The notes below the pieces were generated by a model. The model worked only from the letters and a program-made list of their open reading frames with translations, was not told where the DNA came from and did no database searches. Source: Escherichia phage vB_EcoM_IME392. Taken from it: a DNA stretch of 64,000 nucleotides. This document shows positions 1 through 64,000 of the stretch, in pieces. The translations under genes and the position numbers were made by a program. The stretch lies in sequence record MH719082.1, one strand, 5' to 3'. Each line of letters begins with the position of its first letter. Within the stretch, counting starts at the first letter, position 1.

Positions 1-931
1 TCACATCCAGAGTTGATCCTGGTTGGAACTCTCGACCAACATCTTCCATTACGTATTCTAGAATACTGTGATCGCTATTATAACGAGAAGCAGCATCTTC
101 AAGAGTAGCGATGTAATGCTGGAAGTAGGTACGGATCTTATACCAGGAATTAAGTGATCCGAGATCAATCGTAGTTACCGGAGCTTCATTAATGTCGTCA
201 ACATAAGCTCGGATATTACTTACCTGCTTCTTGATGTTCGACACTTCCGGATACCAGTGGAGATCATCCGTCATCACCACATAGTTGCCCATATCTACTT
301 TGAGCATAGTTGCGATGATTTCCTGGATGATCGTGAACTCCACCAGATTAACGTTAGTCAATCCCCAGATTAGATCATTACTACGGTTGAATACCGTGCA
401 GTCCAGACCACCATTACGGTACTTAAACGATAGAGCAATGTTGCAGATCATATCTGCGGTATTGATGCTGCCGATGCTGTTTACCAAACCTACATCAGAA
501 TCACGGCTGGGATCGTGAATAGTAGCCACGCACTTACGGTTACCCAGGTCAGAACGGAGGCGGTCTGTTACAGTCTGGAGTTGATCGTAGTTATACAGAC
601 GCTCACCGTAAGCACCACGCCAGGTAACCATATCATCGCTAAACATCTTAGCGCGAGGAACCATAATCGACATCCAGTTATCGATTGCATAGCCACCAGA
701 CAGTACCCACAATACTTCCCCCATAATTCCGAGGATATTGTCTTTACGTTCTGGATGAGCCATCCAACGATTAATCGGATTACTTAACTCAACTACAGCA
801 TGACCGATGGATACTACCGCCGAAGAGTTAACAGAAGTTCTGGACTTCTGCAACTCACCAGCCTTATCCATAGTATTGATGCTGTTAACCAGGATTTCAG
901 TATTACTGTTACCGCGAATTACCGAGATCAT
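1..931 (-). CDS. Thymidylate synthase-family enzyme (ThyA-like or dNMP hydroxymethylase-like); C-terminal part lies beyond the window edge
   Basis: Absent from the ORF track because no stop falls in the window. ATG at 931-929 overlaps the TGA of the upstream gene (ATGA). Minus-strand translation is open from 931 to position 1 (checked over ~270 nt: MISVIRGNSNTEILVNSINTMDKAGELQKSRTSVNSSAVVSIGHAVVELS...). TS-like blocks read: VTWRGAYGERLY, DPSRDSD, MICN (where ThyA has PCH), LDCTVFNRSNDLIWGLTNVNLVEF (cf. ThyA [22 protein letters not shown]), TDDLHWY (cf. GGDTHLY). Confidence 0.6.
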   Translation of the reverse strand, partial: MISVIRGNSNTEILVNSINTMDKAGELQKSRTSVNSSAVVSIGHAVVELSNPINRWMAHPERKDNILGIMGEVLWVLSGGYAIDNWMSIMVPRAKMFSDDMVTWRGAYGERLYNYDQLQTVTDRLRSDLGNRKCVATIHDPSRDSDVGLVNSIGSINTADMICNIALSFKYRNGGLDCTVFNRSNDLIWGLTNVNLVEFTIIQEIIATMLKVDMGNYVVMTDDLHWYPEVSNIKKQVSNIRAYVDDINEAPVTTIDLGSLNSWYKIRTYFQHYIATLEDAASRYNSDHSILEYVMEDVGREFQPGSTLDV

Positions 932-1650
932 TTAGAGTCCTTACGCACTGAATCAATAGACTTAACTGCAGAGGACAGTAACTCCAGACGGGCCTCCTGA
1001 GGGATCATACCAGATGGCTCATTCAGGATCATAATACCTTTACCAGTATTAGTAAAACGAGCTGTGATTGATCCAGGATACACCGGATGATTCAGAGTTA
1101 CAGAATTACACAACGCAGCACCGAATCGCTCCTCGTAGGCACGCATAGTTACCTTAAGGAGAGTAGAACTGACTGCTACAGAGTATTCCGGATCAACAAC
1201 ACGGAAGTTATTGTCCTCAATACTCTTATCCTTCGTATTGAAGAACAGAGTCATGTTATAATAATCAATAGACTCGTTACTGAGACGTAATGCCTCATCA
1301 CGAGCTTCCTGGCTAGCAAACATACTGTTATGCAGCAGGAAGTAAACGTACGAATCGAATACCGCACGATCACTGACGATCAACTCGCCACGATTGTAGG
1401 CATCCTTGAACATCTGAGTTCGCTGACGAATAAGACGCAGCTGGAACTCTACCGCTTCCATAGGATCTTCCACAGCTAAGCGCAGAATATCCATATGGGA
1501 TGTTACTCCCAGAGGAAGATGGTCACGAGTCTGTACTGCACGGAAGGTACATTCGGTTGATTCTTCCCAGCCTTTAGCCAGAGTAGATTTACCGGTACCC
1601 TGCGCACCAGACATAATTACACTGTAGCCTGGGATACTATAGTCTCTCAT
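928..1650 (-). CDS. P-loop kinase (dNMP kinase-like, or hydroxymethyl-pyrimidine DNA kinase-like)
   Basis: Walker A motif SGAQGTGKST near the N-terminus. Likely true start is the ATG at 1650 (MRDYSIPGYS...) preceded by GGAGAG; the ORF track extends to a TTG at 1662. Stop overlaps the start of the downstream TS-family gene. Confidence 0.5.
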   Translation of the reverse strand: MRDYSIPGYSVIMSGAQGTGKSTLAKGWEESTECTFRAVQTRDHLPLGVTSHMDILRLAVEDPMEAVEFQLRLIRQRTQMFKDAYNRGELIVSDRAVFDSYVYFLLHNSMFASQEARDEALRLSNESIDYYNMTLFFNTKDKSIEDNNFRVVDPEYSVAVSSTLLKVTMRAYEERFGAALCNSVTLNHPVYPGSITARFTNTGKGIMILNEPSGMIPQEARLELLSSAVKSIDSVRKDSK

Positions 1651-1682
1651 TATTCTCTCCAATTAAGAATCTTTCCCACATT

Positions 1683-1713
1683 TTAACAGCCTTTCAAGAC
1701 CCTAAAAGAGCGG
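1683..1713 (-). promoter_or_regulatory. Conserved bipartite intergenic motif, copy 1 (candidate promoter)
   Basis: Plus-strand TTAACAGCCTTTcaagaccctAAAAGAGCGG, about 33 nt upstream of the kinase start at 1650. On the minus strand it reads CCGCTCTTTT-N-AAAGGCTGTTAAAAT (TG-n-TAnnnT-like). Confidence 0.4.
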
Positions 1714-1739
1714 ACTAAAAAGGCTGGTGTAAATGTGAA

Positions 1740-2711
1740 CTAGCTAAACTTATACCAGCGAGGTCTCATACGGATCTCGTGATTCAGTTTATGTAGTTTC
1801 GAGAATTCGCAGAATGAGTTGGTGAACATCTGACGAGTATAGAACCGCTCATCCTCCGGCATGAAGTGGAACCATTTCTCCGGCTCCCATGCATACCCGA
1901 AATGAGCACATATCTCTTTGATGTTCTGATACCACCATTCCACGAACATCTGGTAGCCGCAAGGAGGGTTCTGGTCATTAAGCATGTACCATACCCCATC
2001 CTGCGTCCCGGGTCCACATACGATAGCATCGTTATCTGTGTACGCAGTCTCTTTAGAGTAGGACATAGTTGCCCAGCATTGATATGCCATGAACGGACCT
2101 AATCCAGATACCTGTAACAGATGCTCGATGGCCTCGGTAGCGAACGGAGACTTCCATGCCAGTAAGATAGGATCACTGTAGGTCTTCACCAGATAGGCTC
2201 TGGCAGCTACACTGTACTTAATATCCTCTGGACATACTTCATTAGCCATCTTAACTGCTGTGCTAAGGAAGTAGGCATTTGATTGCTGTGGAGCAGTGAA
2301 CGGAGGACCATCCTCATAACGACGTAGCTCTTCACGACCCATGTTATGTATGTCGTCATAGCTCATCTCATAAAGAGGAAGGACTCTGCGGAAGCGATCC
2401 ATATATGAATCACCACGGTTTATCATCTGGAAGAGTACCACGTTAAGCGCCTTACTCTCCCAGCTTAGGGAATCGTTCTCCAGAATGTTCTTGATAGCCC
2501 ATACTGTTTCACGATCGTGCTTACGGAACACGTTAGTGAATTTAAACTTACTAATCCACTTATGTTCTGTCCACGGAGGAGGTAGCTTAAGTATCTCCTT
2601 CTTATAATAAACCTCAGTCCGCTCGCGGTTATACTCCACATACTCACGTAGCTCCTCGGGATTTATCATCCCGAGTAACCCGTCGAAGTGCAAACCTAAC
2701 GGTTTAGACAT
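1740..2711 (-). CDS. Hypothetical protein, Trp/Cys-rich, in the putative DNA-modification module
   Basis: 323-aa ORF with canonical ATG (2711-2709) overlapping the stop of the upstream gene (TAATG). No motif I can name with confidence. Confidence 0.5.
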   Translation of the reverse strand: MSKPLGLHFDGLLGMINPEELREYVEYNRERTEVYYKKEILKLPPPWTEHKWISKFKFTNVFRKHDRETVWAIKNILENDSLSWESKALNVVLFQMINRGDSYMDRFRRVLPLYEMSYDDIHNMGREELRRYEDGPPFTAPQQSNAYFLSTAVKMANEVCPEDIKYSVAARAYLVKTYSDPILLAWKSPFATEAIEHLLQVSGLGPFMAYQCWATMSYSKETAYTDNDAIVCGPGTQDGVWYMLNDQNPPCGYQMFVEWWYQNIKEICAHFGYAWEPEKWFHFMPEDERFYTRQMFTNSFCEFSKLHKLNHEIRMRPRWYKFS

Positions 2712-3790
2712 TAAAGAATACCTTCTTTGGTAAAGTAGTCTATTACTTCATCCTGAAGTTCTTGTGCGTAATCCTTGCGCAGATATAGATTCTCATACTG
2801 ATGTTTCAGCAGAGCATCACGATCTTTCAGTTTCTCTGCAATCTCCGCATTACTGGAGACGATCAGAGGAGCCAGTAGCTCTTCGGGGACGCCGCTCCGG
2901 ATTATTGTTCCAGCAGCATCTTTATCCACCAGCATCAGAGTACCAGAGCTCAGGTATTCGTAATAACGGTTAGGTGGGCTGGTATAGAACGAATTACTGG
3001 AGTTCCAGTCTTCGATAAGCAGTACCGCTGCATATTTAGCCACTTCATCCAGCATCTCTGACAGCTTAAACTTAGGCAGCCAGTTAATCGGAGCAGCAGG
3101 TCCCAGCCACTTACGTTCTTTAGGATCCAGCTCTTCCCAGTTTTCCTGCTCGTAGCCGTCAAATCCTGCAAGACCACCAGTATGTTTAGCGATGGACATC
3201 TGAGCTTTGTAGCTCGGCACCGACATAAACAGTTCCAGACCATCTTGCTGGGAGAAGTACTGAGTGAACTTATGGAAGCGGCCTTCACGAGCAGCACCGT
3301 AATACAGCAGGCTATTGTCCGGCTTATCTGACGATCCATAGCGAGGCTTACGACCAGGAACGTAGGTAAGACGGTTCCAGTTAATGTGATGATAGTTCTC
3401 TTCGCTAGGAGAATACTGATTACCCCAGGAAGTACGTTCAAATGCTGCTACAACTTTAAATACAGTAGCTGCGGTGATGTGTCTCCACTGCGGACCCTGG
3501 ATACGCATCTTAGACGAGTAATCCTGTCCAATCCAGTAGAACTTAGCTCCGACATCTGCCTGGTCTACCCAGAACTTATACATCTCGTCGCGGAACTTAC
3601 AGAAGGTAGGAACACCATTGATGGCGATAATCACGTCATATTTAGTGCCATCTTCCATAGCCTTAACGAACTTAGGAGTATCGTCCAACAGGTCAGCTTG
3701 AAGTCCGTAGGCTAACCAGGAAGCCAGAGTATTACTGGCAATGATGGATTTATCGCTGCATGGCGAAAAGTTAGTTACTGCAATCTTCAT
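2711..3790 (-). CDS. Glycosyltransferase resembling phage DNA beta-glucosyltransferase (T4 BGT-like, GT-B fold)
   Basis: 359 aa. N-terminus MKIAVTNFS..., YDVIIAINGVPTF, LLYYGAAREGR and AAVLLIEDWNSSNSF...TLMLVD line up with my recollection of T4 beta-glucosyltransferase (MKIAIINMG..., IYGGSFRSGQR, IAALIIGDKNYNDNF...AVMLID). GGAGAAA RBS before ATG 3790. Confidence 0.5.
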   Translation of the reverse strand: MKIAVTNFSPCSDKSIIASNTLASWLAYGLQADLLDDTPKFVKAMEDGTKYDVIIAINGVPTFCKFRDEMYKFWVDQADVGAKFYWIGQDYSSKMRIQGPQWRHITAATVFKVVAAFERTSWGNQYSPSEENYHHINWNRLTYVPGRKPRYGSSDKPDNSLLYYGAAREGRFHKFTQYFSQQDGLELFMSVPSYKAQMSIAKHTGGLAGFDGYEQENWEELDPKERKWLGPAAPINWLPKFKLSEMLDEVAKYAAVLLIEDWNSSNSFYTSPPNRYYEYLSSGTLMLVDKDAAGTIIRSGVPEELLAPLIVSSNAEIAEKLKDRDALLKHQYENLYLRKDYAQELQDEVIDYFTKEGIL

Positions 3791-3817
3791 GTTTAATTTC
3801 TCCGTAGGCTGTCACAA

Positions 3818-3850
3818 TTTAACAGCCTTTTAGCTCATCAAAGAAGCGAG
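3818..3850 (-). promoter_or_regulatory. Conserved bipartite intergenic motif, copy 2
   Basis: TTTAACAGCCTTTTagctcatcAAAGAAGCGAG, about 30 nt upstream of ATG 3790; the stop codon of gene 3838..4872 lies inside the spacer. Confidence 0.4.
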
Positions 3851-4872
3851 TTAGCTGATGCCCAGCTCAGCCAGTTATCGTTGAGATCGGTCAGGTAGGA
3901 GTAATCCTTATTCAGACCGAATACAGTACGGTTAGTTCCGTCGAACTTCATTATACCAGCGCCAGGAGCTCTGATGATTGCATCTTCCGTAGCCAGACAA
4001 TATTCTTTCAAGTATTCCTGGATGTTGGGACGAATACGACGGAAGGAACTATCTGCCGAGTCATAGTGGAACATATCTGCGCAGTGCCACTGTACGTAGG
4101 ATTTATCCGGACGGCTGAGTAGTTCATTACGGGTAACCATATCTTTAGGAGAATATCCCAGCTTAGCTACAGTGACTTCGTGAATACCTCCACCATTAGA
4201 CGAAGTATCCATCAGCCAGTTTTCGTCCCAGTAGAACGAAGTACCAGTACCAGTTACCTGTCCAACCTTCCAGCCCATCGCCATACCTTTAAACAACAGG
4301 TAGCAATCTTCTCCTACGGTCAACTGTTGGAAGGTTATATCGAACAGCCAGAACATCTTCTCACTGGTCTTGACCATGATACCGAGGTCAGTGGCCGGAG
4401 CAGTGTTATTATGTGACTGACGATCGCATAGTTCAACAATCTTGTAGTTACGATTCTTGAAGCTACGGACGAACGCCATCTCAAACTCAGATCCCTCGAA
4501 GTCTATAACGGAACGGTCCAGATGGAAAATATTATCTGCGAACCAGACATCATCATCCACGAAGTAGCAGATGTCTGGACACCAGTTCTGATCCTCCATT
4601 AAAATCCATGCCTTATCAAGAGCATGAGCTCGGATTCTTCCGATTACCGGATTATCGTACTTAGGACGATGCCAGAAATTAAACTGCTCGTCCCCACCGA
4701 ACTGCTCTTCCAGAACTGCCTTATCTTCTTCGGAGGCATCCTGCATAAAGTAGAAGAAACGATACTCGATAGAGTCGTCAGTCTTCTTAGCATCTTTGAA
4801 CGACTGAATCTGACGGAGTACCGACTTCATACGATGATAGGTTGGGATGATAAAAGCCACTTTGGTAGTCAT
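3838..4872 (-). CDS. GT-A-type glycosyltransferase (family-2-like, DxD motif)
   Basis: 344 aa. N-terminal VAFIIPTYHR (cf. GT2 IIPTYNR) and DxD-like YFVDDDVWF. Confidence 0.5.
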   Translation of the reverse strand: MTTKVAFIIPTYHRMKSVLRQIQSFKDAKKTDDSIEYRFFYFMQDASEEDKAVLEEQFGGDEQFNFWHRPKYDNPVIGRIRAHALDKAWILMEDQNWCPDICYFVDDDVWFADNIFHLDRSVIDFEGSEFEMAFVRSFKNRNYKIVELCDRQSHNNTAPATDLGIMVKTSEKMFWLFDITFQQLTVGEDCYLLFKGMAMGWKVGQVTGTGTSFYWDENWLMDTSSNGGGIHEVTVAKLGYSPKDMVTRNELLSRPDKSYVQWHCADMFHYDSADSSFRRIRPNIQEYLKEYCLATEDAIIRAPGAGIMKFDGTNRTVFGLNKDYSYLTDLNDNWLSWASANSLL

Positions 4873-4878
4873 ATTTAT

Positions 4879-5490
4879 TTATCCAATTTGACGAACTAAG
4901 CGAAACCCTTCGGCGTACGGCCACTGGGCAGAATATCCACGTAAGGTGGCTAGAGCTAAGATACTCTGGGTATCTCGGTCTGACTTAATCTGGGAGTCGA
5001 ATCGTCCCATAGCCTGGCACTTACACTCAATATCGTCCTTATTCAGACGCTCGAAGTAATTAGGTTCCATCTGACCGAACTGGGTCAGGGACTCGGCATA
5101 CTCATATTCCAGGATAAGCCAGTTATACGCTCGGAGAGCTACACGAGCAGCATGATTAACTAGTTGATGGTCCTGGTGTAGGCTACTGAACGGAATATAG
5201 ACTACATCCGGCCTGATTTTAGCAACATAGTCCGCAATATCCTTAGCCAATTGCGGAATATCCTTCTGAGTCATACCATCGCCTGTGGAGGCATCGTTAC
5301 GCTCCAGGCAATGTACTTCTTTGATATTCGGATAGACACCGAATGCTGCTTCGGCTTCACCACGACGGGTCTCGTCCGGAGCAGTTACTTCGAGGATGAA
5401 AAATTGGTCGTCGCGGAATTTGCTCATAATACCTCCGCAACCCAGAATCTCATCATCGTGATGTGGGCTGATAATCAATCGTGACTTCAT
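4879..5490 (-). CDS. PIG-L/LmbE-family zinc-dependent de-N-acetylase
   Basis: 203 aa. Signature LIISPHHDDEILGCGG (PIG-L HPDDE motif) and downstream HQDHQ. GAGGA RBS before ATG 5490. Confidence 0.7.
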   Translation of the reverse strand: MKSRLIISPHHDDEILGCGGIMSKFRDDQFFILEVTAPDETRRGEAEAAFGVYPNIKEVHCLERNDASTGDGMTQKDIPQLAKDIADYVAKIRPDVVYIPFSSLHQDHQLVNHAARVALRAYNWLILEYEYAESLTQFGQMEPNYFERLNKDDIECKCQAMGRFDSQIKSDRDTQSILALATLRGYSAQWPYAEGFRLVRQIG

Positions 5491-5505
5491 TATTAATCCT
5501 CGCTA

Positions 5506-5541
5506 CACAAAAATGGGGTTAGGCCGTAGAGACCTAACCCC
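5506..5541 (-). terminator. Rho-independent terminator-like hairpin between the BCCT and deacetylase genes
   Basis: Plus strand caaaaat-GGGGTTAGG-ccgtagaga-CCTAACCCC: 9-bp perfect stem, followed on the minus strand by a TTTTT run. Confidence 0.45.
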
Positions 5542-5555
5542 GTACGCCTCTGACA

Positions 5556-5590
5556 CCTTAACAGCCTTTTAGGTCATCAAACAGGAGGAG
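5556..5590 (-). promoter_or_regulatory. Conserved bipartite intergenic motif, copy 3 (degenerate downstream block, overlaps the BCCT stop codon)
   Basis: CCTTAACAGCCTTTTaggtcatcAAACAGGAGGAG; the second block lies in the last codons of the BCCT gene. Confidence 0.3.
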
Positions 5591-6959
5591 TTTCCTTAGC
5601 CAAGAATACTTTAGGTACAAAGATCTTGAGGAACCCGAATAGAATACACAATACCCCAATCAGTACCGGAACAGCCGATACAGCTACCAGAGTCTTCGTT
5701 ACAGTTACTACGTCACCACCTGCCCAGTTAAGTGCAGCAGCAACTACACCCATGCTTACAATCCAGAATACACGAGTTCTAGGAGCGGTCATGGACTCTA
5801 CCGTAATACCTGCTGAGTCATGACCTGTAATAAAGAACAGAATCACAGACACGAGGGTAATTACTGAGAATATCCATCCGCCTGGGAAATTAGCCAGAAG
5901 CTGGAAGATATCCTGAGCACCATGTTGCAAACCGGCTACACCGAATACGGTAAACCATACGTTACTGATAATGGTAGGGAACAGTACACATCCCAGGATC
6001 AGTTCGCGAATAGTACGGCCGTAAGAGATACGTGCCACAAACGCTCCGACGAATAATGCCCAACCTACCCAGGCTGCATAGTAAGCATAAGGCCAGCTAG
6101 CCAGCCATTGCTTCTCTTCAGCAGTACTGCCAATGTTTACCGACATAGGAATAATCTGGAGCAGATAGCTGCCAGAATAGGTGATGGTCTTCCAGAGGTA
6201 TTCAAAGAATGTACCACTTACAGCAACGAATGCCATAATAGATAGAGCTACGATTACATTATATCTGGATAACCACTTAACCCCACGATCGACACCAGTT
6301 ACGGCACTAAGTACAGTGCCCAGAGTCAGGAGTGCGATAATGGTGTAAGGACCAACATCCACACCAAGGAACTCTTTAAATCCAGAACTGATCGGGCCTA
6401 CTGCGTAGACGAACGACAGGGTTAAGCCTATGATGGTCGAGAAGAGTAAGCTTATCGTATTAAGGTTATTCAGAGTTCGGGACTTGAATAACTGATTAAG
6501 CGGACGGTCTTCACCACGTACATGCAGTAAGTACCCGAATGCCACCCCTACGACTGCATACACAGCCCATGCATTAAGTCCCCAGTCAAAGAAGGTAGTT
6601 ACCATATTCTGACGTTCGGACATACCCTCCTGATGATGGTACATAGGTTCGAGTACGCCATAATAAATCATGGATACACCCATACCGGTACTAAACATCA
6701 TAGAGTAATAGGTAAAGCGATTGTATTTCGGAGTACCTTTACCCAGCTTAATGTTACCATGTTTGCTGAATACAAAGAATGCCAGGAACGCCAGGAAGAT
6801 CAGCGAAGACCAGGTAAATATGAATCCATACTGAGATATAAATACAGACTTACTCCAGTCCATTACAGCACCAAACTGGGTGGGAGCAAACATAATGGCG
6901 AGTACAATACCCACCGTTACCAGCACCGTCCCCCAGGTAACTACCTTTGAATCGGACAT
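5577..6959 (-). CDS. BCCT-family (betaine/carnitine/choline-type) secondary transporter, polytopic membrane protein
   Basis: 460 aa, about 12 hydrophobic segments. Carries the BCCT signature region WPYAYYAAWVGWALFVGAFVARISYGRTIRELILGCVLFPTIISNVWFTVFGVAG (cf. BetP/CaiT W-x-FYWAWW-x-W-x-PF-x-G-x-F-x-ARIS-x-GRTIRE) and FSTGMGVSMIYYGVLEP. GAGGAA RBS before ATG 6959. Confidence 0.8.
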   Translation of the reverse strand: MSDSKVVTWGTVLVTVGIVLAIMFAPTQFGAVMDWSKSVFISQYGFIFTWSSLIFLAFLAFFVFSKHGNIKLGKGTPKYNRFTYYSMMFSTGMGVSMIYYGVLEPMYHHQEGMSERQNMVTTFFDWGLNAWAVYAVVGVAFGYLLHVRGEDRPLNQLFKSRTLNNLNTISLLFSTIIGLTLSFVYAVGPISSGFKEFLGVDVGPYTIIALLTLGTVLSAVTGVDRGVKWLSRYNVIVALSIMAFVAVSGTFFEYLWKTITYSGSYLLQIIPMSVNIGSTAEEKQWLASWPYAYYAAWVGWALFVGAFVARISYGRTIRELILGCVLFPTIISNVWFTVFGVAGLQHGAQDIFQLLANFPGGWIFSVITLVSVILFFITGHDSAGITVESMTAPRTRVFWIVSMGVVAAALNWAGGDVVTVTKTLVAVSAVPVLIGVLCILFGFLKIFVPKVFLAKETPPV

Positions 6960-6962
6960 TGA

Positions 6963-7871
6963 TTATTCCTCAATTACGCCCTTAGCGATTAACTGGCGAC
7001 GGACGTATGCGTAGCCAGCAGGTGAAGTAGCGAGGACGATGTCCGCACTACGGAAGTTGGTTTCGATATAGAAGCACTCCTGAAGATCCCGAGTACAGAA
7101 GAGCTCAGTACTCATCATACCCTCGCGTACGTTACATGCATCTGCAACGAATTGCGCAACATCTTCGAAGTGGTCTACCGAATGACTATAGCCGAATCCA
7201 CGGGCATCAGTAGATATAACGTAGTTAGGGCAGTACGGAGTGAAGTCAGTATCTTCGTAGGATTTACCCTGGATAGTGAAGATATCTGCATAGTCCTTGA
7301 ACCCGCTCGGGCTAACCAGAAGATCCCAGGCAACTACCATACCATCGATAACATCTGCCTGAAGTACCAGAGAGGTAGTATATTCGTCCGGTGCCTTATC
7401 GCAGACCAAAATTGGGGAGTCTCCCAGAAGGTCCGACATAGTGCCCGCACCCTTGCCCCCGTGAACACGATCACGGCGTACAAACGCCTCCTGAGGCCTC
7501 TGGTACAGTCTGAACGACGGTACAATCAGCGAATCAGGCAGAGTTCCCAGGTTAGCTTCGGAGCGAAGGCAGGATAATTGGTCAGCTTTAGACCACGTAC
7601 TTTCGATAGCGTGCAGATCGTTACCGATTTTGGTATAGATATAGCTTTCCGGATTACGGCACTTACCCTGATTCAACTCTTCGATAACCGAGTCGAAATA
7701 AGGAAGTCGTACTGATCCCTCACGAGGAGCAGTTAACGCTACTGAGCCATGCTTGGTATGATCCTGATCAACTACCATAACCTGGTCCAGACTTACACCC
7801 ATCTTAAGAATCTGGGATAATGTAGCTGCCGTGTGATTAGTGCAGCCAATCATCAAATCTAACTTCTTCAT
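6963..7871 (-). CDS. Hypothetical protein (possible ligase/transferase; weak ATP-grasp-like E-x-N motif)
   Basis: 302 aa; contains HGGKGAGT and YIETNFRS. Assignment is tentative. GAGGAA RBS before ATG 7871. Confidence 0.4.
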   Translation of the reverse strand: MKKLDLMIGCTNHTAATLSQILKMGVSLDQVMVVDQDHTKHGSVALTAPREGSVRLPYFDSVIEELNQGKCRNPESYIYTKIGNDLHAIESTWSKADQLSCLRSEANLGTLPDSLIVPSFRLYQRPQEAFVRRDRVHGGKGAGTMSDLLGDSPILVCDKAPDEYTTSLVLQADVIDGMVVAWDLLVSPSGFKDYADIFTIQGKSYEDTDFTPYCPNYVISTDARGFGYSHSVDHFEDVAQFVADACNVREGMMSTELFCTRDLQECFYIETNFRSADIVLATSPAGYAYVRRQLIAKGVIEE

Positions 7872-7897
7872 TTTAATTCCTCAGTTAACTTGTACAA

Positions 7898-7928
7898 CCT
7901 AACAGCCTTTCGAACCCTAAAAAGAGCG
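7898..7928 (-). promoter_or_regulatory. Conserved bipartite intergenic motif, copy 4
   Basis: CCTAACAGCCTTTcgaaccctAAAAAGAGCG, about 30 nt upstream of ATG 7871. Confidence 0.4.
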
Positions 7929-7942
7929 AAATAATAGATATC

Positions 7943-7964
7943 TAGCCATCTCGTAAGATGGCTA
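7943..7964 (-). terminator. Hairpin directly downstream of the methyltransferase gene (possible terminator)
   Basis: TAGCCATCT-cgta-AGATGGCTA, 9-bp perfect stem; flanked by T/A-rich sequence but no clean U-run. Confidence 0.3.
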
Positions 7965-7972
7965 TGTATATA

Positions 7973-8713
7973 TTACTTTAATTCGGAGAGATCTGCGATC
8001 TTCACCTTAGCTGATACATCCCAGATTCCTTCACCAAATCCGGTATCTTCCAGCAGCTTAGGCACTTCACGTTTCTGTACCTTAGATTGCTCGTACTTAA
8101 GCAGAGGAATATTACCGGTCTTATCTGATTGATCCCACAGATAAGTAGCAGCACCGATGTTATCGAACAGTGCGAGATCTGGATTAAACTGGGTAAGGAG
8201 TCGGCAGTCCCAGTGAGACTTATGTTCCTCGAAAGGATTAGTTTCCGTGCCACGCTGACGATACTCATAGTTAGGAGTACCGATCACGATTTTAGCCTTA
8301 GACTGGAATAGCTTAGACAACACCATAAGCCCGTCTTCGCTATCCAGATGCTCCAACACATCCAGCCAGATAATAGTGCCGAATTTATCCAGCTCTTCAA
8401 TAGGAAGATCTTTCAACAGTTCAACGATATTGCAGATATAGATATCGCTATATACATTTACACTGCCTTTGATGTAGTCTTCGCAGATGTCCAGACCTGT
8501 AATCTGACCATCGAATCCTGCGTTACGGAGAGCAAGACCAATTTCTCCACGACCTAATCCCATATCCAGGATTGGCCCGGAGATAATTTCGTTACGGAGC
8601 ATCCATTGGAGAAAGTGCTTCTGGACTAAGTAGGAGGTGCCTCCGTTGCCCAGTGAAGCCTTCGTGACCTTAGTACCAGGAACGAAATTACACTCGATAT
8701 GTTTACCAAACAT
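7973..8713 (-). CDS. Class I SAM-dependent methyltransferase
   Basis: 246 aa. Motif I ILDMGLGRGEIG, acidic post-I ITGLDI, motif IIWLDVLEHL. GAGGA RBS before ATG 8713. Confidence 0.6.
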   Translation of the reverse strand: MFGKHIECNFVPGTKVTKASLGNGGTSYLVQKHFLQWMLRNEIISGPILDMGLGRGEIGLALRNAGFDGQITGLDICEDYIKGSVNVYSDIYICNIVELLKDLPIEELDKFGTIIWLDVLEHLDSEDGLMVLSKLFQSKAKIVIGTPNYEYRQRGTETNPFEEHKSHWDCRLLTQFNPDLALFDNIGAATYLWDQSDKTGNIPLLKYEQSKVQKREVPKLLEDTGFGEGIWDVSAKVKIADLSELK

Positions 8714-8737
8714 GTTCTGTCCTCATTAGTTTCGACA

Positions 8738-8770
8738 CCTTAACAGCCTTTGGAGCCGTAAAAGAAGTGG
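8738..8770 (-). promoter_or_regulatory. Conserved bipartite intergenic motif, copy 5
   Basis: CCTTAACAGCCTTTggagccgtAAAAGAAGTGG, lying between the terminator hairpin (8784-8811) and the RBS of gene 7973..8713. Confidence 0.45.
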
Positions 8771-8783
8771 TATTGTACATATT

Positions 8784-8811
8784 CAAAAATTAGGGTGGCC
8801 GAAGCCACCCT
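8784..8811 (-). terminator. Rho-independent terminator after the topoisomerase II medium-subunit gene
   Basis: AGGGTGGC-cgaa-GCCACCCT (8-bp GC-rich stem; UUCG loop on the minus transcript), immediately followed on the minus strand by TTTTT. Confidence 0.6.
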
Positions 8812-8817
8812 AGTTAG

Positions 8818-10065
8818 TTACAGTTTACCGATCATCTTCTGAATCATCTCGTCAGAAGTCTGATTCTCTACCTTAGCACGACGTTCTTGCAGATTAGCAA
8901 TGCGGTCGTCGTGATCTTTCTTACGTAGCATGCTGATGCTACGGCTAAGGCAGGAATTCAACACTTCCTGGGTAATACCGAGAGCTTTGATGATCTGAGC
9001 ATCAGACTTATCCTGCATAACCAGCTCGCCCACTTTAGGAAGAATCTGGTAAATCTCGATGTCTCGGTCAATCTTCTTAAGAGACTCAGTCTTATGGACG
9101 GAGAATGCCTGATTGTAGAGAGCCATCGTGACTGCAATCCAGTCGCGAATACCCATCGTCACCAGTTGACCATTGTAGGCTACCTGGATACGATGCGAGC
9201 GGTTCATGTAAGCAATATTCATGCATGCTTCGTGAACCTCGTCCATATCGATGGTCCTGATACGGGGAGCCTTCATTACTCGGATATAGATCTTATCCTT
9301 GGACATGTTCTTGACCAGGATCTTACCTTCTGATAACCACTTATTCAGGAACCCGATGCGAGGAGTAATTACCTCACCAGACCCGATGATGTCGATGGTG
9401 TCGGTATTGACGCGAGTTACCTTAAGGGTAAGGCCTAAGCGACCTACACCAGTTTCCCATAAGGACTTAAGGTCTGACTTACTCGGCACGATATCATACC
9501 CGTACTGAGCCTTAAGCAGATTATAATCGTCATGCTTGTAGGCTTCCAGCAGACTCTCGTAAGTGAATGCTGGGATACGGGACTGAATACCAGTAGCCCA
9601 TGAGAAGGTACCATACATCAGAGCATACGGAATAGGCACTGGAAGGTATGCGTATTCCATCTTCTCTTCACCTTCAACCTGCGGAACATAGTCCGCTAGA
9701 CCGAAGTAGTATTCTGCACGATCTTCGTTCAGGCCAACCTTCGTGTAACGAGGAGCAGCACCAGGAACTTCTTCCAGCAACTTAACGCCGAAAGATCCCT
9801 GACCATCAATAGCACCGATGCGAGCAAGACGGGAAATAGTCCCATCGATAGACTGGTCACCGAATGGGTGTAGCGACTGAGTTTCTGAGATAGCGCTCAG
9901 AGTCCCCACCAGCTTCCCACGAGCAATGCTATTCAGAGCCATGTAGATACGGCGCTGGGCAGGAATCAGGCCATCGATACCGGGAACTACACGATGAAGA
10001 GCACAATACACACTGTAGTCAGTGTAGTTCTTGGTGATGAATTCAGAAATCTTTACCTGTTCCAT
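8818..10065 (-). CDS. DNA topoisomerase II medium subunit (GyrA-like cleavage domain; T4 gp52-like)
   Basis: 415 aa. VVPGIDGLIPAQRRIYMAL resembles the GyrA/ParC DGLKPVQRR-ILY motif. Adjacent to and co-oriented with the ATPase/Toprim subunit. AAGGAG RBS. Confidence 0.75.
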   Translation of the reverse strand: MEQVKISEFITKNYTDYSVYCALHRVVPGIDGLIPAQRRIYMALNSIARGKLVGTLSAISETQSLHPFGDQSIDGTISRLARIGAIDGQGSFGVKLLEEVPGAAPRYTKVGLNEDRAEYYFGLADYVPQVEGEEKMEYAYLPVPIPYALMYGTFSWATGIQSRIPAFTYESLLEAYKHDDYNLLKAQYGYDIVPSKSDLKSLWETGVGRLGLTLKVTRVNTDTIDIIGSGEVITPRIGFLNKWLSEGKILVKNMSKDKIYIRVMKAPRIRTIDMDEVHEACMNIAYMNRSHRIQVAYNGQLVTMGIRDWIAVTMALYNQAFSVHKTESLKKIDRDIEIYQILPKVGELVMQDKSDAQIIKALGITQEVLNSCLSRSISMLRKKDHDDRIANLQERRAKVENQTSDEMIQKMIGKL

Positions 10066-10067
10066 AA

Positions 10068-12053
10068 TTACTCCTTAAACAGACCGTAGTCTTCTAACAG
10101 TTGGCGACGAGCACGAGATGAGTACAGCAACTTACGAGCGGCATCGAGATGCTCTTCATTATCATCGTAGGTTACCTGGATAAGACGGCGAGATTTCGAG
10201 TTAATGATGAATTGCTCAGTTTCTTCTTCGGTATATGACCCGAGTCCCTTACGACGTTCAACATAGCACTTATCGAAGTCGATCTTATCCTTCTCGTCAG
10301 CGTAGTAGAACTCGGTCTTCTTACCATTCTTAACTACATAGAACGGAGCTTCGAGTTTATACAGACGACCATCTTTAACCAGCTCTGGAGCATGGATAAG
10401 GAAGATTGAGCTAATGAGGTTACTGATGTGCTGACCATCAACATCAAGGTCGGTCATAATGATGATCTTACCGTAACGAGCCTTATCTATGTCAAACATC
10501 TGGCCCATACCACACCCGATAGTATTGATGATCGCCAGCAGCTCTGGGTTATTCACGAATTCCATGATATCCATGGAAGCCGAGTTACGCATCTTACCGC
10601 GAAGAGGAAGCACCGACTGATACTCATTACGCAACTTGATGATATTACCAGAAGCAGACGGACCCTCTGTGATGAACAGCTCACGAAGATCCCAGCGGTC
10701 GGACGGAGATTCGTAGATCTTCGCCATGTCACCATCCATAGCGGCCTTACGGTGATCATCACCCATCACCAGCTTAGACTTAATGAAGTCCATGTTGGAG
10801 AGTTTATTCAGGCTAGCTTTGTAAGCCAGGATCTTGGCAATCAGAGCATCAAAGAATTGCTTATTCTTCTCGTATACCAGGCTGAAGTAGAATGTGAGCT
10901 GACTCAGGCATTCTTTCTCGTAGAAGAAGTACTCGCCATAATAGTCGTAATCGTTGATTTGCTCATCATTCAGCATCAACTTATTCTTAGCCATGATTTC
11001 CCAGTCGCTCCAGGACATACCGAGGCCAGTTAACTTCTCCTTAGTCTGCGAGGAGAATGCTGTACGATAGCTGGAGAAGACGTTAGTGAACACGATCAAT
11101 CCCAGCTTAGCATCACCAACAGTGATAGCAGAGTTAACTTTATTCAGCATACCGCCGAGCGCTCTCGTGACCAGCTTCTCATGCAGACCACCATGCGGGT
11201 TATTGATCAAGTTGATCATGTCTACATGGGAGTAGGACATATTCTTATCAGAGTAGCCCAACTCACCAGAGAAGGTCAGACGATCGTTGAACGAGAACTC
11301 GTACTTGACTGTAGTATCGAGGAACAGCTTCTCATTCTCTGCAACATCACGACGAAAATCCCAGGTAGCCAGAGCTTCACCATTAACGGTGATAGTTGCA
11401 TCACGACCAATCAGGGAGATCTTCAGAGGAACAGTATCCACATCAGACCAGATGCTGCGGTACAGAGTCGCATCAGGCACCATGAAGACTGCTGTGGAGA
11501 AGTCGGTAGCCTTTAACGTCTCGAGCACTTCGTCTGGGAAGCCATCGTCGTGAAGATCATTCAGATCATTGATCACTCCATCGATTTCCATAACACCACG
11601 GCGGAATCCGAGGACATAGAACTGACCTGGCTCCATAGGGATGTGTGCCTTATCTCCCTGCATTACGCGACGGATTACAACGAATCGCTCGGACACTGCG
11701 TTAACAGCGGAGCTACCTACGCCATGGGTACCAGAGGTAATTTCACGGTTATCGCCCAGCTTAGAGCCAGCATGCAGATCTGTTACAGTAGAGAACAGAA
11801 TAGATTTAGACGGATCTTCCGGATCAGCGTAGATAGGAATACCACGTCCGTTATCGGTAACCAACTTGTAGGCTTCACGGTTAATGATCTGCACTAGGTT
11901 AGCATAACCATTAAGCAGCTCGTCCTCCGCATTATTGATTATTTCCTGGAGAGGATGAGTGTAGTTAATCGGGTCACCGAGATACATGGATACGTTCTGA
12001 CGAACGTTATCAGGGTAACGCAATCTTGTGATTTCAATAGCATGTTCTGACAT
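10068..12053 (-). CDS. DNA topoisomerase II large subunit (GyrB-like ATPase plus Toprim; T4 gp39/gp60-like, single polypeptide)
   Basis: 661 aa. GHKL ATPase motif TDNGRGIP; Toprim motifs ITEGPSASGN (cf. EGDSAGG) and IIIMTDLDVDGQHI (cf. IMTDADVDGSHI). GGAGAAA RBS before ATG 12053. Confidence 0.85.
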   Translation of the reverse strand: MSEHAIEITRLRYPDNVRQNVSMYLGDPINYTHPLQEIINNAEDELLNGYANLVQIINREAYKLVTDNGRGIPIYADPEDPSKSILFSTVTDLHAGSKLGDNREITSGTHGVGSSAVNAVSERFVVIRRVMQGDKAHIPMEPGQFYVLGFRRGVMEIDGVINDLNDLHDDGFPDEVLETLKATDFSTAVFMVPDATLYRSIWSDVDTVPLKISLIGRDATITVNGEALATWDFRRDVAENEKLFLDTTVKYEFSFNDRLTFSGELGYSDKNMSYSHVDMINLINNPHGGLHEKLVTRALGGMLNKVNSAITVGDAKLGLIVFTNVFSSYRTAFSSQTKEKLTGLGMSWSDWEIMAKNKLMLNDEQINDYDYYGEYFFYEKECLSQLTFYFSLVYEKNKQFFDALIAKILAYKASLNKLSNMDFIKSKLVMGDDHRKAAMDGDMAKIYESPSDRWDLRELFITEGPSASGNIIKLRNEYQSVLPLRGKMRNSASMDIMEFVNNPELLAIINTIGCGMGQMFDIDKARYGKIIIMTDLDVDGQHISNLISSIFLIHAPELVKDGRLYKLEAPFYVVKNGKKTEFYYADEKDKIDFDKCYVERRKGLGSYTEEETEQFIINSKSRRLIQVTYDDNEEHLDAARKLLYSSRARRQLLEDYGLFKE

Positions 12054-12087
12054 AATTTCTCCGGTCAGGTTTAAATAAGCTCACACA

Positions 12088-12120
12088 GTTTAACAGCCTT
12101 TGGAGGCCTCAAAGGAGCGG
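12088..12120 (-). promoter_or_regulatory. Conserved bipartite intergenic motif, copy 6
   Basis: GTTTAACAGCCTTTggaggcctcAAAGGAGCGG, about 37 nt upstream of the topoisomerase large-subunit start. Confidence 0.4.
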
Positions 12121-12752
12121 TTCACGAACAGGACTAAATCCTCTACTCTGGACTTATCTACCCACTCTGTTCTTCCTGGTAAGGACCTATTAGACTCGGA
12201 GAAGAAAGATAATCTCACTTTTGATTCTAAATCCACTCCCTCTTCTTTAGGCATCTCGATTAAGATTAGCGGGGTCATACCGATGCCTAATCCATCTAAT
12301 CTTCTTTCTATATTTGAAGTAATCCCATATTTAGCATTTCCAGATTGGTCCAATACGATATAAAAGACCACCTTACCTTCTGGAATGGTAGATATCGCTA
12401 GGTTCTTAATCACAGAGTTAGCGTATTCAGGATTCAACCATCGTTTATGATTTGAAGAGGATATCACTTTAGACATCTTCTTCTGGTAGTTCTCATCTTC
12501 CCACATTTTAATGTTGCGATTAGTCATGGAAACAGACCTAGCCCTGGTGGCGCATTCTGATCTTCCACATGTAGGACGATAGCCCTTAATCACGGATTTA
12601 AAGGAGCAGGGTTTTCCACATGAACATATTTTTACAGGAAAGAATTTTAAGTAATATTCATGCGGAGTTAAGCCATGAGATTTGGCATGGGAGGGAAATG
12701 CCTGGCCTCTTACTTCGGCAGAGCATATTCTACATTTATGATTCATAATCAT
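12090..12752 (-). CDS. Zinc-finger protein with GIY-YIG/T5orf172-like C-terminal segment (possible homing-endonuclease-like gene)
   Basis: 220 aa. N-terminal Cys/His cluster (CRICSAEV...H...H, KICSCGKPCSF, TCGRSEC); C-terminal VVFYIVLDQSGNAKYGITSNIERRL resembles GIY-YIG-type motifs. Locally AT-rich compared with flanking genes. Note the ORF's 3' end overlaps motif copy 6. Confidence 0.35.
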   Translation of the reverse strand: MIMNHKCRICSAEVRGQAFPSHAKSHGLTPHEYYLKFFPVKICSCGKPCSFKSVIKGYRPTCGRSECATRARSVSMTNRNIKMWEDENYQKKMSKVISSSNHKRWLNPEYANSVIKNLAISTIPEGKVVFYIVLDQSGNAKYGITSNIERRLDGLGIGMTPLILIEMPKEEGVDLESKVRLSFFSESNRSLPGRTEWVDKSRVEDLVLFVNRSFEASKGC

Positions 12753-12990
12753 ACCACTTAGTTAATTCAAGGAAGTCATCCATCGCGGAATTAAAGAAGG
12801 AGTCTATCTCCTTAGCCATTTCCTTGGCGAAGCGACCAGATTCGGTCGACATCACTACCTTAGCCTCGCCCATAGGGTGCTTGACCACTTCGTAGATTCC
12901 CAGATTTGGGTAATACACTATGCTGGATAGGAAGTTTACAGACTTAACCACCACAGTATTGAATTGAGTTACTTCCACCATCTTAATCAT
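12736..12990 (-). CDS. Hypothetical small protein
   Basis: 84-aa ORF with ATG, co-oriented and overlapping its neighbours in an operon-like arrangement. Confidence 0.4.
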   Translation of the reverse strand: MIKMVEVTQFNTVVVKSVNFLSSIVYYPNLGIYEVVKHPMGEAKVVMSTESGRFAKEMAKEIDSFFNSAMDDFLELTKWYDYES

Positions 12991-13301
12991 GCTTCACCTA
13001 CCATTTTCAGGAAGGTGTCTACCATAATCGGGTCGAAGCTATCGACATCGGCAGTATGCATCAGGGCGGAGAATAATGAGTTAGCCCAGTGCTCCGTAAC
13101 TCCGTCTTTACCTTCGAGAATTACGCAGTACTGATCTTTGGAAGGATGGTACTGAATCTTAGCAACATTGCGATTCGAGGTCAGGACCAAAATCTTGGTT
13201 CCCGAGATAGTGAAGATTCTAGACATATAATAATCCCAAATTAGAAGATCCGCAGCGGGAACGCCCCGCCACCCAAAAGAACGGGCTTTAGGAGGTCCCA
13301 T
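12987..13301 (-). CDS. Hypothetical small protein (start uncertain; internal ATG at 13226 possible)
   Basis: 104-aa ORF; the upstream ATG lacks a clear SD and an internal Met (MSRIFTISG) is an alternative start. Confidence 0.4.
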   Translation of the reverse strand: MGPPKARSFGWRGVPAADLLIWDYYMSRIFTISGTKILVLTSNRNVAKIQYHPSKDQYCVILEGKDGVTEHWANSLFSALMHTADVDSFDPIMVDTFLKMVGEA

Positions 13302-13343
13302 AAATCGTTTTATTTTTCATTATTTGAAAAATAAAATAATCTA

Positions 13344-13369
13344 CACAAAAATGGGGTCCGAAGACCCCA
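13344..13369 (-). terminator. Rho-independent terminator after the Mre11-Rad50 fusion gene
   Basis: TGGGGTC-cgaa-GACCCCA hairpin directly after the stop at 13374, followed on the minus strand by TTTTTGTG. Confidence 0.55.
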
Positions 13370-13373
13370 TCAA

Positions 13374-16139
13374 CTACTCTTCCATAAACGTAGTTACGTT
13401 ATTGGAAAGGTAGGCACCAATTTTAGTGTTATATCTCTGGAAGGTAGGAACATGGGTAACCAGGATGATGTGGTTAACCGGAATGTCCTGAAGAGCATCA
13501 ATAGCTACGTCCAGAGTATTTACGTCCAGATTTCGCAGAGACTCATCCAGAATCAGACATCCTGCTCCCTTACTGAGGCTAATCAGCTTACCGATGAACA
13601 GTACGTCCACCAGGTTCTGTTGGCCACCAGACAGATCAGCATACGGAATTAACAGATCTCCAACTTTGTATTGAACATCGAAGTCAATCTTGATAGCTCC
13701 GTTAGCCTGTTCACGAACAGTAGAAATTACCATATCTCCACCAGTCATCATAGCAGCTACTTCTTTGAAGATAGAAGCAGTTACATCGCCGCTATTAGTG
13801 AACAGGCTCTGATACTCAACCAGTTTCTGATACTTAGGCTGGAGAATAGCCAACTGCGCATTAGCATCGTCGAGTTTCTTCTGAGCCTCGTCCATACGAG
13901 TCTTCAGACTACGAAGAGTAGCCATAGCGCCGATGGTAGAGTTGATCTCGATTAGCTCCTGCTCCAGCTTAGCCACTTCCTCTTCGAGAACCTGCACGGA
14001 AGGATAGGACTTAGTCTTACTCTTAAGCACTTCCACGTCGCTATTAACGGTATGGATCTTCTGACGAAGAGTAGCCACATCGTTCAGCAGACCGGACTTA
14101 CGTCTTAGTTCGGCTAATTCACTATTCTTAACGTTAAGCTTCTCTCTGAGTTCATCAGACTTAGGAGCCTTACTGATCTCAGCCTCGACAGCATCCAGCT
14201 TAGTAACAGATGCAGATCCTTGGGTTTCGAGATCATCCATCTTAGCTCTGATAGACTTCTCTACTTCTTTAATGTCCTCTTCCTTAAGGGACTGCTTACA
14301 GGTTGGGCACGTAGTAGGGATGTTGCGCATCTCGGTCTCGAGCTTAGTTAACTCCTTCTCTAAGCGAGTTAACTCATTAGTCAGAGATTCACTCTGATTA
14401 TGCAGTGACCGGATGTTACCTTCTACTTCAGATACCTCGGCATCCAGAGTAGTGATTTCGTCCCGGACCTTAGCGAGAGCGGAGTTAACCTCCTCTTCGT
14501 TAAAGTCAATCTTGAACGCAGCCAGAGAATCTTCCAGCATCTGGAGACTCTGTAGCTTACTGTCCAGATTACCCAGCTCACGGATCTTCTGACGAATATC
14601 ATCAATCTGTGGCAGGATTCGAGACTTATCTTCTTCCAGATTACTCACGTCCTTAAGTTTGGAGAAGTCGTGATCCTCCATGGTCTTAAGGACTTCTTCC
14701 TGAGCAGTTACCTGGGTCTGATAGTTACTGATCTCTACCTTACAGTTCTTAGCCGAGGCCTTTGCGACAGCTTCGTACTGGTTAATTACGGTAAGACCGA
14801 GCATCTTCGTGATCAGGTTAATACGTTCGTTGAATCCGAACTGGCTCAAGAACGGAGGACTATTCTGGGAACGATACAGAAGATCGAAGTGTTCGAGGAA
14901 TGGCAACATCTCCCAGAGCTTAGCTTCACGCTCTCGGATACTACCACCATCCATCTCATCACCATCAATCCAGACTCGGAAAGTCTGACCACCAGCCCAA
15001 TGGCGACTGATCAGGAATTCACGACCACCATACTCTAGCATCACTTCTACCAGAAGATGGTCTTGACCGCGTCTCACCACGTTACGAGGACTGTCGCTAC
15101 CAGTTAAGCAGTAGTTAAGAGCTCTCAGCAACGAGGATTTACCGTTACCAGTTTCGCCGTAGAGATAAGTAAGACCTCGCTTAAAGTTAAGCTCCAGCTT
15201 ATCAATACTGCGGAAGTTCTCTACCTTAATACTATTCAAGGTAAAGTTAAGGTCGAAGACCGACTCGGAACGATCAACGTGGGTAGACATCTCATCATGG
15301 ATATCTTTAAGACCCTTTGCCCGAACGACTTTGTCGATTACTTCTTCAACATCGATAGATTTAACTGAGATGCGTGAAGCATCCATCATCTGAGCTCTTT
15401 CACGAACTACCAGATGAGGGTAATTATCCATACCGGCAGGTACTTCATCTTCCCAGTACATCTTGAGGTATTTGTAGGAGTCAGACTCTACCGGAACCCG
15501 CTGCCAGGAAAGATCTTTAAGATCCAGCAGCACCAAGCTACCGTCCTGACAGTCACCCATCCCGTGAGGAATAGGTACGTTAACCGAGTGGGTATGACCG
15601 ATGCTGATAGGACGATGGATGTCACCAGCAAATCCCAGCTCATACTTAGTATCGTCGAACTCCTGACCAAACATAGAGGACAGAGTAATGTGGCCAATAA
15701 GGACATCTACTTTATCTTCGATAAAACTGAAGTCCTGGGTAGGACGCCAGTCGCTAAAGGCGACCTTACGGCCACCTAAGTTCAGGATTTTACCATCGAC
15801 ATATTCTGCCTTACCAGCGAGGATCGGCACCAGTGAGTTCTGGTAGTGATCAGCATCTACTGATTTGGAGTTAATGTCGTGGTTACCCAGAATATAATAA
15901 ATCTCGGTAAACTGCTCACCGAGGATCTCCATAAACTGGGATGTAGCGTGTGCAATTTTAGGCTCATGCTGAGCCTTATGCACTAAGTCGCCAGCGATAG
16001 ACAGACAGGTTACTTTATGTTCCCTGCCCATCTCCGCCATACGATGAGCTAAACCGATAAACTGCTTTAAGCGAAACCCTTCCGAGTTATGCTGCTGAAA
16101 TTCATGGATATGAATATCAGCTACGATCAACATTTTCAT
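13374..16139 (-). CDS. Fused Mre11/SbcD-like nuclease and Rad50/SbcC-like ATPase (T4 gp47 plus gp46 equivalents in one polypeptide)
   Basis: 921 aa, one continuous ORF. N-terminal calcineurin-like phosphoesterase motifs (IVADIHIH, AGDLVHK, GNHD, GHTH); then Walker A YGETGNGKSS, long coiled-coil with a CPTC zinc-hook-like CxxC in the middle, ABC signature LSGGQQ, Walker B CLILDE and H-loop VTH at the C-terminus. Confidence 0.8.
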   Translation of the reverse strand: MKMLIVADIHIHEFQQHNSEGFRLKQFIGLAHRMAEMGREHKVTCLSIAGDLVHKAQHEPKIAHATSQFMEILGEQFTEIYYILGNHDINSKSVDADHYQNSLVPILAGKAEYVDGKILNLGGRKVAFSDWRPTQDFSFIEDKVDVLIGHITLSSMFGQEFDDTKYELGFAGDIHRPISIGHTHSVNVPIPHGMGDCQDGSLVLLDLKDLSWQRVPVESDSYKYLKMYWEDEVPAGMDNYPHLVVRERAQMMDASRISVKSIDVEEVIDKVVRAKGLKDIHDEMSTHVDRSESVFDLNFTLNSIKVENFRSIDKLELNFKRGLTYLYGETGNGKSSLLRALNYCLTGSDSPRNVVRRGQDHLLVEVMLEYGGREFLISRHWAGGQTFRVWIDGDEMDGGSIREREAKLWEMLPFLEHFDLLYRSQNSPPFLSQFGFNERINLITKMLGLTVINQYEAVAKASAKNCKVEISNYQTQVTAQEEVLKTMEDHDFSKLKDVSNLEEDKSRILPQIDDIRQKIRELGNLDSKLQSLQMLEDSLAAFKIDFNEEEVNSALAKVRDEITTLDAEVSEVEGNIRSLHNQSESLTNELTRLEKELTKLETEMRNIPTTCPTCKQSLKEEDIKEVEKSIRAKMDDLETQGSASVTKLDAVEAEISKAPKSDELREKLNVKNSELAELRRKSGLLNDVATLRQKIHTVNSDVEVLKSKTKSYPSVQVLEEEVAKLEQELIEINSTIGAMATLRSLKTRMDEAQKKLDDANAQLAILQPKYQKLVEYQSLFTNSGDVTASIFKEVAAMMTGGDMVISTVREQANGAIKIDFDVQYKVGDLLIPYADLSGGQQNLVDVLFIGKLISLSKGAGCLILDESLRNLDVNTLDVAIDALQDIPVNHIILVTHVPTFQRYNTKIGAYLSNNVTTFMEE

Positions 16140-16993
16140 GCCGACTCCAGTATCTTAGCCGTAACGGATCTGTTATATTTACCCAGTACACCATGGAAGT
16201 ACGGAGGGAATCTGAATCCTGGACAGAACTCTTCCAGAGTAGGTAGGATGCGCTGTTGCATCTGTACCTTAGACTCCTGTTCTTTAATGATGCTGTGGAC
16301 TTCTGTATCGGTTAGGATTCTGTCTAGACGCATCAGTTCCATATTAGAACGAATACGGAATTCAACCGATTGGCTTAAGCTACCATCTTTGTAGGCATTA
16401 ATCGCCTCCTTAACAGTGCTTAATCCAGTAGCCACTCCTGGAATGTTGTCGGAGCCGTCCCCGACGATGGCTTTGTAGATGAGATAATCCTTATGATCGT
16501 CCAGATCGTAGGTCTTCATTAACCAAGGAAGATCCACTAAACCATCGTCAGGATTTAAGACACAAGTATTCTCATTAATTGATAAGTACCAGTCACGGTC
16601 ACGAGAATGCAACATAACCGGACGTCCTGAATGAGCATAGTAGTAGCCTAAATCATCGGCTTCCACACCAGACACCTGGATACACTTAATACCCAATGCT
16701 GGGAAGATCTGCTCATGAAGTACATTCATAGCAGCCCACAATGCCTCAAAGCTCTCGTCATACTCACGATTAGCTTTATACTCCGGATTCTTATCTTTAG
16801 GCCTGTATCTCCACTTGCCTCGATCATATAGCATGATTAGCTCGGAGTTATATCCGTCTTCCTTAATCAACTTCGCTACACTACCAATAGTGGAGGAGAC
16901 CGTAGGACCTAAGTCCTGGGACTTACCGGCTGCGAACCAGTTACGAAGAGTCAGCCACTGACAATCGACTGGTATTAACGGGATGTCATTCAT
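16136..16993 (-). CDS. RNase H / 5'-3' flap endonuclease (FEN-family, T4 RNase H-like)
   Basis: 285 aa. Acidic-cluster motif GVEADDLGYYYA (cf. the EADD motif of 5' nucleases). ATGA start/stop overlap with the upstream gene. Confidence 0.55.
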   Translation of the reverse strand: MNDIPLIPVDCQWLTLRNWFAAGKSQDLGPTVSSTIGSVAKLIKEDGYNSELIMLYDRGKWRYRPKDKNPEYKANREYDESFEALWAAMNVLHEQIFPALGIKCIQVSGVEADDLGYYYAHSGRPVMLHSRDRDWYLSINENTCVLNPDDGLVDLPWLMKTYDLDDHKDYLIYKAIVGDGSDNIPGVATGLSTVKEAINAYKDGSLSQSVEFRIRSNMELMRLDRILTDTEVHSIIKEQESKVQMQQRILPTLEEFCPGFRFPPYFHGVLGKYNRSVTAKILESA

Positions 16994-17008
16994 AGTCTAC
17001 CTAGAGCG

Positions 17009-17036
17009 TCAAAAATAAAGGGACCGAAGTCCCTTT
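17009..17036 (-). terminator. Rho-independent terminator after gene 17046..18056
   Basis: AAAGGGAC-cgaa-GTCCCTTT hairpin followed on the minus strand by ATTTTTG. Confidence 0.55.
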
Positions 17037-17045
17037 ATTAGTTAA

Positions 17046-18056
17046 TTAATTTTTACGGAACTTGGCGAAACGGGAAGCTGCACCACCTTCTTCCTGACCT
17101 TCGTCAGACTTATCTTCGCCGGCATCTTCGACTTTATCTTCAGACTTCTCTTCGGACTTAGTTTCAGATTTATCTTCACCAGCTTCGTCAGACTTAGCCT
17201 GATCTTCGGTAGGCTCGGACTTAGCGTCAGACTTAGTATCTTCAACTTTATCGTCTGATTTAGCTTCTTCAGCCTTAGCCTCTTCCTCAGCTTTGAGCTC
17301 TTCGAAGCCATCTTCACCAACTAACGGCAGACCCTTAGCCTTACGCTGGGAGCGAATTTCGTCCAGATCTTTACGGACACGCTTAACCAGACCTACGTAC
17401 TTATCTTTATCGAAACCTTCACGAATATAAGCCTGAGACAGAGGCTGGTAAGTCTGATCCACAACTACCGGATCAGCTTTGCTGAACAGCGGAGTGAAAG
17501 TTACAGATCCCTGGTTACCACGTACCACGGTAATTTTAACCGGAGATCCTTTGACGTCTTTATCCAGCATACCTTCCAGAACTTCTGGAGAGTCTTCCGC
17601 CAGCGCCGTAATGAAGTCGGTCAGTGCGTTAGCCACTTTACCGTTACCGATCACCGCATACAGAGTATTCGGCTTCCAGTTATCAGACGGAGTGTCGGTT
17701 TTCTGCAGGAAGAAGTAGAACAGGATGTTGTACTTCAGACCGTATTTCCAGTGATTGTACTCATTCAGCTCTTCGAGCATGTCATCCAGCTCGGCATAGT
17801 TGAAGTTCTCAGGAAGATCTTCACAGTCAGACGGAGTCTGAATACCATAACTGAAGTAACCGTGAGTACGGACTTCGCGATACAGGTTACCGACAGGGTC
17901 AGTGATGATACGACCCTGATGGCTACCTTCTGGTAAGAACGTAGCATTTGGGAAGTTACCGGTACCGCCGGACTTCTCTTTACGTTCTTTCATTTTACCT
18001 GCGAGGGCTTTGATACCGGCTACGTCTAACTTCTTAACTTGAGTTTGTTCAGTCAT
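17046..18056 (-). CDS. Putative ssDNA-binding protein (gp32-like), with acidic low-complexity C-terminal region
   Basis: 336 aa. Sits in the replication/recombination block; the C-terminal third is a K/E/D-rich repeat (EEEAKAEEAKSDDKVEDTKSD...). Weak resemblance to T4 gp32 around FLPEG; no zinc site seen, so the call is tentative. Confidence 0.4.
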   Translation of the reverse strand: MTEQTQVKKLDVAGIKALAGKMKERKEKSGGTGNFPNATFLPEGSHQGRIITDPVGNLYREVRTHGYFSYGIQTPSDCEDLPENFNYAELDDMLEELNEYNHWKYGLKYNILFYFFLQKTDTPSDNWKPNTLYAVIGNGKVANALTDFITALAEDSPEVLEGMLDKDVKGSPVKITVVRGNQGSVTFTPLFSKADPVVVDQTYQPLSQAYIREGFDKDKYVGLVKRVRKDLDEIRSQRKAKGLPLVGEDGFEELKAEEEAKAEEAKSDDKVEDTKSDAKSEPTEDQAKSDEAGEDKSETKSEEKSEDKVEDAGEDKSDEGQEEGGAASRFAKFRKN

Positions 18057-18115
18057 CTTTGTGATCTCTATTTAAACAATGTTTCAACAATCATAATCAG
18101 AGTTGCCCTCTGACA

Positions 18116-18148
18116 CCTTAACAGCCTTTCGACCCTCCAAAAGAGCGG
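18116..18148 (-). promoter_or_regulatory. Conserved bipartite intergenic motif, copy 7
   Basis: CCTTAACAGCCTTTcgaccctccAAAAGAGCGG, about 60 nt upstream of ATG 18056. Confidence 0.4.
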
Positions 18149-18152
18149 CGGA

Positions 18153-27521: not shown

Positions 27522-28064
27522 TTAGACGCTCGCCTCAGGCACTTTAACAGCCTTTGGACGTGTAAAAAGAGCGGGATTATACCATTCTGGGGTACGATAG
27601 AAAGAGATCTTACGACCCTCTTTCTTCCAGAAGTAGAATTTATCGTTGAGGTAGTTACGGTACTTCTCGTAGACTGTCTCACCAGGAGCACCTGATACAC
27701 ATGCATACGGAGTCATATCGGTCTCTGGACCTACTACCAGATTTTTAGGTAGTGCCACAAGACGGGATAAAATTTCTTCGGTTGCATGGAGCCGTCCGGT
27801 ACGTTCAAAGAATAGCATGCATAAATAGCTTGCCAAGTCACGAACGAAGTTGTAGTTACCTGACGATTCACGAACCCACTTAGCACACGGATGATTAACA
27901 TGCGTCTGCTTATAAATACCCTCGATAGCGTTTTCGCCATCCAGAACATGATGAGCAGTAGATAATAACTGAGCACACTCAATAATCATTTTATTCTGGT
28001 GCATAGGCATACAGTGGTCCATAGCACATTCTAACGCATCTTCGTGAGTACGGAAAATATTCAC
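27522..28064 (-). CDS. Hypothetical protein (His/Cys-containing; function unknown)
   Basis: 180-aa ORF with a GTG start per the ORF track and GGAGTA RBS. The last 17 codons (...TRPKAVKVPEASV) are encoded by motif copy 13. Confidence 0.5.
   Translation of the reverse strand: MNIFRTHEDALECAMDHCMPMHQNKMIIECAQLLSTAHHVLDGENAIEGIYKQTHVNHPCAKWVRESSGNYNFVRDLASYLCMLFFERTGRLHATEEILSRLVALPKNLVVGPETDMTPYACVSGAPGETVYEKYRNYLNDKFYFWKKEGRKISFYRTPEWYNPALFTRPKAVKVPEASV
27542..27574 (-). promoter_or_regulatory. Conserved bipartite intergenic motif, copy 13 (embedded in the 3' end of CDS 27522..28064)
   Basis: CTTTAACAGCCTTTggacgtgtAAAAAGAGCGG. Confidence 0.35.
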
Positions 28065-28146
28065 AATAATTACTCCTAACGTGGTTGCTTACTTTAAGTC
28101 TCTCGTGAAAGATTTAGAGTAAGCATCGGAGGAATTACCTCCGACA

Positions 28147-28179
28147 CTTTAACAGCCTTTCGACGGCACAAAAGAGCGG
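28147..28179 (-). promoter_or_regulatory. Conserved bipartite intergenic motif, copy 14
   Basis: CTTTAACAGCCTTTcgacggcacAAAAGAGCGG, followed on the minus strand by the hairpin TCGGAGG-taatt-CCTCCGA, then the RBS and start of gene 27522..28064. Confidence 0.4.
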
Positions 28180-28181
28180 TT

Positions 28182-28343
28182 TTAAATTTTACATGCATCT
28201 CCGCAGTCGTCGTCACCAGGCTGGCTGATAACTTCGTCTACGTTAACCATGCGATCTTCTACACGACGAGATGCCTCGTCTAATTCTTCCTGAGATGGGA
28301 GATTGGAGAAATCCAATTCTTCACCAGATTTATTGCCTGACAT
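28182..28343 (-). CDS. Small highly acidic protein (candidate DNA-mimic-type anti-restriction factor; speculative)
   Basis: ORF track 28182..28388; ATG at 28343 preceded by GGAG gives a 53-aa product MSGNKSGEELDFSNLPSQEELDEASRRVEDRMVNVDEVISQPGDDDCGDACKI with about 15 Asp/Glu against 5 Lys/Arg. Confidence 0.35.
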   Translation of the reverse strand: MSGNKSGEELDFSNLPSQEELDEASRRVEDRMVNVDEVISQPGDDDCGDACKI

Positions 28344-28812
28344 AATCACTCCACACGTTAATAACTTCTTTACCACAGGATTTAGCATAGGCTACACAGT
28401 TACCTGTGCCACCCGAACTACCATCCCATAGGGCTAATCCCATCTGACTACGGTTAACCATGTATCGGTTACGCACCATCATCTTGAAGGAATCATACCC
28501 AGGCTCGGACACTATAATTGTGCGACGACTTTTTCTGCATAGCTCAGTCCATTTTTCTGTATCTGCAGATCGCCACATTTTGGGTTGGTCAATCATAGGG
28601 ATTGTTGCAAAGTATGGTATTCCGAGATTGGCACATGCCTGAGCACATGCCATATCCCATCCTAACGCCATACCTATAAACCAGCAGTCCACGCTATTCT
28701 TAGCTGTAAGCTCCTGGATGTGATGTTCGGCAAACTGGGTAAGATGATCATGGCTAAAGTTATCCCATCCACCCAGCTTATCTGGCCTATGACCAGTCAC
28801 GAACATAAACAT
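28330..28812 (-). CDS. Hypothetical protein (possible Rossmann-like nucleotide-binding fold)
   Basis: 160-aa ORF with several Cys and a Gly-rich segment DGSSGGTGNCVAYAKSCGKEV; family unassigned. Confidence 0.4.
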   Translation of the reverse strand: MFMFVTGHRPDKLGGWDNFSHDHLTQFAEHHIQELTAKNSVDCWFIGMALGWDMACAQACANLGIPYFATIPMIDQPKMWRSADTEKWTELCRKSRRTIIVSEPGYDSFKMMVRNRYMVNRSQMGLALWDGSSGGTGNCVAYAKSCGKEVINVWSDYVRQ

Positions 28813-29153
28813 TACTTCTTGCCCATCTTAGCCTGCATAGCACGGACGGTATCCATGGCGCTGGCCAATTTGGCTGAAGTATCCTGCGGACCATCTTCTT
28901 CTAGCTGTTTCTTAAGGGACTCCATACGATCAGTAGTACCCTTAGTATCCATCTCGATTAATTCGTTGATGGTCGAACCACCCACGTTAGGTAACTTACC
29001 CAGCTGAGTAAGATCCTTAACTTCTGGGATTTTAACATGAAGTTGAATAGACTGGGATGCTCTCGCGAACGACCCAGCACGACGATTGTCTCCTACCTTA
29101 TTGTACAGGGAAGATAGGTTACCCAGGAACGTAATGATATCAGCAGTTTTCAT
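28812..29153 (-). CDS. Helix-hairpin-helix-type DNA-binding protein (putative)
   Basis: ORF track 28812..29195 (TTG start); ATG at 29153 (MKTADIITFLGNL...) is preceded by GGAGGA. HhH-like segment DLTQLGKLPNVGGSTINELIE. Confidence 0.4.
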   Translation of the reverse strand: MKTADIITFLGNLSSLYNKVGDNRRAGSFARASQSIQLHVKIPEVKDLTQLGKLPNVGGSTINELIEMDTKGTTDRMESLKKQLEEDGPQDTSAKLASAMDTVRAMQAKMGKK

Positions 29154-29171
29154 ATTTGATTCCTCCAACAA

Positions 29172-29203
29172 GTTAACAGCCTTTCGACCGTACAAAAGAG
29201 CGG
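29172..29203 (-). promoter_or_regulatory. Conserved bipartite intergenic motif, copy 15
   Basis: GTTAACAGCCTTTcgaccgtacAAAAGAGCGG, directly upstream of the GGAGGA RBS of gene 28812..29153; this is the last copy before the strand switch. Confidence 0.45.
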
Positions 29204-29349
29204 TTTTTACTCAAAAAGACTCTTAAAATTATGTTTTCGAGCTTTACAGGACGCCCCTGCGGTCTAAAGATAGGCCTCAAAAGGGTGTTTTTGTGAAGGT
29301 TGTCCGAGGCCCGTCCGTGACGTCTTCAATTATAAACAGGAGAAATACA

Positions 29350-29823
29350 ATGGGCGAGTTAGCTAAGCAAAACTTAAGTACTATTCAAAAGGGTCTTTCC
29401 TTAGTTAATTCGGAGGGCTCTGAATCCGTAAACGTTAAAGCCCTACAAGGTAAAGAAATAGGCTTACAGATTCTTCAGTTAGGTCTGGCAGAATCCGAGG
29501 CTAACCGAGTAGCAAAGCTTAACGGGATTATAGAGATCCTGGAAAAGAAAATATTCGATCCTGAGCGATTAGATAGACTTACCGAGAAGGAGCAGATCGA
29601 GAGATATCAGCTGGCCTTAGCTAGCGCATCTCAATCGGCAGCATTCGTTAAATCGACCATCGGCTCGATTAACTGGACAGCTATCGAAGTTTCTCTCTTA
29701 AGTCTGGCATCCGCCATTGAGACAGCCAACGAAGGTCAGTCTCCTAAGGATCGTAAAGACATGTCTACTATTGCCAATAACTTGATTAAGCAGTTGGCAG
29801 AAGGCATTGGTCCTAAGGGGTAA
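29350..29823 (+). CDS. Putative terminase small subunit
   Basis: 157-aa product (ATG 29350, RBS AGGAGAAAT), immediately upstream of the large terminase with a 3-nt gap; first gene of the plus-strand late block. Assigned by position and size only. Confidence 0.35.
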   Translation: MGELAKQNLSTIQKGLSLVNSEGSESVNVKALQGKEIGLQILQLGLAESEANRVAKLNGIIEILEKKIFDPERLDRLTEKEQIERYQLALASASQSAAFVKSTIGSINWTAIEVSLLSLASAIETANEGQSPKDRKDMSTIANNLIKQLAEGIGPKG

Positions 29824-29826
29824 GCC

Positions 29827-31653
29827 ATGGCTGATGCATTAGATGAGTTTATTGAAGCATGTGGCTCTAGACTCGAAGCTATGCATCAGTTAGCATTGAT
29901 GAGTGGCTACGAGGAGCGGGTTCCAACGATCCAAGAGTTCGTAATGGATCCATACTACCTGGGTAAGTCCTTGGTAGATGCTGATGGTGTCTGCTCGGTC
30001 TATCCTATTTGGATGGATGCTCTGGCTAAGATTTATCCTACTCCGTACACTTCACCAGCCGTAGAGATTTATCTCACTGGTGGTATCGGTCTTGGTAAGT
30101 CTACTGCTGCTAAGATTATCACTCTCTATGACTTGTGCAAATTGCTATGTCTTAGAGATCCTCGTGCACATTTTAAACTTCTGCCATCCACAGTAATTCG
30201 CTGGATGCTGATGAACGCCACTAAAGGTCTGTCCTACGATGTACTCTATGCAGAGATCATCGAGTGGATAGAGAATAGCCCATTCTTCAAAGGTAAGATG
30301 ACTGGTGGTAAGAATCCTCGTACTCTGTTCATTAAGAACGTAGACTTAGGATTCGGTTCTCGTGGTCAAGATGCTCTGGGTCAGGCTACCGTAGGTGCCA
30401 TCTTCTCAGAGATAAACGACATGACCGTAGTTCACGGTCAAGCAGAAGATAACTTTGATACCATCTATACTCGTATGAACTCTCGTTTCGGGGGTAAAGG
30501 GGTAGAGATGATTGGCCACTTGATTCTGGACTCTTCGAATAAGGGAAACCGTTCCTTTATCGATGTTCGTCTAGAGGATAAGGCCAAGAAAGGAATTCAC
30601 GACTATCTGTTATTCAGATACGCTCACTGGGAAGCTAAATGGCACCTCGGCGGGTATTCTGGGGAAATGTTCTACGTCTATGCTGGTGACCAGTATCGAG
30701 ATCCGTTTATCTTCGATGAGAATACTCTCAAGATTAAAGACGGTCTGGAGCCATCTCGTATTATCTCTGTACCTGTTGAACATAGACAGGAATTCGAGAC
30801 TAACATTGTTAAGTCTCTTAGGGATCTTGCAGGTGTGTCCACATTCGGTACATGGTCGTTCATCTCGTCCTACGAGGTGCTTAACCGAGCTGCTGATCAC
30901 ATTAACCCTACTGAATCTAACGTGGTGGTTCTGGACTTCTTCGATAAGGAGCAGACTCTTCACCAGACTATAGATATTCCTAGACTTGCCTTCCTTAATA
31001 AGAAGGATAGGTTCATCCATATTGACTTGGGTCTTAAGAACGACTCAACTGGTATAGCCTGTTCCTATCTCGATGGTTATGTTGACCAAGAGACTTACGA
31101 TCCTCTAACCAGTACGCGCATGGTTACTCGTGAACCTAAGATCGTTACTGAGTGGGCGTTAGAAATTACCTGCCAGCCTGGTCAGGAAGTTCCTATCTAC
31201 AAGATTAAGAACTTCTTAATAGAAGCATCTCAGCAGGGTTACCCAATTAAAATGGTAACCACCGATGGATACCAATCCACTAACTTACGTCAGGATTTAA
31301 CTCTGGCTGGGTTCGAGACTGCTCTGCTATCTGTTGACCGGACTAAAGATCCATATAACTACTTAAGGAACTCGATTCTCGAAGGTCGCAGCACTATTCC
31401 AGCTGTACCTAAGTTGATCAAAGAACTTAAGGAGCTAGAGGAAGGCGAAGGTAAATTCGACCATCCACCAGATGGCTCTAAGGATATCGCGGATGCCGTA
31501 TGTGGATCCCAATGGTCTGTTAAGGAGAATATCCATAAGATCGGGTCTACTGCTACGGTTGAAGATCTTCAAGTTGCACTCCACGAACTTAATAAGTCTA
31601 GGGATGCGAAGGAGATGTTTCGGAACATTATTAAGCAACGAGTGGGTGGCTAA
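29827..31653 (+). CDS. Terminase large subunit (ATPase plus nuclease)
   Basis: 608 aa. Walker A YLTGGIGLGKST near the N-terminus; size and position match gp17-type large terminases. Confidence 0.8.
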   Translation: MADALDEFIEACGSRLEAMHQLALMSGYEERVPTIQEFVMDPYYLGKSLVDADGVCSVYPIWMDALAKIYPTPYTSPAVEIYLTGGIGLGKSTAAKIITLYDLCKLLCLRDPRAHFKLLPSTVIRWMLMNATKGLSYDVLYAEIIEWIENSPFFKGKMTGGKNPRTLFIKNVDLGFGSRGQDALGQATVGAIFSEINDMTVVHGQAEDNFDTIYTRMNSRFGGKGVEMIGHLILDSSNKGNRSFIDVRLEDKAKKGIHDYLLFRYAHWEAKWHLGGYSGEMFYVYAGDQYRDPFIFDENTLKIKDGLEPSRIISVPVEHRQEFETNIVKSLRDLAGVSTFGTWSFISSYEVLNRAADHINPTESNVVVLDFFDKEQTLHQTIDIPRLAFLNKKDRFIHIDLGLKNDSTGIACSYLDGYVDQETYDPLTSTRMVTREPKIVTEWALEITCQPGQEVPIYKIKNFLIEASQQGYPIKMVTTDGYQSTNLRQDLTLAGFETALLSVDRTKDPYNYLRNSILEGRSTIPAVPKLIKELKELEEGEGKFDHPPDGSKDIADAVCGSQWSVKENIHKIGSTATVEDLQVALHELNKSRDAKEMFRNIIKQRVGG

Positions 31654-33231
31654 ATGGCAGAAAACGAAGTGGTCTCTAAGCAAGACTTAGATGACAAACC
31701 TGGTTCTCGCCAGGAGGTCTTAGCAAAGTTGCTAGACGATACCATCACTATGAAGCATAGTGATGGATTGTTGGGCACGGTACAGGCTTACCTTACCGAT
31801 CGCCTTACCAATATGGTAACCACTCGTGAAAAGTATTTCAACGAGCTGGCGAGATTTCGCTATAACTATATCACAGCTGGTATCTATGATATCATCTGCA
31901 ATGACGTGCTCACCAATACGGATGATGGTGGATTCGTCATAGAGATTGAAGGTGATGAAGAACTGACTCAGGAGGCGAACGAGCTAATTAAGGCTCTGGC
32001 CATCCCGGACTTCCTCACCTCCATTTTGCCGGAGTTACTGCACTATGGATCATACCCCTTAAGACCGTCACTGGAAGATGGCGAGGGATTGATTGGGTTG
32101 GTGGATGATTTTGATCCGCGTGATGTTATCGCAGTAACTGATTCATCCGGCCTTCCTATTTTCTTCTTCGTGAATTACACGACTAAAGATGCTGGGTACA
32201 TAGACTATGAGTCTCGTCAGAAGATGGAGTATCTAGGTCCTCAAGAGGTATCTTACCTCTCTCTGGATCAGAACTTCATTAAGCTGCCGATTCCCGATAA
32301 AGTCACTGCCCAGATGAAGCGTAAAATTACGGAAGAGTTGGGTGAAGACGAACCTATGGCTAAGCTCATGGGTAAGTCGATTAAAATTCGTTCGTCCTTG
32401 TCATTCTTATGGGGATCTCTGGATAAGCTCAAGAATATCTTGATGCTGGATAAGGTTAACGTCTATAAGACGCTGGCTAACCTCCTGAGTCCGTCTGTAA
32501 TCGGTGTTCCTCTCCCGAATAATAACGACATTAAGCAGATGAAGTCTATAGTCAACGACTATGACCAAATCATTAACAGTACTAACCTGTTTGCTGCTGA
32601 TATGAGTAACCTCCAGTTTAACCTGCAGGATATTGTATCAGTTAAAGTCGTTCCTATCTCTGGAGATCGGTCTGTACCTCAGATCCTGGATACTGGTAAG
32701 TCGGATAACACTATCGATCCAGAGAAGATCAGATCCGAGTTAGAGGTTCTGTTACAGTCCTATGGTATTCCTCTGGAATTATTCCTCGGAAGCCTTTCCT
32801 CTAAGGATAACCTAAGGACGAATATTCGTTATGCTAAGAAGATCAAGCGCATCGGTAAGAGCCTGTGTAAATGGCTGCAATATCTGCTGCTGTTACACTT
32901 CGGCTTTAAATACGAGAATCTGGATCTCGAGTTATCTGAAATTAAGGTAACACTGAAGTCCTCTATTAACGTAGATGCTCTTGAGAATATGGAGACTCAA
33001 GATCTTCTTATCACAAGTATTAATGGTATGACTGGGATGCTGGATTCTCTGAAGAACGAGATCGAGAACTCCAATTATACTATTGATAACGATGCTCTGC
33101 TTAAGGTAGTCGCGGATACTCTCGCAGACATAGGCTCTCCGTTCCACGGAGTAATTAAGCTTAAGTCCGAGGTCCCTATAACCCAGCAGACTCCTCCTGC
33201 TCCCCCAGAAGATGGTGAAGAGAATGAATAA
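31654..33231 (+). CDS. Portal protein (putative)
   Basis: 525 aa, start overlapping the terminase stop (TAAATG), highly acidic C-terminus; assigned by the terminase-portal-scaffold-capsid gene order. Confidence 0.55.
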   Translation: MAENEVVSKQDLDDKPGSRQEVLAKLLDDTITMKHSDGLLGTVQAYLTDRLTNMVTTREKYFNELARFRYNYITAGIYDIICNDVLTNTDDGGFVIEIEGDEELTQEANELIKALAIPDFLTSILPELLHYGSYPLRPSLEDGEGLIGLVDDFDPRDVIAVTDSSGLPIFFFVNYTTKDAGYIDYESRQKMEYLGPQEVSYLSLDQNFIKLPIPDKVTAQMKRKITEELGEDEPMAKLMGKSIKIRSSLSFLWGSLDKLKNILMLDKVNVYKTLANLLSPSVIGVPLPNNNDIKQMKSIVNDYDQIINSTNLFAADMSNLQFNLQDIVSVKVVPISGDRSVPQILDTGKSDNTIDPEKIRSELEVLLQSYGIPLELFLGSLSSKDNLRTNIRYAKKIKRIGKSLCKWLQYLLLLHFGFKYENLDLELSEIKVTLKSSINVDALENMETQDLLITSINGMTGMLDSLKNEIENSNYTIDNDALLKVVADTLADIGSPFHGVIKLKSEVPITQQTPPAPPEDGEENE

Positions 33232-33478
33232 ATCTGAGCTGCTTATGCAAGCTGTTGATGAGTCTGCTGCTACTACGTACACGCTGACTCGCCTTGCAAA
33301 AGATAACAGCGATACCGTAAATGGTGTGCTGGATAACTTCCTCCGTGACGTGCAGATCCACGATGCTGGCGCTACTGCATCTACCGATGACAATGGCGAT
33401 CTCACAGTAACTACTCGCCTCGGCGATGGTCTGACTTATATCATGGAAAAGTACGGCTTCAGCTACACTAAGTCGTAA
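33224..33478 (+). CDS. Hypothetical small head-module protein
   Basis: ATG at 33224 overlapping the portal stop; 84 aa. Confidence 0.4.
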   Translation: MNKSELLMQAVDESAATTYTLTRLAKDNSDTVNGVLDNFLRDVQIHDAGATASTDDNGDLTVTTRLGDGLTYIMEKYGFSYTKS

Positions 33479-33490
33479 TAAGGAACCGCT

Positions 33491-34927
33491 ATGGAAGTCG
33501 TAGACTCAGTCAATGCTGTTGACTTAGTTGAGGTATCCGAGGCAGTCCAATTCGACGTAGTTGAAAACGCATCCGAAGTTGATGGAAAATACGTCCTAGC
33601 GAAAGCTGTAGGTCCTGCGTTCTTTCCTGGTCAAACCTCTGGTAATAAAGTTTATTACCCCGAGGCGCTCTGGGAAAAAGTGCTGGCCGATGGGGACGTT
33701 AATTCCCGGCTGCAAAACCGTACCATGTTTGGTACGATTGGTCACGACATTGAGGATATCAATGACGAGGTCATCCGTCGAGGCGAACTGTCTCATATCG
33801 TAACTAAACTTTTTGTAGATGATGCTGGTGTAGGTCGAGCTGAGTATCTGGTGGTCAATACCCCGACTGGTCAGATTCTCAACACGCTACTCCGAGCAGG
33901 CTCTAAGCTGCGGGTGTCTACAAAGGCTAAGGGAGCGTTGTCCCATCCAGATGAGAATGGGGTCAAAACTCTCAGAAGCTACTATCTTAAAAGGATAGAC
34001 TTCGTACTTACCCCAGGATTCGAGCAGGCACTGCCCGAAGTAGCAGAGTCTCTGAACAAAATCCGTAACCAACTACCAGATCCCGTCGAGGAGAGTAAAA
34101 TGGAACAGAACGAATTCATTGAGCACCTTAAGACTGAGAACGCTCAGCTGAAGGCTCAGGTTGATGAATCCAAGCAGGCCAATACGGTCCTGAAAACTCA
34201 GCTGGATGAAGCGAAGACCCAACTGGCTACCGCTACCGCCCAGCTGGCTGAAGTTAACGAGTCCCTGGCTAAATACCAGACTCTGGGTACCTTCGAGCAG
34301 GTAGACGAAGCACTGACTAAAGGTGCGGAAACTATCACCACTCTGAAAGAGTCTCTGAACGAGGCTATCGAAGAGTCTGCTCACGACGTCCACGATCTGG
34401 AAGTCGTAGAAGAAGCTCTGGAGAAATACAAAGAGCTGGGTACTCCTGAAGAGATCTCCGAAGCTATCGCCACCCTGAATGGCTTGATCGAAGAGAAAGA
34501 GACCCAGGTCTGCGAATCTCTGGCCAAGAAATTCAAACGCAGCCCGAGCATGATTAAAACCATGCAGACTGCGCTGGGTGGCCTGGATAAAGTCGAAGAA
34601 GCTCTGGTAGCTGAAGCTGCCGAACTGGGCATCAAAATCGACGAATCCGACGATGGCGAAGATAAAGGCGACGGTAAAGACGATAAGGGTGATGACAAAT
34701 CCGACAAGAAAGATGGTGGGGATGACAAAGGCGACGATGCCGATGAATCCAAGAAAACTCCGTCTAAAGTCGAAGAGTCCCTGAATCGTGTAAATCGCCT
34801 GGGATCTCTGATGTCTACCAAACAGATCCGCACCAATCTGATTAATACCCAGAAAGTTGACGAGTCTGCTGGTAAAACTGCCGACGCGCCTCAATCTCGT
34901 GCCGGTAAACTGATGTCTCGTCGATAA
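33491..34927 (+). CDS. Prohead scaffold protein with N-terminal protease-like domain (putative protease-scaffold fusion)
   Basis: 478 aa. N-terminal globular part of about 190 aa, then a long heptad-rich coiled-coil (LKAQVDESKQANTVLKTQLDEAKTQLATATAQLAEV) and an acidic/lysine-rich tail (DGEDKGDGKDDKGDDKSDKKDGGDDKGDD); directly upstream of the major capsid gene. Confidence 0.5.
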   Translation: MEVVDSVNAVDLVEVSEAVQFDVVENASEVDGKYVLAKAVGPAFFPGQTSGNKVYYPEALWEKVLADGDVNSRLQNRTMFGTIGHDIEDINDEVIRRGELSHIVTKLFVDDAGVGRAEYLVVNTPTGQILNTLLRAGSKLRVSTKAKGALSHPDENGVKTLRSYYLKRIDFVLTPGFEQALPEVAESLNKIRNQLPDPVEESKMEQNEFIEHLKTENAQLKAQVDESKQANTVLKTQLDEAKTQLATATAQLAEVNESLAKYQTLGTFEQVDEALTKGAETITTLKESLNEAIEESAHDVHDLEVVEEALEKYKELGTPEEISEAIATLNGLIEEKETQVCESLAKKFKRSPSMIKTMQTALGGLDKVEEALVAEAAELGIKIDESDDGEDKGDGKDDKGDDKSDKKDGGDDKGDDADESKKTPSKVEESLNRVNRLGSLMSTKQIRTNLINTQKVDESAGKTADAPQSRAGKLMSRR

Positions 34928-34982
34928 CAGACTCAGTATCCGTAAGTGTAATTTGACTTTCCATGATTAAGGACTAATTTTC

Positions 34983-36410
34983 ATGACTAAGCAGAATATC
35001 GTGCTGTCTAACGTCGACGAGGCCTCCGCAGATGTAATGGCTAACGCCTACTTCGACAAATACAGCGAGCAAATGGATGCATACGCATCTAACTCCATCC
35101 TGGCGCGTGTTAACGAAAGCCTGTCTCCGTTCGAAATGATCGCAGTCGGCCAGACTCTGGACCAGTACCAGGGTTACCAGAAGTACGTCAACGAATCCAT
35201 GAGTGGCCTGGCATCTATGGGTGCTATTCCGGCAATCGCTCTGGACGTTATTACCGCATCTGTCGGTAACTCAATCCTGCCTCTGATCTGCTCTATCCAG
35301 CCGATCCCTGAAGAGCATGGTATTGTTTACTACCGTCAGATCAAAGCATCCCAGACCTCCGGCGGTTACAACGCAGGCGACGTGATCCGTGATCCGCTGT
35401 CTCGTGATAATCCTGGCGAAGGTACCCTGGGTGCCCAGCGTCGTCAGCAGGTAATCGGCACCGGTAACGGCACCGAAACTAACTTCGCTGCTACTCTGGA
35501 ACTGTATCCTGTTCGTCCGAACATGGTCTTCGTCAACATCCCTGGTGTTGGTAATGGTCAGGACGACGGTAACGGTAAGATCCTGGGCTTCGGCTTCGAT
35601 GGTACCATCAACTACAAAACTGGCGCGATCACTATCGCAGCTAAAGCAGCTGTTCCTAACACTGCTCAGGTTGCTGTTCGCTTCGACGTTGATGTTGATC
35701 TGCTGGATAACCTGGATAAAATCCAGGCTGGTCTGATCTCCAAAGATATCCGTGCGGAAATCTGGACCCTGGCTGCTGATATCGGCACCTTCGCTAACTT
35801 CGCCTTCCAGAATCGCTTCGGCCGTTCTGCAGAAGACGAAGTCGCATCCGACCTGTCCAACGAAATCACTAACGTCCTGAACGTTCGTGCTATCAAACAG
35901 ATCGCTGCGATGGCTATCGGAGAAACTATCTGGGATCAGACTCCTCCGGCTGGTGTTTCCTACGCTGAGCACAAACTGACTCTGGTTGATACCTTTGCTC
36001 GTGCTGAATCCGTGTTGCACAACAACGCTGGTGTAGGCTCTGTGAACCGTATCATCTGCGGTCGCTCTGCTGCTGCGGTATTCCGTGGTATGCCTGAGTT
36101 CACCCCAGCAGGTCAGTCTGTCGGTACTTCCGTATCTCTGTACGGCTTCTACGACGGCGTGCCGGTAATTCGTGCAACTGGTGTTATCGAAGATAACGCT
36201 GCGTATCTGATCTGCAACCCGGACGGTTACTTCAACTGCCCGCTGGCATACTCTCCGTTCATGCCGCTGATCGTTACCGATACCATCCAGAACCCGAACA
36301 ACCCGTTCCGTGGTACTAAAGCTGCTGGCGTTTGGGCGGGTATGACCCAGCTGAACCCGAACCTGGTAACCAAACTGACCTTCAAACTGGCTAACTTCTC
36401 TGGTAGCTAA
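34983..36410 (+). CDS. Major capsid protein
   Basis: 475 aa, AAGGA RBS. Strongly biased E. coli-type high-expression codon usage (ctg, cgt, ggt, aac, ccg), follows the scaffold gene, and is followed by a strong terminator. Confidence 0.7.
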   Translation: MTKQNIVLSNVDEASADVMANAYFDKYSEQMDAYASNSILARVNESLSPFEMIAVGQTLDQYQGYQKYVNESMSGLASMGAIPAIALDVITASVGNSILPLICSIQPIPEEHGIVYYRQIKASQTSGGYNAGDVIRDPLSRDNPGEGTLGAQRRQQVIGTGNGTETNFAATLELYPVRPNMVFVNIPGVGNGQDDGNGKILGFGFDGTINYKTGAITIAAKAAVPNTAQVAVRFDVDVDLLDNLDKIQAGLISKDIRAEIWTLAADIGTFANFAFQNRFGRSAEDEVASDLSNEITNVLNVRAIKQIAAMAIGETIWDQTPPAGVSYAEHKLTLVDTFARAESVLHNNAGVGSVNRIICGRSAAAVFRGMPEFTPAGQSVGTSVSLYGFYDGVPVIRATGVIEDNAAYLICNPDGYFNCPLAYSPFMPLIVTDTIQNPNNPFRGTKAAGVWAGMTQLNPNLVTKLTFKLANFSGS

Positions 36411-36436
36411 GATTTGATGCGTTAAGTTGGCATTAG

Positions 36437-36474
36437 CTACGGCCTCTTATTGAGGCCGTAGTTTTTCTTGTTTT
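36437..36474 (+). terminator. Rho-independent terminator after the major capsid gene
   Basis: CTACGGCCTC-ttatt-GAGGCCGTAG (10-bp perfect stem) followed by TTTTTCTTGTTTT. Confidence 0.7.
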
Positions 36475-36482
36475 AATTTACT

Positions 36483-36512
36483 TTGACATATCTCGATTAG
36501 TCAAACTAAATT
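36483..36512 (+). promoter_or_regulatory. Sigma70-like promoter candidate upstream of gene 36560
   Basis: TTGACA, 18-nt spacer, TAAATT, about 45 nt upstream of ATG 36560. Confidence 0.3.
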
Positions 36513-36559
36513 TAGTCAGGACGACACACTAGCACTAACCACCAACCAAAGAGGTAGAT

Positions 36560-37276
36560 ATGTATAAGGTAACTAATAAGTCCGAGTACACTGTTCAAGC
36601 TAACCTATCCGCAGACGGTCCGGTAAGCATCGCTCCTAAAGAGAGTCTGACCATTCGTAACCCGTCTCGCGATTTCGTTAAAGAGATCGGTCGCGTATCT
36701 AACCTGCTTTCCTATACGGAAGTAAGTGGTGATGCGTCTGGTGATCAGACCGATAAAGACGAAGTGGTCGTAGCTGAGCCAGAACATCCGAACTCGCTGG
36801 ACAAAGAGCCAGGTACTGTTATTCAGGGTACTGCTCTGACCAAAGAAGAAATTAACACTGCTGCTGAGCGCTCTGATCATAAGATCAATGACAAAGTGCC
36901 CGACACTGCGGTAGTTGGCGCTAACCAGGATGCTGCTGCACCTAAAACTGGTGGCGAGTCTAACGTCGCTCCTAAAGAAGTGACTGACGCAGAATTAAAT
37001 AACGCTGGCGCTGGCGCTGCTGCCGGTGGTGAAGATCAGGGTACTGGTAATGCGGAAGATGCTTCTGCAGATAAATCCGACTCTGGCATCCGTCAGTTTA
37101 CCGGTGAAGAACCTACCAAATCTGAAGATGACGGCGAAGGTGAGCAGTACACTCGCGAAGAGCTGGAATCTACTCACTGGGCTACCGTTAAGAGCATCGC
37201 GGAATCTAACGGTATTGACTACACCAACAAAGGTGAAGCGATCACCGCTATTCTGGATGCTAAAGTAACCAAGTAA
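36560..37276 (+). CDS. Acidic head-associated protein (possible decoration or outer capsid protein)
   Basis: 238 aa, RBS AAAGAGGTAG. High-expression codon usage like the capsid gene; Ala/Gly/Asp/Glu-rich central region. Confidence 0.4.
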   Translation: MYKVTNKSEYTVQANLSADGPVSIAPKESLTIRNPSRDFVKEIGRVSNLLSYTEVSGDASGDQTDKDEVVVAEPEHPNSLDKEPGTVIQGTALTKEEINTAAERSDHKINDKVPDTAVVGANQDAAAPKTGGESNVAPKEVTDAELNNAGAGAAAGGEDQGTGNAEDASADKSDSGIRQFTGEEPTKSEDDGEGEQYTREELESTHWATVKSIAESNGIDYTNKGEAITAILDAKVTK

Positions 37277-37309
37277 TAGCTAAAATTCAACGAGCCTACG
37301 GAGCATAGT

Positions 37310-37846
37310 ATGGATATTCGCAGTTTAGTTCTCCAGGGAACAGATACTCTCAGGAAGAATCAATATCCTACTGGTAAAGTAGGCTCGTTCGATTTTAACT
37401 ATGTTATGAGAAATAAACAGCTCATCGTTAAATCTCAGGCACGCCCTTCCAGTGGTGAATCGTATTCGGCATATCAGTCCCAGATTGTATTCTCTGGAGT
37501 AGGTTATTCTGATGTTCCGTCTCCTGATTTCCCTCTGACGTACAATTCTCCTAACGGGAAGATTTATCTTCAGAAGCCTACCACTCGGAATACTGTCCAG
37601 ATCAGATGTTCTTGTAAGGACGATTATTTCATGTGGCAGTACCCTAATAAGTCTAAGGGTGCTCTCCTGGGTAGATTTAAGCCGTATGTACGTAAAACAA
37701 CGGATCGTCCTCCTAGAAACCCAGGCAACGTACCAGGAATGTGTAAACATGCTCTGGCTCTCGTGAAGAATCTGTTTTCTATGGGAGTTCTCCAGCCTGA
37801 TTCTCAGGTACAAGAGTACTTATCAAGACCAACTAGGAGTATATAA
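37310..37846 (+). CDS. Hypothetical virion protein
   Basis: 178-aa ORF in the head/neck module. Confidence 0.45.
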   Translation: MDIRSLVLQGTDTLRKNQYPTGKVGSFDFNYVMRNKQLIVKSQARPSSGESYSAYQSQIVFSGVGYSDVPSPDFPLTYNSPNGKIYLQKPTTRNTVQIRCSCKDDYFMWQYPNKSKGALLGRFKPYVRKTTDRPPRNPGNVPGMCKHALALVKNLFSMGVLQPDSQVQEYLSRPTRSI

Positions 37847-38133
37847 TGGTAACTGCAGCAGAAGTTCTTTCGTCTGTTGACGAAGCCACTTATACGATCA
37901 AGCGCATCAAACAGATTCGTGACGGTCGTCTGGTGATTCGTCAGAAGCGTCAGTACGCTGGTCCGGCACCTAAGCCAGGATTTAAGCGTAATCCTCAGAC
38001 TGGCAACATCGAGAAGATGACAGCTACTGAGCACCGTAAGCGTTCTAAAGCTGTCCGTAAGGTACAGCGTAAGGCCACGGTTAAGCTGAAACGCGCTAAA
38101 TCAATTCGTCGCAGAGAGGCTATGGGGTTATGA
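37846..38133 (+). CDS. Small highly basic protein
   Basis: 95 aa; C-terminal half is Lys/Arg-rich (HRKRSKAVRKVQRKATVKLKRAKSIRRRE). Confidence 0.45.
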   Translation: MVTAAEVLSSVDEATYTIKRIKQIRDGRLVIRQKRQYAGPAPKPGFKRNPQTGNIEKMTATEHRKRSKAVRKVQRKATVKLKRAKSIRRREAMGL

Positions 38134-38759
38134 GTCTGAGCTATGATGAACTCGTTGAATCGTTCCTGTTAGAATCAGGGCAATTTATTCTGGATAGTCT
38201 GGATGATACTGCTCTTACGCAGGACCGAGTGGAGCTTATCATAGCTAAAGAGCTAGCCACCTACTCCAGATATAAACCTAATCTGGTTACTGGAGCTTTG
38301 AATCTCTGGAATAACCGAAGATTTACTGGTAAGGATGAGCACGGTAATCCTGAGCCCATCCCTATCGTAATTCACCGACTATTCGTTAATGGTGGTTTTA
38401 CTCGCTTGATCACCAACAATAGATTCGGTACCATCTCCCAGAACTACTGGCGCTTCGATAACGGAGTGTTCAATATGTATATGGAAGATGGGCAGTACTT
38501 GTGTGAGTATGCAGTAGCGCACACCTATAATAAAGAAACTAAGTCAATCGACTCCTTAGACTTAACAGCAACTACGTTCATGAGTATGGTTCATGGTAAG
38601 ATGATGCAAGTCTTAGGCAGGTCCCGACGAGCCTTCCAGATCAGTGATAGTCCTATACTGATGGATGGTGATGCACTAATAGCGGACGGCCAACAGATGT
38701 ATGACCAGGCTATGGAAGATCTTAAAACCCAGAGCGATTACATGTTGGCTTCTATGTAA
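38130..38759 (+). CDS. Hypothetical head-tail connector-region protein
   Basis: 209-aa ORF, start overlapping the upstream stop (ATGA). Confidence 0.45.
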   Translation: MSLSYDELVESFLLESGQFILDSLDDTALTQDRVELIIAKELATYSRYKPNLVTGALNLWNNRRFTGKDEHGNPEPIPIVIHRLFVNGGFTRLITNNRFGTISQNYWRFDNGVFNMYMEDGQYLCEYAVAHTYNKETKSIDSLDLTATTFMSMVHGKMMQVLGRSRRAFQISDSPILMDGDALIADGQQMYDQAMEDLKTQSDYMLASM

Positions 38760-38768
38760 GAGGCTTTT

Positions 38769-39332
38769 ATGGAGAAGAGAACTCACCAGGATAGACTGGA
38801 GGAGGCTTCCCGCAAGTTCGCATTAGTTCAAATACCTTTAGCAGTGAAAACTGCTGGTATATATTGTCGGTTGTATCGTAAAGTCAACGACCTACGTGAT
38901 GAGGTCTACGGCAATTACGGAGGAGTCGACGAACTAATCCCCATTACAGCGAACTCGGTGTATTCTGGCATGGATAATGCAGTTGCATCGGCATCAGGTT
39001 CGTCGCTGGACTTATCCAGCTTGGGTACTTTAGAGGACGGTGCGCTAGCTCAGAACGAAATCGACGTCTCTTCGGGCTACGAAGTAGAAGACGAGTTCCG
39101 AGTGCTGCTTACCGCATCTCAATGGCGAATAGTAGCGGGCTATGAGGGAGGCTTCCTCGAGGATAGCGGGTATGCTTTTGCTCTTACCTCCAAGGACTTA
39201 AAGACAGGTGATGTCGTAGAGTTCGACAGGAAAGACGGAGCTCTCGCGAGATTCCGAGTAATTAAGCCGGTATCTCTTGGTCGAAAAGTGGATATCGTTA
39301 CCAGATTCCAATTATCAAACATAGGGGATTGA
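38769..39332 (+). CDS. Hypothetical structural protein
   Basis: 187-aa ORF in the structural operon. Confidence 0.45.
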   Translation: MEKRTHQDRLEEASRKFALVQIPLAVKTAGIYCRLYRKVNDLRDEVYGNYGGVDELIPITANSVYSGMDNAVASASGSSLDLSSLGTLEDGALAQNEIDVSSGYEVEDEFRVLLTASQWRIVAGYEGGFLEDSGYAFALTSKDLKTGDVVEFDRKDGALARFRVIKPVSLGRKVDIVTRFQLSNIGD

Positions 39333-39333
39333 T

Positions 39334-39999
39334 ATGGCTAGTTTGGCGATCACTCCTGCTGATGTAATTGCTGCTCTTAATAAGTGGTTAGCTACTAACT
39401 ATAAGACTGTTAAGAGTATCGTGTTTGATCCTATGGCTGGTTATGAAACATCCATAGAGAATGTCAGAGCCACGAGTATTCAATTGAATAACTATCGTGA
39501 GGCTAAATCCACGATGCCGATTCTGTCGTGGAACCGGACGCCCTTCCGCAGAGGAGATATGGGTAAAACCATATCCCAGAAGATGAAAGGTGCCGATGGT
39601 AAATGGTACAACGTAACTGTAGCCATGATGAAGATGGACTACAGATTCGTATTCTTCGCCACGAATATGAAAGATGTTGAGCAGTTTGAGGTTGACTGGT
39701 TAACACAGCGTGGGTTAAACGGGATTACGAATGCTACAGTGAACATGGGGCAGTCGCTAGGTGAATTTACCTTCGCCTTAAACTGGGGCATGTCTCTGGA
39801 AGATATAACCTTTAATCTGGAGACTAATTACTACAAAGCCTTAACTGGCTCTGCGGAGATTAGTGGACCGGTTATATCAGCCACGGAACTGGGTGAGGAT
39901 GACCTCAATAACCTTATCGAGGTGGTTGAGTTCCAACTCCAGTCCTGTAATGGCGGAGTACTTCCGGATAAGTTTACAATTACAGATCTCGGAGATTAA
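39334..39999 (+). CDS. Hypothetical structural protein (possible tail terminator/completion)
   Basis: 221-aa ORF immediately upstream of the sheath region. Confidence 0.4.
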   Translation: MASLAITPADVIAALNKWLATNYKTVKSIVFDPMAGYETSIENVRATSIQLNNYREAKSTMPILSWNRTPFRRGDMGKTISQKMKGADGKWYNVTVAMMKMDYRFVFFATNMKDVEQFEVDWLTQRGLNGITNATVNMGQSLGEFTFALNWGMSLEDITFNLETNYYKALTGSAEISGPVISATELGEDDLNNLIEVVEFQLQSCNGGVLPDKFTITDLGD

Positions 40000-40000
40000 G

Positions 40001-40192
40001 ATGTCTGAACAAAATAAAACCGACGCCCCAGTTAGCGAAAAGGTTCGCCTGTTCTCTATTGTGGATTATGACGTCGAGATCACCATTAAAGGTGGTCAAA
40101 CTATCCTCGTTCCTCCGAAGGGCATCCTGAAAGATGTTCCTAAAGAGTGGCTGGAAGATGTCAAACTTCCTGCTGGCGTTAAGATGAAATAA
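40001..40192 (+). CDS. Hypothetical small protein
   Basis: ORF track 39863..40192; the ATG at 40001 (MSEQNKTDAPV...) follows the stop of the upstream gene by 2 nt. Confidence 0.35.
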   Translation: MSEQNKTDAPVSEKVRLFSIVDYDVEITIKGGQTILVPPKGILKDVPKEWLEDVKLPAGVKMK

Positions 40193-40202
40193 GGAGATTT
40201 AA

Positions 40203-42002
40203 ATGTCTGCACCACGCGTAAGCTATGCGGAGCGCGATCTGAGTGCGTACGTTCCTGCCACTGAGACTATTTATGCGGCTATCGTAGTTGATGCTGTTAA
40301 AGGTCCGGTAGAGAAACCGATCGTGCCTGGCAATGCTCCCAACTTCCTGAAAATCTTTACGCCAAATGAGCAAATCGACATCGGTATGTCTACTGCGCAC
40401 TTCTCTGCGCTAACCGTGTTGGAGAAATACTCCAGCGTGGTGGTAGTTCGTGCTGCTTCTGCTGATGCTCGCTATTCAGGCGCTCTGGTAAATAAAGACG
40501 GTACCGTCGTTACTGCCAGTGATATTAAAGATCCGTCTGCAGTGGATATGGACGACGAGTCCTTCCTGATCGCAGCAGCTAACCAGGGTCTTTGGGGTGA
40601 TGAACTCCGCTTCCAGGTACTCGGCTATAAAGCTACTGAGACTGTCGCCGTAACTGGTGGTATTCTTAAGTCTACCCAGAAATGGGGTGCTGGTTATCCG
40701 GTTAAACTGGCTGGCTCTAACCTGCCTGCTGAAGTAAATGATTACACCACTTACTTCGCAGTACCTGCTGCTGGTGGTATTAAGCTGGCAACCAGCCGAG
40801 CTAATGCTACCGCATCTACTCCTGTTACATTGACCGTGTCCGATGCTACTGGAGTTATCGTATCTCCAGCTGTGGAGTACACCAAGATCCCTAATACCTT
40901 CAATCTGCGGGTATTTAAAGCGGACGATCTGGTTAATCCAGTGCTGGACGTAATCGGTTCTAAGATCAATGGTCTTAAGGATCAGGACAATAAGTCTCTG
41001 TACATCGAAGATGTTACTGCCGACAATATCTACGCTCAGGTGTTTAATAACCCTCTGAACACTGATCCGGTTACTGACATCGTTATCCCAGCAGCATTGG
41101 GTGGTGGTTCTAACGGATCTCCTGTTACCGATGGAGACTGTATTCGTGCTCTGAATAAGCTCAACAACCCTCGTGAATTCGCTATTAAAGTGATCATGAA
41201 CGGTGGTCGTACTTCTCAGGCATACGGTTCAGCGATCATCGCACTGGCAGAGTCCCGTGCTGACTGCGTCGGTATTACCTCGGTTCCTCTGACTGCACAG
41301 GGTGGTGTATCTCCTGCCCAGTCTATGGTTAACTATCGTAAGCACGACACTAACTGGGATACCAGTTATGCTGCCATGTATGCGCCTCACGTTAAGATCT
41401 ACGATCGTTACAACGACCGTAATCTGTGGGTATCTCCGGACGGCGTTGCGACGAAGGCTATCTTCGATACCGCATCTAACTTCGAGATCTGGTACCCAGT
41501 GGGTGGTAACAAGCGTGGCGTGGTTAACGTGCTGGATACGTACGTACACCTGCTAGACTCTGACCAGGATCTTCTGTATGATGCGGGTATTAACCCTATC
41601 GTATTCGAAGAAGGAGAAGGTATCAAGATCTGGGGTCAGAAGACTCTTCAGTATGCCAGCTCTATGCTGGATCGTCTGAATGTCCGACTCCTGCTGGTTA
41701 CCATCGGTCCGGCTATCCGTAAACTGCTGGCGAACTTCCTGTTCGAATTCAACGATGCGGATACTCGTGCGCTGGCTAAAGGTATGGTCGATACCTATAT
41801 GGATTCGATCATGGCTCGTCGCGGTGTTACTAAGTATGTCACTATCTGTGATGATACCAACAACACTGCAAGCGATGTGGATAACCATATCCTGCGAGTA
41901 AGCCTGCTGGTTTGCCCGAATAACTCGACCGAATACATCCCTCTGACTATTGGTATTACCAATAACAGTGTGGACTTCGATCTGGCCGCGGAAGCACTGT
42001 AA
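40203..42002 (+). CDS. Tail sheath protein
   Basis: 599 aa, AAGGAG RBS, high-expression codon usage, immediately upstream of the tube gene; size typical of contractile-tail sheath proteins. Confidence 0.6.
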   Translation: MSAPRVSYAERDLSAYVPATETIYAAIVVDAVKGPVEKPIVPGNAPNFLKIFTPNEQIDIGMSTAHFSALTVLEKYSSVVVVRAASADARYSGALVNKDGTVVTASDIKDPSAVDMDDESFLIAAANQGLWGDELRFQVLGYKATETVAVTGGILKSTQKWGAGYPVKLAGSNLPAEVNDYTTYFAVPAAGGIKLATSRANATASTPVTLTVSDATGVIVSPAVEYTKIPNTFNLRVFKADDLVNPVLDVIGSKINGLKDQDNKSLYIEDVTADNIYAQVFNNPLNTDPVTDIVIPAALGGGSNGSPVTDGDCIRALNKLNNPREFAIKVIMNGGRTSQAYGSAIIALAESRADCVGITSVPLTAQGGVSPAQSMVNYRKHDTNWDTSYAAMYAPHVKIYDRYNDRNLWVSPDGVATKAIFDTASNFEIWYPVGGNKRGVVNVLDTYVHLLDSDQDLLYDAGINPIVFEEGEGIKIWGQKTLQYASSMLDRLNVRLLLVTIGPAIRKLLANFLFEFNDADTRALAKGMVDTYMDSIMARRGVTKYVTICDDTNNTASDVDNHILRVSLLVCPNNSTEYIPLTIGITNNSVDFDLAAEAL

Positions 42003-42012
42003 GGAGATCAGG

Positions 42013-42537
42013 ATGCCGCCTATTACTTTGGATCAAGTCCGCAATCTGGGAGACTTCGCCACGATCGTCGACTGGGAATTACAGTTCATCACTGTACCTT
42101 CCGGCCTGAATAATCTGTCGGATGCAGTCTTCCTGCGTTGCGAATCTTCGGATATTCCGAAAAAGACTGGTACTTCCACATCTATCCAGATTCGTGGTCT
42201 GGTGCCAGTTAAACAGCCTGGGATTTACGCTCCTCCTCAGACTCTTACACTAACCTGTAACGAAACTGTGGATAACGCAATCGCTCAGCAGATTGCTAAC
42301 TGGCGTGAAATGTGCTACCAGACTGGTACTGGTGTTGCTGGTCGTACTCAGGATGTTAAGGCGAAACTGCGTCTTAAACGTCTGAATCGTCAGAAAGTCG
42401 GTATCTGGTATTATGATCTCGAAGGTGTATTCCTGGAAGATTATGATGCTGGTGGCCAGCTGGGCTCTACTTCGGCTGACGTACTGAAACCAGTCCTGAC
42501 GTTGTCCTACGACGACTTCAAGGAAGGAGCTCTTTAA
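42013..42537 (+). CDS. Tail tube protein
   Basis: ORF track 41950..42537; the ATG at 42013 is preceded by AAGGAG, giving about 175 aa (tube-protein size) directly after the sheath gene. Confidence 0.55.
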   Translation: MPPITLDQVRNLGDFATIVDWELQFITVPSGLNNLSDAVFLRCESSDIPKKTGTSTSIQIRGLVPVKQPGIYAPPQTLTLTCNETVDNAIAQQIANWREMCYQTGTGVAGRTQDVKAKLRLKRLNRQKVGIWYYDLEGVFLEDYDAGGQLGSTSADVLKPVLTLSYDDFKEGAL

Positions 42538-42551
42538 TAGAGAGGTAGACC

Positions 42552-43028
42552 GTGTTTTTGAATAATGTTCAACAAGTACGGTCTATCGAATGGGGACAAA
42601 TGCACTTGTGGGATGTAAGATTCCCTGATGCTCCGTCCCCATTCTCCGACTGGTTTCCTGCTACGGATTATCAGTTGAACTCAGTAACTGGGTTAGCTAT
42701 GTCTCAGCAGTTTTACATGCGAGATTTTAAGTTCCCCCAGAGTAAAGGATCTCCGGATTTAACATTCCAGGTATTGGACGATGAGAAGATGACACTCCAT
42801 GAGTGGTATCAGCATTGGTTCGATGAAATATACCAGGAATCTTCCGGAGTACTTACTTTAGCTGAGTGTGTTAGACCAGTTATAGTAGCTACCTTAAATC
42901 GTCAGAGACAGAGAGTGTTGTTAGAGACATTCTATGTATTCCCAGACGGTGCGGTAAACAGAAGTGGCTCGTCCAATTCGGATCAAGTCAACTTCACAAT
43001 GAACTTCATCATAGCAGGTAAGAACTAA
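42552..43028 (+). CDS. Hypothetical tail protein (possible tail assembly chaperone)
   Basis: 158 aa, GTG start with GAGGTAG RBS; sits between the tube and tape-measure genes. Confidence 0.4.
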   Translation: MFLNNVQQVRSIEWGQMHLWDVRFPDAPSPFSDWFPATDYQLNSVTGLAMSQQFYMRDFKFPQSKGSPDLTFQVLDDEKMTLHEWYQHWFDEIYQESSGVLTLAECVRPVIVATLNRQRQRVLLETFYVFPDGAVNRSGSSNSDQVNFTMNFIIAGKN

Positions 43029-43034
43029 GGATCA

Positions 43035-43865
43035 ATGATGGAAACTGTATCTCGTGAAGAATTAGCGTCCCAGAAGGCTTCCGAGGAAGTCGTTGCTGCG
43101 ACTCCTGTAGTCGATCCGGCTACGTCAGACTCTACTGGTATTCTGATTACCGCGGAACAGCTTCCGTCTCGGTTCTTAGCTTACCCTGCTGGTACCACTA
43201 TTTCGTATAAGCCCTACAGCTTCGGCGAAGTAGAGAGATGGTCCCACGGTAAGATGACTCTTGAGCAGAAGATCGAACTAACCTTCGCCAACATCGAAAC
43301 TCGCGGTATAACTAAGGGACAGATCGTATTCGAAGATCTCCTCCTTATTATGGTACTCCGTAAGTTAACCACGTTCTCTAAGAACGAGTGGCGTCTTTCC
43401 TACACATGCCCAGGTTGCCAGGAATATATCTCCTCTAGCCGTAGCTTAAGCGAGATTATCTTCCAGGACTTAACCGAAATAGAAGAATTGCCTATTATCC
43501 TCGATCTTCCTAATGGGGATACTCTGGAATTCACCCCGTTTACGGTTGATGATATGATGGTGTGCCGTCGTATCTCTCCCGAGCGCTCTGCGGAAGTAGA
43601 GTTGCCTAAGATGGTCCGTAATAAGACCTACGAAGAAGCCAAGAAGATTATCCTCGAGAATAAAGACTCTGATATAATTCAGGCTCTTCAGATGATCGAC
43701 GAGATTCTTGACTTTGGTCGCCAGTATATTGAATGTGCTTGCCCTAAGTGTGGACATAAGGCCGAAGTAACGGTCAAGGGGGTAAGCCAACTGGCGGAAC
43801 CGTTTCGTAGAGATGAAGTCTCTATTAAACATCTCATCTCTTTTGGCAAGAAGAAACATGGTTGA
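43035..43865 (+). CDS. Hypothetical tail-assembly protein with two CxxC zinc-ribbon-like pairs
   Basis: 276 aa; CPGCQEY and CPKCGHK. Confidence 0.4.
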   Translation: MMETVSREELASQKASEEVVAATPVVDPATSDSTGILITAEQLPSRFLAYPAGTTISYKPYSFGEVERWSHGKMTLEQKIELTFANIETRGITKGQIVFEDLLLIMVLRKLTTFSKNEWRLSYTCPGCQEYISSSRSLSEIIFQDLTEIEELPIILDLPNGDTLEFTPFTVDDMMVCRRISPERSAEVELPKMVRNKTYEEAKKIILENKDSDIIQALQMIDEILDFGRQYIECACPKCGHKAEVTVKGVSQLAEPFRRDEVSIKHLISFGKKKHG

Positions 43866-43943
43866 TCTTTACCACGTGAAAAGGATGGACTTTTCCGAGG
43901 CATTCCACCATTATCAAGAAATAGTTGCTGCGGAGAGTAAATA

Positions 43944-46802
43944 ATGGTTAGCATAGTTAGAGGCATATCTGGGATTGCTCGTACAGAAGCTACCGATCCG
44001 ATTAAGGATGCCTCTGATTACGAGCATGCCAGGTCTAAATTGGAAGAAGATCTTATCGGGATCCGTTCTACGGTTAAGATACTCTCCAGCAACGATGTAG
44101 ATGTAGGTCTTAGCTCCGATGAAGTTAAGACCCTGAATACACTGATGGGTAAGTTTTACGGCAGGGCTAAGTTCTCTACCCAGGAAGCTGAGCAGCTGAT
44201 CTCCTTAAGAGATAAAGTCGGCCAGGTTGCGGATATGTACGCTACTGCCGAGGATCAAAAGGCCATCGCTGCGGAATCTTTACTCGACACCTATCAGTCA
44301 ATATTAAATGACTCTAGACTTACTCGTGGCGTCCGTATGACTGCTATGAGAGAACTGAGTGGGTTACTTCGGGTACTTAACGTATCCAATTCCTCACTTA
44401 GTACTATCAATATGCGGAAGAATAACCGCATCATTGAGCAAGCTAGAGCTGAGTTAGCCAATCAGAACGTAAAGATTAAATATTCTGATACGGTAAAGGT
44501 TGCTAACTTAACGAACAGGAGTAAGGATGAGAGGGATACTCTTGACAGATTTAACATACGTCAAACTGGCCGTAATTTAAGGGATTCGTTCCTTAATACC
44601 CCATCGCAGTTTTCCGTAGGTTCTGTCCGCAAGGAAGCACTCTCATCAGGTCTAGGTGCCTTAGGTTTAGGGGACCTGGATAGTGTATTCGGTATATCTG
44701 ATAAATTGGATGGTGCCATATCATCCATGTTCCGTAAAAGGAAAGATGAACCGGATACTACTGACGAAGAATTAAAGGCCATATCTCGAGAGATTCTTAA
44801 ATCAGAAAATAAACCCGATGGAGAATCTTCCACTGAGGCCTCTGCTAAAGTCGACGGTAAAGAGGCTAAGGTCGAGATTACTACTCCAGATGCTACTGTA
44901 AATCCAAAACCCAGTTTCGGACCTACTCCAGAAGAGGAGCAGAATCAGAAGCTGGACGAGATTAACAACAGCATTCGAGAGTTAATTAATGAGACTAGGT
45001 CTGGCCAGGACGAACTGTCCCGTAAGCAGACTCAGTTAATTAATGGTCAGTCTACTTTGGTGGATATCGATGAGCAACTGGTATCGGTAACCAGAGCTAA
45101 TGGAAGAGCTAACCATGAAGAAATTGATCCTTTCGCTAACGAACAGAAGCAGGGTGCTGCTGATTCTATCTTTGATGATCTTATCGGTGGTGGCGATGAG
45201 CGTGGCCGCAGAGGTAGAAGAGGTAGGGGAAGAAGAGGCAGGACTCGTCTCGGTCGTGGACTCAGCAGGTTCGGTAGACTCGGCAGGATGGCAGGCAGAG
45301 CAGTCGACGCAGCTGCCACCGGAGGACTTGCGAGAGGTGCTGCTCGTGGAGGTGGTGCGCTTCTGAGAGCTGGCCTTAAGGGAGCTAAGTTCATCCCAGG
45401 AATCGGGTTAGCCGTAACTGCTGGTATGGGAGTTTATGATGCTGTCTCTGGATGGGATGGAGATAAGGCTAAGGAACTATTCGGTAGTGACGATAACTGG
45501 GCTAAGGCTGGCTCATCTGCAGCCTCACTATCCTCTGGGTTAACTTTAGGGTTAGCATCTCCAGAGGATGTAGTGAATGTCGCTAAGTCTGCTGTAGATA
45601 CTGTACAGAAGACATACGAAGGTGCGGTTAATATTGCAAATAACCTAACGGCGTCATTCTCAGGGATGTATAAGAATGCGTCCGACTGGCTTTCCAAGTC
45701 CGTCTCCGATACATCTAAGTGGTTCTCCGATAGTTACGACTCAGTAACCAAGTCCATAACCGGAGAAATCAGTGAATTATCTAACTTGGTTACAGAATTT
45801 ATAAATGATCCTATGAAGTCTATAGGTGAAGGTATTGGTGGCCTATTTGATTGGCTATCAGACCTACCGGTAGTCGGTGACTTCTTTAAAGGACTTAAGA
45901 AAGGAGCTGTTGCGGTATCCAATGGGATTATCGGAGCAGGTGCCTCCATAGTTAATGGCGCAAGAGCTGTTGGTGGAATAATATCCAATGGTTATGACAG
46001 TGCTGTTGATGCCGGTGGTAGTATCCTACAGTCCGCTATGCAGAATGCCTCTCGATACCTCCCAAGCTCTAAGGAGCAGACGGAGCGTAAGAACAATCTG
46101 GCAGAGTATGCTAAGCAGCAGGGAATCGACGATAAAGAATTGGCTCTATTCATGGGCCAGGTTCAGCATGAATCTGGTAACTTCCGTTATAATAAAGAAC
46201 TAGCCTCTGGTAAAGCGTACGAGGGTCGTAAAGACCTGGGTAACGTAAATCCTGGGGACGGGGTTCGTTATAAGGGTCGTGGCTGGATACAGCTTACTGG
46301 TAGGGCTAATTACCAGAAATATGGTAAGATGCTGGGTATAGATCTCGAAAATAATCCGGAGATGGCTGAAGATCCTGAAATCGCCAATAAGTTGGCGGTT
46401 GCATATTGGAAAGATCGTGTGCGACCACAGCTGGAGAAGAAAGGATCTACTGTTGAAGTGGCAACTAAGGCAGTCAATGGTGGGTATAATGGGTTAGCAG
46501 ACCGTGCTGCATATACTGCAGAATGGATGAAGAATGGTTCTGATGCTGAGGCATCTAAGTCAGGAGCTACCCAGGTTGCTCAGAACGTACCTCTCGAGGT
46601 CCCTAAAGCTCCTACCCCTACAGACGATGTTAATAAACAACGTCAAGATCAGAATAATCAATTGGCTGCTATGGCTGCTGGTTCCACCAGAAATCAGGAT
46701 CCTGCTGCTATAACTCCTAACGTACCTTCAGTGGTTACGGATAAGAGTGACACTATTGATGACTATGGTCTGGCGTTCTTCAACAAGATGGTGTTCTCAT
46801 AA
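43944..46802 (+). CDS. Tail tape measure protein with C-terminal GH19-like peptidoglycan hydrolase domain
   Basis: 952 aa. N-terminal coiled-coil, central Arg/Gly repeat (GRRGRRGRGRRGRTRLGRG), Gly-rich hydrophobic segment, and C-terminal FMGQVQHESGNF...YKGRGWIQLTGRANY (GH19/lysozyme-like motif). Sits between the tube/chaperone and baseplate genes. Confidence 0.65.
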   Translation: MVSIVRGISGIARTEATDPIKDASDYEHARSKLEEDLIGIRSTVKILSSNDVDVGLSSDEVKTLNTLMGKFYGRAKFSTQEAEQLISLRDKVGQVADMYATAEDQKAIAAESLLDTYQSILNDSRLTRGVRMTAMRELSGLLRVLNVSNSSLSTINMRKNNRIIEQARAELANQNVKIKYSDTVKVANLTNRSKDERDTLDRFNIRQTGRNLRDSFLNTPSQFSVGSVRKEALSSGLGALGLGDLDSVFGISDKLDGAISSMFRKRKDEPDTTDEELKAISREILKSENKPDGESSTEASAKVDGKEAKVEITTPDATVNPKPSFGPTPEEEQNQKLDEINNSIRELINETRSGQDELSRKQTQLINGQSTLVDIDEQLVSVTRANGRANHEEIDPFANEQKQGAADSIFDDLIGGGDERGRRGRRGRGRRGRTRLGRGLSRFGRLGRMAGRAVDAAATGGLARGAARGGGALLRAGLKGAKFIPGIGLAVTAGMGVYDAVSGWDGDKAKELFGSDDNWAKAGSSAASLSSGLTLGLASPEDVVNVAKSAVDTVQKTYEGAVNIANNLTASFSGMYKNASDWLSKSVSDTSKWFSDSYDSVTKSITGEISELSNLVTEFINDPMKSIGEGIGGLFDWLSDLPVVGDFFKGLKKGAVAVSNGIIGAGASIVNGARAVGGIISNGYDSAVDAGGSILQSAMQNASRYLPSSKEQTERKNNLAEYAKQQGIDDKELALFMGQVQHESGNFRYNKELASGKAYEGRKDLGNVNPGDGVRYKGRGWIQLTGRANYQKYGKMLGIDLENNPEMAEDPEIANKLAVAYWKDRVRPQLEKKGSTVEVATKAVNGGYNGLADRAAYTAEWMKNGSDAEASKSGATQVAQNVPLEVPKAPTPTDDVNKQRQDQNNQLAAMAAGSTRNQDPAAITPNVPSVVTDKSDTIDDYGLAFFNKMVFS

Positions 46803-47437
46803 TGGCAGTATTAGACATCGAGAAGCTATACGCGAATCCAGATGCTAGAATTGTCTTAGTCCATCCTGGTAACAAGTCCCGTACTGTAGGTCTTATAGAG
46901 ACGGATTTCGGATTCGATATTTCGTCTCTGTTTGAATCTGGTGAAAACTTGATGGCTGGTACCTTAACGCGAGGTGCTAACGCGGTAGCTAATACCGTGG
47001 GTATGGATCAGATGGTTATACGAAATATTCGTGAAACTATCGCTCAGTGGCGAGGAAGTACCAAACCAGTATTTCCAGTGCCTCTGACAATTATCTCATA
47101 CAATCCATCCATCAGACCTTTGGACATAGTTAAAGAGTTCCTGGCTGGGGTAACATACACTACCAAGAACGGACTTATGTTCGGAGCTCCTAATGGGTAC
47201 TCTGTAACCAAGGCGACTGGTAATTTCAATCCGGATACCGCTATAACAGGTACATGGACTCTGCAGATCGGCCAGTGGTTCAGGGCAACTAGCCTTATAC
47301 TCGTGAACGTGTCGACTCAGTACAGCAAGGAAATAGCTCGCTCTACTGGTCAGCCGTTATGGGCTAAGGTGCAACTGTCCTTCACCCCAGCATATCTGCC
47401 GGATGAGGATCATGTAAGATCCTGGTTTATTAAATAG
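46802..47437 (+). CDS. Hypothetical tail/baseplate protein
   Basis: 211-aa ORF, ATG overlapping the tape-measure stop. Confidence 0.4.
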   Translation: MAVLDIEKLYANPDARIVLVHPGNKSRTVGLIETDFGFDISSLFESGENLMAGTLTRGANAVANTVGMDQMVIRNIRETIAQWRGSTKPVFPVPLTIISYNPSIRPLDIVKEFLAGVTYTTKNGLMFGAPNGYSVTKATGNFNPDTAITGTWTLQIGQWFRATSLILVNVSTQYSKEIARSTGQPLWAKVQLSFTPAYLPDEDHVRSWFIK

Positions 47438-47444
47438 GTGACTT

Positions 47445-47822
47445 ATGTTCAAGATAGACTCAGACAAATTGGCTCAGAGGTATGATATCTCTAAATTCAT
47501 GTCTAATGAGAATGGGTCTATCTTGGACTCTGTTGATTCTGAATTTATGTACAAACTGAAGAATCTTTCTCGGTATGGTACATATACAGTGATCTCAGAA
47601 GTGGGTAGACCCGACCTACTCTCAGAACGAATCTATGGTGCTGGATTGACTCAGTACTGGTGGATTCTTATGATGGTGAATGAGTTGCGGTTCCCATGGG
47701 ACTTAACCATGAACTTAGTTCTGAGATATCCACTGATTGACGATCTGGAAGATATTTACTTCTCGCTGACTCCAGATGTGTCATCTGTCTCCGCTACTGC
47801 TAAAGTGGAGAGCTTATCATGA
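47445..47822 (+). CDS. Tail protein X-like (LysM-like domain)
   Basis: 125 aa. YTVISEVGRPDLLSERIYGAGLTQYWWILMMVNELRFPWDLTMNLVLRYP resembles the LysM-type pattern of P2 gpX-like proteins. Confidence 0.45.
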   Translation: MFKIDSDKLAQRYDISKFMSNENGSILDSVDSEFMYKLKNLSRYGTYTVISEVGRPDLLSERIYGAGLTQYWWILMMVNELRFPWDLTMNLVLRYPLIDDLEDIYFSLTPDVSSVSATAKVESLS

Positions 47823-48943
47823 TAGGTGTAAAAGGTCAATATGTTGCCATGTTTAAGATTGGCGACTTTAAAGACTTCATCGGCCCTAGAGATCTTATCC
47901 AGTTTAAGATCATCGAAGAGGCTGGTAACGTTATGCCTACTTATGAGCTAGTTTTCGAGTGCCGAGATGAGCAAATAGTCTCAGTACTCAAGGAAGGCAA
48001 TTTCATTTATGCCAGTTTCGGTCGTAACGAAGCTAGCATGATTAACGTTAAGTTAGCCATCCTAAAACGTCAGAAAACTAATTTCGGAGTAGGGTCTCAA
48101 ATCCTCAGAGTACTGGGAGTCTTCGGAGCTGTTCCGTACAGAATAGATTCCCAGGCAGCAAGTCATACTGGTACCTCAATAGAGGTGATGAAGTCTATAG
48201 TCTCTAAGTATTTTAAGGCAGACTTCAATTGCCCAGCATCTGATAACAAGATGAACTGGCTGCAGAATAACATTAACGATCGAGATTTCGTTAACCAGTT
48301 ATGGCTTCACAGTAATTTAAACTCCGATACTCCATTGGTAGGTATTACTACTGATGGTTTGTTTAGGGTCCGGTCTATCTCTACAGCAGTGGACAGGAAT
48401 AATCCTAACTGGAAGTTAACTTCCCTAGAGACCAAAGATGCCGGTGCTATTTATTACGATAAGCCACCTAACATCTATAGCGATTCAGGAGCAGTAAATG
48501 CTCTTGGTGGCTATGCCAAATCCAGGATTGTTCACAATCAGAGCGACAATCAGTCGTTCTACTCCACTCCTCAGGGATCCCCTATCCTATCAGTATCGAG
48601 TAATCAGGAAGTCTCGGATACGGGACGGCGTCTGGGAGGAGTGTCCATCCTTAATGAGAATGTACATTCTTCCTACCATTCGTCCTTCGATTACAACATC
48701 CGAAACCTCCTCCGATTATCCATGATGAAAGCCAAGGTCGAGATTACTGGGTATTATTTCAATATCAGAGTTCTCGATTCTGTGTTACTTAAAGAAGACT
48801 CTGATGCTCGTCGTAAGGAAGCCAATATGGATTCGTCAGGTCTTTGGCTAACCCAGAAGGTGTGCAGGATCTTCACTAACAAAGACTTATGTACCGTCCT
48901 TACGTTATGCAGAGATGGGATGAATAATTCCAGAGAGGTTTAA
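47819..48943 (+). CDS. Baseplate hub protein (gpD/Mu gp44-like, putative)
   Basis: 374 aa, directly upstream of the spike, W and J homologues; assigned by position and size. Confidence 0.4.
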   Translation: MIGVKGQYVAMFKIGDFKDFIGPRDLIQFKIIEEAGNVMPTYELVFECRDEQIVSVLKEGNFIYASFGRNEASMINVKLAILKRQKTNFGVGSQILRVLGVFGAVPYRIDSQAASHTGTSIEVMKSIVSKYFKADFNCPASDNKMNWLQNNINDRDFVNQLWLHSNLNSDTPLVGITTDGLFRVRSISTAVDRNNPNWKLTSLETKDAGAIYYDKPPNIYSDSGAVNALGGYAKSRIVHNQSDNQSFYSTPQGSPILSVSSNQEVSDTGRRLGGVSILNENVHSSYHSSFDYNIRNLLRLSMMKAKVEITGYYFNIRVLDSVLLKEDSDARRKEANMDSSGLWLTQKVCRIFTNKDLCTVLTLCRDGMNNSREV

Positions 48944-48945
48944 GT

Positions 48946-49605
48946 ATGATAAATATTATAGACCTCATGCGTAATGGTCAGGATCCTCTGAAGGCCATCC
49001 ATAAGGGAGTAGTCGTTGATAATAACGACCCTGCCCAAAAATGCAGAGTAAAGGTTAGGGTTCCTGGGGTACTCGATGGTGATGGTATCCCATGGGCCAT
49101 TCCTATTGCATCTGCATTCCTGGGGGATGGGGAATCTGACCGTGTGGAAATACCAGAAGTAGGTACCGAGGTATCTGTCTCGTTCCCCACAGGAGATCAG
49201 CATTTCCCATTCTACACTGGGAGATGGCACTCTAAGGAAGTCCCGGAAGAGTTTAAAGAGAATTATCCCAATAGGTACGGATTTAAGGATTCTACCGGCA
49301 CTGTATTCTATATAGATAAAGTGTCTAAGGAAGTTCATTTTAAGCACTGTTCTGGATTTCAGTTCGATATTGACCAAGAGGCTAATTTTACTCTCACCAC
49401 CCCAGGAGGAGGTAAGGTCGATATCGCTAAAGCTCTGGAGATAATCGCCAAAGAGCATATCAAACTGGATACTCCTCTTGTCGATGGAACAGGAGAGATC
49501 AAGGACAAGGTTCGCAAGATGTCGGAAGATCGCGCTATCTACAACGGTCACGATCATGTTGGCGATAGTGGTGGTAGTACATCTCCGCCTAACTCTAAAC
49601 AGTAG
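48946..49605 (+). CDS. Baseplate central spike protein (gpV/Mu gp45-like)
   Basis: 219 aa. N-terminal OB-fold-like pattern GVVVDNNDPAQKCRVKVRVPGVLDGDGIPWAIPI...VGTEVSVSFPTGDQHFPFYTG, typical of gpV-type spike proteins. Confidence 0.6.
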   Translation: MINIIDLMRNGQDPLKAIHKGVVVDNNDPAQKCRVKVRVPGVLDGDGIPWAIPIASAFLGDGESDRVEIPEVGTEVSVSFPTGDQHFPFYTGRWHSKEVPEEFKENYPNRYGFKDSTGTVFYIDKVSKEVHFKHCSGFQFDIDQEANFTLTTPGGGKVDIAKALEIIAKEHIKLDTPLVDGTGEIKDKVRKMSEDRAIYNGHDHVGDSGGSTSPPNSKQ

Positions 49606-49609
49606 GTTC

Positions 49610-49981
49610 ATGATGGTTCAGCCAATTTATCGAGATATAGACCAGACCCTTAAGCGTAACTCGCTTAAGGATGGTGATGCAGTATTTCAGGCCATAGTTA
49701 ATGTACTGAAGACTCGCAAAGGTACCAGAATGTTTAATATGGAGTTTGGTTCTAATCTCGAAGATATCATCATGGAACCATGCGACGATATCACTGGTCT
49801 GCAAGTTTATGCAGAGGTGGTCGACGCTGTTACGAGATGGGAGCCAAGAGCCCTGTTAGACCGAGGTAAAACTAAGGTTACTCCTGATCCGGATAATCAC
49901 ATATTCTGGGTAGACTTATGGTTCTCTGTCAAAGGAATCGATGGTCAAGAATTTAACTACGAGGTGGGTCTGAAACGATGA
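49610..49981 (+). CDS. Baseplate wedge protein (gpW/gp25-like)
   Basis: ORF track 49478..49981; ATG at 49610 gives about 123 aa with NMEFGSNLEDIIMEP and AVTRWEPRA, as in gp25/gpW-family proteins. Confidence 0.6.
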   Translation: MMVQPIYRDIDQTLKRNSLKDGDAVFQAIVNVLKTRKGTRMFNMEFGSNLEDIIMEPCDDITGLQVYAEVVDAVTRWEPRALLDRGKTKVTPDPDNHIFWVDLWFSVKGIDGQEFNYEVGLKR

Positions 49982-51351
49982 ACATAATTCAAGATTCCTC
50001 TCTATCCTTCGACCAGATCAGAACGGATTTAGAGAACTATATTAAGTCTCTTCCAGATTATGAGACTAAGTGGAAGGACTTCTACGAGGCTGGTGCTGGC
50101 GAAACAGTACTTAATACTGGTGCTGGTATCACTGCATTCTTAGCTTACGCTGCCTACATGAACCGCCGAGATTCGTTACTGGATTTCGGCAATATGACCT
50201 CGACCATCGTGTCTATTGGGTCTGCATTAGGTTACGTGTATAATCGTAAATCTGCTCCTCTTCTCCAGATTACGTTTACATCCACTGAGCAAGTTTACTG
50301 GGATAAGGAAGATCCTATCGGTAACTACATGGGTCGTTCTCTGGTTCTCACCAACTCCACCCAAATAGAAGTTGGCGTGAACACCATTGTGGTTGCTATA
50401 GGTGATTGGGTCTCTCAGGAGATAACCATCACTGATGCTAAGGATTTTAAAGGTATCAACGTACCTATTCAGCCTGATAATAATCTGGTTAACCTGTATA
50501 TCGATGGAGAGAAGATCTCCTACACCACAGCTGCGGAAGATATGGATTCGGACAATGTCCTAATTCGTTCTTACTTCTCGGGAATATTCATTATCTTCGG
50601 GAACGGGTCACTGGGCAGGAAGGCTGCTGTTAACCAGGTACTTAAGATAGAGTACGTTGCTCCCGCTGATAAACTAGATGGGTTAACTCTGGATCCTACC
50701 AAGATTCAGTTATACGTTGAAAATACGAGTAACTCATCTGAAGTTAAATACCCTGGGTCAGACCCTGATAGTCCTGAGAAGATCGTTGCTATTGCTCCTG
50801 GTTATTATTCAGCCAAGAGACGTCTGGTTACTCTGGACGATTACGCTTCGATAGGTGCTTCTTATCAGGGTGTGGTAAGTGCTAACGCTGCTCTTCCGAC
50901 TACTTCTTGCTGCTCGGTTAACGTCTCGTACCTACGAGCCGATGAATTAACCATGAATGATGCTATGAAGGCAGATTTCGAGAAGTATATGCTGCAGTAC
51001 GCCATGCTGGGTTCTAACATAAATGTTATAGACCCTATCAGGATCATGGTCGATGTTAAGATGCGAGTGGTTATTGACTCCGGAGCTGATACGGATGCCA
51101 TTACCAAGAAGATTCGTGAAACCATAAATAAAAAGTGCATGACTAACGGTGCATTCTTTACGGTTAACGATATGACTCTGCCAGAGTCTCTTCGCGTTAG
51201 ACGTATCTACATTAAGCAGCCTATTCTTGACCGACAGGCTAAGTACAATGAGTACTATAAGCTCCGCAAACTGGAGATCAGTTATACGGAAGATCGGACT
51301 CTGGTAGATTCCGGAGGCACAGATAAGAATGCGGGGTATGAGTATGGCTAA
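49978..51351 (+). CDS. Baseplate protein J-like (gpJ/gp6-like)
   Basis: 457 aa, ATGA overlap with the W-like gene; position and size fit the V-W-J-I module. Confidence 0.5.
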   Translation: MNIIQDSSLSFDQIRTDLENYIKSLPDYETKWKDFYEAGAGETVLNTGAGITAFLAYAAYMNRRDSLLDFGNMTSTIVSIGSALGYVYNRKSAPLLQITFTSTEQVYWDKEDPIGNYMGRSLVLTNSTQIEVGVNTIVVAIGDWVSQEITITDAKDFKGINVPIQPDNNLVNLYIDGEKISYTTAAEDMDSDNVLIRSYFSGIFIIFGNGSLGRKAAVNQVLKIEYVAPADKLDGLTLDPTKIQLYVENTSNSSEVKYPGSDPDSPEKIVAIAPGYYSAKRRLVTLDDYASIGASYQGVVSANAALPTTSCCSVNVSYLRADELTMNDAMKADFEKYMLQYAMLGSNINVIDPIRIMVDVKMRVVIDSGADTDAITKKIRETINKKCMTNGAFFTVNDMTLPESLRVRRIYIKQPILDRQAKYNEYYKLRKLEISYTEDRTLVDSGGTDKNAGYEYG

Positions 51352-52822
51352 GTTCAACACTCTAGATTACTTCTCTCCTAACCTTAGAGGGAACGAGTTA
51401 TATAAGTTCTTCTCGCAGGTGCTGGATCATGGTCTAGAGACTGTTGTCTTTCCGGAGATGGATAAAAATACGGCGATTTATGATCCTAGTAAACCGTCTT
51501 ATGATCCGATTTATATCCTGGAGCTACTGGGTCAACCAGACTTAGCAGATCTCATAACTACCGAGGTAGACCAGAACTCAGTATCTGTACTCCTCCCAAG
51601 TATCCTTGATAACAAGGGTATGAAGGATGGGGTTGATCTTATCTTTAAGCTGATAAATGTAGAGATAGAAGAGATATTGTATCAGAAGACTCCGGAAGGC
51701 TGCTCACTGGCAACCATCCTGCTTCCTAAGAACGTGATCTTGTCTACTCGGCAGATTAAGCTAATTGATCGTCTGTCGCGTAAGGTATTTCCGATATGCG
51801 TAAGACTTACCGGTATCGCTAACTGTCTTCCAGATGGCGTTGAATCTCTCGGAAGCGCCTCCTTGGACACCAGTTGGTTGCTAGACACATCAATCCTGGA
51901 TGGTTCAGTAGGTATACGAGTCCCAGATATTTCGGATACTCTATGGCTGCGATTCTGTCTCGATATTATGTCGGAGATGGAAGTACCTCTTGAAGTGTTG
52001 ATTGATCGCTTCTCGGATCGTCTGATGAACTCTTATCTGACTGTATTCGATAGGAGAACTATCAAGCTAGATAATGGTCTTATTCTGGATATGGGTACAT
52101 ACTTAGATCTCCAGAATACCGACACTGCTCACAGCAGACTCTATAGCTCATTGGCTAAGTTTAATGTAGATTTAAGCGCCGATTCCAGAACTACTGAGAT
52201 TGAGTCCTTACTGGACTTATCAGACTTGGTAGCTGGGTTGGAGTTTAAGTCCTCTATGCTGCGTGAGATCTTCCTGTTCTTGGATATCGACCTCTCAGAG
52301 TTCGGATTCCAGAATTACATGGATAGGAAGATAGAGCACTTATCCAAGGGGATAGAGCAAGTAAATTATGGATATGAGGGTGGTAATTACGCTGATGGTT
52401 ACGATTTAACTAACTATCAGGGTTTCGAATACGAGAACTTATACGTAATCCAATCTCATCGTGATGGCCAAACTCAGCGTAGCGGGACGGCTTATTACGG
52501 ATTGCCGGAAATAGACTGGCTACACTTCGAAGGTATGGACTTCATTAATGGGTCTTACCTGCTGGATGGTACTCGTTATCTTCACCAGGAGTTCATTAAA
52601 AAGATCAAAGTGTACGATTGGTATACTCATTGGTCTAGCTACCGAGAAGCTATGTTCCTAACCACTCATAAGACCGAAAGACTCTTAGAGAAACGGGATG
52701 GGACTATTCTCCATGACGGAACTTATAATCGCGGTGAGAAAGTAACTCGTTACGGATTCGAACCTCTGTACAACGACGTTATTAGTCACGATGATACTTA
52801 CTATCGCGATGCCAATCTATAG
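51329..52822 (+). CDS. Baseplate/tail protein (gpI-like position; possible fibre-attachment protein)
   Basis: 497-aa ORF following the J-like gene; true start may be the ATG at 51344. Confidence 0.4.
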   Translation: MRGMSMAKFNTLDYFSPNLRGNELYKFFSQVLDHGLETVVFPEMDKNTAIYDPSKPSYDPIYILELLGQPDLADLITTEVDQNSVSVLLPSILDNKGMKDGVDLIFKLINVEIEEILYQKTPEGCSLATILLPKNVILSTRQIKLIDRLSRKVFPICVRLTGIANCLPDGVESLGSASLDTSWLLDTSILDGSVGIRVPDISDTLWLRFCLDIMSEMEVPLEVLIDRFSDRLMNSYLTVFDRRTIKLDNGLILDMGTYLDLQNTDTAHSRLYSSLAKFNVDLSADSRTTEIESLLDLSDLVAGLEFKSSMLREIFLFLDIDLSEFGFQNYMDRKIEHLSKGIEQVNYGYEGGNYADGYDLTNYQGFEYENLYVIQSHRDGQTQRSGTAYYGLPEIDWLHFEGMDFINGSYLLDGTRYLHQEFIKKIKVYDWYTHWSSYREAMFLTTHKTERLLEKRDGTILHDGTYNRGEKVTRYGFEPLYNDVISHDDTYYRDANL

Positions 52823-52830
52823 GTGATTAG

Positions 52831-53598
52831 ATGAGCAATTATACTGGGGCATTTAACTTTCATGCTCAGGTGTACCAATTTGAAGAAAGTGATGTGGTTA
52901 AAGGTGGCCCGGACGGCATTGATAACGTGCCTCTTACCCAGCTGTCAGATCGTACGTTTTATCTTAAGGCTCTTGCTGACTTTACATTCCTTAAGCTATT
53001 CAATCTTAATCCTCTCGGCTCGTTCAAACAAGGATTCCAGATTAACGTGGCTGGGTATGCGGTCTTCGACGAGGCCTCCGGTAAGTGGTTTAAGTGGACA
53101 GGATCTCTACCTAAAGTAGTGGTTAAGTCTTCTAAGCCAGAAACTACTGGAGGTATCTATGATCCAACCACCAATCCGAGCGGTAAGTGGGTGGCTATTG
53201 ACTTCAGTGTTCTAGACCTTGGCGCTGGGGTTAAGATCCCTACAGCAGCTGCTCCTGGTAATCTGTATAGCGGTAAGTACAATCCAGCCTTCGTTAAGAT
53301 TGAGAATGTCTCCAATCTAGACATAGCAGAAGCCATATATACCAGACTAGGGAATGTGGTTACTGTTAATGGCAAGATCACTGCTTCTGCTACCGATGCC
53401 GGAGAAGTAATGAAAATAGGAATTGGCTTACCTATTAACGCTACCTTCTCAGATGACTCAAGCCTCTCAGGAGTTGGCGTTGGTATAGTAGCTGGTCAGA
53501 TTTATGCCGATGTGGACAGTAGTGTGGCTGTTCTTGAGATTAATCAGGGTAGTACAGACGAGCTGTCTCTGAGATACACGTTCTCTTACACTATATAA
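52831..53598 (+). CDS. Tail fibre/adapter protein with shared N-terminal attachment module
   Basis: 255 aa. N-terminal GGPDGIDNVPLTQLSDRTFYL and SGKWFKWTGSLPKVVVKSSKPETTGGIYDP are shared with ORFs 53611, 59505 and 62616. Confidence 0.5.
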   Translation: MSNYTGAFNFHAQVYQFEESDVVKGGPDGIDNVPLTQLSDRTFYLKALADFTFLKLFNLNPLGSFKQGFQINVAGYAVFDEASGKWFKWTGSLPKVVVKSSKPETTGGIYDPTTNPSGKWVAIDFSVLDLGAGVKIPTAAAPGNLYSGKYNPAFVKIENVSNLDIAEAIYTRLGNVVTVNGKITASATDAGEVMKIGIGLPINATFSDDSSLSGVGVGIVAGQIYADVDSSVAVLEINQGSTDELSLRYTFSYTI

Positions 53599-53610
53599 TA
53601 GGATATCGAA

Positions 53611-54528
53611 ATGGGTACTTATCAGGGTAAAAATCAGTACGTAGAGGACATCTATACCTTCGAACGTACTGACAAAGTGTCGGGTGGTGATGACGGTATT
53701 GATAACGTACCCATTAAGAATCTTACCGACAGAACTACATATCTCCGTAGTCTAGCATTGAATTCATTCCTGGATATCTATGGGATTAACCCAGTAGGTA
53801 CTTTCGGGATAGGATTTGATCTCCAGGACTCTGGGGATGGTGTGTATGACGAGGTGTCTGGCAAGTGGTATTACTGGCTAGGCTCCTTCCCCAAATCTGT
53901 TGCCGAGAATTCTTCTCCGGAAGATACTGGTGGTATCTTCGACCCAGAAAGTAATCCAGATGGATTATGGACTGAGGTAATTCCGGTAAACCAGCGTCAG
54001 GTAGATATGGCTGCTCGGGCATTCCGAGTTAAGACCGAAGAAGTCCAGTTCATGAAAGTAGGTCGTCCTCTCGACGGCTTTCGTGTATTGTATGACTTAG
54101 CTTCCCAGGAAGCTTATCGTTTACCTATGGATATCCCTGAAGGATCAACTATTGTTAGCTTAACAGACGGAGGGTGGCTAGAGCATAGCAATGGCAGGGT
54201 AAACTTATCTGCTTACGCCGTCGAATTAGAAGAGTATAAGTACTTTACCGGAGGCGACTTCAGTACCGGCTTTACTCTACGTCAGAACCACTGCATAGTT
54301 ATGCATGATGGTGTTCTGTATCGCTGGGATGGCGATTTTCCGAAGACCGTAAATGCTAACAGTACTCCAGAATCAGACGGTATTGGTGATGGTAAATGGG
54401 TTCCTGTTAAGACTGGTGCCCTGTATCGCTATGCTACTGTTGCCCAGTTAGATAGTGTTGAGAATGCTCTAACTACTCGCATAAACGAAGTAGAGAGCGC
54501 CGCTTTTGTTAACGCATTACTGTTCTAA
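53611..54528 (+). CDS. Tail fibre/adapter protein (paralogue of 52831..53598)
   Basis: 305 aa. GGDDGIDNVPIKNLTDRTTYL and SGKWYYWLGSFPKSVAENSSPEDTGGIFDP, plus a second copy of the module near the C-terminus (VLYRWDGDFPKTVNANSTPESDGIGDGKWVPV). Confidence 0.5.
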   Translation: MGTYQGKNQYVEDIYTFERTDKVSGGDDGIDNVPIKNLTDRTTYLRSLALNSFLDIYGINPVGTFGIGFDLQDSGDGVYDEVSGKWYYWLGSFPKSVAENSSPEDTGGIFDPESNPDGLWTEVIPVNQRQVDMAARAFRVKTEEVQFMKVGRPLDGFRVLYDLASQEAYRLPMDIPEGSTIVSLTDGGWLEHSNGRVNLSAYAVELEEYKYFTGGDFSTGFTLRQNHCIVMHDGVLYRWDGDFPKTVNANSTPESDGIGDGKWVPVKTGALYRYATVAQLDSVENALTTRINEVESAAFVNALLF

Positions 54529-54537
54529 GGAATACCC

Positions 54538-54879
54538 ATGGCAGCTAAATTTAAACGAGCTAGCGCTACGCTAACTAAATCTGAATCTACCATTTATACT
54601 ACTCCGGCTACTGGTGCTATAATCGTTGGAATCCTGGCAGCCCATAATGGTGTTACAGATGCTGCAGCTCAGTTTCAGCTTAAGATTAAACCTGCATCTG
54701 GAAATGATGTATACCTGCTAGGTAAAGACACTAATCTTCCTCAGAAGTCGGCATTGAATATCGATTCTGCTAAGGTAATTCTCATGGATGGTGATCAGGT
54801 AGTAGCTTCAGCATCTGCTGTAGATACTTCTAATAACTCGAACATGGTAGACCTGACTCTTTCCATTGTGGAGAACTAA
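54538..54879 (+). CDS. Hypothetical tail protein
   Basis: 113-aa ORF with AAGGA RBS. Confidence 0.4.
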   Translation: MAAKFKRASATLTKSESTIYTTPATGAIIVGILAAHNGVTDAAAQFQLKIKPASGNDVYLLGKDTNLPQKSALNIDSAKVILMDGDQVVASASAVDTSNNSNMVDLTLSIVEN

Positions 54880-54880
54880 T

Positions 54881-56227
54881 ATGGGTGGTTATATTGGTTT
54901 CAATCCATCTGATGGTGCTGGTGAACTTCGTAATGAATTGACTCCTAAGATCAAGAACAACCAGGATAACATCATCGAGTTGTGGGCGAATGACTTAGCC
55001 GATTGTGGTTACAATCTGGCAGCTACTTTCGAGTTCGGTGGTATCTTATCTAACCGATTCGATCTGGTAGTATCTCTTGATCGTCAGCGTGCATATTCAT
55101 GGAAGGGTAACTTTCCAGTAGATATTGCAAACGCACCTATCACCCATTCTAATTGGGTACCTTGGTCGATCGACCAAATGGGTGCTGGTAACTTATTGGA
55201 AGTTAAGTGGGTATCCTCTCGTAAGTTATTAGGGTCACCATTATGGGGTGGATTCGTAGCAGCTGATGGTGGTATCTTCTCACGTATCTTGTATCCTGAT
55301 ACTTGGGCAGCAGTCAATGCTGGACTAGTACAAGTATGTCCTGAAGCTGACTGGGTAGCTGATCCTACTAAGCGCCACTGCTATACTACTGGTGATGGTA
55401 CTACTACCTTCCGAGTACCTGACTTAAATGGTGCGTACCGTCATCCTAGTGACTCCTCTAAGAACTCCATTCCAGGATTATTCTTACGTGGTGATAATGG
55501 TAGTGACTACGGATACGTCCAGCGTAATGCTGCACCTAATATTACTGGTATTATACAAGGTCGTACTTCTGGTACTTATGGTCGACTATTCAGTCAATCT
55601 ACTATTAATAGTGGAGCATTACAAACTAGTGATGAGAATGGTGGTGAATTCGCTACTGGTACAGTAACTGCATCGACTCCATCTGATCGTATGAGTAAGT
55701 TACTATTTGATGCATCAAAATCACTTACACCAGGTGCTGAGGCTTACGGTCGTGCTGAACCTAATGGTGCACCTGCTGATGAAGTCCGACCTAACAGTGC
55801 AGTAGGTTGTTACGCTATCCGTCTACAAGGTCGAGTTGTGAATCCCGGTACGGTGGATCTGTTATCATTAGTTGATACAGTTGCAGGTATGACTATAGGT
55901 AATACACCTAGCAGTAATCAGATTCCTAACATGAAGCATTGGACTCGTGGAGGGTCAGGTCGTGCATGGTGGAGGAAAGAACCTGATGGATTCATTAGAC
56001 AGGGAGGATTCTTTACTGCTAATGTTAGACCTGGTTCAGGTACTAAAGTGTACGTTGATGTAACATGGGCTATACCATTCCCTAATGAATGTAACTCAGT
56101 AACCGTAGGTGATGCTGGATTCGGTGATGGTAATATGTGGGGCGCCACTAATATCACCAGGACTGGAGCTCGTTTATGGTGTAGCGCAGTAGGCGAGGGT
56201 GGTTACTACTTGGCTGAGGGCTACTAA
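54881..56227 (+). CDS. Tail fibre protein with phage tail-collar-type domain (receptor-binding protein 1)
   Basis: ORF track 54866..56227; ATG at 54881. Contains YPDTWAAVNAGLVQVCPEADWVADPTKRHCYTTGDGTTTFRVPDLNGAYRHP, a tail-collar-type motif. Followed by a Tfa-like chaperone gene. Confidence 0.55.
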   Translation: MGGYIGFNPSDGAGELRNELTPKIKNNQDNIIELWANDLADCGYNLAATFEFGGILSNRFDLVVSLDRQRAYSWKGNFPVDIANAPITHSNWVPWSIDQMGAGNLLEVKWVSSRKLLGSPLWGGFVAADGGIFSRILYPDTWAAVNAGLVQVCPEADWVADPTKRHCYTTGDGTTTFRVPDLNGAYRHPSDSSKNSIPGLFLRGDNGSDYGYVQRNAAPNITGIIQGRTSGTYGRLFSQSTINSGALQTSDENGGEFATGTVTASTPSDRMSKLLFDASKSLTPGAEAYGRAEPNGAPADEVRPNSAVGCYAIRLQGRVVNPGTVDLLSLVDTVAGMTIGNTPSSNQIPNMKHWTRGGSGRAWWRKEPDGFIRQGGFFTANVRPGSGTKVYVDVTWAIPFPNECNSVTVGDAGFGDGNMWGATNITRTGARLWCSAVGEGGYYLAEGY

Positions 56228-56655
56228 TGGCTAATTATCTATATAGCAATTCTCGTAAATCGTTCTATCCAGTATCGTTAATAGAAAATTATCAAAATAG
56301 CATAAACGGATTACCTGAAGATTTAGTAGAAGTCAGTGATTCTGACTTTAATGAATTTTCTCAGAGTCGTACTAATGAGTGCTGTAATTTAACTGAATCA
56401 GGATTCGAGTGGATTCCTAAAGGTCCTGAACCAGTATCAGTCGAAGATGCTCATCGTATCAAGAGTATCTTGATAAATAGTGCTAATAAGACTATTAGTA
56501 CCTGGCAGACTAAGTTGATGCTTAATAGACTATCTGACGAAGATAAAGTCAAACTGAATGCTTGGTTGGACTACATCGATGAGCTGGAAGCTATCAATCC
56601 TGACTCAGTAGAAGATACATCAGCTATCCCGTGGCCTACTGCTCCTGAAGCATAA
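56227..56655 (+). CDS. Tail fibre assembly protein (Tfa-like chaperone) 1
   Basis: 142 aa. C-terminus LSDEDKVKLNAWLDYIDELEAINPDSVEDTSAIPWPTAPEA, paralogous to 58118..58726; lies directly downstream of a fibre gene. Confidence 0.55.
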   Translation: MANYLYSNSRKSFYPVSLIENYQNSINGLPEDLVEVSDSDFNEFSQSRTNECCNLTESGFEWIPKGPEPVSVEDAHRIKSILINSANKTISTWQTKLMLNRLSDEDKVKLNAWLDYIDELEAINPDSVEDTSAIPWPTAPEA

Positions 56656-56666
56656 AGAGGTATAAA

Positions 56667-58118
56667 ATGTCAAATGGATATATTGGTACCTACCCTAAAT
56701 TCGCTATTTATTCTCCTGAGAAATTGGCGAAAGGTACCACCACTAAGACTCTGCAGTATGCTCCAGGATCAGCTTATGCAATTCTGGTAGTAGTAGGCGG
56801 GGCGATTCAGGAACCTAACGTAGCCTATACTGTAGCAGGTAATGTCATTACTTTCACGGAGACGCTCCCGTACGATGGATGGGTTCAGTACCGTGGACTT
56901 GAAGGTAAGGATGCTACTGACTTTATCGCAGCTGCAGGTGATCCAGTACTATCAGCACGTTGGGCATTCTCACGTGATCATATCTGGGATGGATTCGTTC
57001 CACTAGATGGTCAGGAATTATCTCGTGCTATGTACCCGTCAGCATGGGAGGCTATCAATGCTGGATTAGTACCAGTCGAGGATGATGCTGCATGGTTGGC
57101 TGATCCCAAGAAACGTGCATCGTTTACTAAGGGTGATGGTACTTCAACATTCCGAGTACCTGACCTTAATGGTAAGTTGGGTGATTCTATAAAGGGACTG
57201 CACATCCGTGGAGATAATGGTGATTCAGCTCGTACCGGTAAAGTACTCCAGAATGGCGCTCCGAATATTACAGGATACACTAATTTATTAGGGTATAACA
57301 CATGGGCAAATAATGCCGGAGCGGCCAACGGTGCATTAAACTTAAGCCAGGGTTTAGCATTCTCCAACGGTACCGATTTAGTTGTAAACTCTTCTTACAG
57401 AGAATTAAGAGCTAATTTAGATGCATCTAAATCTAATGCATCTTATGGTCGTGACGGCACTGATGAAGTGCGTCCTAATGCAGCTATTGGATGCTGGGTA
57501 GTCAAGTTATTCGCAGGTATCGCTAATGCTGGTGTAGCTGATCTGCAGCAAGTGCTAGTCACGTTAGCTGGTAAGATGGATAAGACCAAGTACGAATTCG
57601 GTGTACCAATGATTGGCGTACCATTCTACTGGCCATCGGATAAGATGCCTGATGAAGTATATCCTGAGCTGAAAGGTATGCACTTCATCCAAGCTCGTGG
57701 TGATAACTTCGATGCTGAACTGTATCCTAAGTTAGCTACTGTTTATCCTAATAATAAGTTACCAGATTTACGTGGTGAATTCATCCGTGGTTGGGATGAC
57801 GGACGTGAAGTGGATACTGGACGAGCTCTGCTATCGCGTCAATCACATTCAATTATTGAACACTCACACTATATGGAGTTGTGGACAGGTGACGTACTTC
57901 ATTCTGGGGATGCTAGAGATGGGGTAAATGCAGGAGTACTGGCTACCTATGGTGATGGTGGGTCAATTAAATCTGACGAATCAGGTAATCATGTACCCTC
58001 CTTAGTACGAGCTATTAATACTCGTAATATTAATCGTTACAACGTAAATAGCGAAAATATAAGCACAGAAAACCGTCCACGTAACGTAGCATATAACATC
58101 ATTGTAAGGGCATTATAA
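56667..58118 (+). CDS. Tail fibre protein with tail-collar-type domain (receptor-binding protein 2; paralogue of 54881..56227)
   Basis: 483 aa. YPSAWEAINAGLVPVEDDAAWLADPKKRASFTKGDGTSTFRVPDLNGKL and KLPDLRGEFIRGWDDGREVDTGR. Confidence 0.55.
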   Translation: MSNGYIGTYPKFAIYSPEKLAKGTTTKTLQYAPGSAYAILVVVGGAIQEPNVAYTVAGNVITFTETLPYDGWVQYRGLEGKDATDFIAAAGDPVLSARWAFSRDHIWDGFVPLDGQELSRAMYPSAWEAINAGLVPVEDDAAWLADPKKRASFTKGDGTSTFRVPDLNGKLGDSIKGLHIRGDNGDSARTGKVLQNGAPNITGYTNLLGYNTWANNAGAANGALNLSQGLAFSNGTDLVVNSSYRELRANLDASKSNASYGRDGTDEVRPNAAIGCWVVKLFAGIANAGVADLQQVLVTLAGKMDKTKYEFGVPMIGVPFYWPSDKMPDEVYPELKGMHFIQARGDNFDAELYPKLATVYPNNKLPDLRGEFIRGWDDGREVDTGRALLSRQSHSIIEHSHYMELWTGDVLHSGDARDGVNAGVLATYGDGGSIKSDESGNHVPSLVRAINTRNINRYNVNSENISTENRPRNVAYNIIVRAL

Positions 58119-58726
58119 TGAGCATTGAATTTAACGATCAAGGTTTTGCCACCACTTCTGGTAAAGTGATGGTTTATAACTACAATGAAGATACTCGTGA
58201 ATTCACATTTAATCGTGAAGAGTTTATCTACGTAGGTGTATCGGTACCAGCTCACTCCACAATCGTTCCAGTGCCTGCAGAACGTGAAGGATATGCTCGA
58301 GTGTATCATGAAGATACCAAGAAGTGGGAATATGTAGAAGATCACCGTGGAGTAGAAGTTTACTCAAAAGCTGATCAAACTAAAGTAACTATCCAGGAAC
58401 TCGGACCTATCGACGATATCTACACTACGATTGCTCCTACTTCAATCCATGATAATTGGGATGAAGATACTGGTGCATGGGTACTAGATGAAGTTGCTGA
58501 GCACGAAGCTAAGGTGGTTGCGGCTGATGCCAAGAAAGTAACATTGATTGAGGATGCTAATGCTTATATCAATAGTAAGCAGTGGCCATCCAAACTGGCA
58601 ATGGGCCGACTGAGCGATGCTGATAAAGTCAAGTTCAATTTGTGGCTAGATTATCAGGAGGAAGTAGAAGCTATTGAAACTACTGATCCTGATACTATCG
58701 TATGGCCAGAAGCACCTGCTAAGTAA
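58118..58726 (+). CDS. Tail fibre assembly protein (Tfa-like chaperone) 2
   Basis: 202 aa. C-terminus LSDADKVKFNLWLDYQEEVEAIETTDPDTIVWPEAPAK. ATG overlaps the upstream stop (TAATG). Confidence 0.55.
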   Translation: MSIEFNDQGFATTSGKVMVYNYNEDTREFTFNREEFIYVGVSVPAHSTIVPVPAEREGYARVYHEDTKKWEYVEDHRGVEVYSKADQTKVTIQELGPIDDIYTTIAPTSIHDNWDEDTGAWVLDEVAEHEAKVVAADAKKVTLIEDANAYINSKQWPSKLAMGRLSDADKVKFNLWLDYQEEVEAIETTDPDTIVWPEAPAK

Positions 58727-58801
58727 TATTTATTAAGGGGTAGTTATGTCAATTAATTACATGACTCCAGATAGTATCGTGATTGTAAGTGAGGTGTCAA
58801 T

Positions 58802-59425
58802 ATGAGCCTCACCCGTCTTAAGTATTTAATGAACGAAGGTACAGATGCTGAAGTTGAAGCGTATCTACGCCAGCTGGGTATCGGTAATGGAGCTCCATTA
58901 ATAGGAGTACCGTTCCCGTGGGTTCATCCTACCAAGATGCCTGATGAGATATTTACTTCAATGAAGGGTATGCGATTTCTGAAGATGAATGGTCAGACAT
59001 TCGATCCAGAAACATACCCAGAACTGGCTAAGCTATGGACAACTAATCAGTTACAAGATCTACGTGCACAATTTATCCGTGGATGGGATGACGGTCGAGG
59101 CATGGATGCAGGACGAACGATCAATACTGGTCAGTCAGATTCTGCCCCAGAAATATCTGGTTGGTTCAGGACTGTTAATACTGAGAATGCATCAATCTGG
59201 GAAAGCATAACATCAGGATTTGGTTCTGGAGCTCTCTACGGTACTAATACTAAAGGTCAGTATTATAGATTAGCGGGACTTCCAATGGATATTAACGCTA
59301 CCTATAAGTATCCTACAGTAATTAACTTCTTGGCATCACGATCATCTTCAGTATATGGACGAAACGGCACCAATGAAATTGTACCTAAAAACGTAGCATT
59401 TCTGTACATCGTTCGAGCTAAATAA
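58802..59425 (+). CDS. Short tail fibre-like protein with tail-collar-type motif
   Basis: 207 aa. IGVPFPWVHPTKMPDEIF and LQDLRAQFIRGWDDGRGMDAGR. Confidence 0.45.
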   Translation: MSLTRLKYLMNEGTDAEVEAYLRQLGIGNGAPLIGVPFPWVHPTKMPDEIFTSMKGMRFLKMNGQTFDPETYPELAKLWTTNQLQDLRAQFIRGWDDGRGMDAGRTINTGQSDSAPEISGWFRTVNTENASIWESITSGFGSGALYGTNTKGQYYRLAGLPMDINATYKYPTVINFLASRSSSVYGRNGTNEIVPKNVAFLYIVRAK

Positions 59426-59504
59426 ATAAATAGCTACAATAGCAGGTGCAACTTGTACATGGGTTATGATAAACGAAGTGTTGACAATATCATAGGGTGA
59501 TTAA

Positions 59505-62492
59505 ATGTCTTATAATCCAATTGTAGAAGGGTCAACTTGGCCCGAGACTATTCGCCGCTTAGAAAAGACGGATAGGGCAGAAGGCGGTCAACTAGTTACT
59601 AATTCTAAGGATGAACCAGTATCCGGACATATTAATCATCCAATAACCCAATTAGCTACTAGAACCTCCATTTTAAAAAAGTCTAATTTATCGATAATTA
59701 ATAATACTAAAGAACAGTGGAAGTTATTACTCGGTGACTTAGGACTAACTCTTGTTGGCACTTTTGAAGAAGGTGCTACAGTAAACAGTAAAAAGGATGC
59801 TGTCTGGCATATTGATGGTGGCCAGTGCTACGTGTGGGGTGGCGTGCTCCCTAAGACTGTATATGCTAACTCCTCACCGCTAACTACTGGTGGTGTCTCT
59901 TCTGATGCTTGGGTTAGTATTGGTGATACCGCACTGCGAGGGCAAATATCAGACCCGGATGGTGCAACAAAATACCCCGAATTGCAGATTGCTCGATGGC
60001 GTGACATTTTCGACCCTCGTGGTTGGGGAGCTAAAGGTGATGGATTAGTCGATGATACTGTGGCTCTTAATAATCTGTTAAGCGCTGCTCCAGTAGGTCA
60101 GAAAATTAATGGTAACGGCAGAACCTATAAAGTATCCGCACTTCCAGATATTAGCAGATTCGTTAACACTCGTTTCGTTTATGAGCGTATTCCTGGCCAG
60201 CCGCTTTATTATGTATCTGACGAGTTTGTTCAGGGTGAGTTAATTAAAATAACCGATACCCCTTATTACAATGCTTGGCCTCAGGATAAAGCGTTCGTTT
60301 ACGACGATGTTATTTACTGTCCGTTCATGGCTAGCGATCGGCACGGGGTTAGCAGGCTTCATGTATCCTGGGTTCGCTCAGGTGATGACGGACAGACCTG
60401 GACGACCCCGGAGTGGCTAACTGACCTACACCCTAATTACCCAACAGTTAACTACCACTGTATGAGTATGGGGGTGATGCGTAATCGTCTCTTTGCGATG
60501 ATTGAGACCCGTACTTTAGCAGCTAACGCATTAGTGACCTGTGAGTTGTGGGATCGCCCCATGTCCCGTAACTACCATCTGACAGGTGGTATAACAAAAG
60601 CTGCCAACCAGCCTGTGGCTGTAATTACCATCCCTGAACACGGTCTTTTTGCTGGGGATTTTGTTAACTTCTCGAACTCTGGGGTGACTGGCGTTTCTGG
60701 GAATATGACTGTAACTTCAGTTATTGACCGCAACACGTTTACAGTTACCACGCCAAATCAACAAGCATTCGACCAAAATAACTCTACCAGCCGCTGGCAT
60801 ATGGGGACATCGTTCCATCAGTCACCATGGCGTAAAACCAGCCTTGGATTGATCCCTATGGTTACCGAGGTTCACAGTTTTACCGCCATCAATAACGATT
60901 CATTCATGATGGGGTACCATCAGGGTGATGTTGCTCCGCGTGAAGTAGGTATGTTGTATTTCCCTGATGCATTTAACAATCCTGGGCATTATATAAAACG
61001 ACGTATCCCTGCTGAATATGAGCCGGATGCGGCAGAACCCTGTGTTAAATATTTTGACGGTGTTCTTTATGTTGTAACCCGTGGAACTCGGTCGGACCGT
61101 CTGGGTAGTTCGCTTCATCGTAGTAATGATTTGGGTATAACCTGGCAATCATTGAGGTTCCCGAATAATGTCCACCACTCCACCCTGCCATTCGCTAAGG
61201 TAGGAAACGAACTGATTCTTTTCGGCACTGAACGCGCCGACAACGAGTGGGAAGCAAACGCACCCGACCAGCGATATTTTAGTTCTTACCCACGAACGTT
61301 TTACACGCGAGTGAACCTCGACACCTGGAACCTGGATAATACTCAGTGGGTGAATATCACTGACCAGATTTATCAGGGTGGTATTGTTAACTCTGGCGTC
61401 GGTGTCGGATCGGTCGTCGTGAAAGATAGTTATATCTATTACATGTTCGGTGGGGAAGACCATCTGAACCCATGGACATATGGAGATAACTTAGAGAAAG
61501 ACCCATTCAAATCAGACGGTCATCCCTCAGATTTGTATTGTTACAAAATGCAGATCGGTCCAGACAATCGTGTTTCTCGTGATTTCAGGTACGGTGCTGT
61601 ACCTGACAGAGCGGTTCCAGTGTTTTTTGATACGAATGGAGTTCGCACTGTTCCTGCTCCAATGGAATTTACAGGGGATTTGGGTTTAGGTCATGTGACC
61701 ATTAGAGCCAGCACCAGTAGTAACATTCGCTCTGAAGTTTTAATGGAAGGTGAGTATGGGTTTATCGGGAAATCTGTACCGACTAATAACCCTGCAGGTC
61801 AGCGCATCATATTTTGCGGAGGCGACGGTACCAGTTCTTCTACTGGTGCACAGATTACGCTTTACGGTGCGAGTAACACAGCTTCTCGCAGGATAGTTTA
61901 CAACGGAGATGAGCATCTGTTTCGGAGTGCTGATGTTAAGCCTTATAACGATAACGTCATTGCGCTTGGTGGGCCTAGCAACCGTTTCACCACTGCATAC
62001 CTCGGAAGCAACCCTATTGTTACTTCTAACGGAGAGAAGAAAACAGAGCCGGTAGTTTTTGATGATGCTTTTTTAGATGCTTGGGGCGATGTTCATTACA
62101 TCATGTATCAGTGGTTGGATTCTGTACACCTGAAAGGAAATGACGCTAGAATCCATTTTGGCGTAATTGCTCAGCAGATCCGCGATGTATTCATTGCTCA
62201 CGGTCTGATGGATGAGAACAGCACGGATTGCCGCTATGCTGTTCTGTGTTACGACAAATATCCTCGCATGACAGACATGGTGTTCTCTCACTATGAAATA
62301 GTTGAACACACTGACGAGGAGGGTAATGTCACTACCACGGAAGAACCTGTATACACCGAGGTGGTTATTCACGAAGAGGGTGAGGAGTGGGGTGTGAGGC
62401 CTGATGGAATTTTCTTTGCTGAGGCAGCATTCCAGAGAAGAAGACTGGAAAGAATCGAAGCCAGACTTTCCGATCTTGAAAAGAAGCAGTAA
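59505..62492 (+). CDS. Tailspike: endosialidase-like (sialidase beta-propeller with Asp-boxes) with C-terminal intramolecular chaperone domain
   Basis: 995 aa. N-terminal adapter module (QCYVWGGVLPKTVYANSSPLTTGG); two Asp-box/BNR motifs SGDDGQTW and SNDLGITW; C-terminal region ending in the coiled-coil RRLERIEARLSDLEKKQ, typical of autoproteolytic chaperone domains. Confidence 0.65.
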   Translation: MSYNPIVEGSTWPETIRRLEKTDRAEGGQLVTNSKDEPVSGHINHPITQLATRTSILKKSNLSIINNTKEQWKLLLGDLGLTLVGTFEEGATVNSKKDAVWHIDGGQCYVWGGVLPKTVYANSSPLTTGGVSSDAWVSIGDTALRGQISDPDGATKYPELQIARWRDIFDPRGWGAKGDGLVDDTVALNNLLSAAPVGQKINGNGRTYKVSALPDISRFVNTRFVYERIPGQPLYYVSDEFVQGELIKITDTPYYNAWPQDKAFVYDDVIYCPFMASDRHGVSRLHVSWVRSGDDGQTWTTPEWLTDLHPNYPTVNYHCMSMGVMRNRLFAMIETRTLAANALVTCELWDRPMSRNYHLTGGITKAANQPVAVITIPEHGLFAGDFVNFSNSGVTGVSGNMTVTSVIDRNTFTVTTPNQQAFDQNNSTSRWHMGTSFHQSPWRKTSLGLIPMVTEVHSFTAINNDSFMMGYHQGDVAPREVGMLYFPDAFNNPGHYIKRRIPAEYEPDAAEPCVKYFDGVLYVVTRGTRSDRLGSSLHRSNDLGITWQSLRFPNNVHHSTLPFAKVGNELILFGTERADNEWEANAPDQRYFSSYPRTFYTRVNLDTWNLDNTQWVNITDQIYQGGIVNSGVGVGSVVVKDSYIYYMFGGEDHLNPWTYGDNLEKDPFKSDGHPSDLYCYKMQIGPDNRVSRDFRYGAVPDRAVPVFFDTNGVRTVPAPMEFTGDLGLGHVTIRASTSSNIRSEVLMEGEYGFIGKSVPTNNPAGQRIIFCGGDGTSSSTGAQITLYGASNTASRRIVYNGDEHLFRSADVKPYNDNVIALGGPSNRFTTAYLGSNPIVTSNGEKKTEPVVFDDAFLDAWGDVHYIMYQWLDSVHLKGNDARIHFGVIAQQIRDVFIAHGLMDENSTDCRYAVLCYDKYPRMTDMVFSHYEIVEHTDEEGNVTTTEEPVYTEVVIHEEGEEWGVRPDGIFFAEAAFQRRRLERIEARLSDLEKKQ

Positions 62493-62615
62493 ATAAAGAC
62501 TTTTACCGTAGGTAGGAGAAGGTAGAGGCTTCAATTTAAGATTTAACTTAAACTAATCACCACTCTAAAGTTACTAAGTGTTTGTACATCATGTAATATT
62601 TTATGGAGATCACCA

Positions 62616-64000
62616 ATGGGCGGTCGTTCTAAGTTATTTAGCGAACTGGGCGGAGCTCCTCTTAATACTTATCAGCATGATAACCAGACTCTCGATATTC
62701 GCGAGTTAGAAAATCAGCAGAAAGTATTAGACGAGACTCTTGCCGAAACAATAGGCAACGTTAACGAGTTGCAACAGACTGCTGGTCAGTCTATGTATAT
62801 CCTCGGTAACTATGCCTCCGGAATGGTGATCGAGAACGACCGCCAGTACGTCAGATATGATAATCTGCTGTACTATTGGACTGGTCCTGTACCGTTCACT
62901 ACCACCGGCAACTTCTACGAAGAATCCTACTGGACTGGTGGGGTACAGAGCGGTATCGAGTGGAGTTACGAGGTACAGGAAGATGGGGAATTCGAGTTTA
63001 ATATTCCTTACTCCTTTACCAACGTACGTCTATTCGTAGGTGGTGTCCGCCTTACTCGCGTAGAAGATTACACTATCGATGTGATTAATCGCAAGATCAC
63101 TCTGACTAAGGTTAAGCTGTCGAAGGGTGTCCTGGTGACTGCCGAGCTGAACTCTCGTGATGCTCTTAGCGTTACCCAGGATCGCATCGATAGCCTTACC
63201 AGAGAGATCTCAGAGAAAGTAGGTTTCGTTAATTACAAACTTACTGATCTGTCTGAAGGTCAGAGCCTGACTCTCACTACCAGAGTCCAGACTGTAAGCT
63301 TCTCAGTAAATGGGGAGTATTATAAATGGGATGGCGTTCTTCCTAAAGTTGTTAATTATGGAGATCCGGAGCCATCTCAATCTGAACAGGGGACTGGTAA
63401 GTGGATTCCTGTAGGTTCTGGTGCTCTTAAGTCAGAGCTCATGACTGCTGGCGAAACTACTGGTGCTGCTATTGTCTATCTGAGATATGGTGGCACGGTG
63501 GCTGATGGTATTCGATACATCACCCCAGAAATGGCTCGAGCTAAAGGCGACGGTACTACGGACGATACAGCAGCTCTTCGCTCTGCTGTTACCCTGGCTA
63601 AGACTTATGGTCTTAAGCTTATGGGTATGGGTACTTACAAGATCTCTAACCAATCGGTGGATATTTCCGGGGTAGTGATCGAGAACCTAACCATAGTTGG
63701 TACCGGTGCTAGTTCACAGCTGCTGGTTAATGGCGATACGGACATAACTAAGCTGAACCTTAGCAAATGCGGTATTCGTCACATCAACGGTATCTTTAAA
63801 CTCGACCAGTTCGAAATTAATGACTGTTCTGCGACTGCTGCTCTGCTGTGTCAGCAATTAGCAGCTAATAGCCAACTGTTCGTCACTAATGGTATTATGC
63901 GTCGCTGTAACTATGGTTACCTCCGTCAGGGTAGTCCTGCATCTTCCAAGCCGCTCACTGCGACTCTGCTACAGAACTTACAGTTCTTCGACATGAAGAG
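62616..64000 (+). CDS. Second tailspike, right-handed beta-helix depolymerase-like (pectate-lyase-fold), 3' end beyond window
   Basis: ATG at 62616 with GGAG RBS; open to the window end (not in ORF track). N-terminal adapter module (EYYKWDGVLPKVVNYGDPEPSQSEQGTGKWIPVG), then GDGTTDDTAALRSAVTLA, the characteristic start of pectate-lyase-type beta-helix glycanase domains. Confidence 0.55.
   Translation, partial: MGGRSKLFSELGGAPLNTYQHDNQTLDIRELENQQKVLDETLAETIGNVNELQQTAGQSMYILGNYASGMVIENDRQYVRYDNLLYYWTGPVPFTTTGNFYEESYWTGGVQSGIEWSYEVQEDGEFEFNIPYSFTNVRLFVGGVRLTRVEDYTIDVINRKITLTKVKLSKGVLVTAELNSRDALSVTQDRIDSLTREISEKVGFVNYKLTDLSEGQSLTLTTRVQTVSFSVNGEYYKWDGVLPKVVNYGDPEPSQSEQGTGKWIPVGSGALKSELMTAGETTGAAIVYLRYGGTVADGIRYITPEMARAKGDGTTDDTAALRSAVTLAKTYGLKLMGMGTYKISNQSVDISGVVIENLTIVGTGASSQLLVNGDTDITKLNLSKCGIRHINGIFKLDQFEINDCSATAALLCQQLAANSQLFVTNGIMRRCNYGYLRQGSPASSKPLTATLLQNLQFFDMK

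Follow-up and report, generated by a model that had tools for sequence, protein, structure and literature searches.

A single 478-aa ORF lies upstream of the major capsid gene of Escherichia phage vB_EcoM_IME392, exactly where a sequence-only reading had placed it (33491-34927, + strand). It raises the question of whether a prohead protease and a scaffolding protein are joined here in one polypeptide. As that reading correctly stated, T4 encodes the two on separate genes (compare 21 and 22 in RB32). We examined the locus within the window, i.e. the whole 64,000-nt stretch of record MH719082.1 that was analysed (the complete genome is ~111 kb). The features discussed below are collected in Table 1.

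Table 1. Features of the protease-scaffold locus (coordinates are positions in the window).
Feature	Position	Strand	Description and basis
Small 84-aa ORF between portal and protease genes	33224..33478	+	annotated in EP_H11; syntenic small ORFs in relatives
Protease-scaffold ORF, full-length	33491..34927	+	478 aa plus stop, ATG start; ORF list
gp21/S77-type serine protease domain, residues ~20-186	33548..34048	+	
Catalytic His85 codon	33743..33745	+	predicted; invariant in 61 sequences, aligns with His85 of native T4-type gp21
Catalytic Ser143 codon	33917..33919	+	predicted; invariant in 61 sequences, aligns with gp21 Ser140
Asp170 codon, third triad member	33998..34000	+	predicted; invariant in 61 sequences, aligns with gp21 Asp168
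Predicted self-release site Val184-Ala-Glu186↓Ser187, domain boundary	34040..34051	+	motif conservation
Internal Shine-Dalgarno AGGAG	34089..34093	+	6 nt 5' of the Met204 codon; read from the sequence
Predicted nested in-frame ORF, scaffold-only product, Met204-Arg478, 275 aa	34100..34927	+	conserved Met, Shine-Dalgarno, folding
Helical scaffold body	34106..34627	+	one long helix (206-263) followed by five more that extend to residue 379; full-length AF2 secondary structure
Disordered acidic/lysine-rich D/K/G spacer, residues 380-426	34628..34768	+	pLDDT about 41, without secondary structure
Conserved basic C-terminal tail, residues 427-478	34769..34924	+	C-terminal comparison of 40 relatives
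Antisense 273-aa ORF, shadow not gene	34073..34894	-	substitution pattern; TTG start without Shine-Dalgarno
Antisense 151-aa ORF, very likely shadow	34381..34836	-	TTG start without Shine-Dalgarno; low complexity
Major capsid protein N-terminal propeptide, residues 1-71, predicted substrate	34983..35195	+	motif scan

Genomic context and relatives

The predicted protein is 97.9% identical to WBU87756.1, a hypothetical protein of phage EP_H11, whose record annotates only hypothetical proteins within the stretch examined. Since a word-indexed homolog search returned 4 proteins only, an exhaustive representative search was used. It recovered a family of 261 cluster representatives at E<1e-30, nearly all of them 430-550 aa long, and because of these matches the ORF lies far beyond chance. 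Homologs in total number roughly 1900.

The gene order is terminase, putative portal (named from its position, without a family match), small ORF, 478-aa ORF and, directly 3' of the latter, a Gp23-type capsid gene (34983-36410) with a Pfam Gp23 match of 26.5 bits, which exceeds the cut-off. This succession of portal, small ORF, protease-scaffold ORF and capsid mirrors the T4-type order 20-67-68-21-22-23 found in RB32, and the 478-aa ORF occupies the place of S77 proteases, with the portal gene on one side and the major capsid gene of a gp23-type head module on the other. The small 84-aa ORF had no match in family searches including Pfam and PHROGs and bears the motif AVDE↓S at residues 11-14 (arrows mark predicted cleavage positions); it is a possible prohead-core protein candidate, placed like T4 gp67/gp68.

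The N-terminal protease domain

A search of the PDB with a profile of the whole ORF was swamped by designed helical proteins, and the N-terminal domain was therefore cut out. Its family profile then had 5jbl as its sole PDB match (E 8.6e-5), and the domain has the gp21 (assemblin-like) fold. Pfam Peptidase_S77 (PF03420) was matched by 39 of 61 relatives at E<=0.01 (best 1.4e-11), and PHROG 207, 'head maturation protease', was matched at E 9.5e-16, so that a protease fold is indeed present within residues 1-200. The 478-aa query itself scored 14.2 bits against the Pfam S77 model (E 0.03), under the 27-bit gathering cut-off; judged by the sequence model, the domain is a divergent branch of S77/PF03420 and not a core member. 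Three peptidase classes had been put forward for this region, S78, U9 and U35, of which U9 holds, the designation formerly used by MEROPS for the gp21 family. For proteases of the HK97 type (S78/U35) or the ClpP/S49 type there was neither a Pfam or PHROG match nor any such structure among the significant fold matches. Whole-ORF PDB matches obtained with the single sequence (CNG channel, ribosomal L7a; E>0.3) were set aside as low-complexity or coiled-coil noise, as were whole-ORF Pfam matches to Sec8_N, Prominin, PspA and similar families, which are coiled-coil artefacts below their cut-offs.

The triad of gp21-type proteases consists of His, Ser and Asp (PMC5694885), and the corresponding residues of the present domain, His85, Ser143 and Asp170, suggest that it is catalytically active. 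An additional pair, Ser101-His102, is likewise invariant, but gp21 lacks an equivalent of it. The globular N-terminal region that had been delimited at about 190 aa ends at Glu186, which is invariant, always has L, V or I at P3 and is followed by Ser at P1' in 42 of 61 sequences. This site aligns with the C-terminal ITE↓S of gp21, and in relatives with separate genes the protease gene stops at the Glu186-equivalent position. The protease is thus predicted, from motif conservation, to release itself from the scaffold by autoproteolysis at Glu186. No second protease matching the family profile was found elsewhere in the six-frame translation of the window, and the PHROG-based annotation of the relative Ab1-TPeters lists neither another protease nor another scaffold over bases 1-104486.

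The scaffold half

Residues 204-478 comprise an acidic helical region, a disordered D/K/G-rich spacer and a basic C-terminal tail, which follow the protease in one continuous reading frame. The long coiled coil anticipated behind the N-terminal domain is present as a 58-residue helix with more helices after it. The body contains two 'L.KY..LGT.E(E/Q)(I/V).EA(L/I)' units (259-275 and 310-326), and residues 196-395 carry a net charge of -27. The 'charged repetitive tail' of the sequence-only reading was right as to charge (DKGDGKDDKGDDKSDKKDGGDDKGDD, residues 391-416), but the stretch is neither a true repeat nor the end of the protein: the stretch is a low-complexity disordered spacer, in which TRF detected just 2.4 copies of a 12-nt unit (34655-34683, score 37) and no true tandem repeat, and the basic tail comes after it. 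Relatives have comparably acidic stretches, with a median net charge of -7.

Stand-alone coiled-coil proteins of Vibrio phages are homologous to the scaffold half (E 1e-6 and 2e-8). Vibrio phages 150E35-1 and Va2 have a separate coiled-coil gene between their protease and capsid genes, and the gene break aligns with the interval from Glu186 to Met204; across the split relatives, the counterpart of the scaffold half is a separate gene of 298-401 aa. In YerA41, the protease, helical-protein and capsid genes are also separate, all of them annotated 'structural protein'. The fused architecture is family-wide: at all 77 recognisable viral loci out of 77, the ORF runs 104-506 residues beyond the protease domain, the shortest ending at the edge of its contig. 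The interpretation of the ORF as a protease-scaffold fusion is supported. The label 'prohead core scaffolding and protease protein' of Rhizobium phages, considered as an earlier description of such a fusion, is T4 nomenclature for the stand-alone gp21.

Searches of PHROGs, Pfam and NCBIfam matched the scaffold half to no named scaffold family, and a BLASTP comparison of residues 204-478 with RB32 gp22 gave no hit. The assignment of this half as a scaffold therefore draws on its genomic position, composition and structure and on the split orthologs; relative to gp22, it is a functional analogue rather than a demonstrated homologue.

Beyond what had been read from the sequence before, the locus also displays a likely internal start of a scaffold-only product, a cleavage-motif signature and a conserved basic C-terminal tail. 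In the last of these, cleavage is predicted at VEE429↓S and at VDE458↓S, and the sequence ends in an SRAGKLMSRR motif. Family-wide, 56 of 61 members have [LIVM]xE[SAGN] within their last 50 residues, leaving a terminal peptide of median 19 residues, and the tail has a median net charge of +4 (+7 for residues 431-478 here). We infer that it is a capsid-binding end that is clipped off.

Cleavage motifs and predicted substrates

Enzymes of the gp21 type cut after Glu at L/I-x-E, and their own C-termini are processed (PMC5694885). The motif [LIV]xES occurs 10 times within residues 181-478, compared with 0.52 +/- 0.70 expected (a count reached in 0/20000 shuffles), and the density of [LIV]xE in the scaffold half, 7.4 per 100 aa, equals that of T4-type gp22. 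Among 32 other late proteins, [LIV]xES is found at only 0.12 per 100 aa, the exceptions including the capsid N-terminus and the 84-aa upstream ORF. Over the whole family, 1111 cleavage motif sites were observed vs 635 expected, and Ser occupies P1' about 4-fold more often than it follows Glu elsewhere.

The predicted sites in the capsid propeptide are VDE13↓A, VNE45↓S and VNE71↓S. Those at ~13 and ~45 are conserved within the nearer clade, while the E-S/A at ~71 is widely conserved and stands immediately before the LG.IP..A.DVIT core. [quoted passage not shown] The positions at which scaffold and capsid protein are actually cut are predicted here from these motifs.

A probable nested start at Met204

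The ATG at 34100, encoding Met204, is at least 90% conserved, and its Shine-Dalgarno sequence (-8.9 kcal/mol vs a median of -6.1 for 29 real starts) is stronger than those of 26 of the 29 and ranks 2 among 186 internal ATGs. A Met is found 12-60 residues past the PG motif in 58 of 63 distinct viral loci. Shine-Dalgarno strength and mRNA structure were compared family-wide over 59 distinct loci. The median at the nested-start site was -5.8 kcal/mol, vs -2.1 for 409 internal ATGs (p 3e-11) and, in a stricter control, vs -1.7 for 14970 scaffold codon positions (p 2e-15). Folding of the mRNA around the site was weaker as well (-5.3 vs -8.8 kcal/mol; p 3e-13). In an alignment, Met204 or the position beside it is matched by the Met that starts the stand-alone scaffold gene of Va2 and by the internal Met of two phage relatives with the fused form.

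Against such a start, an alignment of 8 sequences has a gap for Ab1-TPeters in the Met204 column, the nearest Met there being residue 218 with a moderate Shine-Dalgarno sequence (-5.6 kcal/mol), and in about one third of the family loci the first Met past the protease domain has a weak one. Taken from these sequence features, the gene probably also makes a scaffold-only protein from Met204, a nested start that is new with respect to the earlier reading.

Antisense ORFs

Two long minus-strand ORFs overlap the scaffold half, and both had been put down as shadows, an opinion that we share. They begin with TTG, without a Shine-Dalgarno sequence, and are not kept open among relatives, so that start, composition and frame openness speak against antisense genes at 34073-34894 and 34381-34836. 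The F/L-rich 273-aa ORF is also excluded directly by its substitution pattern, with 8 synonymous to 35 non-synonymous changes relative to EP_H11 (33:10 in the sense frame). The 151-aa ORF is 28% Ser, and its frame is >50% open in only 18% of 66 relatives; because this ORF shares its wobble positions with the sense frame, the substitution test does not discriminate in this case. It is very likely a shadow.

Alternative explanations

The locus could be read as a simple fusion with a single product, in which selection on the protein (a linker residue, two consecutive Glu codons) retains Met204 and AGGAG, and protease and scaffold are equimolar, as proposed for P2 gpO. GAGGAG would then merely encode Glu-Glu within an acidic linker, which would fit the gap in Ab1-TPeters and the weak first-Met signal in roughly a third of the loci. 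Yet only 7.5% of codon positions in the same Glu-rich scaffolds reach -5.8 kcal/mol, the candidate start falls at the median in the top 3% of its locus, several distant members have a perfect AAGGAGG, the mRNA is locally relaxed at the Met204 site as at true starts, and the split relatives have a real start codon in the Glu186-Met204 gap. We regard a single product as unlikely.

Less probable still, and by a clear step, is that the last 290 residues are no scaffold and serve, as an appendage for targeting or for the internal core, only to bring the protease into the prohead, scaffolding being left to the 71-residue propeptide of the capsid protein, as in HK97 and T5. The capsid protein is indeed predicted to bear a cleavable N-terminal extension, the C-terminal half lacks a scaffold family match, and proteases of phiKZ-like phages lose a C-terminal part (PMC5694885). 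However, T4 has a 65-residue propeptide as well as the gp22 scaffold, and the region in question is long, helical and acidic, with a gp22-like density of cleavage sites; its counterpart is a separate gene in the split relatives, the strong dedicated internal start predicted here argues for high copy number, and Ab1-TPeters has no other scaffold candidate annotated in the bases covered. That the N-terminal domain is a catalytically dead relic, retained for structure in a phage that matures without proteolysis, would agree with the query falling under the Pfam S77 threshold but is scarcely credible, given that His, Ser and Asp are invariant at the gp21 positions across 61 diverse sequences and that precisely the proteins expected as substrates show a strong enrichment of the cleavage motif.

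Proposed model

We consider it probable that one reading frame encodes the capsid-maturation module of a T4-like head, namely a gp21-type protease, a scaffold and a nested scaffold-only product. The full-length protein, of 52 kDa, would consist of an N-terminal gp21-type serine protease (His85/Ser143/Asp170) joined by a short linker to a scaffolding polypeptide, and translation from Met204, with its own AGGAG, would yield the scaffold alone as a 275-aa, ~30 kDa and probably more abundant product. Two such products would combine a low protease to high scaffold ratio with the certainty that the protease enters the procapsid core. On the portal, the acidic helical body would assemble together with the capsid protein, and the likely contact with the shell would be the basic C-terminal tail. 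After closure of the shell, the protease would cut behind Glu in (V/L/I)-x-E↓S, releasing itself at Glu186, reducing the scaffold, by cuts at about ten positions, to peptides of a size that can exit, removing the tail at Glu429 and/or Glu458, and removing the capsid propeptide at Glu45 and/or Glu71, so that the head would be cleared for DNA packaging.

The analysis gives a function to a gene called 'hypothetical protein' in EP_H11, the closest sequenced phage, and locates the module for head maturation in a phage group that has hypermodified DNA and has been little studied. It predicts the catalytic residues, about a dozen cleavage sites, a mature capsid N-terminus at Ser46 or Ser72 and a hidden 275-aa product absent from the current annotation. 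The gp21-type protease, which is textbook-separate in T4, is fused to a scaffold in hundreds of lineages, and the difference between fused and split forms can be as small as one stop codon.

Comparison with known systems

Protease-scaffold fusion does not overturn current understanding: the layout is already known from herpesviruses, lambda and Mu, and the present locus is a neat but unsurprising case. Relative to T4, where gp21 and gp22 are the products of two genes, there is one ORF with a probable internal start. The N-terminal domain, below the Pfam cut-off, shares 17% identity with T4 gp21 (MEROPS S77), from which it differs by the extra Ser101-His102 pair, a strong bias for Ser at P1' and its N-terminal 20-30 residues, and the scaffold half has no detectable sequence similarity to T4 gp22.

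The phiKZ gp175 and SPN3US gp245 proteases (MEROPS S80) are distant gp21 relatives with a His/Ser/Asp triad, which cut after Glu at (A/S/G)-x-E and shed their own C-terminal part at a motif ~200 residues in (PMC5694885). Their P3 residue is small, whereas here it is V, L or I, and their C-terminal part is not known as a scaffold; an S80 match was obtained for just 1 of the 61 relatives scanned.

Lambda C/Nu3, Mu I/Z and P2 gpO have, as here, a single gene for protease and scaffold. Lambda and Mu additionally produce the scaffold by itself, through translation from an internal in-frame start that has a Shine-Dalgarno sequence of its own (PMC8508860; PMC4378225), and the lambda protease is ClpP-like, not gp21/assemblin-like (PMC8508860). 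All three are small temperate phages with capsid proteins unlike those here.

The nested-translation signature resembles the arrangement of herpesviruses, in which UL26 fuses the assemblin protease to a scaffold and UL26.5 is an in-frame scaffold-only product, and it bears on the evolution of the capsid-assembly module common to tailed phages and herpesviruses. Assemblin cleaves at Ala↓Ser. A bolder proposal, which we hold to be doubtful, is that the present family, typified by thymidine-hypermodified 'RP13-like' myoviruses, keeps the complete herpesvirus module, with an N-terminal assemblin/gp21-fold protease, an excess of in-frame scaffold-only product, an interdomain release site and removal of a capsid-binding C-terminal tail during maturation. 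If this were true, tailed phages and herpesviruses would have inherited the UL26/UL26.5 expression strategy from a common ancestor instead of arriving at it by convergence, and T4, with genes 21 and 22 apart, would represent a secondary separation. The herpesvirus triad is Ser-His-His (PMC4498786), unlike the His/Ser/Asp found here. The herpesvirus scaffold is without sequence similarity to the one described here, and its short form comes from a separate transcript, whereas that of the present phage would arise from a predicted internal ribosome-binding site.

A divergent gp21-type protease domain in the late gene block

The 478-aa ORF, for which the sequence-only reading had proposed a protease-scaffold fusion upstream of the capsid gene, was found with its ATG start exactly where that reading had placed it. 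It lies within a one-directional late block, in the order small protein, large terminase, putative portal, small ORF, fusion ORF and capsid protein. The window is closely related to Escherichia phage EP_H11 (111 kb), whose product, 97.9% identical to the fusion ORF protein, is labelled only 'hypothetical protein'.

Features of the head-gene region in the window
Feature	Position	Strand	Remarks
Small protein	29293-29823	+	mechanical ORF call from GTG 29293
Large terminase	29827-31653		PHROG 2
Putative portal, 525 aa	31654-33231		named by position; no family match
Small ORF, 84 aa	33224-33478	+	between portal and protease genes, overlapping portal gene end; no family match
Fusion ORF, 478 aa	33491-34927	+
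Ser101-His102 codons	33791-33796	+	'SHIVT'
Nested gene, 275 aa	34100-34927	+	predicted
Antisense ORF, 273 aa	34073-34894	-
Antisense ORF, 151 aa	34381-34836	-
Capsid protein	34983-36410		26.5 bits, above Pfam Gp23 threshold
238-aa protein	36560-37276	+	directly after capsid gene
178-aa protein	37310-37846	+	PHROG 18980
209-aa protein	38130-38759	+

Taken alone, the query matches Pfam Peptidase_S77 weakly (residues 52-159, E 0.03, below the cut-off) and PHROG 207, 'head maturation protease', solidly (E 9.5e-16). An exhaustive search retrieved 1938 homologous cluster representatives at E<=0.001 (261 at E<1e-30), and within a family alignment of 61 diverse members PF03420 is matched by 39 (best E 1.4e-11). 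In the PDB, the only hit to a profile of residues 1-200 was gp21, the T4 prohead protease (5jbl; E 8.6e-5), and the confident AlphaFold model of the N-terminal domain (pLDDT 88.9) retrieved gp21 alone in Foldseek (E 7e-10). His85, Ser143 and Asp170 are invariant throughout the alignment. Because the crystallised gp21 chain carries Ala where His85 and Ser143 align, we compared the native T4-type gp21 of phage RB32, in which the three aligned residues are His85, Ser140 and Asp168; gp21-type enzymes possess a His/Ser/Asp triad (PMC5694885), and the triad of the fusion ORF is of the same type. In agreement with the protease fold proposed earlier, the N-terminal domain can be classed from its fold and active site as a divergent gp21/S77 protease, even though it misses the Pfam score cut-off. 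A Ser101-His102 pair, invariant in 61/61 members and without counterpart in T4-type gp21, could be a structural or family-specific active-site element.

The C-terminal half and its split relatives

The C-terminal half (residues 204-478) has no scaffold-family match in Pfam, PHROGs or NCBIfam and no BLAST similarity to gp22, the T4 scaffolding core protein; that it behaves as a scaffold is therefore something we infer from its position, split orthologs, the gene order of YerA41 and the lack of any other annotated candidate. The position of the ORF fits the T4 gene order 20-67-68-21-22-23. Two Vibrio phages, 150E35-1 and Va2, have the two parts as distinct genes: the break between the protease gene and the following 'coil containing protein' gene aligns with Glu186 to Met204, and these coil proteins are homologous to residues 204-478 (E 1e-6 and 2e-8, composition-adjusted BLASTP), the similarity spanning a common 'Y..LG(T/S)PEEI.EAL' unit that is present twice in the fusion ORF. 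In YerA41 the protease (252 aa) is followed by a helical protein of 401 aa and then by the capsid protein, all three labelled 'structural protein'. A separate protease gene, which would have counted against the fusion reading, was not found: a family profile search detected no paralogue in the window, and in the relative Ab1-TPeters, which is annotated with PHROGs, bases 1-104486 carry no further gene labelled as a protease or scaffold.

The two genes of 150E35-1 (3388-5772) share a reading frame, with a single stop codon plus 21 nt between them, so that fused and split forms differ by a single codon; its protease bears an extra N-terminal extension of ~290 aa. Within the clade, fusion is the rule: the protease domain is extended by 104-506 residues in 77/77 recognisable viral-contig loci, the shortest extension belonging to a locus cut by its contig end. 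Relatives carrying this gene, fused or split, are EP_H11, RP13, YerA41, Carin-5, phiLo, RHph_TM30 and LIS04, which belong to a proposed 'RP13-like' group with hypermodified thymidine; a 2025 paper places EP_H11 among these myoviruses, whose DNA polymerase carries a fused UDG-like domain (PMC12686479). The replication and modification genes probably occupy the minus-strand block at 1 to ~28 kb of the window.

In the full-length model, a linker of low confidence (176-204) leads into a 58-residue helix (206-263) and five more helices that extend to residue 379, after which come a disordered spacer rich in D/K/G (380-442) and two short terminal helices; net charge is -27 over residues 196-395 and +7 over 431-478. 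The 'charged repetitive tail' noted previously holds as to the charged string (residues 391-416), but this string is barely repetitive in DNA (12-nt unit, 2.4 copies, TRF score 37) and is not the tail, since a conserved 52-residue tail comes after it.

A predicted nested scaffold-only gene

Met204 reaches at least 90% conservation in the 61-member alignment; in an 8-sequence alignment Ab1-TPeters has a gap at the Met204 column. AGGAG lies 6 nt upstream of the Met204 ATG. The predicted pairing of this Shine-Dalgarno (SD) sequence with the 16S rRNA tail (-8.9 kcal/mol) beats 26 of the 29 real starts of the late block (median -6.1) and ranks second among 186 internal in-frame ATGs. An SD-like sequence also precedes a Met near this position in five phage relatives, and a Met occurs 12-60 residues past the protease PG motif in 58/63 distinct viral loci, several with a perfect AAGGAGG. 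The candidate SDs have a median of -5.8 kcal/mol, compared with -5.3 for the starts of the ORFs themselves and -2.1 for a control set of 409 other internal ATGs (p 3e-11); roughly one locus in three has a weak SD at the first Met.

Since an SD can be mimicked by Glu-Glu codons, the test was repeated on 59 loci (the window and the 58 viral loci), with all codon positions of these Glu-rich scaffolds as controls. The controls had a median of -1.7 (n=14970), only 7.5% of them reached -5.8 (p 2e-15), and, at the median, the candidate start ranked within the top 3% of positions in its locus. Folding of the 60 nt around it is also weaker than elsewhere (-5.3 vs -8.8 kcal/mol; p 3e-13). Strong SDs and weak folding mark a used initiation site, and a nested gene with a scaffold-only product is therefore predicted as probable.

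The two antisense ORFs had been regarded as shadows of the repeat region, and their reading as shadows is supported. In comparison with EP_H11, codon changes number 47 synonymous and 10 non-synonymous in the sense frame, where 45/58 differences fall at third positions, and 8 and 35 in the 273-aa antisense ORF; the test is uninformative for the 151-aa ORF, whose wobble positions coincide with those of the sense frame. Both have a TTG start without SD and are F/L- or S-rich, and the antisense frames are more than half open in only ~20% of 66 relatives.

Cleavage motifs

Proteases of the gp21 type cut after Glu at L/I-x-E motifs (PMC5694885). Residues 181-478 contain 10 [LIV]-x-E-S motifs vs 0.52 +/- 0.70 expected from composition (0/20000 shuffles) and 22 [LIV]-x-E vs 7.7 +/- 2.3; [LIV]-x-E-S has a density of 0.12 per 100 aa in 32 other late proteins from the window. 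Over the 61 members, [LIVM]xE occurs 1111 times vs 635 expected, and Ser follows 23% of motif Glu vs 5.6% of other Glu. At Glu186, which never varies, P3 is L/V/I throughout the 61 members and P1' (the residue after the cut Glu) is Ser in 42/61; this Glu aligns with the C-terminal ITE/S of gp21 (slash, cut) and is read as a predicted self-release site. The C-terminal layout is conserved as well (acidic stretch, [VI]xE/S, basic segment, [VI]xE/S, S-R-A-x-R-L-M-like terminal motif), 56/61 members having a site within their last 50 residues; a cut at the tail site would leave a terminal peptide of ~19 residues.

The twelve matches outside the fusion ORF include two near the N-terminus of the capsid protein (residues 1-72), RVNE45/S and YVNE71/S, and one in the small ORF upstream, AVDE/S (residues 11-14). 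Capsid sites ~13 and ~45 are kept in the nearer clade, and Glu-Ser/Ala at ~71, directly before the capsid core, is widely kept; the first 65 residues of the T4 capsid protein gp23 are removed in the same way (PMC9958956). The 209-aa protein has two overlapping L-x-E/S motifs in residues 8-16 (DELVE/S, FLLE/S) and might thus be another N-terminally processed head protein.

Other head-block genes

The small ORF, conserved in position among relatives, may encode a prohead-core protein in the T4 gp67/gp68 position; T4-type gp67 has a D/E/K-rich end resembling the spacer of the fusion ORF. The middle of the 238-aa protein is a long low-complexity stretch, acidic and rich in Ala/Gly; this is possibly a capsid decoration protein, since its Ab1-TPeters equivalent is labelled 'structural protein with Ig domain'. 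The 178-aa protein weakly matches a SWIM zinc finger (E 0.01), an unusual neighbour for structural genes; Va2 has a 'SWIM-type zinc finger protein' at a similar position. Upstream of the terminase, ATG 29350 has a good AGGAG-like SD (-7.4 kcal/mol) and yields a CDS agreeing with the 474-nt CDS annotated in EP_H11, and is therefore probably the true start of the small protein.

Comparison with known systems

Neither the fusion nor the internal start was found explicitly described in the searchable literature; 'prohead core scaffolding and protease protein', attached in GenBank to Rhizobium phage homologues, is the T4 name for stand-alone gp21. Every element of the mechanism is already known elsewhere. 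Nested protease/scaffold genes, the arrangement predicted here, are established in lambda (C/Nu3) and Mu (I/Z) (PMC8508860, PMC4378225) and likewise in herpesviruses, where the scaffold transcript is ~10-fold above that of the protease-scaffold fusion (PMC11565193). By its organisation the fusion gene belongs with these three, whereas its protease fold is shared, among them, only with the herpesviruses. It is possible, though not likely, that it represents the ancestral, herpesvirus-like form of the module.

Follow-up and report, generated by a model that had tools for sequence, protein, structure and literature searches.

What sets the codon usage of a few virion genes of Escherichia phage vB_EcoM_IME392 apart from that of the genes around them? 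The window, a 64,000-nt stretch of this phage (MH719082.1), had been described as showing a sharp shift toward an E. coli-optimized codon set over the interval 34983-42002, in the genes for the major capsid protein, an acidic protein, a small protein, and the tail sheath. That preliminary description favored translational selection on highly expressed genes and named mosaic acquisition as the alternative. We find that the shift very probably arises from selection, gene by gene, for codons that the E. coli machinery translates efficiently, scaled to the amount of each protein required. The genes at issue, with the gene that adjoins the interval, are as follows.

34983..36410, plus strand: major capsid protein gene, T4 gp23-like (Pfam PF07068 Gp23)
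36560..37276, plus strand: acidic protein gene (pI 4.4; CAI 0.666)
40001..40192, plus strand: small gene directly upstream of the sheath gene (CAI 0.580; annotated in the relative EP_H11)
40203..42002, plus strand: tail sheath gene (phrog_23 tail sheath, E = 2e-62, residues 9-595)
42013..42537, plus strand: probable tail tube gene, adjoining the interval (phrog_4542 tail tube, E = 2e-5)

The phage belongs to the RP13-like lineage, which is almost unstudied and for which hypermodified thymidine is predicted. Comparisons were made with EP_H11, a close relative, and with Ab1-TPeters and RP13, distant relatives that are phages of Acinetobacter and Ralstonia. The capsid protein matches the Gp23 family over residues 87-439 at 26.5 bits against a gathering cut-off of 24.4, and its tblastn matches fall on annotated major capsid proteins of other phages. 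The tube protein is 54% identical to the annotated tail tube of Ab1-TPeters, and the small gene is homologous to the same-position small ORF of that phage (alignment z = 8.2); no family or fold match to the small gene was obtained.

We called 64 genes in the window, 34 of them on the plus strand; these 34 form the structural module and were taken as late. Weights for the codon adaptation index (CAI) were derived from 30 E. coli K-12 genes encoding ribosomal proteins, tufA, fusA, and rpoA. Two randomizations were applied: synonymous codons were resampled with the amino-acid sequence fixed (2000 resamplings per gene), or with both the amino-acid sequence and each gene's GC3, per amino acid, held fixed.

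Across the 64 genes, CAI has a mean of 0.418 and a standard deviation of 0.105. The 4 named genes take the first 4 places among the 34 on the plus strand (exact p = 2.2e-5), such that the per-gene comparison with highly expressed E. coli genes, proposed as a check, does separate them from the other late genes. The capsid gene (CAI 0.776, Nc 32.4) is the most codon-biased in the window; the sheath gene reaches 0.585 and the tube gene 0.538. With the amino-acid sequence fixed, z is 16.5 for the capsid gene, 8.7 for the sheath gene, 6.5 for the acidic gene, 3.7 for the tube gene, and 2.6 for the small gene; with GC3 fixed as well, the values are 10.1, 6.4, 5.8, 2.9, and 3.1, respectively. The signal of the small gene is marginal because it has only about 62-63 codons.

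All 6 codons originally singled out are enriched in the 4 genes against other late genes: CTG (0.78 vs 0.28 as codon fractions), CGT (0.64 vs 0.37), GGT (0.68 vs 0.50), AAC (0.71 vs 0.44), CCG (0.39 vs 0.18), and TCT (0.51 vs 0.34), with a pooled heterogeneity chi2 of 361 on 41 df. The direction of the shift parallels that by which highly expressed genes of E. coli differ from ordinary ones (r = 0.64 over 59 codons, p = 4e-8), and capsid-gene codon fractions correlate with those of the highly expressed E. coli set at r = 0.94, compared with 0.65 for other late genes. Together with the closest relatives of the phage, which are E. coli phages, these values bear out the reading of translational selection in an Escherichia-like host. 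An unsupervised first component of codon variation, accounting for 27% of the variance, correlates with CAI at r = 0.93 and with GC3 at 0.37; its top genes are the capsid gene, the gene at 17046, and the tube, sheath, and acidic genes.

The codon shift is per gene and not regional. The description of the interval as shifted holds for the 4 named genes, but not for the stretches 37310-37846 and 38130-39999 (CAI 0.28-0.35). The 6 plus-strand genes of 37310..39999, between the capsid and sheath genes, have CAI values of 0.35, 0.52, 0.32, 0.28, 0.33, and 0.33, and the 5 of them at or under average adaptation provide a contrast set inside the interval itself. Blocks of 50 codons each track their own gene, and low genes are low throughout. 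Adaptation changes where one gene gives way to the next and, within the protease ORF, where an internal start lies.

33491..34927, plus strand: head maturation protease ORF (phrog_207, E = 1e-15)
34100..34927, plus strand: probable nested scaffold gene with an in-frame internal start, ATG 34100, after GAGGAGAGTAAA, with a strong ribosome-binding motif (GAGGAGA)

Within the protease ORF, codon usage steps sharply, with the best change point at codon 233 (2 of 1000 permutations reach the same). CAI is 0.36 before 34100 and 0.68 after, the optimized codons starting there. Equivalent in-frame ATGs occur in EP_H11, in Ab1-TPeters (codon 218), and in RP13 (codon 203); the latter two show the same codon step, and in both the in-frame ATG lies in the same linker and follows a purine-rich motif. 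The codon-usage step is indirect support for a separate C-terminal scaffold polypeptide, which would be made from 34100. Nested protease and scaffold genes are familiar from lambda C/Nu3 and herpesvirus UL26/UL26.5, where, as proposed here, an internal start past the protease domain yields a separate, commoner C-terminal coiled-coil protein. The likeness to lambda C/Nu3 is drawn by analogy and concerns gene architecture only.

Adapted genes are also found beyond the interval: the nested segment 34100-34927 (0.68), the tube gene 42013-42537 (0.54), and 2 early genes on the opposite strand, at 17046-18056 (0.67) and 10068-12053 (0.52).

17046..18056, minus strand: replication-module gene whose product has a very acidic C-terminal tail (CAI 0.667, Nc 38.2, z = 8.3)
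10068..12053, minus strand: topoisomerase II large subunit gene (phrog_543, E = 6e-84; CAI 0.522, z = 6.3)

No other gene that lies outside the structural module is as adapted as the former. Its protein has no match in PHROG, Pfam, or PDB, and its model has a pLDDT of 41; a role in single-strand binding is a guess. Low values belong to genes for low-copy products: portal (0.40), terminase (0.41), baseplate genes (0.31-0.38), and a 952-residue protein with a lysozyme-like domain (0.33). The CAI ranking tracks expected copy number. In EP_H11, the part of the genome outside the window's range holds no gene of at least 150 codons with CAI above 0.56.

The codons that the adapted genes avoid point to tRNA supply. 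The phage carries 2 tRNA genes.

26105..26180, minus strand: tRNA of the tRNA-Ile2 type, anticodon CAT (called as Met by ARAGORN)
26650..26725, minus strand: tRNA-Arg, anticodon TCT, reading AGA (ARAGORN; Rfam tRNA, 71 bits)

The first is 87-88% identical to E. coli tRNA-Ile genes over its full length, its anticodon stem-loop has the same sequence as that of ileX, the E. coli tRNA-Ile(CAU), with C4 and C5 kept, and the matches listed for it from 6058 E. coli records are all annotated tRNA-Ile. As predicted for the tRNA-Ile2 type, it would read ATA after lysidine modification. None of the 91 Ile codons in the 4 named genes is ATA, and none of their 47 Arg codons is AGA; in the remaining genes, the shares are 19% and 20%, respectively. 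In ordinary phage genes, ATA, AGA, and GGA make up 19-24% of their amino-acid families, versus 2-9% in E. coli genes. The relative EP_H11 carries 3 tRNAs, one of them reading GGA. Comparison with the phage's own tRNA complement, the other check proposed at the outset, thus assigns to the phage tRNAs 2 codons that the named genes leave unused. Since the bulk genes lack ATA and AGA, the phage tRNAs would serve the low-copy majority and not the bulk proteins. Bailly-Bechet, Vergassola, and Rocha reportedly concluded in 2007 that phage tRNAs compensate for differences in codon usage between phage and host. The present case is alike in that the phage tRNAs match codons commoner in phage than in host; it differs in that the most abundant genes never use ATA or AGA.

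A high CAI could arise from unusual amino-acid content or local GC instead of synonymous choice, an explanation we find hardly tenable. In its favor, the 4 genes have a higher GC1 than other late genes (p = 0.004), and the GC excess of the acidic gene lies entirely at non-synonymous (first codon) positions, its GC3 of 0.42 being under the mean. However, GC3 does not differ between the 4 genes as a group and the other late genes (p = 0.21), and the bias is independent of amino-acid content and GC3, with z = 3.1 to 10.1 for the 4 genes under the stricter null; in practice, both randomizations refute a compositional artefact. AAA, GAA, GGT, CGT, and TCT rise and GGG, TCG, and ACG fall, changes that either reduce GC3 or are indifferent to it. 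Because the excess survives with GC3 fixed, and A- and T-ending optimal codons go up as non-optimal G-ending codons go down, this is not a simple GC shift. The related claim that the 4 genes are more GC-rich than their neighbors stands clearly for the capsid gene (GC 0.53, GC3 0.58), but not for the acidic gene or for the small gene, which sits at the genome mean; the contrasting AT-richness of the fibre genes is borne out (GC3 0.29-0.32 across 54538-59425). The GC3-fixed excess, A- and T-ending optimal codons included, also weighs against a recombinational origin of the 4 genes in a phage richer in GC or in the host, with retention of the donor's codon usage. Such an origin is very unlikely. 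Phage genomes are mosaics, and a truly swapped module does lie downstream.

52831..62492, plus strand: genuine mosaic segment, a module of tail fibre and tail-spike genes with no nucleotide match in EP_H11

There is no nucleotide match to EP_H11 from the middle of 51329-52822 onward, and 60090-62492 shares about 90% identity with genes for endosialidase tail spikes in unrelated E. coli phages. Variation also affects the slot that follows the capsid gene: neither Ab1-TPeters nor RP13 has a homologue of the acidic protein at E < 1e-3, unrelated genes occupy its slot in these distant relatives, and its alignment with EP_H11 contains 24 gap positions. Yet divergence from EP_H11 is continuous over 29350-47822 (dS 0.03-0.29), with the capsid (0.11) and sheath (0.17) genes like their neighbors; every gene in this stretch is 92-99% identical, and there is no similarity step at 34983, 36560, 40001, or 42002. 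Homologues in Ab1-TPeters, with order kept, exist for 23 of the 25 genes of 29350-52822, conservation being highest for the capsid protein (63%); apart from the slot of the acidic gene, collinearity with that phage extends over the capsid, sheath, and tube genes with their neighbors, and the head-tail module is syntenic with both distant relatives. Moreover, since high- and low-CAI genes interleave, at least 4 separate imports would be needed, each ending exactly at gene boundaries. The mosaic alternative is disfavored for these genes.

Selection could also act on a correlate of codon optimality instead of elongation efficiency: mRNA stability, accuracy, or a changing tRNA pool. Forms of this idea include avoidance of AU-rich RNase E sites, translational accuracy in structurally critical proteins, and adaptation to a tRNA pool that shifts as infection proceeds. 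Because each form would enrich optimal codons in genes that are important or abundant, sequence analysis does not tell them apart, and a terminator-like hairpin after the capsid gene hints at control at the transcript level too.

36435..36463, plus strand: strong intrinsic-terminator-like hairpin directly 3' of the capsid gene, followed by a T-run (consensus match)

Its stem has 12 pairs, 7 of them G-C, followed by TTTCTTGTTT; no counterpart is present among the sites listed 3' of the capsid gene in Ab1-TPeters and RP13. A purely temporal tRNA-pool cause is made unlikely by the presence of adapted genes in the replication module (17046 and the topoisomerase gene) as well as in the structural module, and the avoided codons (ATA, AGA, GGA, and CTA) coincide exactly with those whose host tRNAs are rare, which points to tRNA supply. 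Overall, we regard a correlate as an improbable cause.

Selection for efficient translation would operate as follows. The capsid, probable scaffold, sheath, and tube proteins, of which each particle requires hundreds of copies, would be written almost wholly in codons for abundant host tRNAs, and the acidic protein and the sheath-adjacent small protein probably fall in the same class. Low-copy proteins such as portal, terminase, baseplate, and fibres would drift with the AT-leaning mutational background of the phage, freely using codons that E. coli itself seldom uses (ATA, AGA, and GGA), with the phage's own tRNAs supplying ATA and AGA. The analysis shows the bias, its direction, its independence of amino-acid content and of GC3, and its limits at the level of single genes. 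Expression levels are inferred here from the homology of capsid, sheath, and tube and from the known stoichiometry of myovirus particles, and so is the selective cause. Stronger purifying selection at synonymous sites predicts lower dS in high-CAI genes; CAI and dS against EP_H11 are uncorrelated over 40 genes (Spearman rho = -0.04), a single close pair with little power. In the same single pair, dS is 0.11 for the capsid gene and 0.05 for gene 17046, where typical values are 0.1-0.3. The capsid orthologues of Ab1-TPeters and RP13 are the most biased genes in their neighborhoods, toward other codons (CAA, CTT/TTA, CCA; AAG, TCA); in qualitative terms, they may follow the codons of their own hosts.

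Host codons in bulk proteins are an ordinary, well-documented mark of selection on translation and do not denote a foreign origin. In T4, the abundant proteins gp23 and gp32 are written in host-preferred codons. T4 genes are said to fall into 2 codon-usage classes, tied to expression and to T4 versus host tRNAs (a view attributed to Cowe and Sharp in 1991 and to Kunisawa in 1992). Like T4, the present phage is a virulent E. coli myovirus of large size whose genome leans toward AT; its abundant proteins are written in host-preferred codons, and it carries a putatively ATA-reading tRNA-Ile with an AGA-reading tRNA-Arg for codons common in other phage genes. Unlike T4, which has 8 tRNAs, it has 2 and EP_H11 has 3; kinship with T4 is very distant, the capsid gene barely exceeding the Pfam Gp23 cut-off.

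Tests of this kind have documented translational selection on head and tail genes across 74 phages (Lucks, Nelson, Kudla and Plotkin 2008, PMC2266997), and 2 randomizations of the same type give the same result here. That set (lambda, T-phages, and others) did not cover the present lineage, and it showed adaptation over a whole genome arm, whereas here the effect is confined to few genes and leaves the majority of structural genes (baseplate, fibres, portal) wholly unadapted. The phenomenon is already known, and the present phage is a further instance. We tentatively propose that the codon landscape can be used as an expression map with testable predictions, and that it may also reflect strict two-tier decoding in the RP13-like lineage. 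If the map holds, it predicts a nested scaffold gene from 34100 that is shared by phages of different hosts; an acidic protein (36560-37276) that is abundant and has a three-helix C-terminal domain; an abundant 63-residue sheath partner (40001-40192); and a very abundant early protein (17046-18056). If two-tier decoding holds, bulk proteins never use the codons of the phage tRNAs, and the low-copy majority depends on them.

The acidic and small proteins are putatively abundant in the virion, a reading taken from gene position and codon usage and hence circular. Family and fold searches with the acidic protein gave no match. In its model, a disordered acidic linker (58-192) separates a small beta domain (1-57) from the C-terminal three-helix domain. 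A sigma-70-like match lies at 36483-36512, before the acidic gene.

Protein output can leave a trace in codon choice, and in Escherichia phage vB_EcoM_IME392 that trace is found in the genes for what are probably the most abundant virion components. We called 64 genes in the window: 30 on the (-) strand, up to 29153, which serve replication and nucleotide metabolism, and 34 on the (+) strand, from 29350, which form the structural module. We refer to the (+) set as late genes, a label that reflects position and function, not timing. The following (+) genes could be named:

29827-31653 (+), large terminase, weak match
33491-34927 (+), head maturation protease, profile match
34983-36410 (+), major capsid protein, Pfam Gp23 match barely over the curated cut-off
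40203-42002 (+), tail sheath, E = 2e-62
42013-42537 (+), probable tail tube, profile match

Relatives of the capsid protein found by tblastn in Vibrio, Rhizobium, and other phages carry a major capsid protein annotation. Across 34983-42002, the only matching record in the phage collection was EP_H11 (96.6% nucleotide identity), a 111 kb phage of pig-farm origin, isolated with E. coli H11 as host, nearly all of whose genes are annotated as hypothetical. Both phages have been placed in an "RP13-like" group with predicted hypermodified thymidine, in 2 papers of 2025 that do not cover codon usage (PMC12686479; bioRxiv 10.1101/2025.03.26.645540).

We measured the codon adaptation index (CAI) of each gene with weights from 30 E. 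coli K-12 genes (ribosomal proteins, rpoA, tufA, and fusA; 5185 codons), using 39 ordinary E. coli genes as a comparison set. The index behaves as expected: reference genes score 0.55-0.84, aceE, aceF, and lpd about 0.7, and ordinary genes mostly 0.3-0.5. The window mean is 0.418 (sd 0.105). The preliminary description had singled out 4 genes as host-optimised, and these hold ranks 1-4 among the 34 late genes, a significant difference from the remainder (exact p = 2.2e-5): the capsid gene (0.776; Nc 32.4), the acidic gene at 36560-37276 (0.666), the sheath gene (0.585), and the small gene at 40001-40192 (0.580). All 6 codons named there (CTG, CGT, GGT, AAC, CCG, and TCT) are commoner in the 4 genes than in other late genes. 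Two randomisations in the manner of Lucks et al. 2008 (PMC2266997) gauge the excess. When synonymous codons are redrawn from the remainder of the phage under a fixed amino-acid sequence, z is 16.5 for the capsid gene, 6.5 for the acidic gene, 8.7 for the sheath gene, and 2.6 for the small gene; when the count of G/C-ending codons is held constant for each amino acid as well, the values are 10.1, 5.8, 6.4, and 3.1. The signal of the small gene is marginal because it has only 62 codons.

The shift belongs to genes, not to a region. Its description as a feature of 34983-42002 is accurate for the 4 genes but fails for the interval, since 5 of the 6 genes in 37310-39999 have a CAI of 0.28-0.35, and 50-codon blocks track their own gene throughout. 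The signal also appears outside the interval. Two cases are on the (+) strand, the tube gene (0.54) and the 3'-terminal 60% of the protease ORF (0.68). Two more are on the (-) strand: the gene at 17046-18056, with a CAI of 0.67 and z = 8.3, and that for the topoisomerase II large subunit, with 0.52 and z = 6.3. Likewise, the claim that these genes are more GC-rich than their neighbours clearly stands for the capsid gene only; the acidic gene, with a GC3 of 0.42, is below average, and the 4 genes taken together stand apart in GC1 (p = 0.004), whereas their GC3 is no different (p = 0.21).

The direction of the shift is that of highly expressed host genes. The change in codon fractions from other late genes to the 4 genes correlates with the change from ordinary to highly expressed E. 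coli genes (r = 0.64, p = 4e-8). Between the same 2 sets of phage genes, the share of AAA goes up from 0.40 to 0.63 and that of GAA from 0.53 to 0.63; GGT, CGT, and TCT rise and GGG, TCG, and ACG fall, moves that run against GC3 or are neutral to it. Codon fractions of the capsid gene correlate with the E. coli reference set at r = 0.94 (CTG 0.97, CAG 0.95, and ATA 0, for example). A principal-component analysis of relative codon usage, which uses no host information, yields a first axis (27% of variance) that correlates with CAI at 0.93 and with GC3 at 0.37; at its top are the capsid gene, the gene at 17046, and the tube, sheath, and acidic genes. A simple GC3 shift as the cause was rejected: the excess stays with GC3 fixed, the codon moves include some against or neutral to GC3, and axis 1 follows CAI far more closely than GC3. 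Translational selection in an Escherichia-like host, the explanation initially favoured, is upheld by the agreement of codon-shift direction, capsid correlation, randomisations, and ordination, which confirms, as far as sequence can speak, a phage adapted to an E. coli-type translation system. Genes rank by CAI as the expected stoichiometry of a myovirus virion would predict, with no above-average value for portal, terminase, baseplate, or fibre genes. Among EP_H11 genes of at least 150 codons beyond the range of the window, none exceeds a CAI of 0.56. In comparison with this single relative, CAI and synonymous divergence are not correlated. The phenomenon is textbook and has already been shown across many phages; knowledge of phage codon usage is unchanged.

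Import of the 4 genes by recombination would also produce a local codon bias, and mosaic acquisition had been offered as the alternative. It is disfavoured by the comparison with relatives. Each gene in 29350-47822 is 92-99% identical to its EP_H11 counterpart, and synonymous divergence ranges from 0.03 to 0.29 with no jump at the 4 genes: the capsid (0.11) and sheath (0.17) genes resemble their neighbours. Of the 25 genes in 29350-52822, 23 have homologues, in fully conserved order, in the Acinetobacter phage Ab1-TPeters (capsid protein 63% identical), and the Ralstonia phage RP13 (capsid protein 55% identical) shares the portion of the module nearest the capsid gene. Both relatives repeat the pattern: no gene near the capsid gene is more biased or richer in GC than it, and the sheath gene is raised too, yet the preferred codons differ: CAA 0.83, CTG 0.03, and CCA/CCT in Ab1-TPeters; AAG 0.93 and TCA 0.53 in RP13. 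Vertical inheritance with lineage-specific re-optimisation is predicted by selection and not by import. Only the acidic gene departs from synteny: at its position, Ab1-TPeters encodes an Ig-domain structural protein, and RP13 has a homing endonuclease with another ORF; because different genes fill the slot, a separate origin is possible for this gene alone.

The true mosaic of the genome is, judging from its sequence, the tail-spike end. Nucleotide match to EP_H11 is lost from the middle of 51329-52822 onward, the tail fibre and spike module (52831-62492) is without a match, and GC3 in 54538-59425 is down to 0.29-0.32. Endosialidase tail-spike genes of E. coli phages unrelated to this one match the stretch 60090-62492 at about 90% identity. 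An endosialidase-like spike suggests a host range of K1-capsulated strains, a useful point for therapy or engineering uses of the phage.

The preliminary description had also called for a comparison with the tRNA complement of the phage. The window encodes 2 tRNA genes:

26105-26180 (-), called by ARAGORN as tRNA-Met (anticodon CAT)
tRNA-Arg, anticodon TCT, reads AGA

The former shows 87-88% identity to tRNA-Ile genes of E. coli, and its anticodon stem-loop is wholly shared with E. coli ileX, tRNA-Ile(CAU); on these grounds it should read ATA, and tRNA-Ile2 would be the best reading. EP_H11 has an extra tRNA-Gly (TCC), which reads GGA and is missing from the window; the tRNA region is rearranged between window 25140-27520 and EP_H11 (10700-11550 of L001, one of the further stretches used for this comparison). 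The roughly 470 bases between the 2 window tRNAs gave neither a convincing ORF nor an Rfam match. In ordinary phage genes, 19% of isoleucine codons are ATA, 20% of arginine codons AGA, and 24% of glycine codons GGA; the corresponding shares in the comparison set from E. coli are 5%, 2%, and 9%. The 4 genes avoid them, in line with selection: ATA 0/91, AGA 0/47, and GGA 5/109 (Fisher p 2e-8 to 6e-5). These counts suggest that phage tRNAs serve the low-copy majority of genes and that bulk proteins use abundant host tRNAs. Such two-class decoding resembles the pattern in T4.

In a poorly annotated phage, codon ranking serves as a likely order of protein output, and its practical value lies in annotation. 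Here, it predicts abundant products from 3 genes of no assigned function and from a probable hidden scaffold gene. The latter lies in the protease ORF, where CAI rises from 0.36 before codon 204 to 0.68 after it; the index jumps near codon 204-233, with a statistic reached by 2 of 1000 permutations. Codon 204 (34100) is an in-frame ATG after GAGGAGAGTAAA, a strong ribosome-binding motif, and is followed by coiled-coil-like acidic sequence. Scored against their own capsid-plus-sheath codon preferences, Ab1-TPeters and RP13 show a matching step, and in the same linker each has an in-frame ATG that follows a purine-rich motif. An unannotated nested scaffold gene probably starts at 34100, an architecture analogous to lambda C/Nu3.

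Directly 3' of the capsid gene, a strong 12-pair hairpin with a T-run (36435-36463) is terminator-like; a simple scan listed no comparable terminator after the capsid gene of Ab1-TPeters or RP13. Sigma-70-like promoter matches occur at chance frequency and are given no weight. An EP_H11 gene (29676-31244 of L004, another comparison stretch) bears the annotation RNA polymerase beta' subunit, so scans for promoters of the host type may be irrelevant to the late genes of that phage.

The small gene had no match in family searches. Between capsid and sheath, 37846-38133 encodes a very basic 95-residue protein (pI 11.7), kept in Ab1-TPeters and RP13, with a CAI raised to 0.52 (z = 2.4) amid low-CAI genes. 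For the acidic protein, searches of PHROGs, Pfam (single sequence and 6 homologues), and PDB sequences returned nothing, and Foldseek against viral structures returned only the self-match. AlphaFold with 6 close homologues is confident only at residues 1-57 and 193-238; small conserved N- and C-terminal domains flank a disordered acidic linker, whose length varies among relatives (24 gap positions versus EP_H11). The gene at 17046-18056 (-), in the replication module, encodes a long, very acidic C-terminal tail, and its CAI of 0.667 is behind that of the capsid gene alone. PHROG, Pfam, and PDB profile searches found no match for its product, and the structure model is unusable (pLDDT 41); our guess is a single-strand DNA-binding protein.

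Follow-up and report, generated by a model that had tools for sequence, protein, structure and literature searches.

Locus and gene order

An open reading frame at 43944..46802 (+) of the window, the 64,000-nucleotide stretch of Escherichia phage vB_EcoM_IME392 (MH719082.1) that was analysed as a whole, encodes a protein of 952 aa. It starts with ATG and its stop codon lies at 46800-46802 (ORF list). The product was found by sequence search to be 100% identical to the 'putative glycoside hydrolase' of vB_EcoM_IME392. Public records label this protein only as a glycoside hydrolase or transglycosylase, and tape measure is not among its names. IME392 is a contractile-tailed coliphage of a rare lineage, with a single related isolate in the phage collection searched. 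The corresponding CDS of phage EP_H11 is 91.9% identical to the IME392 gene in nucleotide sequence. An earlier note on this DNA had placed the frame at exactly these coordinates. The tail genes at the locus are as follows.

40203..42002, + strand: tail sheath gene (Pfam Phage_sheath_1; PHROG 23, E=2e-62)
42013..42537, + strand: tail tube gene (PHROG 4542 'tail tube'; the syntenic gene in relatives matches Phage_TTP_2)
42552..43865, + strand: pair of conserved genes (158 aa, 276 aa) separating tube and probable tape measure (gene order, weak matches)
43944..46802, + strand: probable tape measure protein gene with an embedded GH19 domain (ORF list, database identity)
46802..49605, + strand: baseplate genes (211, 125 and 374 aa) and a gpV-type spike, the spike at 48946-49605 (Pfam Phage_base_V, PHROGs)

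The genes thus run in the order sheath, tube, two small genes, probable tape measure, three baseplate genes, gpV spike, gpW and gpJ. The same order was found around a 39%-identical relative that also bears GH19, including the downstream baseplate part, and around a 25%-identical relative with a VgrG3-like lysozyme in place of GH19. The 276-aa protein matches PHROG 150 and, below cutoff, T4_baseplate (Pfam, E=5e-5) and NCBIfam zinc-ribbon models; it and the 158-aa protein are candidate tail assembly or hub factors. The frame at 43944..46802 is the sole long ORF between tube and spike, and the only ORF of comparable length elsewhere in the tail module within the window encodes a tailspike. Pfam detected no lysozyme domain in the gpV-like spike (219 aa). 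Promoter-like sites around the gene were at chance level (7 against 7.8 expected); terminator-like sites were in modest excess (6 against 3.3 expected, sd 1.7), none of them well placed.

Segments of the protein

The 952-aa chain was divided into the following segments, all on the + strand.

44010..44693, +: N-terminal all-helical folded domain, residues ~23-250 (pLDDT ~70-89, remote homologs)
44739..44927, +: variable acidic low-complexity linker, residues ~266-328 (indels, pLDDT below 50, net negative)
44928..45110, +: predicted long helix, residues 329-389 (low-confidence DSSP assignment from the AF2 model; conserved in close relatives)
45201..45287, +: Arg-Gly run, residues 420-448 (composition, shuffles, close relatives, AF2 coil)
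45291..45578, +: Gly/Ala-rich hydrophobic module, residues 450-545 (KFIPGIGLAVTAGMG...SGLTLGLASP; PHROG 26249, hydropathy, homologs)
45819..46043, +: second conserved motif (IGEGIGGLFDWLSDLPVVGDFFKGLKKG) and second Gly-rich hydrophobic stretch, residues ~626-700 (alignment A4, hydropathy)
46101..46538, +: GH19 catalytic domain, endolysin subfamily, residues ~720-865 (Pfam, PHROG, PDB matches, AF2, Foldseek)
46539..46733, +: Pro/Ala/Gln-rich low-complexity linker, residues ~866-930 (low pLDDT, variable in relatives)
46740..46799, +: conserved C-terminal helix (TDKSDTIDDYGLAFFNKMVFS), residues 933-952 (alignment, predicted helix 940-951)

A word-index search with the whole protein returned four close relatives only; remote relatives were reached by an exhaustive HMMER search with the N-terminal part. 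These remote homologs align to residues 23-268 at 28-35% identity. The linker that follows (~266-328) carries indels and is poorly conserved even among close relatives. In the full-length AF2 model, residues 260-708 consist of low-confidence helices and coil, and the compact domain at 23-250 is the exception to this loose architecture.

The module at 450-545 was matched by PHROG 26249 over residues 453-545 (E=1.8e-11). Hydropathy peaks at 483-501, within this module, and at 655-680, within the second Gly-rich stretch, and both peaks are Gly/Ala-rich. Among weaker remote homologs, a protein of Bacillus phages AR9/PBS1 included, the best-matching stretch falls mostly within ~400-670 and usually over the module. 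G536 of the module is nearly invariant, as are P642 and G678 further downstream (alignment A4). As judged from these alignments, no other part of the protein is conserved as widely in the family as this module, which is a candidate membrane-inserting segment.

At the other end of the protein, the pattern DxIDDxGLAxFN was present in all 22 aligned relatives irrespective of the enzyme domain, with D940 invariant and residues 940-951 predicted to be helical (AF2 model). Cryo-EM of the myophages P7-1 and A-1(L) has shown that the C-termini of their tape measure proteins (TMPs) plug the tail tip. By analogy, helix 933-952 is predicted to dock on the tail tip or hub as a plug.

The basic stretch

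An RG-rich segment had been placed by the earlier note at about 45180-45300 and regarded as unusual. The run occupies 45201-45287, and its composition is beyond chance. The 30-residue window 419-448 holds 14 Arg, 9 Gly and 0 Lys (net charge +14), compared with 60 Arg in all 952 residues, and none of 20,000 protein shuffles reached 14 Arg per 30 residues (maximum 11). The string quoted at the time, GRRGRRGRGRRGRTRLGRGLSRFGRLGR, corresponds to residues 421-448 of the full run R420-R448. The run is predicted as coil in the full-length AF2 model, and close relatives keep both the run and its RG pattern, with length variation. TRF detected no tandem repeat in the DNA under the run. A programmed frameshift or alternative frame at this position was considered and rejected: inspection by eye revealed no canonical slippery heptamer, and the overlapping + ORF at 45100-45366 is unsupported.

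Real as it is, the segment is no isolated oddity. Of 46 remote homologs, 38 have the most basic 30-residue window of their whole sequence at most 150 residues upstream of the hydrophobic motif, where uniform placement would give 9.1; these homologs are interrelated, and a binomial P therefore overstates their independence. The equivalent stretch in remote relatives is often Lys-rich and Gly-poor, as in KKGKKKRKKKRGKK and KKKKKKNKKSRSKK. Arg-Gly repeats as such are not kept in these relatives; positive charge is kept instead. From sequence comparison, a basic stretch ahead of the conserved hydrophobic motif is a trait of the family, and the RG run of IME392 its Arg-pure extreme.

What does the run do? 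The earlier note had proposed nucleic-acid binding or a flexible spacer. A specific RGG/RG motif gripping the leading end of the phage DNA, or merely a spacer, would fit the RG/RGG-like composition, the predicted coil and the charge of +14, and the differences in length between close relatives are as expected of a spacer. Both forms of this explanation are nevertheless unlikely, although they deserve to be kept in mind. The Lys-rich, Gly-poor equivalents conserve charge and not RG, and a spacer has no need of a high positive charge fixed relative to the hydrophobic motif in so many homologs. Because the charge is kept and the RG pattern is not, the comparison favours a general electrostatic role over an RGG-type motif or a mere spacer. 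DNA is a possible partner of such a basic run, as one type among several.

A probable tape measure

That the protein is a tape measure, as the earlier note had it, is supported by gene order, architecture and indirect (transitive) homology. The argument rests on these lines because matches to curated tape-measure models are absent. Pfam gave nothing below E=0.05 for the first 715 aa, and NCBIfam gave no match for the whole 952-aa protein. Searched against the PDB, a profile of the family matched enzyme domains only (GH19, VgrG3) and no solved TMP chain. When the full-length model was compared by fold with predicted structures of viral proteins, GH19 dominated, and TMP-named matches could not be used because their probability was 0.15 or less.

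The homology is reached by way of other proteins. HMMER recovered 62 remote homologs of the first 715 aa, mostly of 400-2000 aa. Remote homologs match the TMP PHROGs 58, 167, 1272, 4200, 4070, 305 and 1535 as well as Pfam Tape_meas_lam_C, and one of them falls into the protein cluster that contains the 'tail tape measure protein' (GenBank name) of Bacillus phage AR9. The link to curated tape-measure families thus runs through remote homologs only, and a direct match was not obtained. The gene itself lies in the slot usual for a tape measure, between tube/assembly genes and baseplate hub/spike genes. Outside the compact residues 23-250, the product is a long chain, for the most part helical or unstructured, in which hydrophobic segments rich in Gly occur, as in tape measures. 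On this evidence the 952-aa protein is probably a tape measure; it would be present in the virion.

A different reading is that the protein does not determine length and is a separate tail or baseplate lysin or an ejection protein (like T4 gp5 or phiKZ gp181), tail length being set otherwise. This reading can draw on the missing curated match for the first 715 aa, the compact helical domain predicted at the N-terminus and the public labels, which name a glycoside hydrolase or transglycosylase only; in addition, relatives match several PHROGs that bear the label 'tail associated lysin', 'tail fiber' or 'endolysin'. We consider it improbable. The tail module within the window contains no alternative TMP ORF, its other long ORF being a tailspike, and the gpV-like spike and a possible hub protein have their own genes downstream. 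Slot and gene order are retained in distant relatives, and relatives match at least seven tape-measure PHROGs plus Tape_meas_lam_C, with the AR9 relative named tape measure. The conserved C-terminal helix also agrees with the tip plug of known myophage TMPs.

Two observations were counted against the tape-measure reading. The N-terminal 230 residues are predicted to be compact and helical, which is atypical of an extended TMP. Several copies of a ~17-kDa folded domain must also fit a narrow tail lumen or hub, a difficulty common to all enzyme-bearing TMPs.

The GH19 domain and its place in the infection

The earlier note had read a GH19-type C-terminal region from two motifs, and both are present: QVQHESGNF starts at residue 739 and YKGRGWIQLTGRANY at residue 776. 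A domain search and a structure prediction, both of which it had mentioned, bear this reading out. Pfam PF00182 matches residues 730-827 significantly (37.5 bits, cutoff 25.5; E=3e-9), and PHROG 181 'endolysin' matches the domain at E=2.4e-39. The top PDB sequence matches are GH19 endolysins (9ms7 at 2e-21, then 7r6s and 4ok7). The AF2 model of residues 701-880 has a pLDDT of 92.9 and a pTM of 0.86; in Foldseek against the PDB, all 43 matches of the domain model at E up to 0.001 are GH19, the best being 9ms7 (TM 0.78). The predicted fold is thus the two-lobed, lysozyme-like alpha-helical one of GH19. The residues predicted to act in catalysis are intact.

46170..46172, +: codon of E743, predicted catalytic proton donor in the HES motif (invariant in 30 homologs; equivalent to E49)
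46197..46199, +: codon of E752, predicted second catalytic Glu, 9 residues past E743 (invariant in 30 homologs; equivalent to E58)
46296..46298, +: codon of T785 (IQLTGRANY), predicted water-coordinating residue (invariant in 30 homologs; equivalent to T130)

H742 is likewise unchanged, with E743, E752 and T785, across the alignment of 30 GH19 homologs. The core positions of GH19 endolysins are A40, F42, Q45, H48, E49, S50, E58 and T130 in the numbering of the GH19 Engineering Database (PMC8547705), and they correspond to A734, F736, Q739, H742, E743, S744, E752 and T785 of the IME392 protein. By sequence, predicted fold and catalytic residues, residues ~720-865 form a genuine GH19 domain, and its sequence matches assign it to the endolysin rather than the chitinase subfamily.

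At which stage would this enzyme act? An endolysin gene beside small membrane-protein genes is the usual layout of a lysis cassette. EP_H11, which is 92-95% identical, encodes a separate GH19 endolysin of 215 aa that is 33% identical to the tape-measure GH19 domain; its gene is followed by small genes, at least two of whose products have a hydrophobic, membrane-spanning-like stretch. Within the IME392 window, tblastn detected no separate endolysin gene. The window terminates inside a tail-spike ORF, and because it ends in tail-spike genes, the IME392 counterpart of the EP_H11 lysis region would lie outside it. Since a close relative has a separate GH19 endolysin, the GH19 domain of the tape measure most likely acts at entry rather than at lysis, a conclusion that rests on EP_H11, and its muralytic activity would be exerted at that stage. 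That the IME392 spike has no lysozyme domain of its own also speaks for entry.

That the domain is mainly an endolysin, or that it assists lysis from within when infection ends, is very improbable. Three points would suit a role in lysis: free-standing GH19 proteins of 170-260 aa are ~45-55% identical to it over the full alignment (up to ~60% in local BLASTP), 'endolysin' is the label of its best PHROG matches, and no second endolysin gene lies inside the window. Against this stand the 215-aa GH19 endolysin that EP_H11 has in a lysis-cassette-like layout, and the conserved TMP segments on both sides of GH19, which would lock the domain into tails. Other wall hydrolases moreover occupy the equivalent slot in orthologs, the pattern of entry-associated lysins. 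Hardly credible is a chitinase with an auxiliary metabolic function or an inactive binding module, despite the Pfam family name 'Chitinase class I' and the homologs that their sources call 'predicted chitinase' (several free-standing ones are named glycoside hydrolase family 19 or chitinase), since PDB endolysins outscore chitinases by far (1e-21 to 1e-13 versus 1e-10 or weaker), the core residues of the endolysin subfamily are present, as are the two catalytic Glu, and none of them varies, and the host is E. coli and the protein a tail component.

Relation to other phages

Tape measures with built-in wall hydrolases are already known, and the IME392 protein is a clear GH19 example of this known phage design. 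A literature search for GH19 within a tape measure found no paper describing one. In phage T5, pb2 is a tape measure whose hydrophobic segments are fusogenic and whose C-terminal domain is muralytic (Boulanger et al. 2008, cited in PMC4870245). This protein, which also serves a phage of E. coli, resembles the IME392 protein in uniting a ruler, hydrophobic membrane-active segments and a near-C-terminal peptidoglycan hydrolase in one chain. T5 differs in its non-contractile tail, and no sequence similarity was detected between the two proteins. The enzyme of pb2 is a metallopeptidase, not a GH19 glycosidase. In mycobacteriophage TM4, a peptidoglycan-hydrolase motif of the TMP promotes infection of stationary-phase cells (Piuri and Hatfull 2006, PMC1796659). 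The TMPs of TM4 and IME392 share an embedded wall-hydrolase module, and a stationary-phase phenotype would be expected for IME392 also. TM4 is, however, a siphovirus of mycobacteria, and its small embedded motifs differ from a complete GH19 domain of 150 aa.

Among myophages, the protein of the jumbo Bacillus phages AR9/PBS1 (1925 aa) also serves a contractile tail; it is named 'tail tape measure protein' or 'lysis domain protein', the 'tape measure' label being an annotation. It shares the Gly-rich module with IME392 (48% identity of a member of its 90%-identity cluster to residues 450-543; PHROG 26249) and has a basic Arg/Gly-rich stretch upstream and a wall hydrolase downstream of that module. 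It differs in being twice as long, in carrying a VgrG3-like C-terminal lysozyme instead of GH19, and in its Gram-positive host. The Erwinia jumbo phage PhiEaH1 encodes a virion-type 2222-aa 'glycoside hydrolase family protein' (AGX01869) with a near-C-terminal GH19 domain (51.5% identity over 157 aa); outside GH19 no similarity was detected by tblastn, and RefSeq names it a tail fiber protein. T4, with its spike lysozyme gp5 and its tape measure/hub protein gp29, has a tail component digest the wall locally while contraction drives entry, as proposed for IME392, and hub-type genes adjoin the TMP gene in both phages. In T4 the lysozyme, of GH24 type, belongs to the spike protein, and the TMP is not known to bear an enzyme. 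In IME392 the arrangement is the reverse, with the enzyme on the TMP and a gpV-like spike (219 aa) free of an enzyme domain. The endolysins of Salmonella phage SPN1S (4ok7) and PWe2 (9ms7) have, by sequence and predicted model, the same fold and catalytic residues as the IME392 domain. Whereas these are free soluble proteins of 180-260 aa that are released at lysis, the IME392 domain is fused within a 952-aa tail protein, and it lacks the helical peptidoglycan-binding insert of SPN1S.

Proposed mechanism and significance

Domain identity, predicted fold, catalytic residues, gene order, family-wide architecture and conservation of positive charge are shown above; what follows is a proposed model. 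The tail tube would be filled by a mostly helical or unstructured chain whose helix 933-952 plugs the tip or hub. Upon sheath contraction and loss of the spike, the TMP would exit C-terminus first, and GH19 (720-865) would therefore be the first large part in the periplasm. There it may cut glycan strands locally and so open a way through the wall for tube and DNA. Modules 450-545 and 626-700, both Gly-rich and hydrophobic, would then enter the inner membrane and help to form a DNA conduit. The polycationic run 420-448, just upstream of the first hydrophobic module, would serve as an electrostatic element whose anionic partner may be the head groups of lipids, the acidic lumen of the tube or the leading end of the DNA. 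On the whole, we think it probable that the locus encodes a contractile-tail tape measure protein with an intact endolysin-type GH19 domain and a strongly basic Arg-Gly stretch that works in this manner at entry.

Orthologs carry at least nine different hydrolase families in the enzyme slot, among them GH19, VgrG3-like lysozyme and VanY. The basic stretch, the two Gly-rich hydrophobic motifs and the C-terminal helix are fixed across relatives while the enzyme varies. By sequence, the wall-cutting module of this family is a swappable cassette. A bolder and rather doubtful proposal is that the basic stretch, Gly-rich module, hydrolase cassette and C-terminal plug together make up a widespread, undescribed tape-measure architecture in which the polycationic segment is active in genome delivery. 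If true, this architecture would be common to IME392-like coliphages, many uncultured myophages and the jumbo Bacillus phages AR9 and PBS1. The polycation might then, for example, be drawn by a membrane potential that is negative inside, or hold on to anionic lipids or to the end of the DNA, and in this way drive or position the insertion of the adjacent hydrophobic hairpin that opens an inner-membrane channel. Comparing the relatives tells more than the IME392 case by itself: it yields landmarks, open to test, of the route by which myophage tape measures traverse the cell envelope. For phage engineering, it points to a natural scaffold in which lysin domains could be exchanged.

Gene context and identity of the probable tape measure protein

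Escherichia phage vB_EcoM_IME392 has been described by Hu et al. (2021, Arch Virol; cited in PMC9720304). The product of its ORF at 43944-46802 is probably the tape measure protein (TMP) of this phage, as an earlier note had proposed. The public record of the IME392 protein (100% identical) carries the name 'putative glycoside hydrolase'. In Escherichia phage EP_H11 the corresponding gene, with 91.9% nucleotide identity, bears the label 'membrane-bound lytic murein transglycosylase D precursor'. EP_H11 was the sole related isolate in the phage collection searched. Three more full-length relatives (71-84% identity by BLASTP) came from assemblies of public sequencing runs.

Direct family evidence for this identity is missing. 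Residues 1-715 matched no Pfam family at E<0.05, the whole 952-aa protein matched no NCBIfam model, and a family profile search for a solved TMP chain found none. The case is built on gene position, conserved gene order, remote homology, architecture and the C-terminus. The tail module runs in the order sheath, tube, a 158-aa gene, a 276-aa gene, the TMP gene, three baseplate genes and the spike, with the following coordinates for its principal genes:

40203-42002, + strand: tail sheath gene
42013-42537, + strand: tail tube gene
43035-43865, + strand: gene for the 276-aa protein, directly upstream of the TMP gene; weak resemblance to the T4 baseplate hub in Pfam, under the cutoff
43944-46802, + strand: TMP gene, an ATG-initiated ORF of 952 aa
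48946-49605, + strand: gpV-type spike gene

The spike is followed by gpW-type and gpJ-type wedge genes and then by fibres and spikes. No long ORF besides the TMP gene lies between tube and spike; the one further long ORF that the window shows in the tail module encodes a tailspike. The same order was found around a 39%-identical relative that also bears GH19 and around a 25%-identical relative that carries a different enzyme. The 276-aa protein has a C-terminal CxxC...CxxC zinc ribbon and its gene order is kept in distant relatives; it may act in the hub or in tail assembly.

Remote homology points in the same direction. Residues 1-715, used as query in an exhaustive HMMER search, returned 62 proteins, mostly of 400-2000 aa. 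Among 60 of these, several match tape-measure PHROGs (58, 167, 1272, 4200, 4070, 305 and 1535) and one matches Pfam Tape_meas_lam_C. One of the homologs represents the cluster that contains the 'tail tape measure protein' of Bacillus jumbo phage AR9, for which the name in PBS1 is 'lysis domain protein'. The full-length structural model is confident solely for a helical domain at residues ~23-250 and for GH19; residues 260-708 were modelled as low-confidence helices and coil, and a terminal helix is predicted at 940-951. Gly/Ala-rich hydropathy peaks lie at residues 483-501 and 655-680. Each of the 22 aligned relatives retains the C-terminal pattern DxIDDxGLAxFN, in which D940 never varies, and by analogy this segment could serve as a docking element.

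The GH19 domain

The C-terminal region had been read as GH19-type from the motifs QVQHESGNF and YKGRGWIQLTGRANY, which the ORF does encode, at residues 739 and 776. This reading is borne out by several lines of evidence. Pfam PF00182 was matched at residues 730-827 with 37.5 bits (gathering score 25.5), and PHROG 181 'endolysin' at residues 720-920 (E=2.4e-39). Phage GH19 endolysins head the PDB sequence matches (9ms7 at 2e-21, then 7r6s, 9hqw, 9eoi and 4ok7), whereas plant and bacterial chitinases are weaker (1e-10 or worse). Free-standing GH19 proteins with lengths of 170-260 aa, which number in the thousands, share ~45-55% identity with the domain over the full alignment, and locally up to ~60%. 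Structure prediction also found similarity to the GH19 fold, contrary to the refuting condition that the earlier note had set on fold: residues 701-880, modelled by AlphaFold with 30 free-standing GH19 homologs, reached a mean pLDDT of 92.9, and with this model 43 of 43 Foldseek matches against the PDB at E up to 0.001 were GH19 structures.

The catalytic residues are conserved. In the GH19 Engineering Database numbering, the endolysin core comprises A40, F42, A44, Q45, H48, E49, S50, E58 and T130, of which E49 is the proton donor and T130 the water coordinator (PMC8547705). The TMP has one-for-one counterparts in A734, F736, G738, Q739, H742, E743, S744, E752 and T785, and four of these (H742, E743, E752 and T785) do not vary across the 30 aligned sequences.

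Entry or lysis

The GH19 domain of the TMP most likely acts at the entry stage, since EP_H11 encodes a separate endolysin and the gpV-type spike is without a lysozyme domain. The EP_H11 protein, of 215 aa and annotated as endolysin, is encoded immediately after the tail-fibre genes; it matches the GH19 profile at E=1e-31 and is 33% identical to the TMP domain. Its catalytic Glu lies in FET, which replaces the usual HES. The gene heads a cluster resembling a lysis cassette:

EP_H11 (region L008) 9678-11390, - strand: GH19 endolysin, then three small ORFs

At least two of the small-ORF products (141 and 111 aa) contain, by eye, a hydrophobic, membrane-spanning-like stretch. No copy of the EP_H11 endolysin was found in the window by tblastn. 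The final 12 kb of the window are unlike EP_H11 and the window end falls inside a tail-spike ORF, so an IME392 counterpart would lie outside it.

A conserved plan with an exchangeable enzyme

Alignment of 22 relatives revealed a shared plan. At the N-terminus there is a helical domain, after which come a variable acidic linker, then a long helix and a basic stretch. These are followed by a Gly-rich hydrophobic module, KFxPGxG...SGLTFGL (PHROG 26249), a helical region, and a second motif, IGxGxxxxFDWLxxLPVxGxFFKGLK, together with another Gly-rich stretch. The protein ends in the enzyme module, a low-complexity linker and the C-terminal helix.

Judged from the homologous sequences, the enzyme module is exchangeable within the TMP family. 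By Pfam, the 60 homologs carry VgrG3-like C-terminal lysozyme (11), GH19 (9), VanY (5), Phage_lysozyme2 (2) and Peptidase_M15_3 (2), with single cases of Glucosaminidase, Amidase_2, NlpC/P60 and SLT. Other very long phage proteins ending in GH19 occur, for example, in Erwinia phage PhiEaH1 (2222 aa), Synechococcus phage S-N03 and Ralstonia phage RSL2.

The Arg-Gly run

A second feature of the TMP is an Arg-Gly segment, which is present where the earlier note had quoted it (residues 421-448):

45201-45287, + strand: Arg-Gly run, R420-R448

The run holds 14 Arg in 30 residues, against 60 in the whole protein, a density that none of 20,000 shuffles of the protein reached (maximum 11). No DNA tandem repeat was found beneath it, and it is coil in the full-length model. 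Close relatives retain the run with indels; in remote relatives the equivalent place also holds a basic stretch, but one frequently rich in Lys and poor in Gly. For each homolog, the 30-residue window with the highest positive charge was located relative to the hydrophobic motif, and in 38 of 46 homologs it starts at most 150 residues upstream, where uniform placement would give 9.1 (nominal P = 8e-20, which overstates independence because the sequences are related).

The conserved feature is thus positive charge beside the hydrophobic module and not the RG pattern. Nucleic-acid binding or a flexible spacer had been suggested for the segment. The conserved charge speaks against both suggestions, in the form of a specific RGG-type motif or of a passive spacer. 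An electrostatic role is favoured instead, for which the anionic partner could be the head groups of the membrane, the lumen of the tube, or DNA.

AGA or AGG make up 10 of the 14 Arg codons of the run; their share in 15 other long ORFs is 20%. Two tRNA genes are present:

26650-26725, - strand: tRNA-Arg(UCU)
26105-26180, - strand: tRNA-Met(CAU)

A link between tRNA-Arg(UCU) and the translation of late structural genes is possible.

A proposed mechanism of entry

A mechanism can be proposed alongside the domain identities, catalytic residues, gene order and conserved plan shown here. The TMP chain would lie inside the tube with its C-terminal helix as a plug at the tip. Sheath contraction would expel the TMP, C-terminus leading, and GH19 would then cleave glycan strands locally. 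The hydrophobic modules would enter the inner membrane, an insertion that has been proposed for other TMPs in HK97, lambda and T5 (as summarised in PMC12697256), and the basic run may anchor or drive this step. Three to six copies of the folded ~17 kDa domain would need to fit the lumen or hub.

Other genes of IME392 and EP_H11

Several other genes were observed. A BCCT betaine/carnitine/choline transporter is encoded at 5577-6959 (- strand; full-length, 459 aa; Pfam PF02028, E=1e-92) and also in EP_H11, where it is annotated BetT; such an auxiliary gene is unusual in coliphages. At 13374-16139 (- strand), a 920-aa fusion joins an Mre11-like phosphoesterase to a Rad50/SbcC-like ATPase, with a sub-cutoff Pfam match to the Rad50 zinc hook (20.3 vs 24.3 bits). 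Such genes are usually separate. Neighbouring genes at 8818-12053 (- strand) resemble gyrase/topoisomerase IV subunit A and GyrB (type II topoisomerase).

The fibre/spike region (52100-64000, + strand) has a sole nucleotide match to EP_H11, of 330 bp at 68% identity, whereas the remaining module is ~95% identical; on this comparison the two phages appear to differ by a swap of the host-range module. By eye, the translation of an ORF that starts near 62.6 kb and runs past the window end resembles another tail spike. Outside the window, an EP_H11 gene (region L007, 29676-31244) is annotated as DNA-directed RNA polymerase beta' subunit, which, with the tape-measure tie to AR9 and PBS1, hints at a multisubunit RNA polymerase in a phage of just 111-116 kb.

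Significance

TMPs with a wall-hydrolase module were already established in TM4 (PMC1796659) and T5, as pb2 (Boulanger 2008, as cited in PMC4870245), and the GH19 domain was already flagged in the public record of the protein. The finding is not surprising and is of moderate interest to specialists. What is new is the assignment of the 43944-46802 product as tape measure in a rare lineage of coliphages, a clean case of GH19 within a TMP in a contractile-tailed coliphage, and the family-wide pattern of an enzyme cassette and a basic stretch.

What the first reader, a model, noticed from the sequence alone, without database searches (positions are those of the whole stretch)
52831..64000. Multivalent receptor-binding arsenal with duplicated fibre-chaperone cassettes and a shared adapter module
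At least seven receptor-binding-type proteins are encoded in series. Two are paralogous collar-domain fibres, each followed by its own Tfa-like chaperone (54881-56655 and 56667-58726), and there is a third short collar-domain protein. Two adapter proteins and both tailspikes share a conserved module of about 35 aa (Y/W-x-W-x-G-x-[LF]-P-K-x-V-x-A-x-S-x-P-x-x-T-G-G), which could dock them to a common baseplate site. The second tailspike (62616 onward) has a GDGTTDDTAAL beta-helix start, so a second polysaccharide specificity is likely. This looks like a modular system for broad or switchable host range.
Basis: partly seen in the sequence, partly recalled or inferred. Interest (0 to 1): 0.55.

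Follow-up and report, generated by a model that had tools for sequence, protein, structure and literature searches.

The report
Multi-receptor tail-fibre and tailspike locus
This is the host-recognition gene block of a rarely sampled E. coli phage, combining two capsule-degrading tailspikes with an imported set of tail fibres; it is a known kind of system, but it exposes a widespread, apparently undescribed three-part joint that may attach fibres to the phage tail.

Summary
Between 52831 and 64000 lie ten intact, same-strand genes: two N-terminally paralogous proteins (A, B), a 113-aa protein (C), two partly paralogous fibres each followed by a Caudo_TAP chaperone (D/E, F/G), a short knob protein (H), a K1F-type endosialidase (I) and a phi92-gp150-like colanidase (J, cut by the window end).

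The shared ~35-60 aa module is real. It is Pfam PF18668, the head/XD jelly-roll of CBA120 and G7C tailspikes. In those phages it joins tailspikes to each other, not to a common baseplate site.

Comparison with EP_H11 and metagenomic relatives gives nucleotide-level cassette boundaries:
- A and B are conserved under purifying selection.
- C to H is one six-gene block, also found in an unrelated myophage backbone.
- The endosialidase body was swapped in at a junction inside the module.

B is a tailspike head without a body. A carries its own widespread C-terminal tip domain, so it is a short fibre rather than an adapter.

One result goes beyond the finding. C belongs to an unannotated family that always sits between a protein ending in a 9-residue hydrophobic tail and a fibre starting x-Y-I-G.

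Nothing supports switchable host range. This is a new variant of a known kind, of moderate interest.

The parts
51329..52822 (+). 497-aa protein just upstream of the locus; candidate baseplate hub for the N-terminal anchors
   Evidence: No Pfam, PHROG or NCBIfam family. Nucleotide homology to EP_H11 stops at 52096, inside this gene. The first ~200 aa are 97-100% identical to the EP_H11 protein, the rest ~30-50%. It is 98% identical over its full length in relatives that keep A and B. dN/dS 0.05.
52831..53598 (+). A: short fibre made of an N-terminal anchor (aa 1-50), a PF18668 module (aa ~56-115, nt 52996-53175) and a C-terminal tip domain (aa ~135-255)
   Evidence: Pfam hit. The N-terminal 123 aa are 49% identical to B and 48% to EP_H11 e1. 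The tip domain has 1496 cluster representatives and always lies at the extreme C-terminus. dN/dS 0.075-0.13.
53611..54528 (+). B: tailspike head without a body. Anchor (aa 1-50), PF18668 module (aa ~56-112, nt 53776-53946), D1-D2 head (aa 126-272; second module nt 54232-54420), helical neck, and hydrophobic tail AAFVNALLF
   Evidence: Aligns to CBA120 TSP3/TSP1 head residues 16-159 (E 1.6e-28) and to G7C gp63.1. 316-aa orthologues at 93% and 88% identity carry an 11-aa neck insertion. dN/dS 0.06-0.09.
54538..54879 (+). C: 113-aa protein of an unannotated family (phrog_1276 / phrog_26609); proposed connector between B and the YIG fibres; first gene of the mobile fibre block
   Evidence: families; block boundaries at 54537 and 54561; conserved three-gene arrangement in eight non-redundant contexts.
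54881..56227 (+). D: tail fibre 1. N-terminus MGGYIG, weak module copy (aa ~44-82, nt 55010-55126), central domain shared with F, Gp53-like_C tip
   Evidence: 76% identical to the L009 homologue, with the N-terminal 130 aa almost identical.
56227..56655 (+). E: Tfa-type chaperone for D
   Evidence: Caudo_TAP, E 8e-19. Only 46% identical to the L009 copy, where the D tip (from about aa 400) is also not alignable.
56667..58118 (+). F: tail fibre 2. N-terminus MSNGYIG, central domain shared with D, C-terminal collar/gp37-like tip
   Evidence: Pfam Collar, E 2e-10. PDB 8hqz, 2xgf and 9cuy. 82% identical to the L009/L010 homologue.
58118..58726 (+). G: Tfa-type chaperone for F
   Evidence: Caudo_TAP, E 9e-17. 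90% identical to the L009 copy. dN/dS 0.08.
58802..59425 (+). H: free-standing knob protein, paralogous to the tip of F; last gene of the mobile block
   Evidence: 35% identical to F aa 312-482. One or two H-like genes are kept at the same place in L009/L010.
59505..62492 (+). I: K1-specific endosialidase tailspike. Lineage-specific anchor (aa 1-72), PF18668 module (aa 80-143, nt 59742-59933), endoNF body, S74 chaperone
   Evidence: Pfam. PDB 1v0e/3gvl E=0 and 3gw6. 90-93% aa identity to the YX22 and UE-S5a endosialidases from aa 81 and aa 155 onwards. Junction zone ~59805-59955.
62616..64000 (+). J: colanidase-like tailspike, cut by the window end. Own conserved N-terminus, weak module (nt 62799-62912), strong module (nt 63252-63425), start of the beta-helix
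   Evidence: The 873-aa orthologue in L002 is 98% identical and matches phi92 gp150 (6e0v) at E 6e-69.

Best explanation
The region encodes the complete peripheral adsorption apparatus of an EP_H11-like E. coli myophage. All its parts are probably expressed together and mounted together on the baseplate.

Three kinds of attachment are inferred:
1. A, B and the endosialidase I share an N-terminal anchor of about 50 aa (E-x-[ST]-D ... GG ... N-x-P ... L-x-x-RT-x-YL). This anchor most likely binds the variable C-terminal part of the upstream 497-aa protein.
2. Each of these proteins, and J, then carries one or two PF18668 jelly-roll modules. In CBA120 and G7C such modules form trimeric platforms or heads that join tailspikes to each other.
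3. B is a tailspike head that stops after its neck, in a short hydrophobic tail. I propose that B, the small protein C and the fibres D and F (both starting x-YIG) form a composite fibre, with B as the proximal piece, C as the connector and D/F as the distal pieces. E and G fold the tips of D and F.

Functionally, I depolymerises the K1 polysialic acid capsule and J degrades colanic acid. A, D, F and perhaps H bind further surface receptors.

The locus evolves by exchange of defined blocks: the six-gene block C to H, the body of I, and the tips of D and F together with their chaperones.
For: Shown:
- Domain identities.
- Paralogy map.
- Purifying selection on every gene, with dN/dS of 0.05-0.32 for all but E (0.77, diverging together with the D tip) and H versus the first L009 copy (dS saturated).
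- Backbone colinearity with EP_H11 at 95% up to 52096, then loss of homology.
- Relatives L002-L005 keep the 497-aa protein, A, B and J at 75-98% aa identity but replace C to H and the body of I. The breakpoints are 54561, 59479-59487, 59720 or 59927, and 62548-62553.
- The same C-D-E-F-G-H block occurs in an unrelated myophage backbone (L009/L010). Homology starts 1 nt before the C start codon.
- The N-terminal 130 aa of D and of F are nearly identical in both backbones, although the baseplates differ.
- The endosialidase body is shared at 90-93% aa identity with an Ackermannviridae phage and a Schitoviridae phage, joined inside the module.

Support for the B-C-D joint:
- In eight non-redundant contexts a C-like gene is preceded by a protein ending in a 9-residue hydrophobic tail and followed by a fibre with [YF][IL]G within its first 8 residues, mostly as M-x-YIG. 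The contexts include Rhizobium phage RHph_TM30, Delftia phage PhiW-14, Puniceispirillum phage HMO-2011 and marine metagenome contigs.
- Among 335 ORFs of 12 loci, 8 of the 9 such tails and most of the 15 such N-termini belong to these neighbours.
- Depositors annotate the C-like protein as a virion structural protein in RHph_TM30 and as a putative structural protein in HMO-2011.

From the literature:
- Roles of XD and head domains: PMC8825819.
- Anchor-branch systems with a truncated first receptor-binding protein: PMC6872550.
- A split tailspike (gp49 plus gp48) in Shigella phage B2: PMC11654681.
Against: - No physical interaction was tested, and none could be modelled.
- The anchor-to-hub pairing rests on co-variation in a single comparison, with EP_H11.
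- C could be an assembly factor rather than a virion component.
- C and its counterpart in L002-L005 are only 33% identical, although B's tail is unchanged. This fits a two-faced connector but does not prove one.
- How J and H attach is unknown.
- The window ends inside J. By synteny with L002, L006 and EP_H11, further tail proteins probably follow.
Confidence: 0.65

Rival explanations
1. One reading: the shared ~35-aa module is the element that docks the two 'adapters' and both tailspikes to one common baseplate site.
For: The module is the most conserved element shared by A, B, I and J. In A, B and I it lies close to the N-terminus.
Against: It is internal rather than terminal, and it occurs twice in B and probably twice in J. 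It aligns to the D2 head domain that sits directly before the neck of CBA120 TSP1/TSP3 and of the YX22 tailspike. Related XD domains bind partner tailspikes, not the baseplate (PMC8825819). In I the module itself is part of the swapped cassette, while the first 72 aa stay with the lineage.
Confidence: 0.12
2. A and B are truncated leftovers of tailspikes, broken when the fibre block was inserted. They would be non-functional, or at most idle docking stubs.
For: EP_H11 has a single 780-aa tailspike with the same N-terminus in this slot. Truncated first receptor-binding proteins are known and have been interpreted as temporary docking sites (PMC6872550).
Against: dN/dS is 0.06-0.13, similar to baseplate proteins. 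Length and ends are kept in four relatives down to 75-88% identity. B ends cleanly after a coiled-coil neck whose length differs by exactly 11 aa between relatives. A ends in a complete tip domain found in 1496 protein clusters.
Confidence: 0.08
3. The YIG fibres D and F dock directly onto the PF18668 platforms of A and B through their short N-terminal peptide, as in G7C- and KP32-type anchor-branch systems. C would be a chaperone or assembly factor that is not in the virion.
For: Short conserved N-terminal peptides binding T4 gp10-like domains are the established model (PMC6872550). A and B each offer such a domain. C has no recognisable fold or family function.
Against: The same block, with near-identical D and F N-termini, works in the L009 backbone, which has no PF18668 protein near it. 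The same three-gene arrangement occurs in phages where none of the genes listed beside the C-like gene is annotated with that module. Depositors annotate the C-like protein as a structural protein in RHph_TM30 and HMO-2011.
Confidence: 0.2

Closest known systems
Branched tailspike complex of Kuttervirus CBA120 (TSP1-4) and other Ackermannviridae
   Same: Same PF18668 head/XD modules, with a D1-D2 head followed by a neck and a beta-helix body. Several depolymerases are encoded in series, and bodies are exchanged behind conserved N-terminal domains (PMC8825819, PMC11414711).
   Different: The backbone is unrelated. Three proteins, not one, carry an anchor-like N-terminus. One head protein has no body. 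Chaperone-dependent fibres are part of the set. No XD1 domain was detected.
G7C gp66/gp63.1 and Shigella phage B2 gp49/gp48 (Schitoviridae)
   Same: An anchor protein carrying the module holds a second receptor-binding protein. In B2 the anchor (44 kDa gp49) is a separate polypeptide that forms a complex with the tailspike gp48 (PMC11654681). B aligns to gp63.1, gp48 and gp49.
   Different: Those are podophages with one or two receptor-binding proteins. Here B is followed by a small protein and fibres, not by a tailspike that has a head domain.
Phage phi92 multivalent adsorption apparatus
   Same: An endosialidase and a gp150-type colanidase are combined in one myophage together with fibres.
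   Different: There is no backbone similarity: only EP_H11 matches in 50,697 phage records. The endosialidase is of the K1F/endoNF type, not endoN92.
T4 long tail fibre joint (gp34-gp35-gp36-gp37)
   Same: It works like the proposed composite fibre: a proximal piece, a small connector and a distal piece, encoded in that order. PhiW-14 gp63, the gene before its C-like gene, was annotated by its depositors as a gp36/gp34-like hinge connector.
   Different: No sequence similarity of C to gp35 or gp36 was found. The comparison is by analogy only.
Lambda/Mu/P2-type fibres with Tfa (Caudo_TAP) chaperones
   Same: D/E and F/G are fibre plus Caudo_TAP pairs. The tip of D and chaperone E diverge together.
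   Different: The fibres are short (448 and 483 aa) and start with a YIG peptide. They belong to a six-gene block that moves as a unit.

Membership tests
CBA120/G7C-type branched tailspike systems | PF18668 / T4 gp10-like jelly-roll modules in the N-terminal parts of the receptor-binding proteins | tested here: met
   Pfam hits in A, B (two copies), I and J. Alignments to 5w6f, 4oj5, 4qnl and 5w6h.
CBA120/G7C-type branched tailspike systems | Head domain(s), then a helical neck, then a catalytic beta-helix or propeller body | tested here: met
   Met for I and J: the module lies directly before the neck and body. B has the head and the neck but no body.
CBA120/G7C-type branched tailspike systems | One anchored protein physically carries the others in a branched complex | not testable with these tools
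   No complex prediction or experiment was possible. Three proteins have anchor-like N-termini.
phi92-like multivalent phages (Justusliebigvirus) | Endosialidase plus colanidase tailspikes | tested here: met
   I matches endoNF at E=0. The J orthologue matches gp150 at E 6e-69.
phi92-like multivalent phages (Justusliebigvirus) | Genome backbone related to phi92 | tested here: not met
   Only EP_H11 matches the structural module.
Anchor-branch systems with a truncated first receptor-binding protein (Latka et al. 2019) | Conserved N-terminal anchor plus a T4 gp10-like domain, with no enzymatic or binding body | tested here: met
   Met for B. Not met for A, which has a tip domain.
Anchor-branch systems with a truncated first receptor-binding protein (Latka et al. 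2019) | Partner receptor-binding proteins carry a short conserved N-terminal peptide | tested here: met
   YIG N-termini of D and F and of their counterparts in other phages. The docking partner itself was not shown.
Tfa-dependent tail fibres | Fibre gene immediately followed by a Caudo_TAP chaperone gene | tested here: met
   E and G. The same order is kept in L009/L010.
Switchable host-range systems (Gin/Cin invertible tips, DGR, phase variation) | Inverted repeats flanking alternative tips, or slippery repeats in the receptor-binding genes | tested here: not met
   Only short, imperfect inverted repeats. No significant tandem repeats. All genes lie on one strand. Invertase and reverse transcriptase genes were not searched for by name.

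The most novel reading that the evidence does not exclude
The hydrophobic C-terminal tail, the C-like ~110-aa protein and the x-YIG N-terminus together form an undescribed, widely distributed plug-and-socket joint for phage tail fibres. It would be shared by podophages and myophages of SAR11, Alphaproteobacteria, Betaproteobacteria and Enterobacteria. It would also explain how a whole six-gene fibre block could move between two unrelated E. coli myophage baseplates without changing the fibre N-termini.
Probability: 0.4. Interest if true: 0.6.

Novelty: new variant of a known kind. Interest (0 to 1): 0.45.

Why it matters
Multi-receptor phages are sought for therapy and diagnostics, and this locus targets K1 capsule, a marker of neonatal meningitis and urinary tract strains. 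It gives nucleotide-level boundaries at which nature has exchanged a tailspike body and a complete fibre block, which is directly useful for engineering host range. If the three-part joint is real, it would be a portable attachment standard. It would also assign a role to protein families listed without function (phrog_1276 and phrog_26609) that occur in abundant marine phages.

Tried and rejected
- AlphaFold2 of C (two-sequence alignment) and of A (single sequence) gave pLDDT 35 and 30, so no fold search was run.
- A profile of the A tip domain found no PDB or Pfam relative.
- The search for homologous proteins returned very few hits: 2 for B, 1 for J, 1 for C. It missed the 98% orthologue of J.
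- The exact-sequence look-up of H found nothing. A is present only on two short contigs, so the source genome could not be extended beyond 64000.
- A literature search by PDB codes gave only noise. No paper describing the C-like family was found.
- Promoter- and terminator-like sites are not enriched in the region.
- A frameshift joining C to D was considered and rejected. The reading-frame offset differs between the window and L002, and the two genes are called separately everywhere.
- H as a decaying remnant was rejected, because one or two H-like genes are kept in L009/L010.
Full report
**1. What is in the region**

The window is a large myophage. Its structural module runs on the + strand from about 29.3 kb to the window end.

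From 52831 onward there are ten intact genes, all with Shine-Dalgarno-like sequences:

| Gene | Coordinates | Length |
|---|---|---|
| A | 52831-53598 | 255 aa |
| B | 53611-54528 | 305 aa |
| C | 54538-54879 | 113 aa |
| D | 54881-56227 | 448 aa |
| E | 56227-56655 | 142 aa |
| F | 56667-58118 | 483 aa |
| G | 58118-58726 | 202 aa |
| H | 58802-59425 | 207 aa |
| I | 59505-62492 | 995 aa |
| J | 62616 to beyond 64000 | cut by the window end |

Pfam and PHROGs identify them as follows:
- E and G are Caudo_TAP tail fibre assembly proteins.
- F has a Collar domain and D has a Gp53-like_C domain.
- H is a tail-collar fibre tip.
- I is a complete endosialidase, with N-terminal extension, beta-propeller, beta-barrel, stalk and S74 chaperone.
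- J is a 'colanic acid degradation' tailspike.

I matches K1F endoNF structures at E=0. J's 873-aa orthologue matches phi92 gp150 colanidase at E 6e-69.

**2. The shared module**

It hits A, B (two copies), I and J.

A profile built from these five copies finds no other segment among 583 six-frame segments of the window. The exceptions are weak copies near the N-terminus of D (E 0.0045) and in J.

B residues 126-272 align to residues 16-159 of CBA120 TSP3 and TSP1, and to G7C gp63.1. That region is the D1-D2 'head' of those tailspikes. After a neck of about 35 aa, B stops.

In I, the module aligns with the D2 head domain of the Ackermannviridae phage YX22 tailspike, directly before the neck and the enzyme body.

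In CBA120, head domains and the related XD2/XD3 domains join trimeric tailspikes to each other. A separate N-terminal anchor domain binds the baseplate (PMC8825819). So the module is real and known. Its documented role is branching, not attachment to a common baseplate site.

**3. Paralogy**

All-against-all BLASTP gives the following map:

| Pair | Identity |
|---|---|
| A aa 1-123 vs B aa 1-123 | 49% |
| D aa 105-336 vs F aa 94-302 | 40% |
| E vs G, C-terminal 64 aa only | 50% |
| F aa 312-482 vs H aa 30-206 | 35% |

The 'duplicated cassettes' are therefore mosaics, not clean duplicates.

A, B and I share an N-terminal motif of about 50 aa (E-x-[ST]-D ... GG ... N-x-P ... L-x-x-RT-x-YL). This motif matches no solved structure by sequence.

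**4. Relatives and cassette boundaries**

Among 50,697 phage records, only Escherichia phage EP_H11 shares the backbone.

The window is colinear with EP_H11 at 95% nucleotide identity from 29969 to 52096. Homology then stops inside the gene for the upstream 497-aa protein:
- The first ~200 aa of that protein are 97-100% identical, the rest ~30-50%.
- EP_H11 carries different receptor-binding genes. Three of them share only their N-termini with A/B, I and J.

Four assembled relatives (L002-L005) keep the 497-aa protein (93-98%), A (75-91%) and B (88-93%). L002 and L003, the two loci that extend that far, also keep J (98%). C is only 33% identical, D to H are replaced by unrelated fibres, and the body of I is replaced by other enzymes.

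The nucleotide breakpoints against these relatives are:
- 54561, eight codons into C, in all four relatives;
- 59479-59487, just upstream of I;
- 59927 or 59720, inside I;
- 62548-62553, upstream of J.

The endosialidase body is 90-93% identical in protein to those of YX22 (Ackermannviridae) and UE-S5a (Schitoviridae). The junction zone, about 59805-59955, lies within the module.

**5. The fibre block moves as a unit**

A homologue of C (88% identical) lies in two assembled 113-kb contigs (L009, L010). There the same order C-D-E-F-G-H occurs in a different myophage backbone:
- That backbone has a PAAR protein, and its baseplate protein is only 23% identical to the window's.
- None of the called genes in those loci has a PF18668 hit on record.

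Homology starts at window position 54537, one nucleotide before the C start codon. Identities to the window are C 88%, D 76%, E 46%, F 82% and G 90%. L009 has two H-like genes (41-43% identical to H), and the one copy seen in L010 is 56% identical over its first 115 aa.

The N-terminal 130 aa of D and of F are almost identical in the two backbones.

The NG86 estimate gives dN/dS of 0.05-0.32 for all genes but two, and 0.06-0.13 for A and B. The exceptions are E (0.77), which diverges together with the D tip, and H against the first L009 copy, where dS is saturated.

**6. A is not a plain adapter**

Its C-terminal ~120 aa match 1496 cluster representatives. In every case the match lies at the extreme C-terminus of proteins of 129-1089 aa, many of them fibre-like.

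No Pfam or PDB relative was found, even with a profile. A is best read as a short fibre with its own tip.

**7. A conserved three-part arrangement**

C belongs to phrog_1276 / phrog_26609, both of unknown function. It has no Pfam or NCBIfam hit.

Wherever a C-like gene was found, two things hold:
- The gene just upstream ends in a 9-residue hydrophobic tail.
- The gene just downstream has [YF][IL]G within its first 8 residues, mostly as M-x-YIG (PhiW-14 has FIG at residues 6-8).

| Context | Upstream tail | Downstream start |
|---|---|---|
| Window (B, then D) | ...AAFVNALLF | MGGYIGFNP |
| L002 | same tail as B | MGYIGPNY |
| L009 (132-aa protein) | ...IMAMVIALG | MGGYIGFNP |
| L011, L014-L017 (marine contigs) | ...GFAVAMAVAL | MAYIGNSP (not seen in L011, whose contig ends) |
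| Rhizobium phage RHph_TM30 | ...AIAMAIALG | MSYIGAETP |
| Puniceispirillum phage HMO-2011 | ...GFAVAMAIAL | MPYIGQKVP |
| Delftia phage PhiW-14 | ...ALIWAIVMG | MALAGFIGATP |

Second fibres in the same loci also begin this way (F: MSNGYIG). Among 335 ORFs of 12 loci, 8 of the 9 such tails and most of the 15 such N-termini are these neighbours. Depositors call the C-like protein a virion structural protein in RHph_TM30 and a putative structural protein in HMO-2011.

**8. Most likely mechanism**

Shown:
- the domain identities;
- the cassette boundaries;
- purifying selection on the genes;
- the conserved three-gene arrangement.

Inferred:
- The anchors of A, B and I bind the variable C-terminal part of the 497-aa protein.
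- The modules provide trimer-to-trimer contacts.
- B, C and the YIG fibres D and F form a composite fibre. E and G fold the fibre tips.
- I and J remove K1 capsule and colanic acid. A, D, F and perhaps H bind further receptors.

Nothing indicates switching. There are no notable inverted repeats, no significant tandem repeats and no excess of promoter-like sites, and all genes lie on one strand.

**9. Comparison and novelty**

The closest systems are:
- the CBA120 branched tailspike complex;
- G7C gp66/gp63.1 and B2 gp49/gp48;
- phi92;
- the anchor-branch systems with a truncated first receptor-binding protein, described for Klebsiella phages (PMC8825819, PMC11654681, PMC6872550).

This locus is a new combination in a rarely sampled lineage, not a new kind of system. 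The part that may be new is the three-part joint. I found no description of it, but the literature search was limited.

**10. Limits**

- No interaction was tested.
- Both structure predictions failed.
- The window ends inside J. By synteny with L002, L006 and EP_H11, further tail proteins probably follow.

Noticed in passing
window 51329-52822 (break at 52096): The 497-aa protein upstream of the finding has no family in Pfam, PHROGs or NCBIfam. Only its C-terminal ~300 aa diverge from EP_H11, together with the receptor-binding genes. It may be the baseplate hub for the anchors.
   Followed up: partly
window 53182-53595 (A aa 118-255): An uncharacterised C-terminal tip domain with 1496 cluster representatives in the 1.84-billion-protein library. 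It always lies at the extreme C-terminus, and has no Pfam or PDB relative.
   Followed up: partly
window 62560-62610; L002 ~18150-18211; L001 27170-27203 and 29690-29712: A conserved intergenic sequence (ATCACCACTCTAAAGTTACTAAGT...TTGTACATCATGTAATATTTT) lies upstream of J in the window and in L002. Similar ATC(A/C)CCACTC motifs lie upstream of two EP_H11 tailspike genes. TTGTACAT also occurs upstream of I (59453-59460). This may be a phage late promoter.
   Followed up: no
L002 17693-18211: The 519-nt intergenic region between the tailspike gene and the J orthologue contains a run of 14 C. It could be an assembly artefact or a variable tract.
   Followed up: no
L009 14254-15491: The unrelated backbone carries two tandem H-like knob genes (191 and 177 aa) where the window has one. 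The copy number of these free-standing knobs varies, and their mode of attachment is unknown.
   Followed up: partly
window 54450-54528 versus L002 10873-10951: The neck of B differs from its orthologues by exactly 11 aa (TTHINTVNTAL), about three helical turns. This fits a coiled coil of adjustable length.
   Followed up: no
whole window / EP_H11: Two papers list EP_H11 among phages predicted to carry hypermodified thymidine (PMC12686479; bioRxiv 10.1101/2025.03.26.645540). PhiW-14, known to me for putrescinyl-thymine, shares the C-like gene. The replication genes in window 1-29000 were not examined.
   Followed up: no
L019 (RHph_TM30) 5001-9172: Rhizobium phage RHph_TM30 has a baseplate wedge protein 38% identical to the window's. 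Its gene order is also the same as in the window: C-like, fibre, chaperone-like DUF4376, collar fibre, fibre. This arrangement may therefore be ancestral to the wider group.
   Followed up: partly
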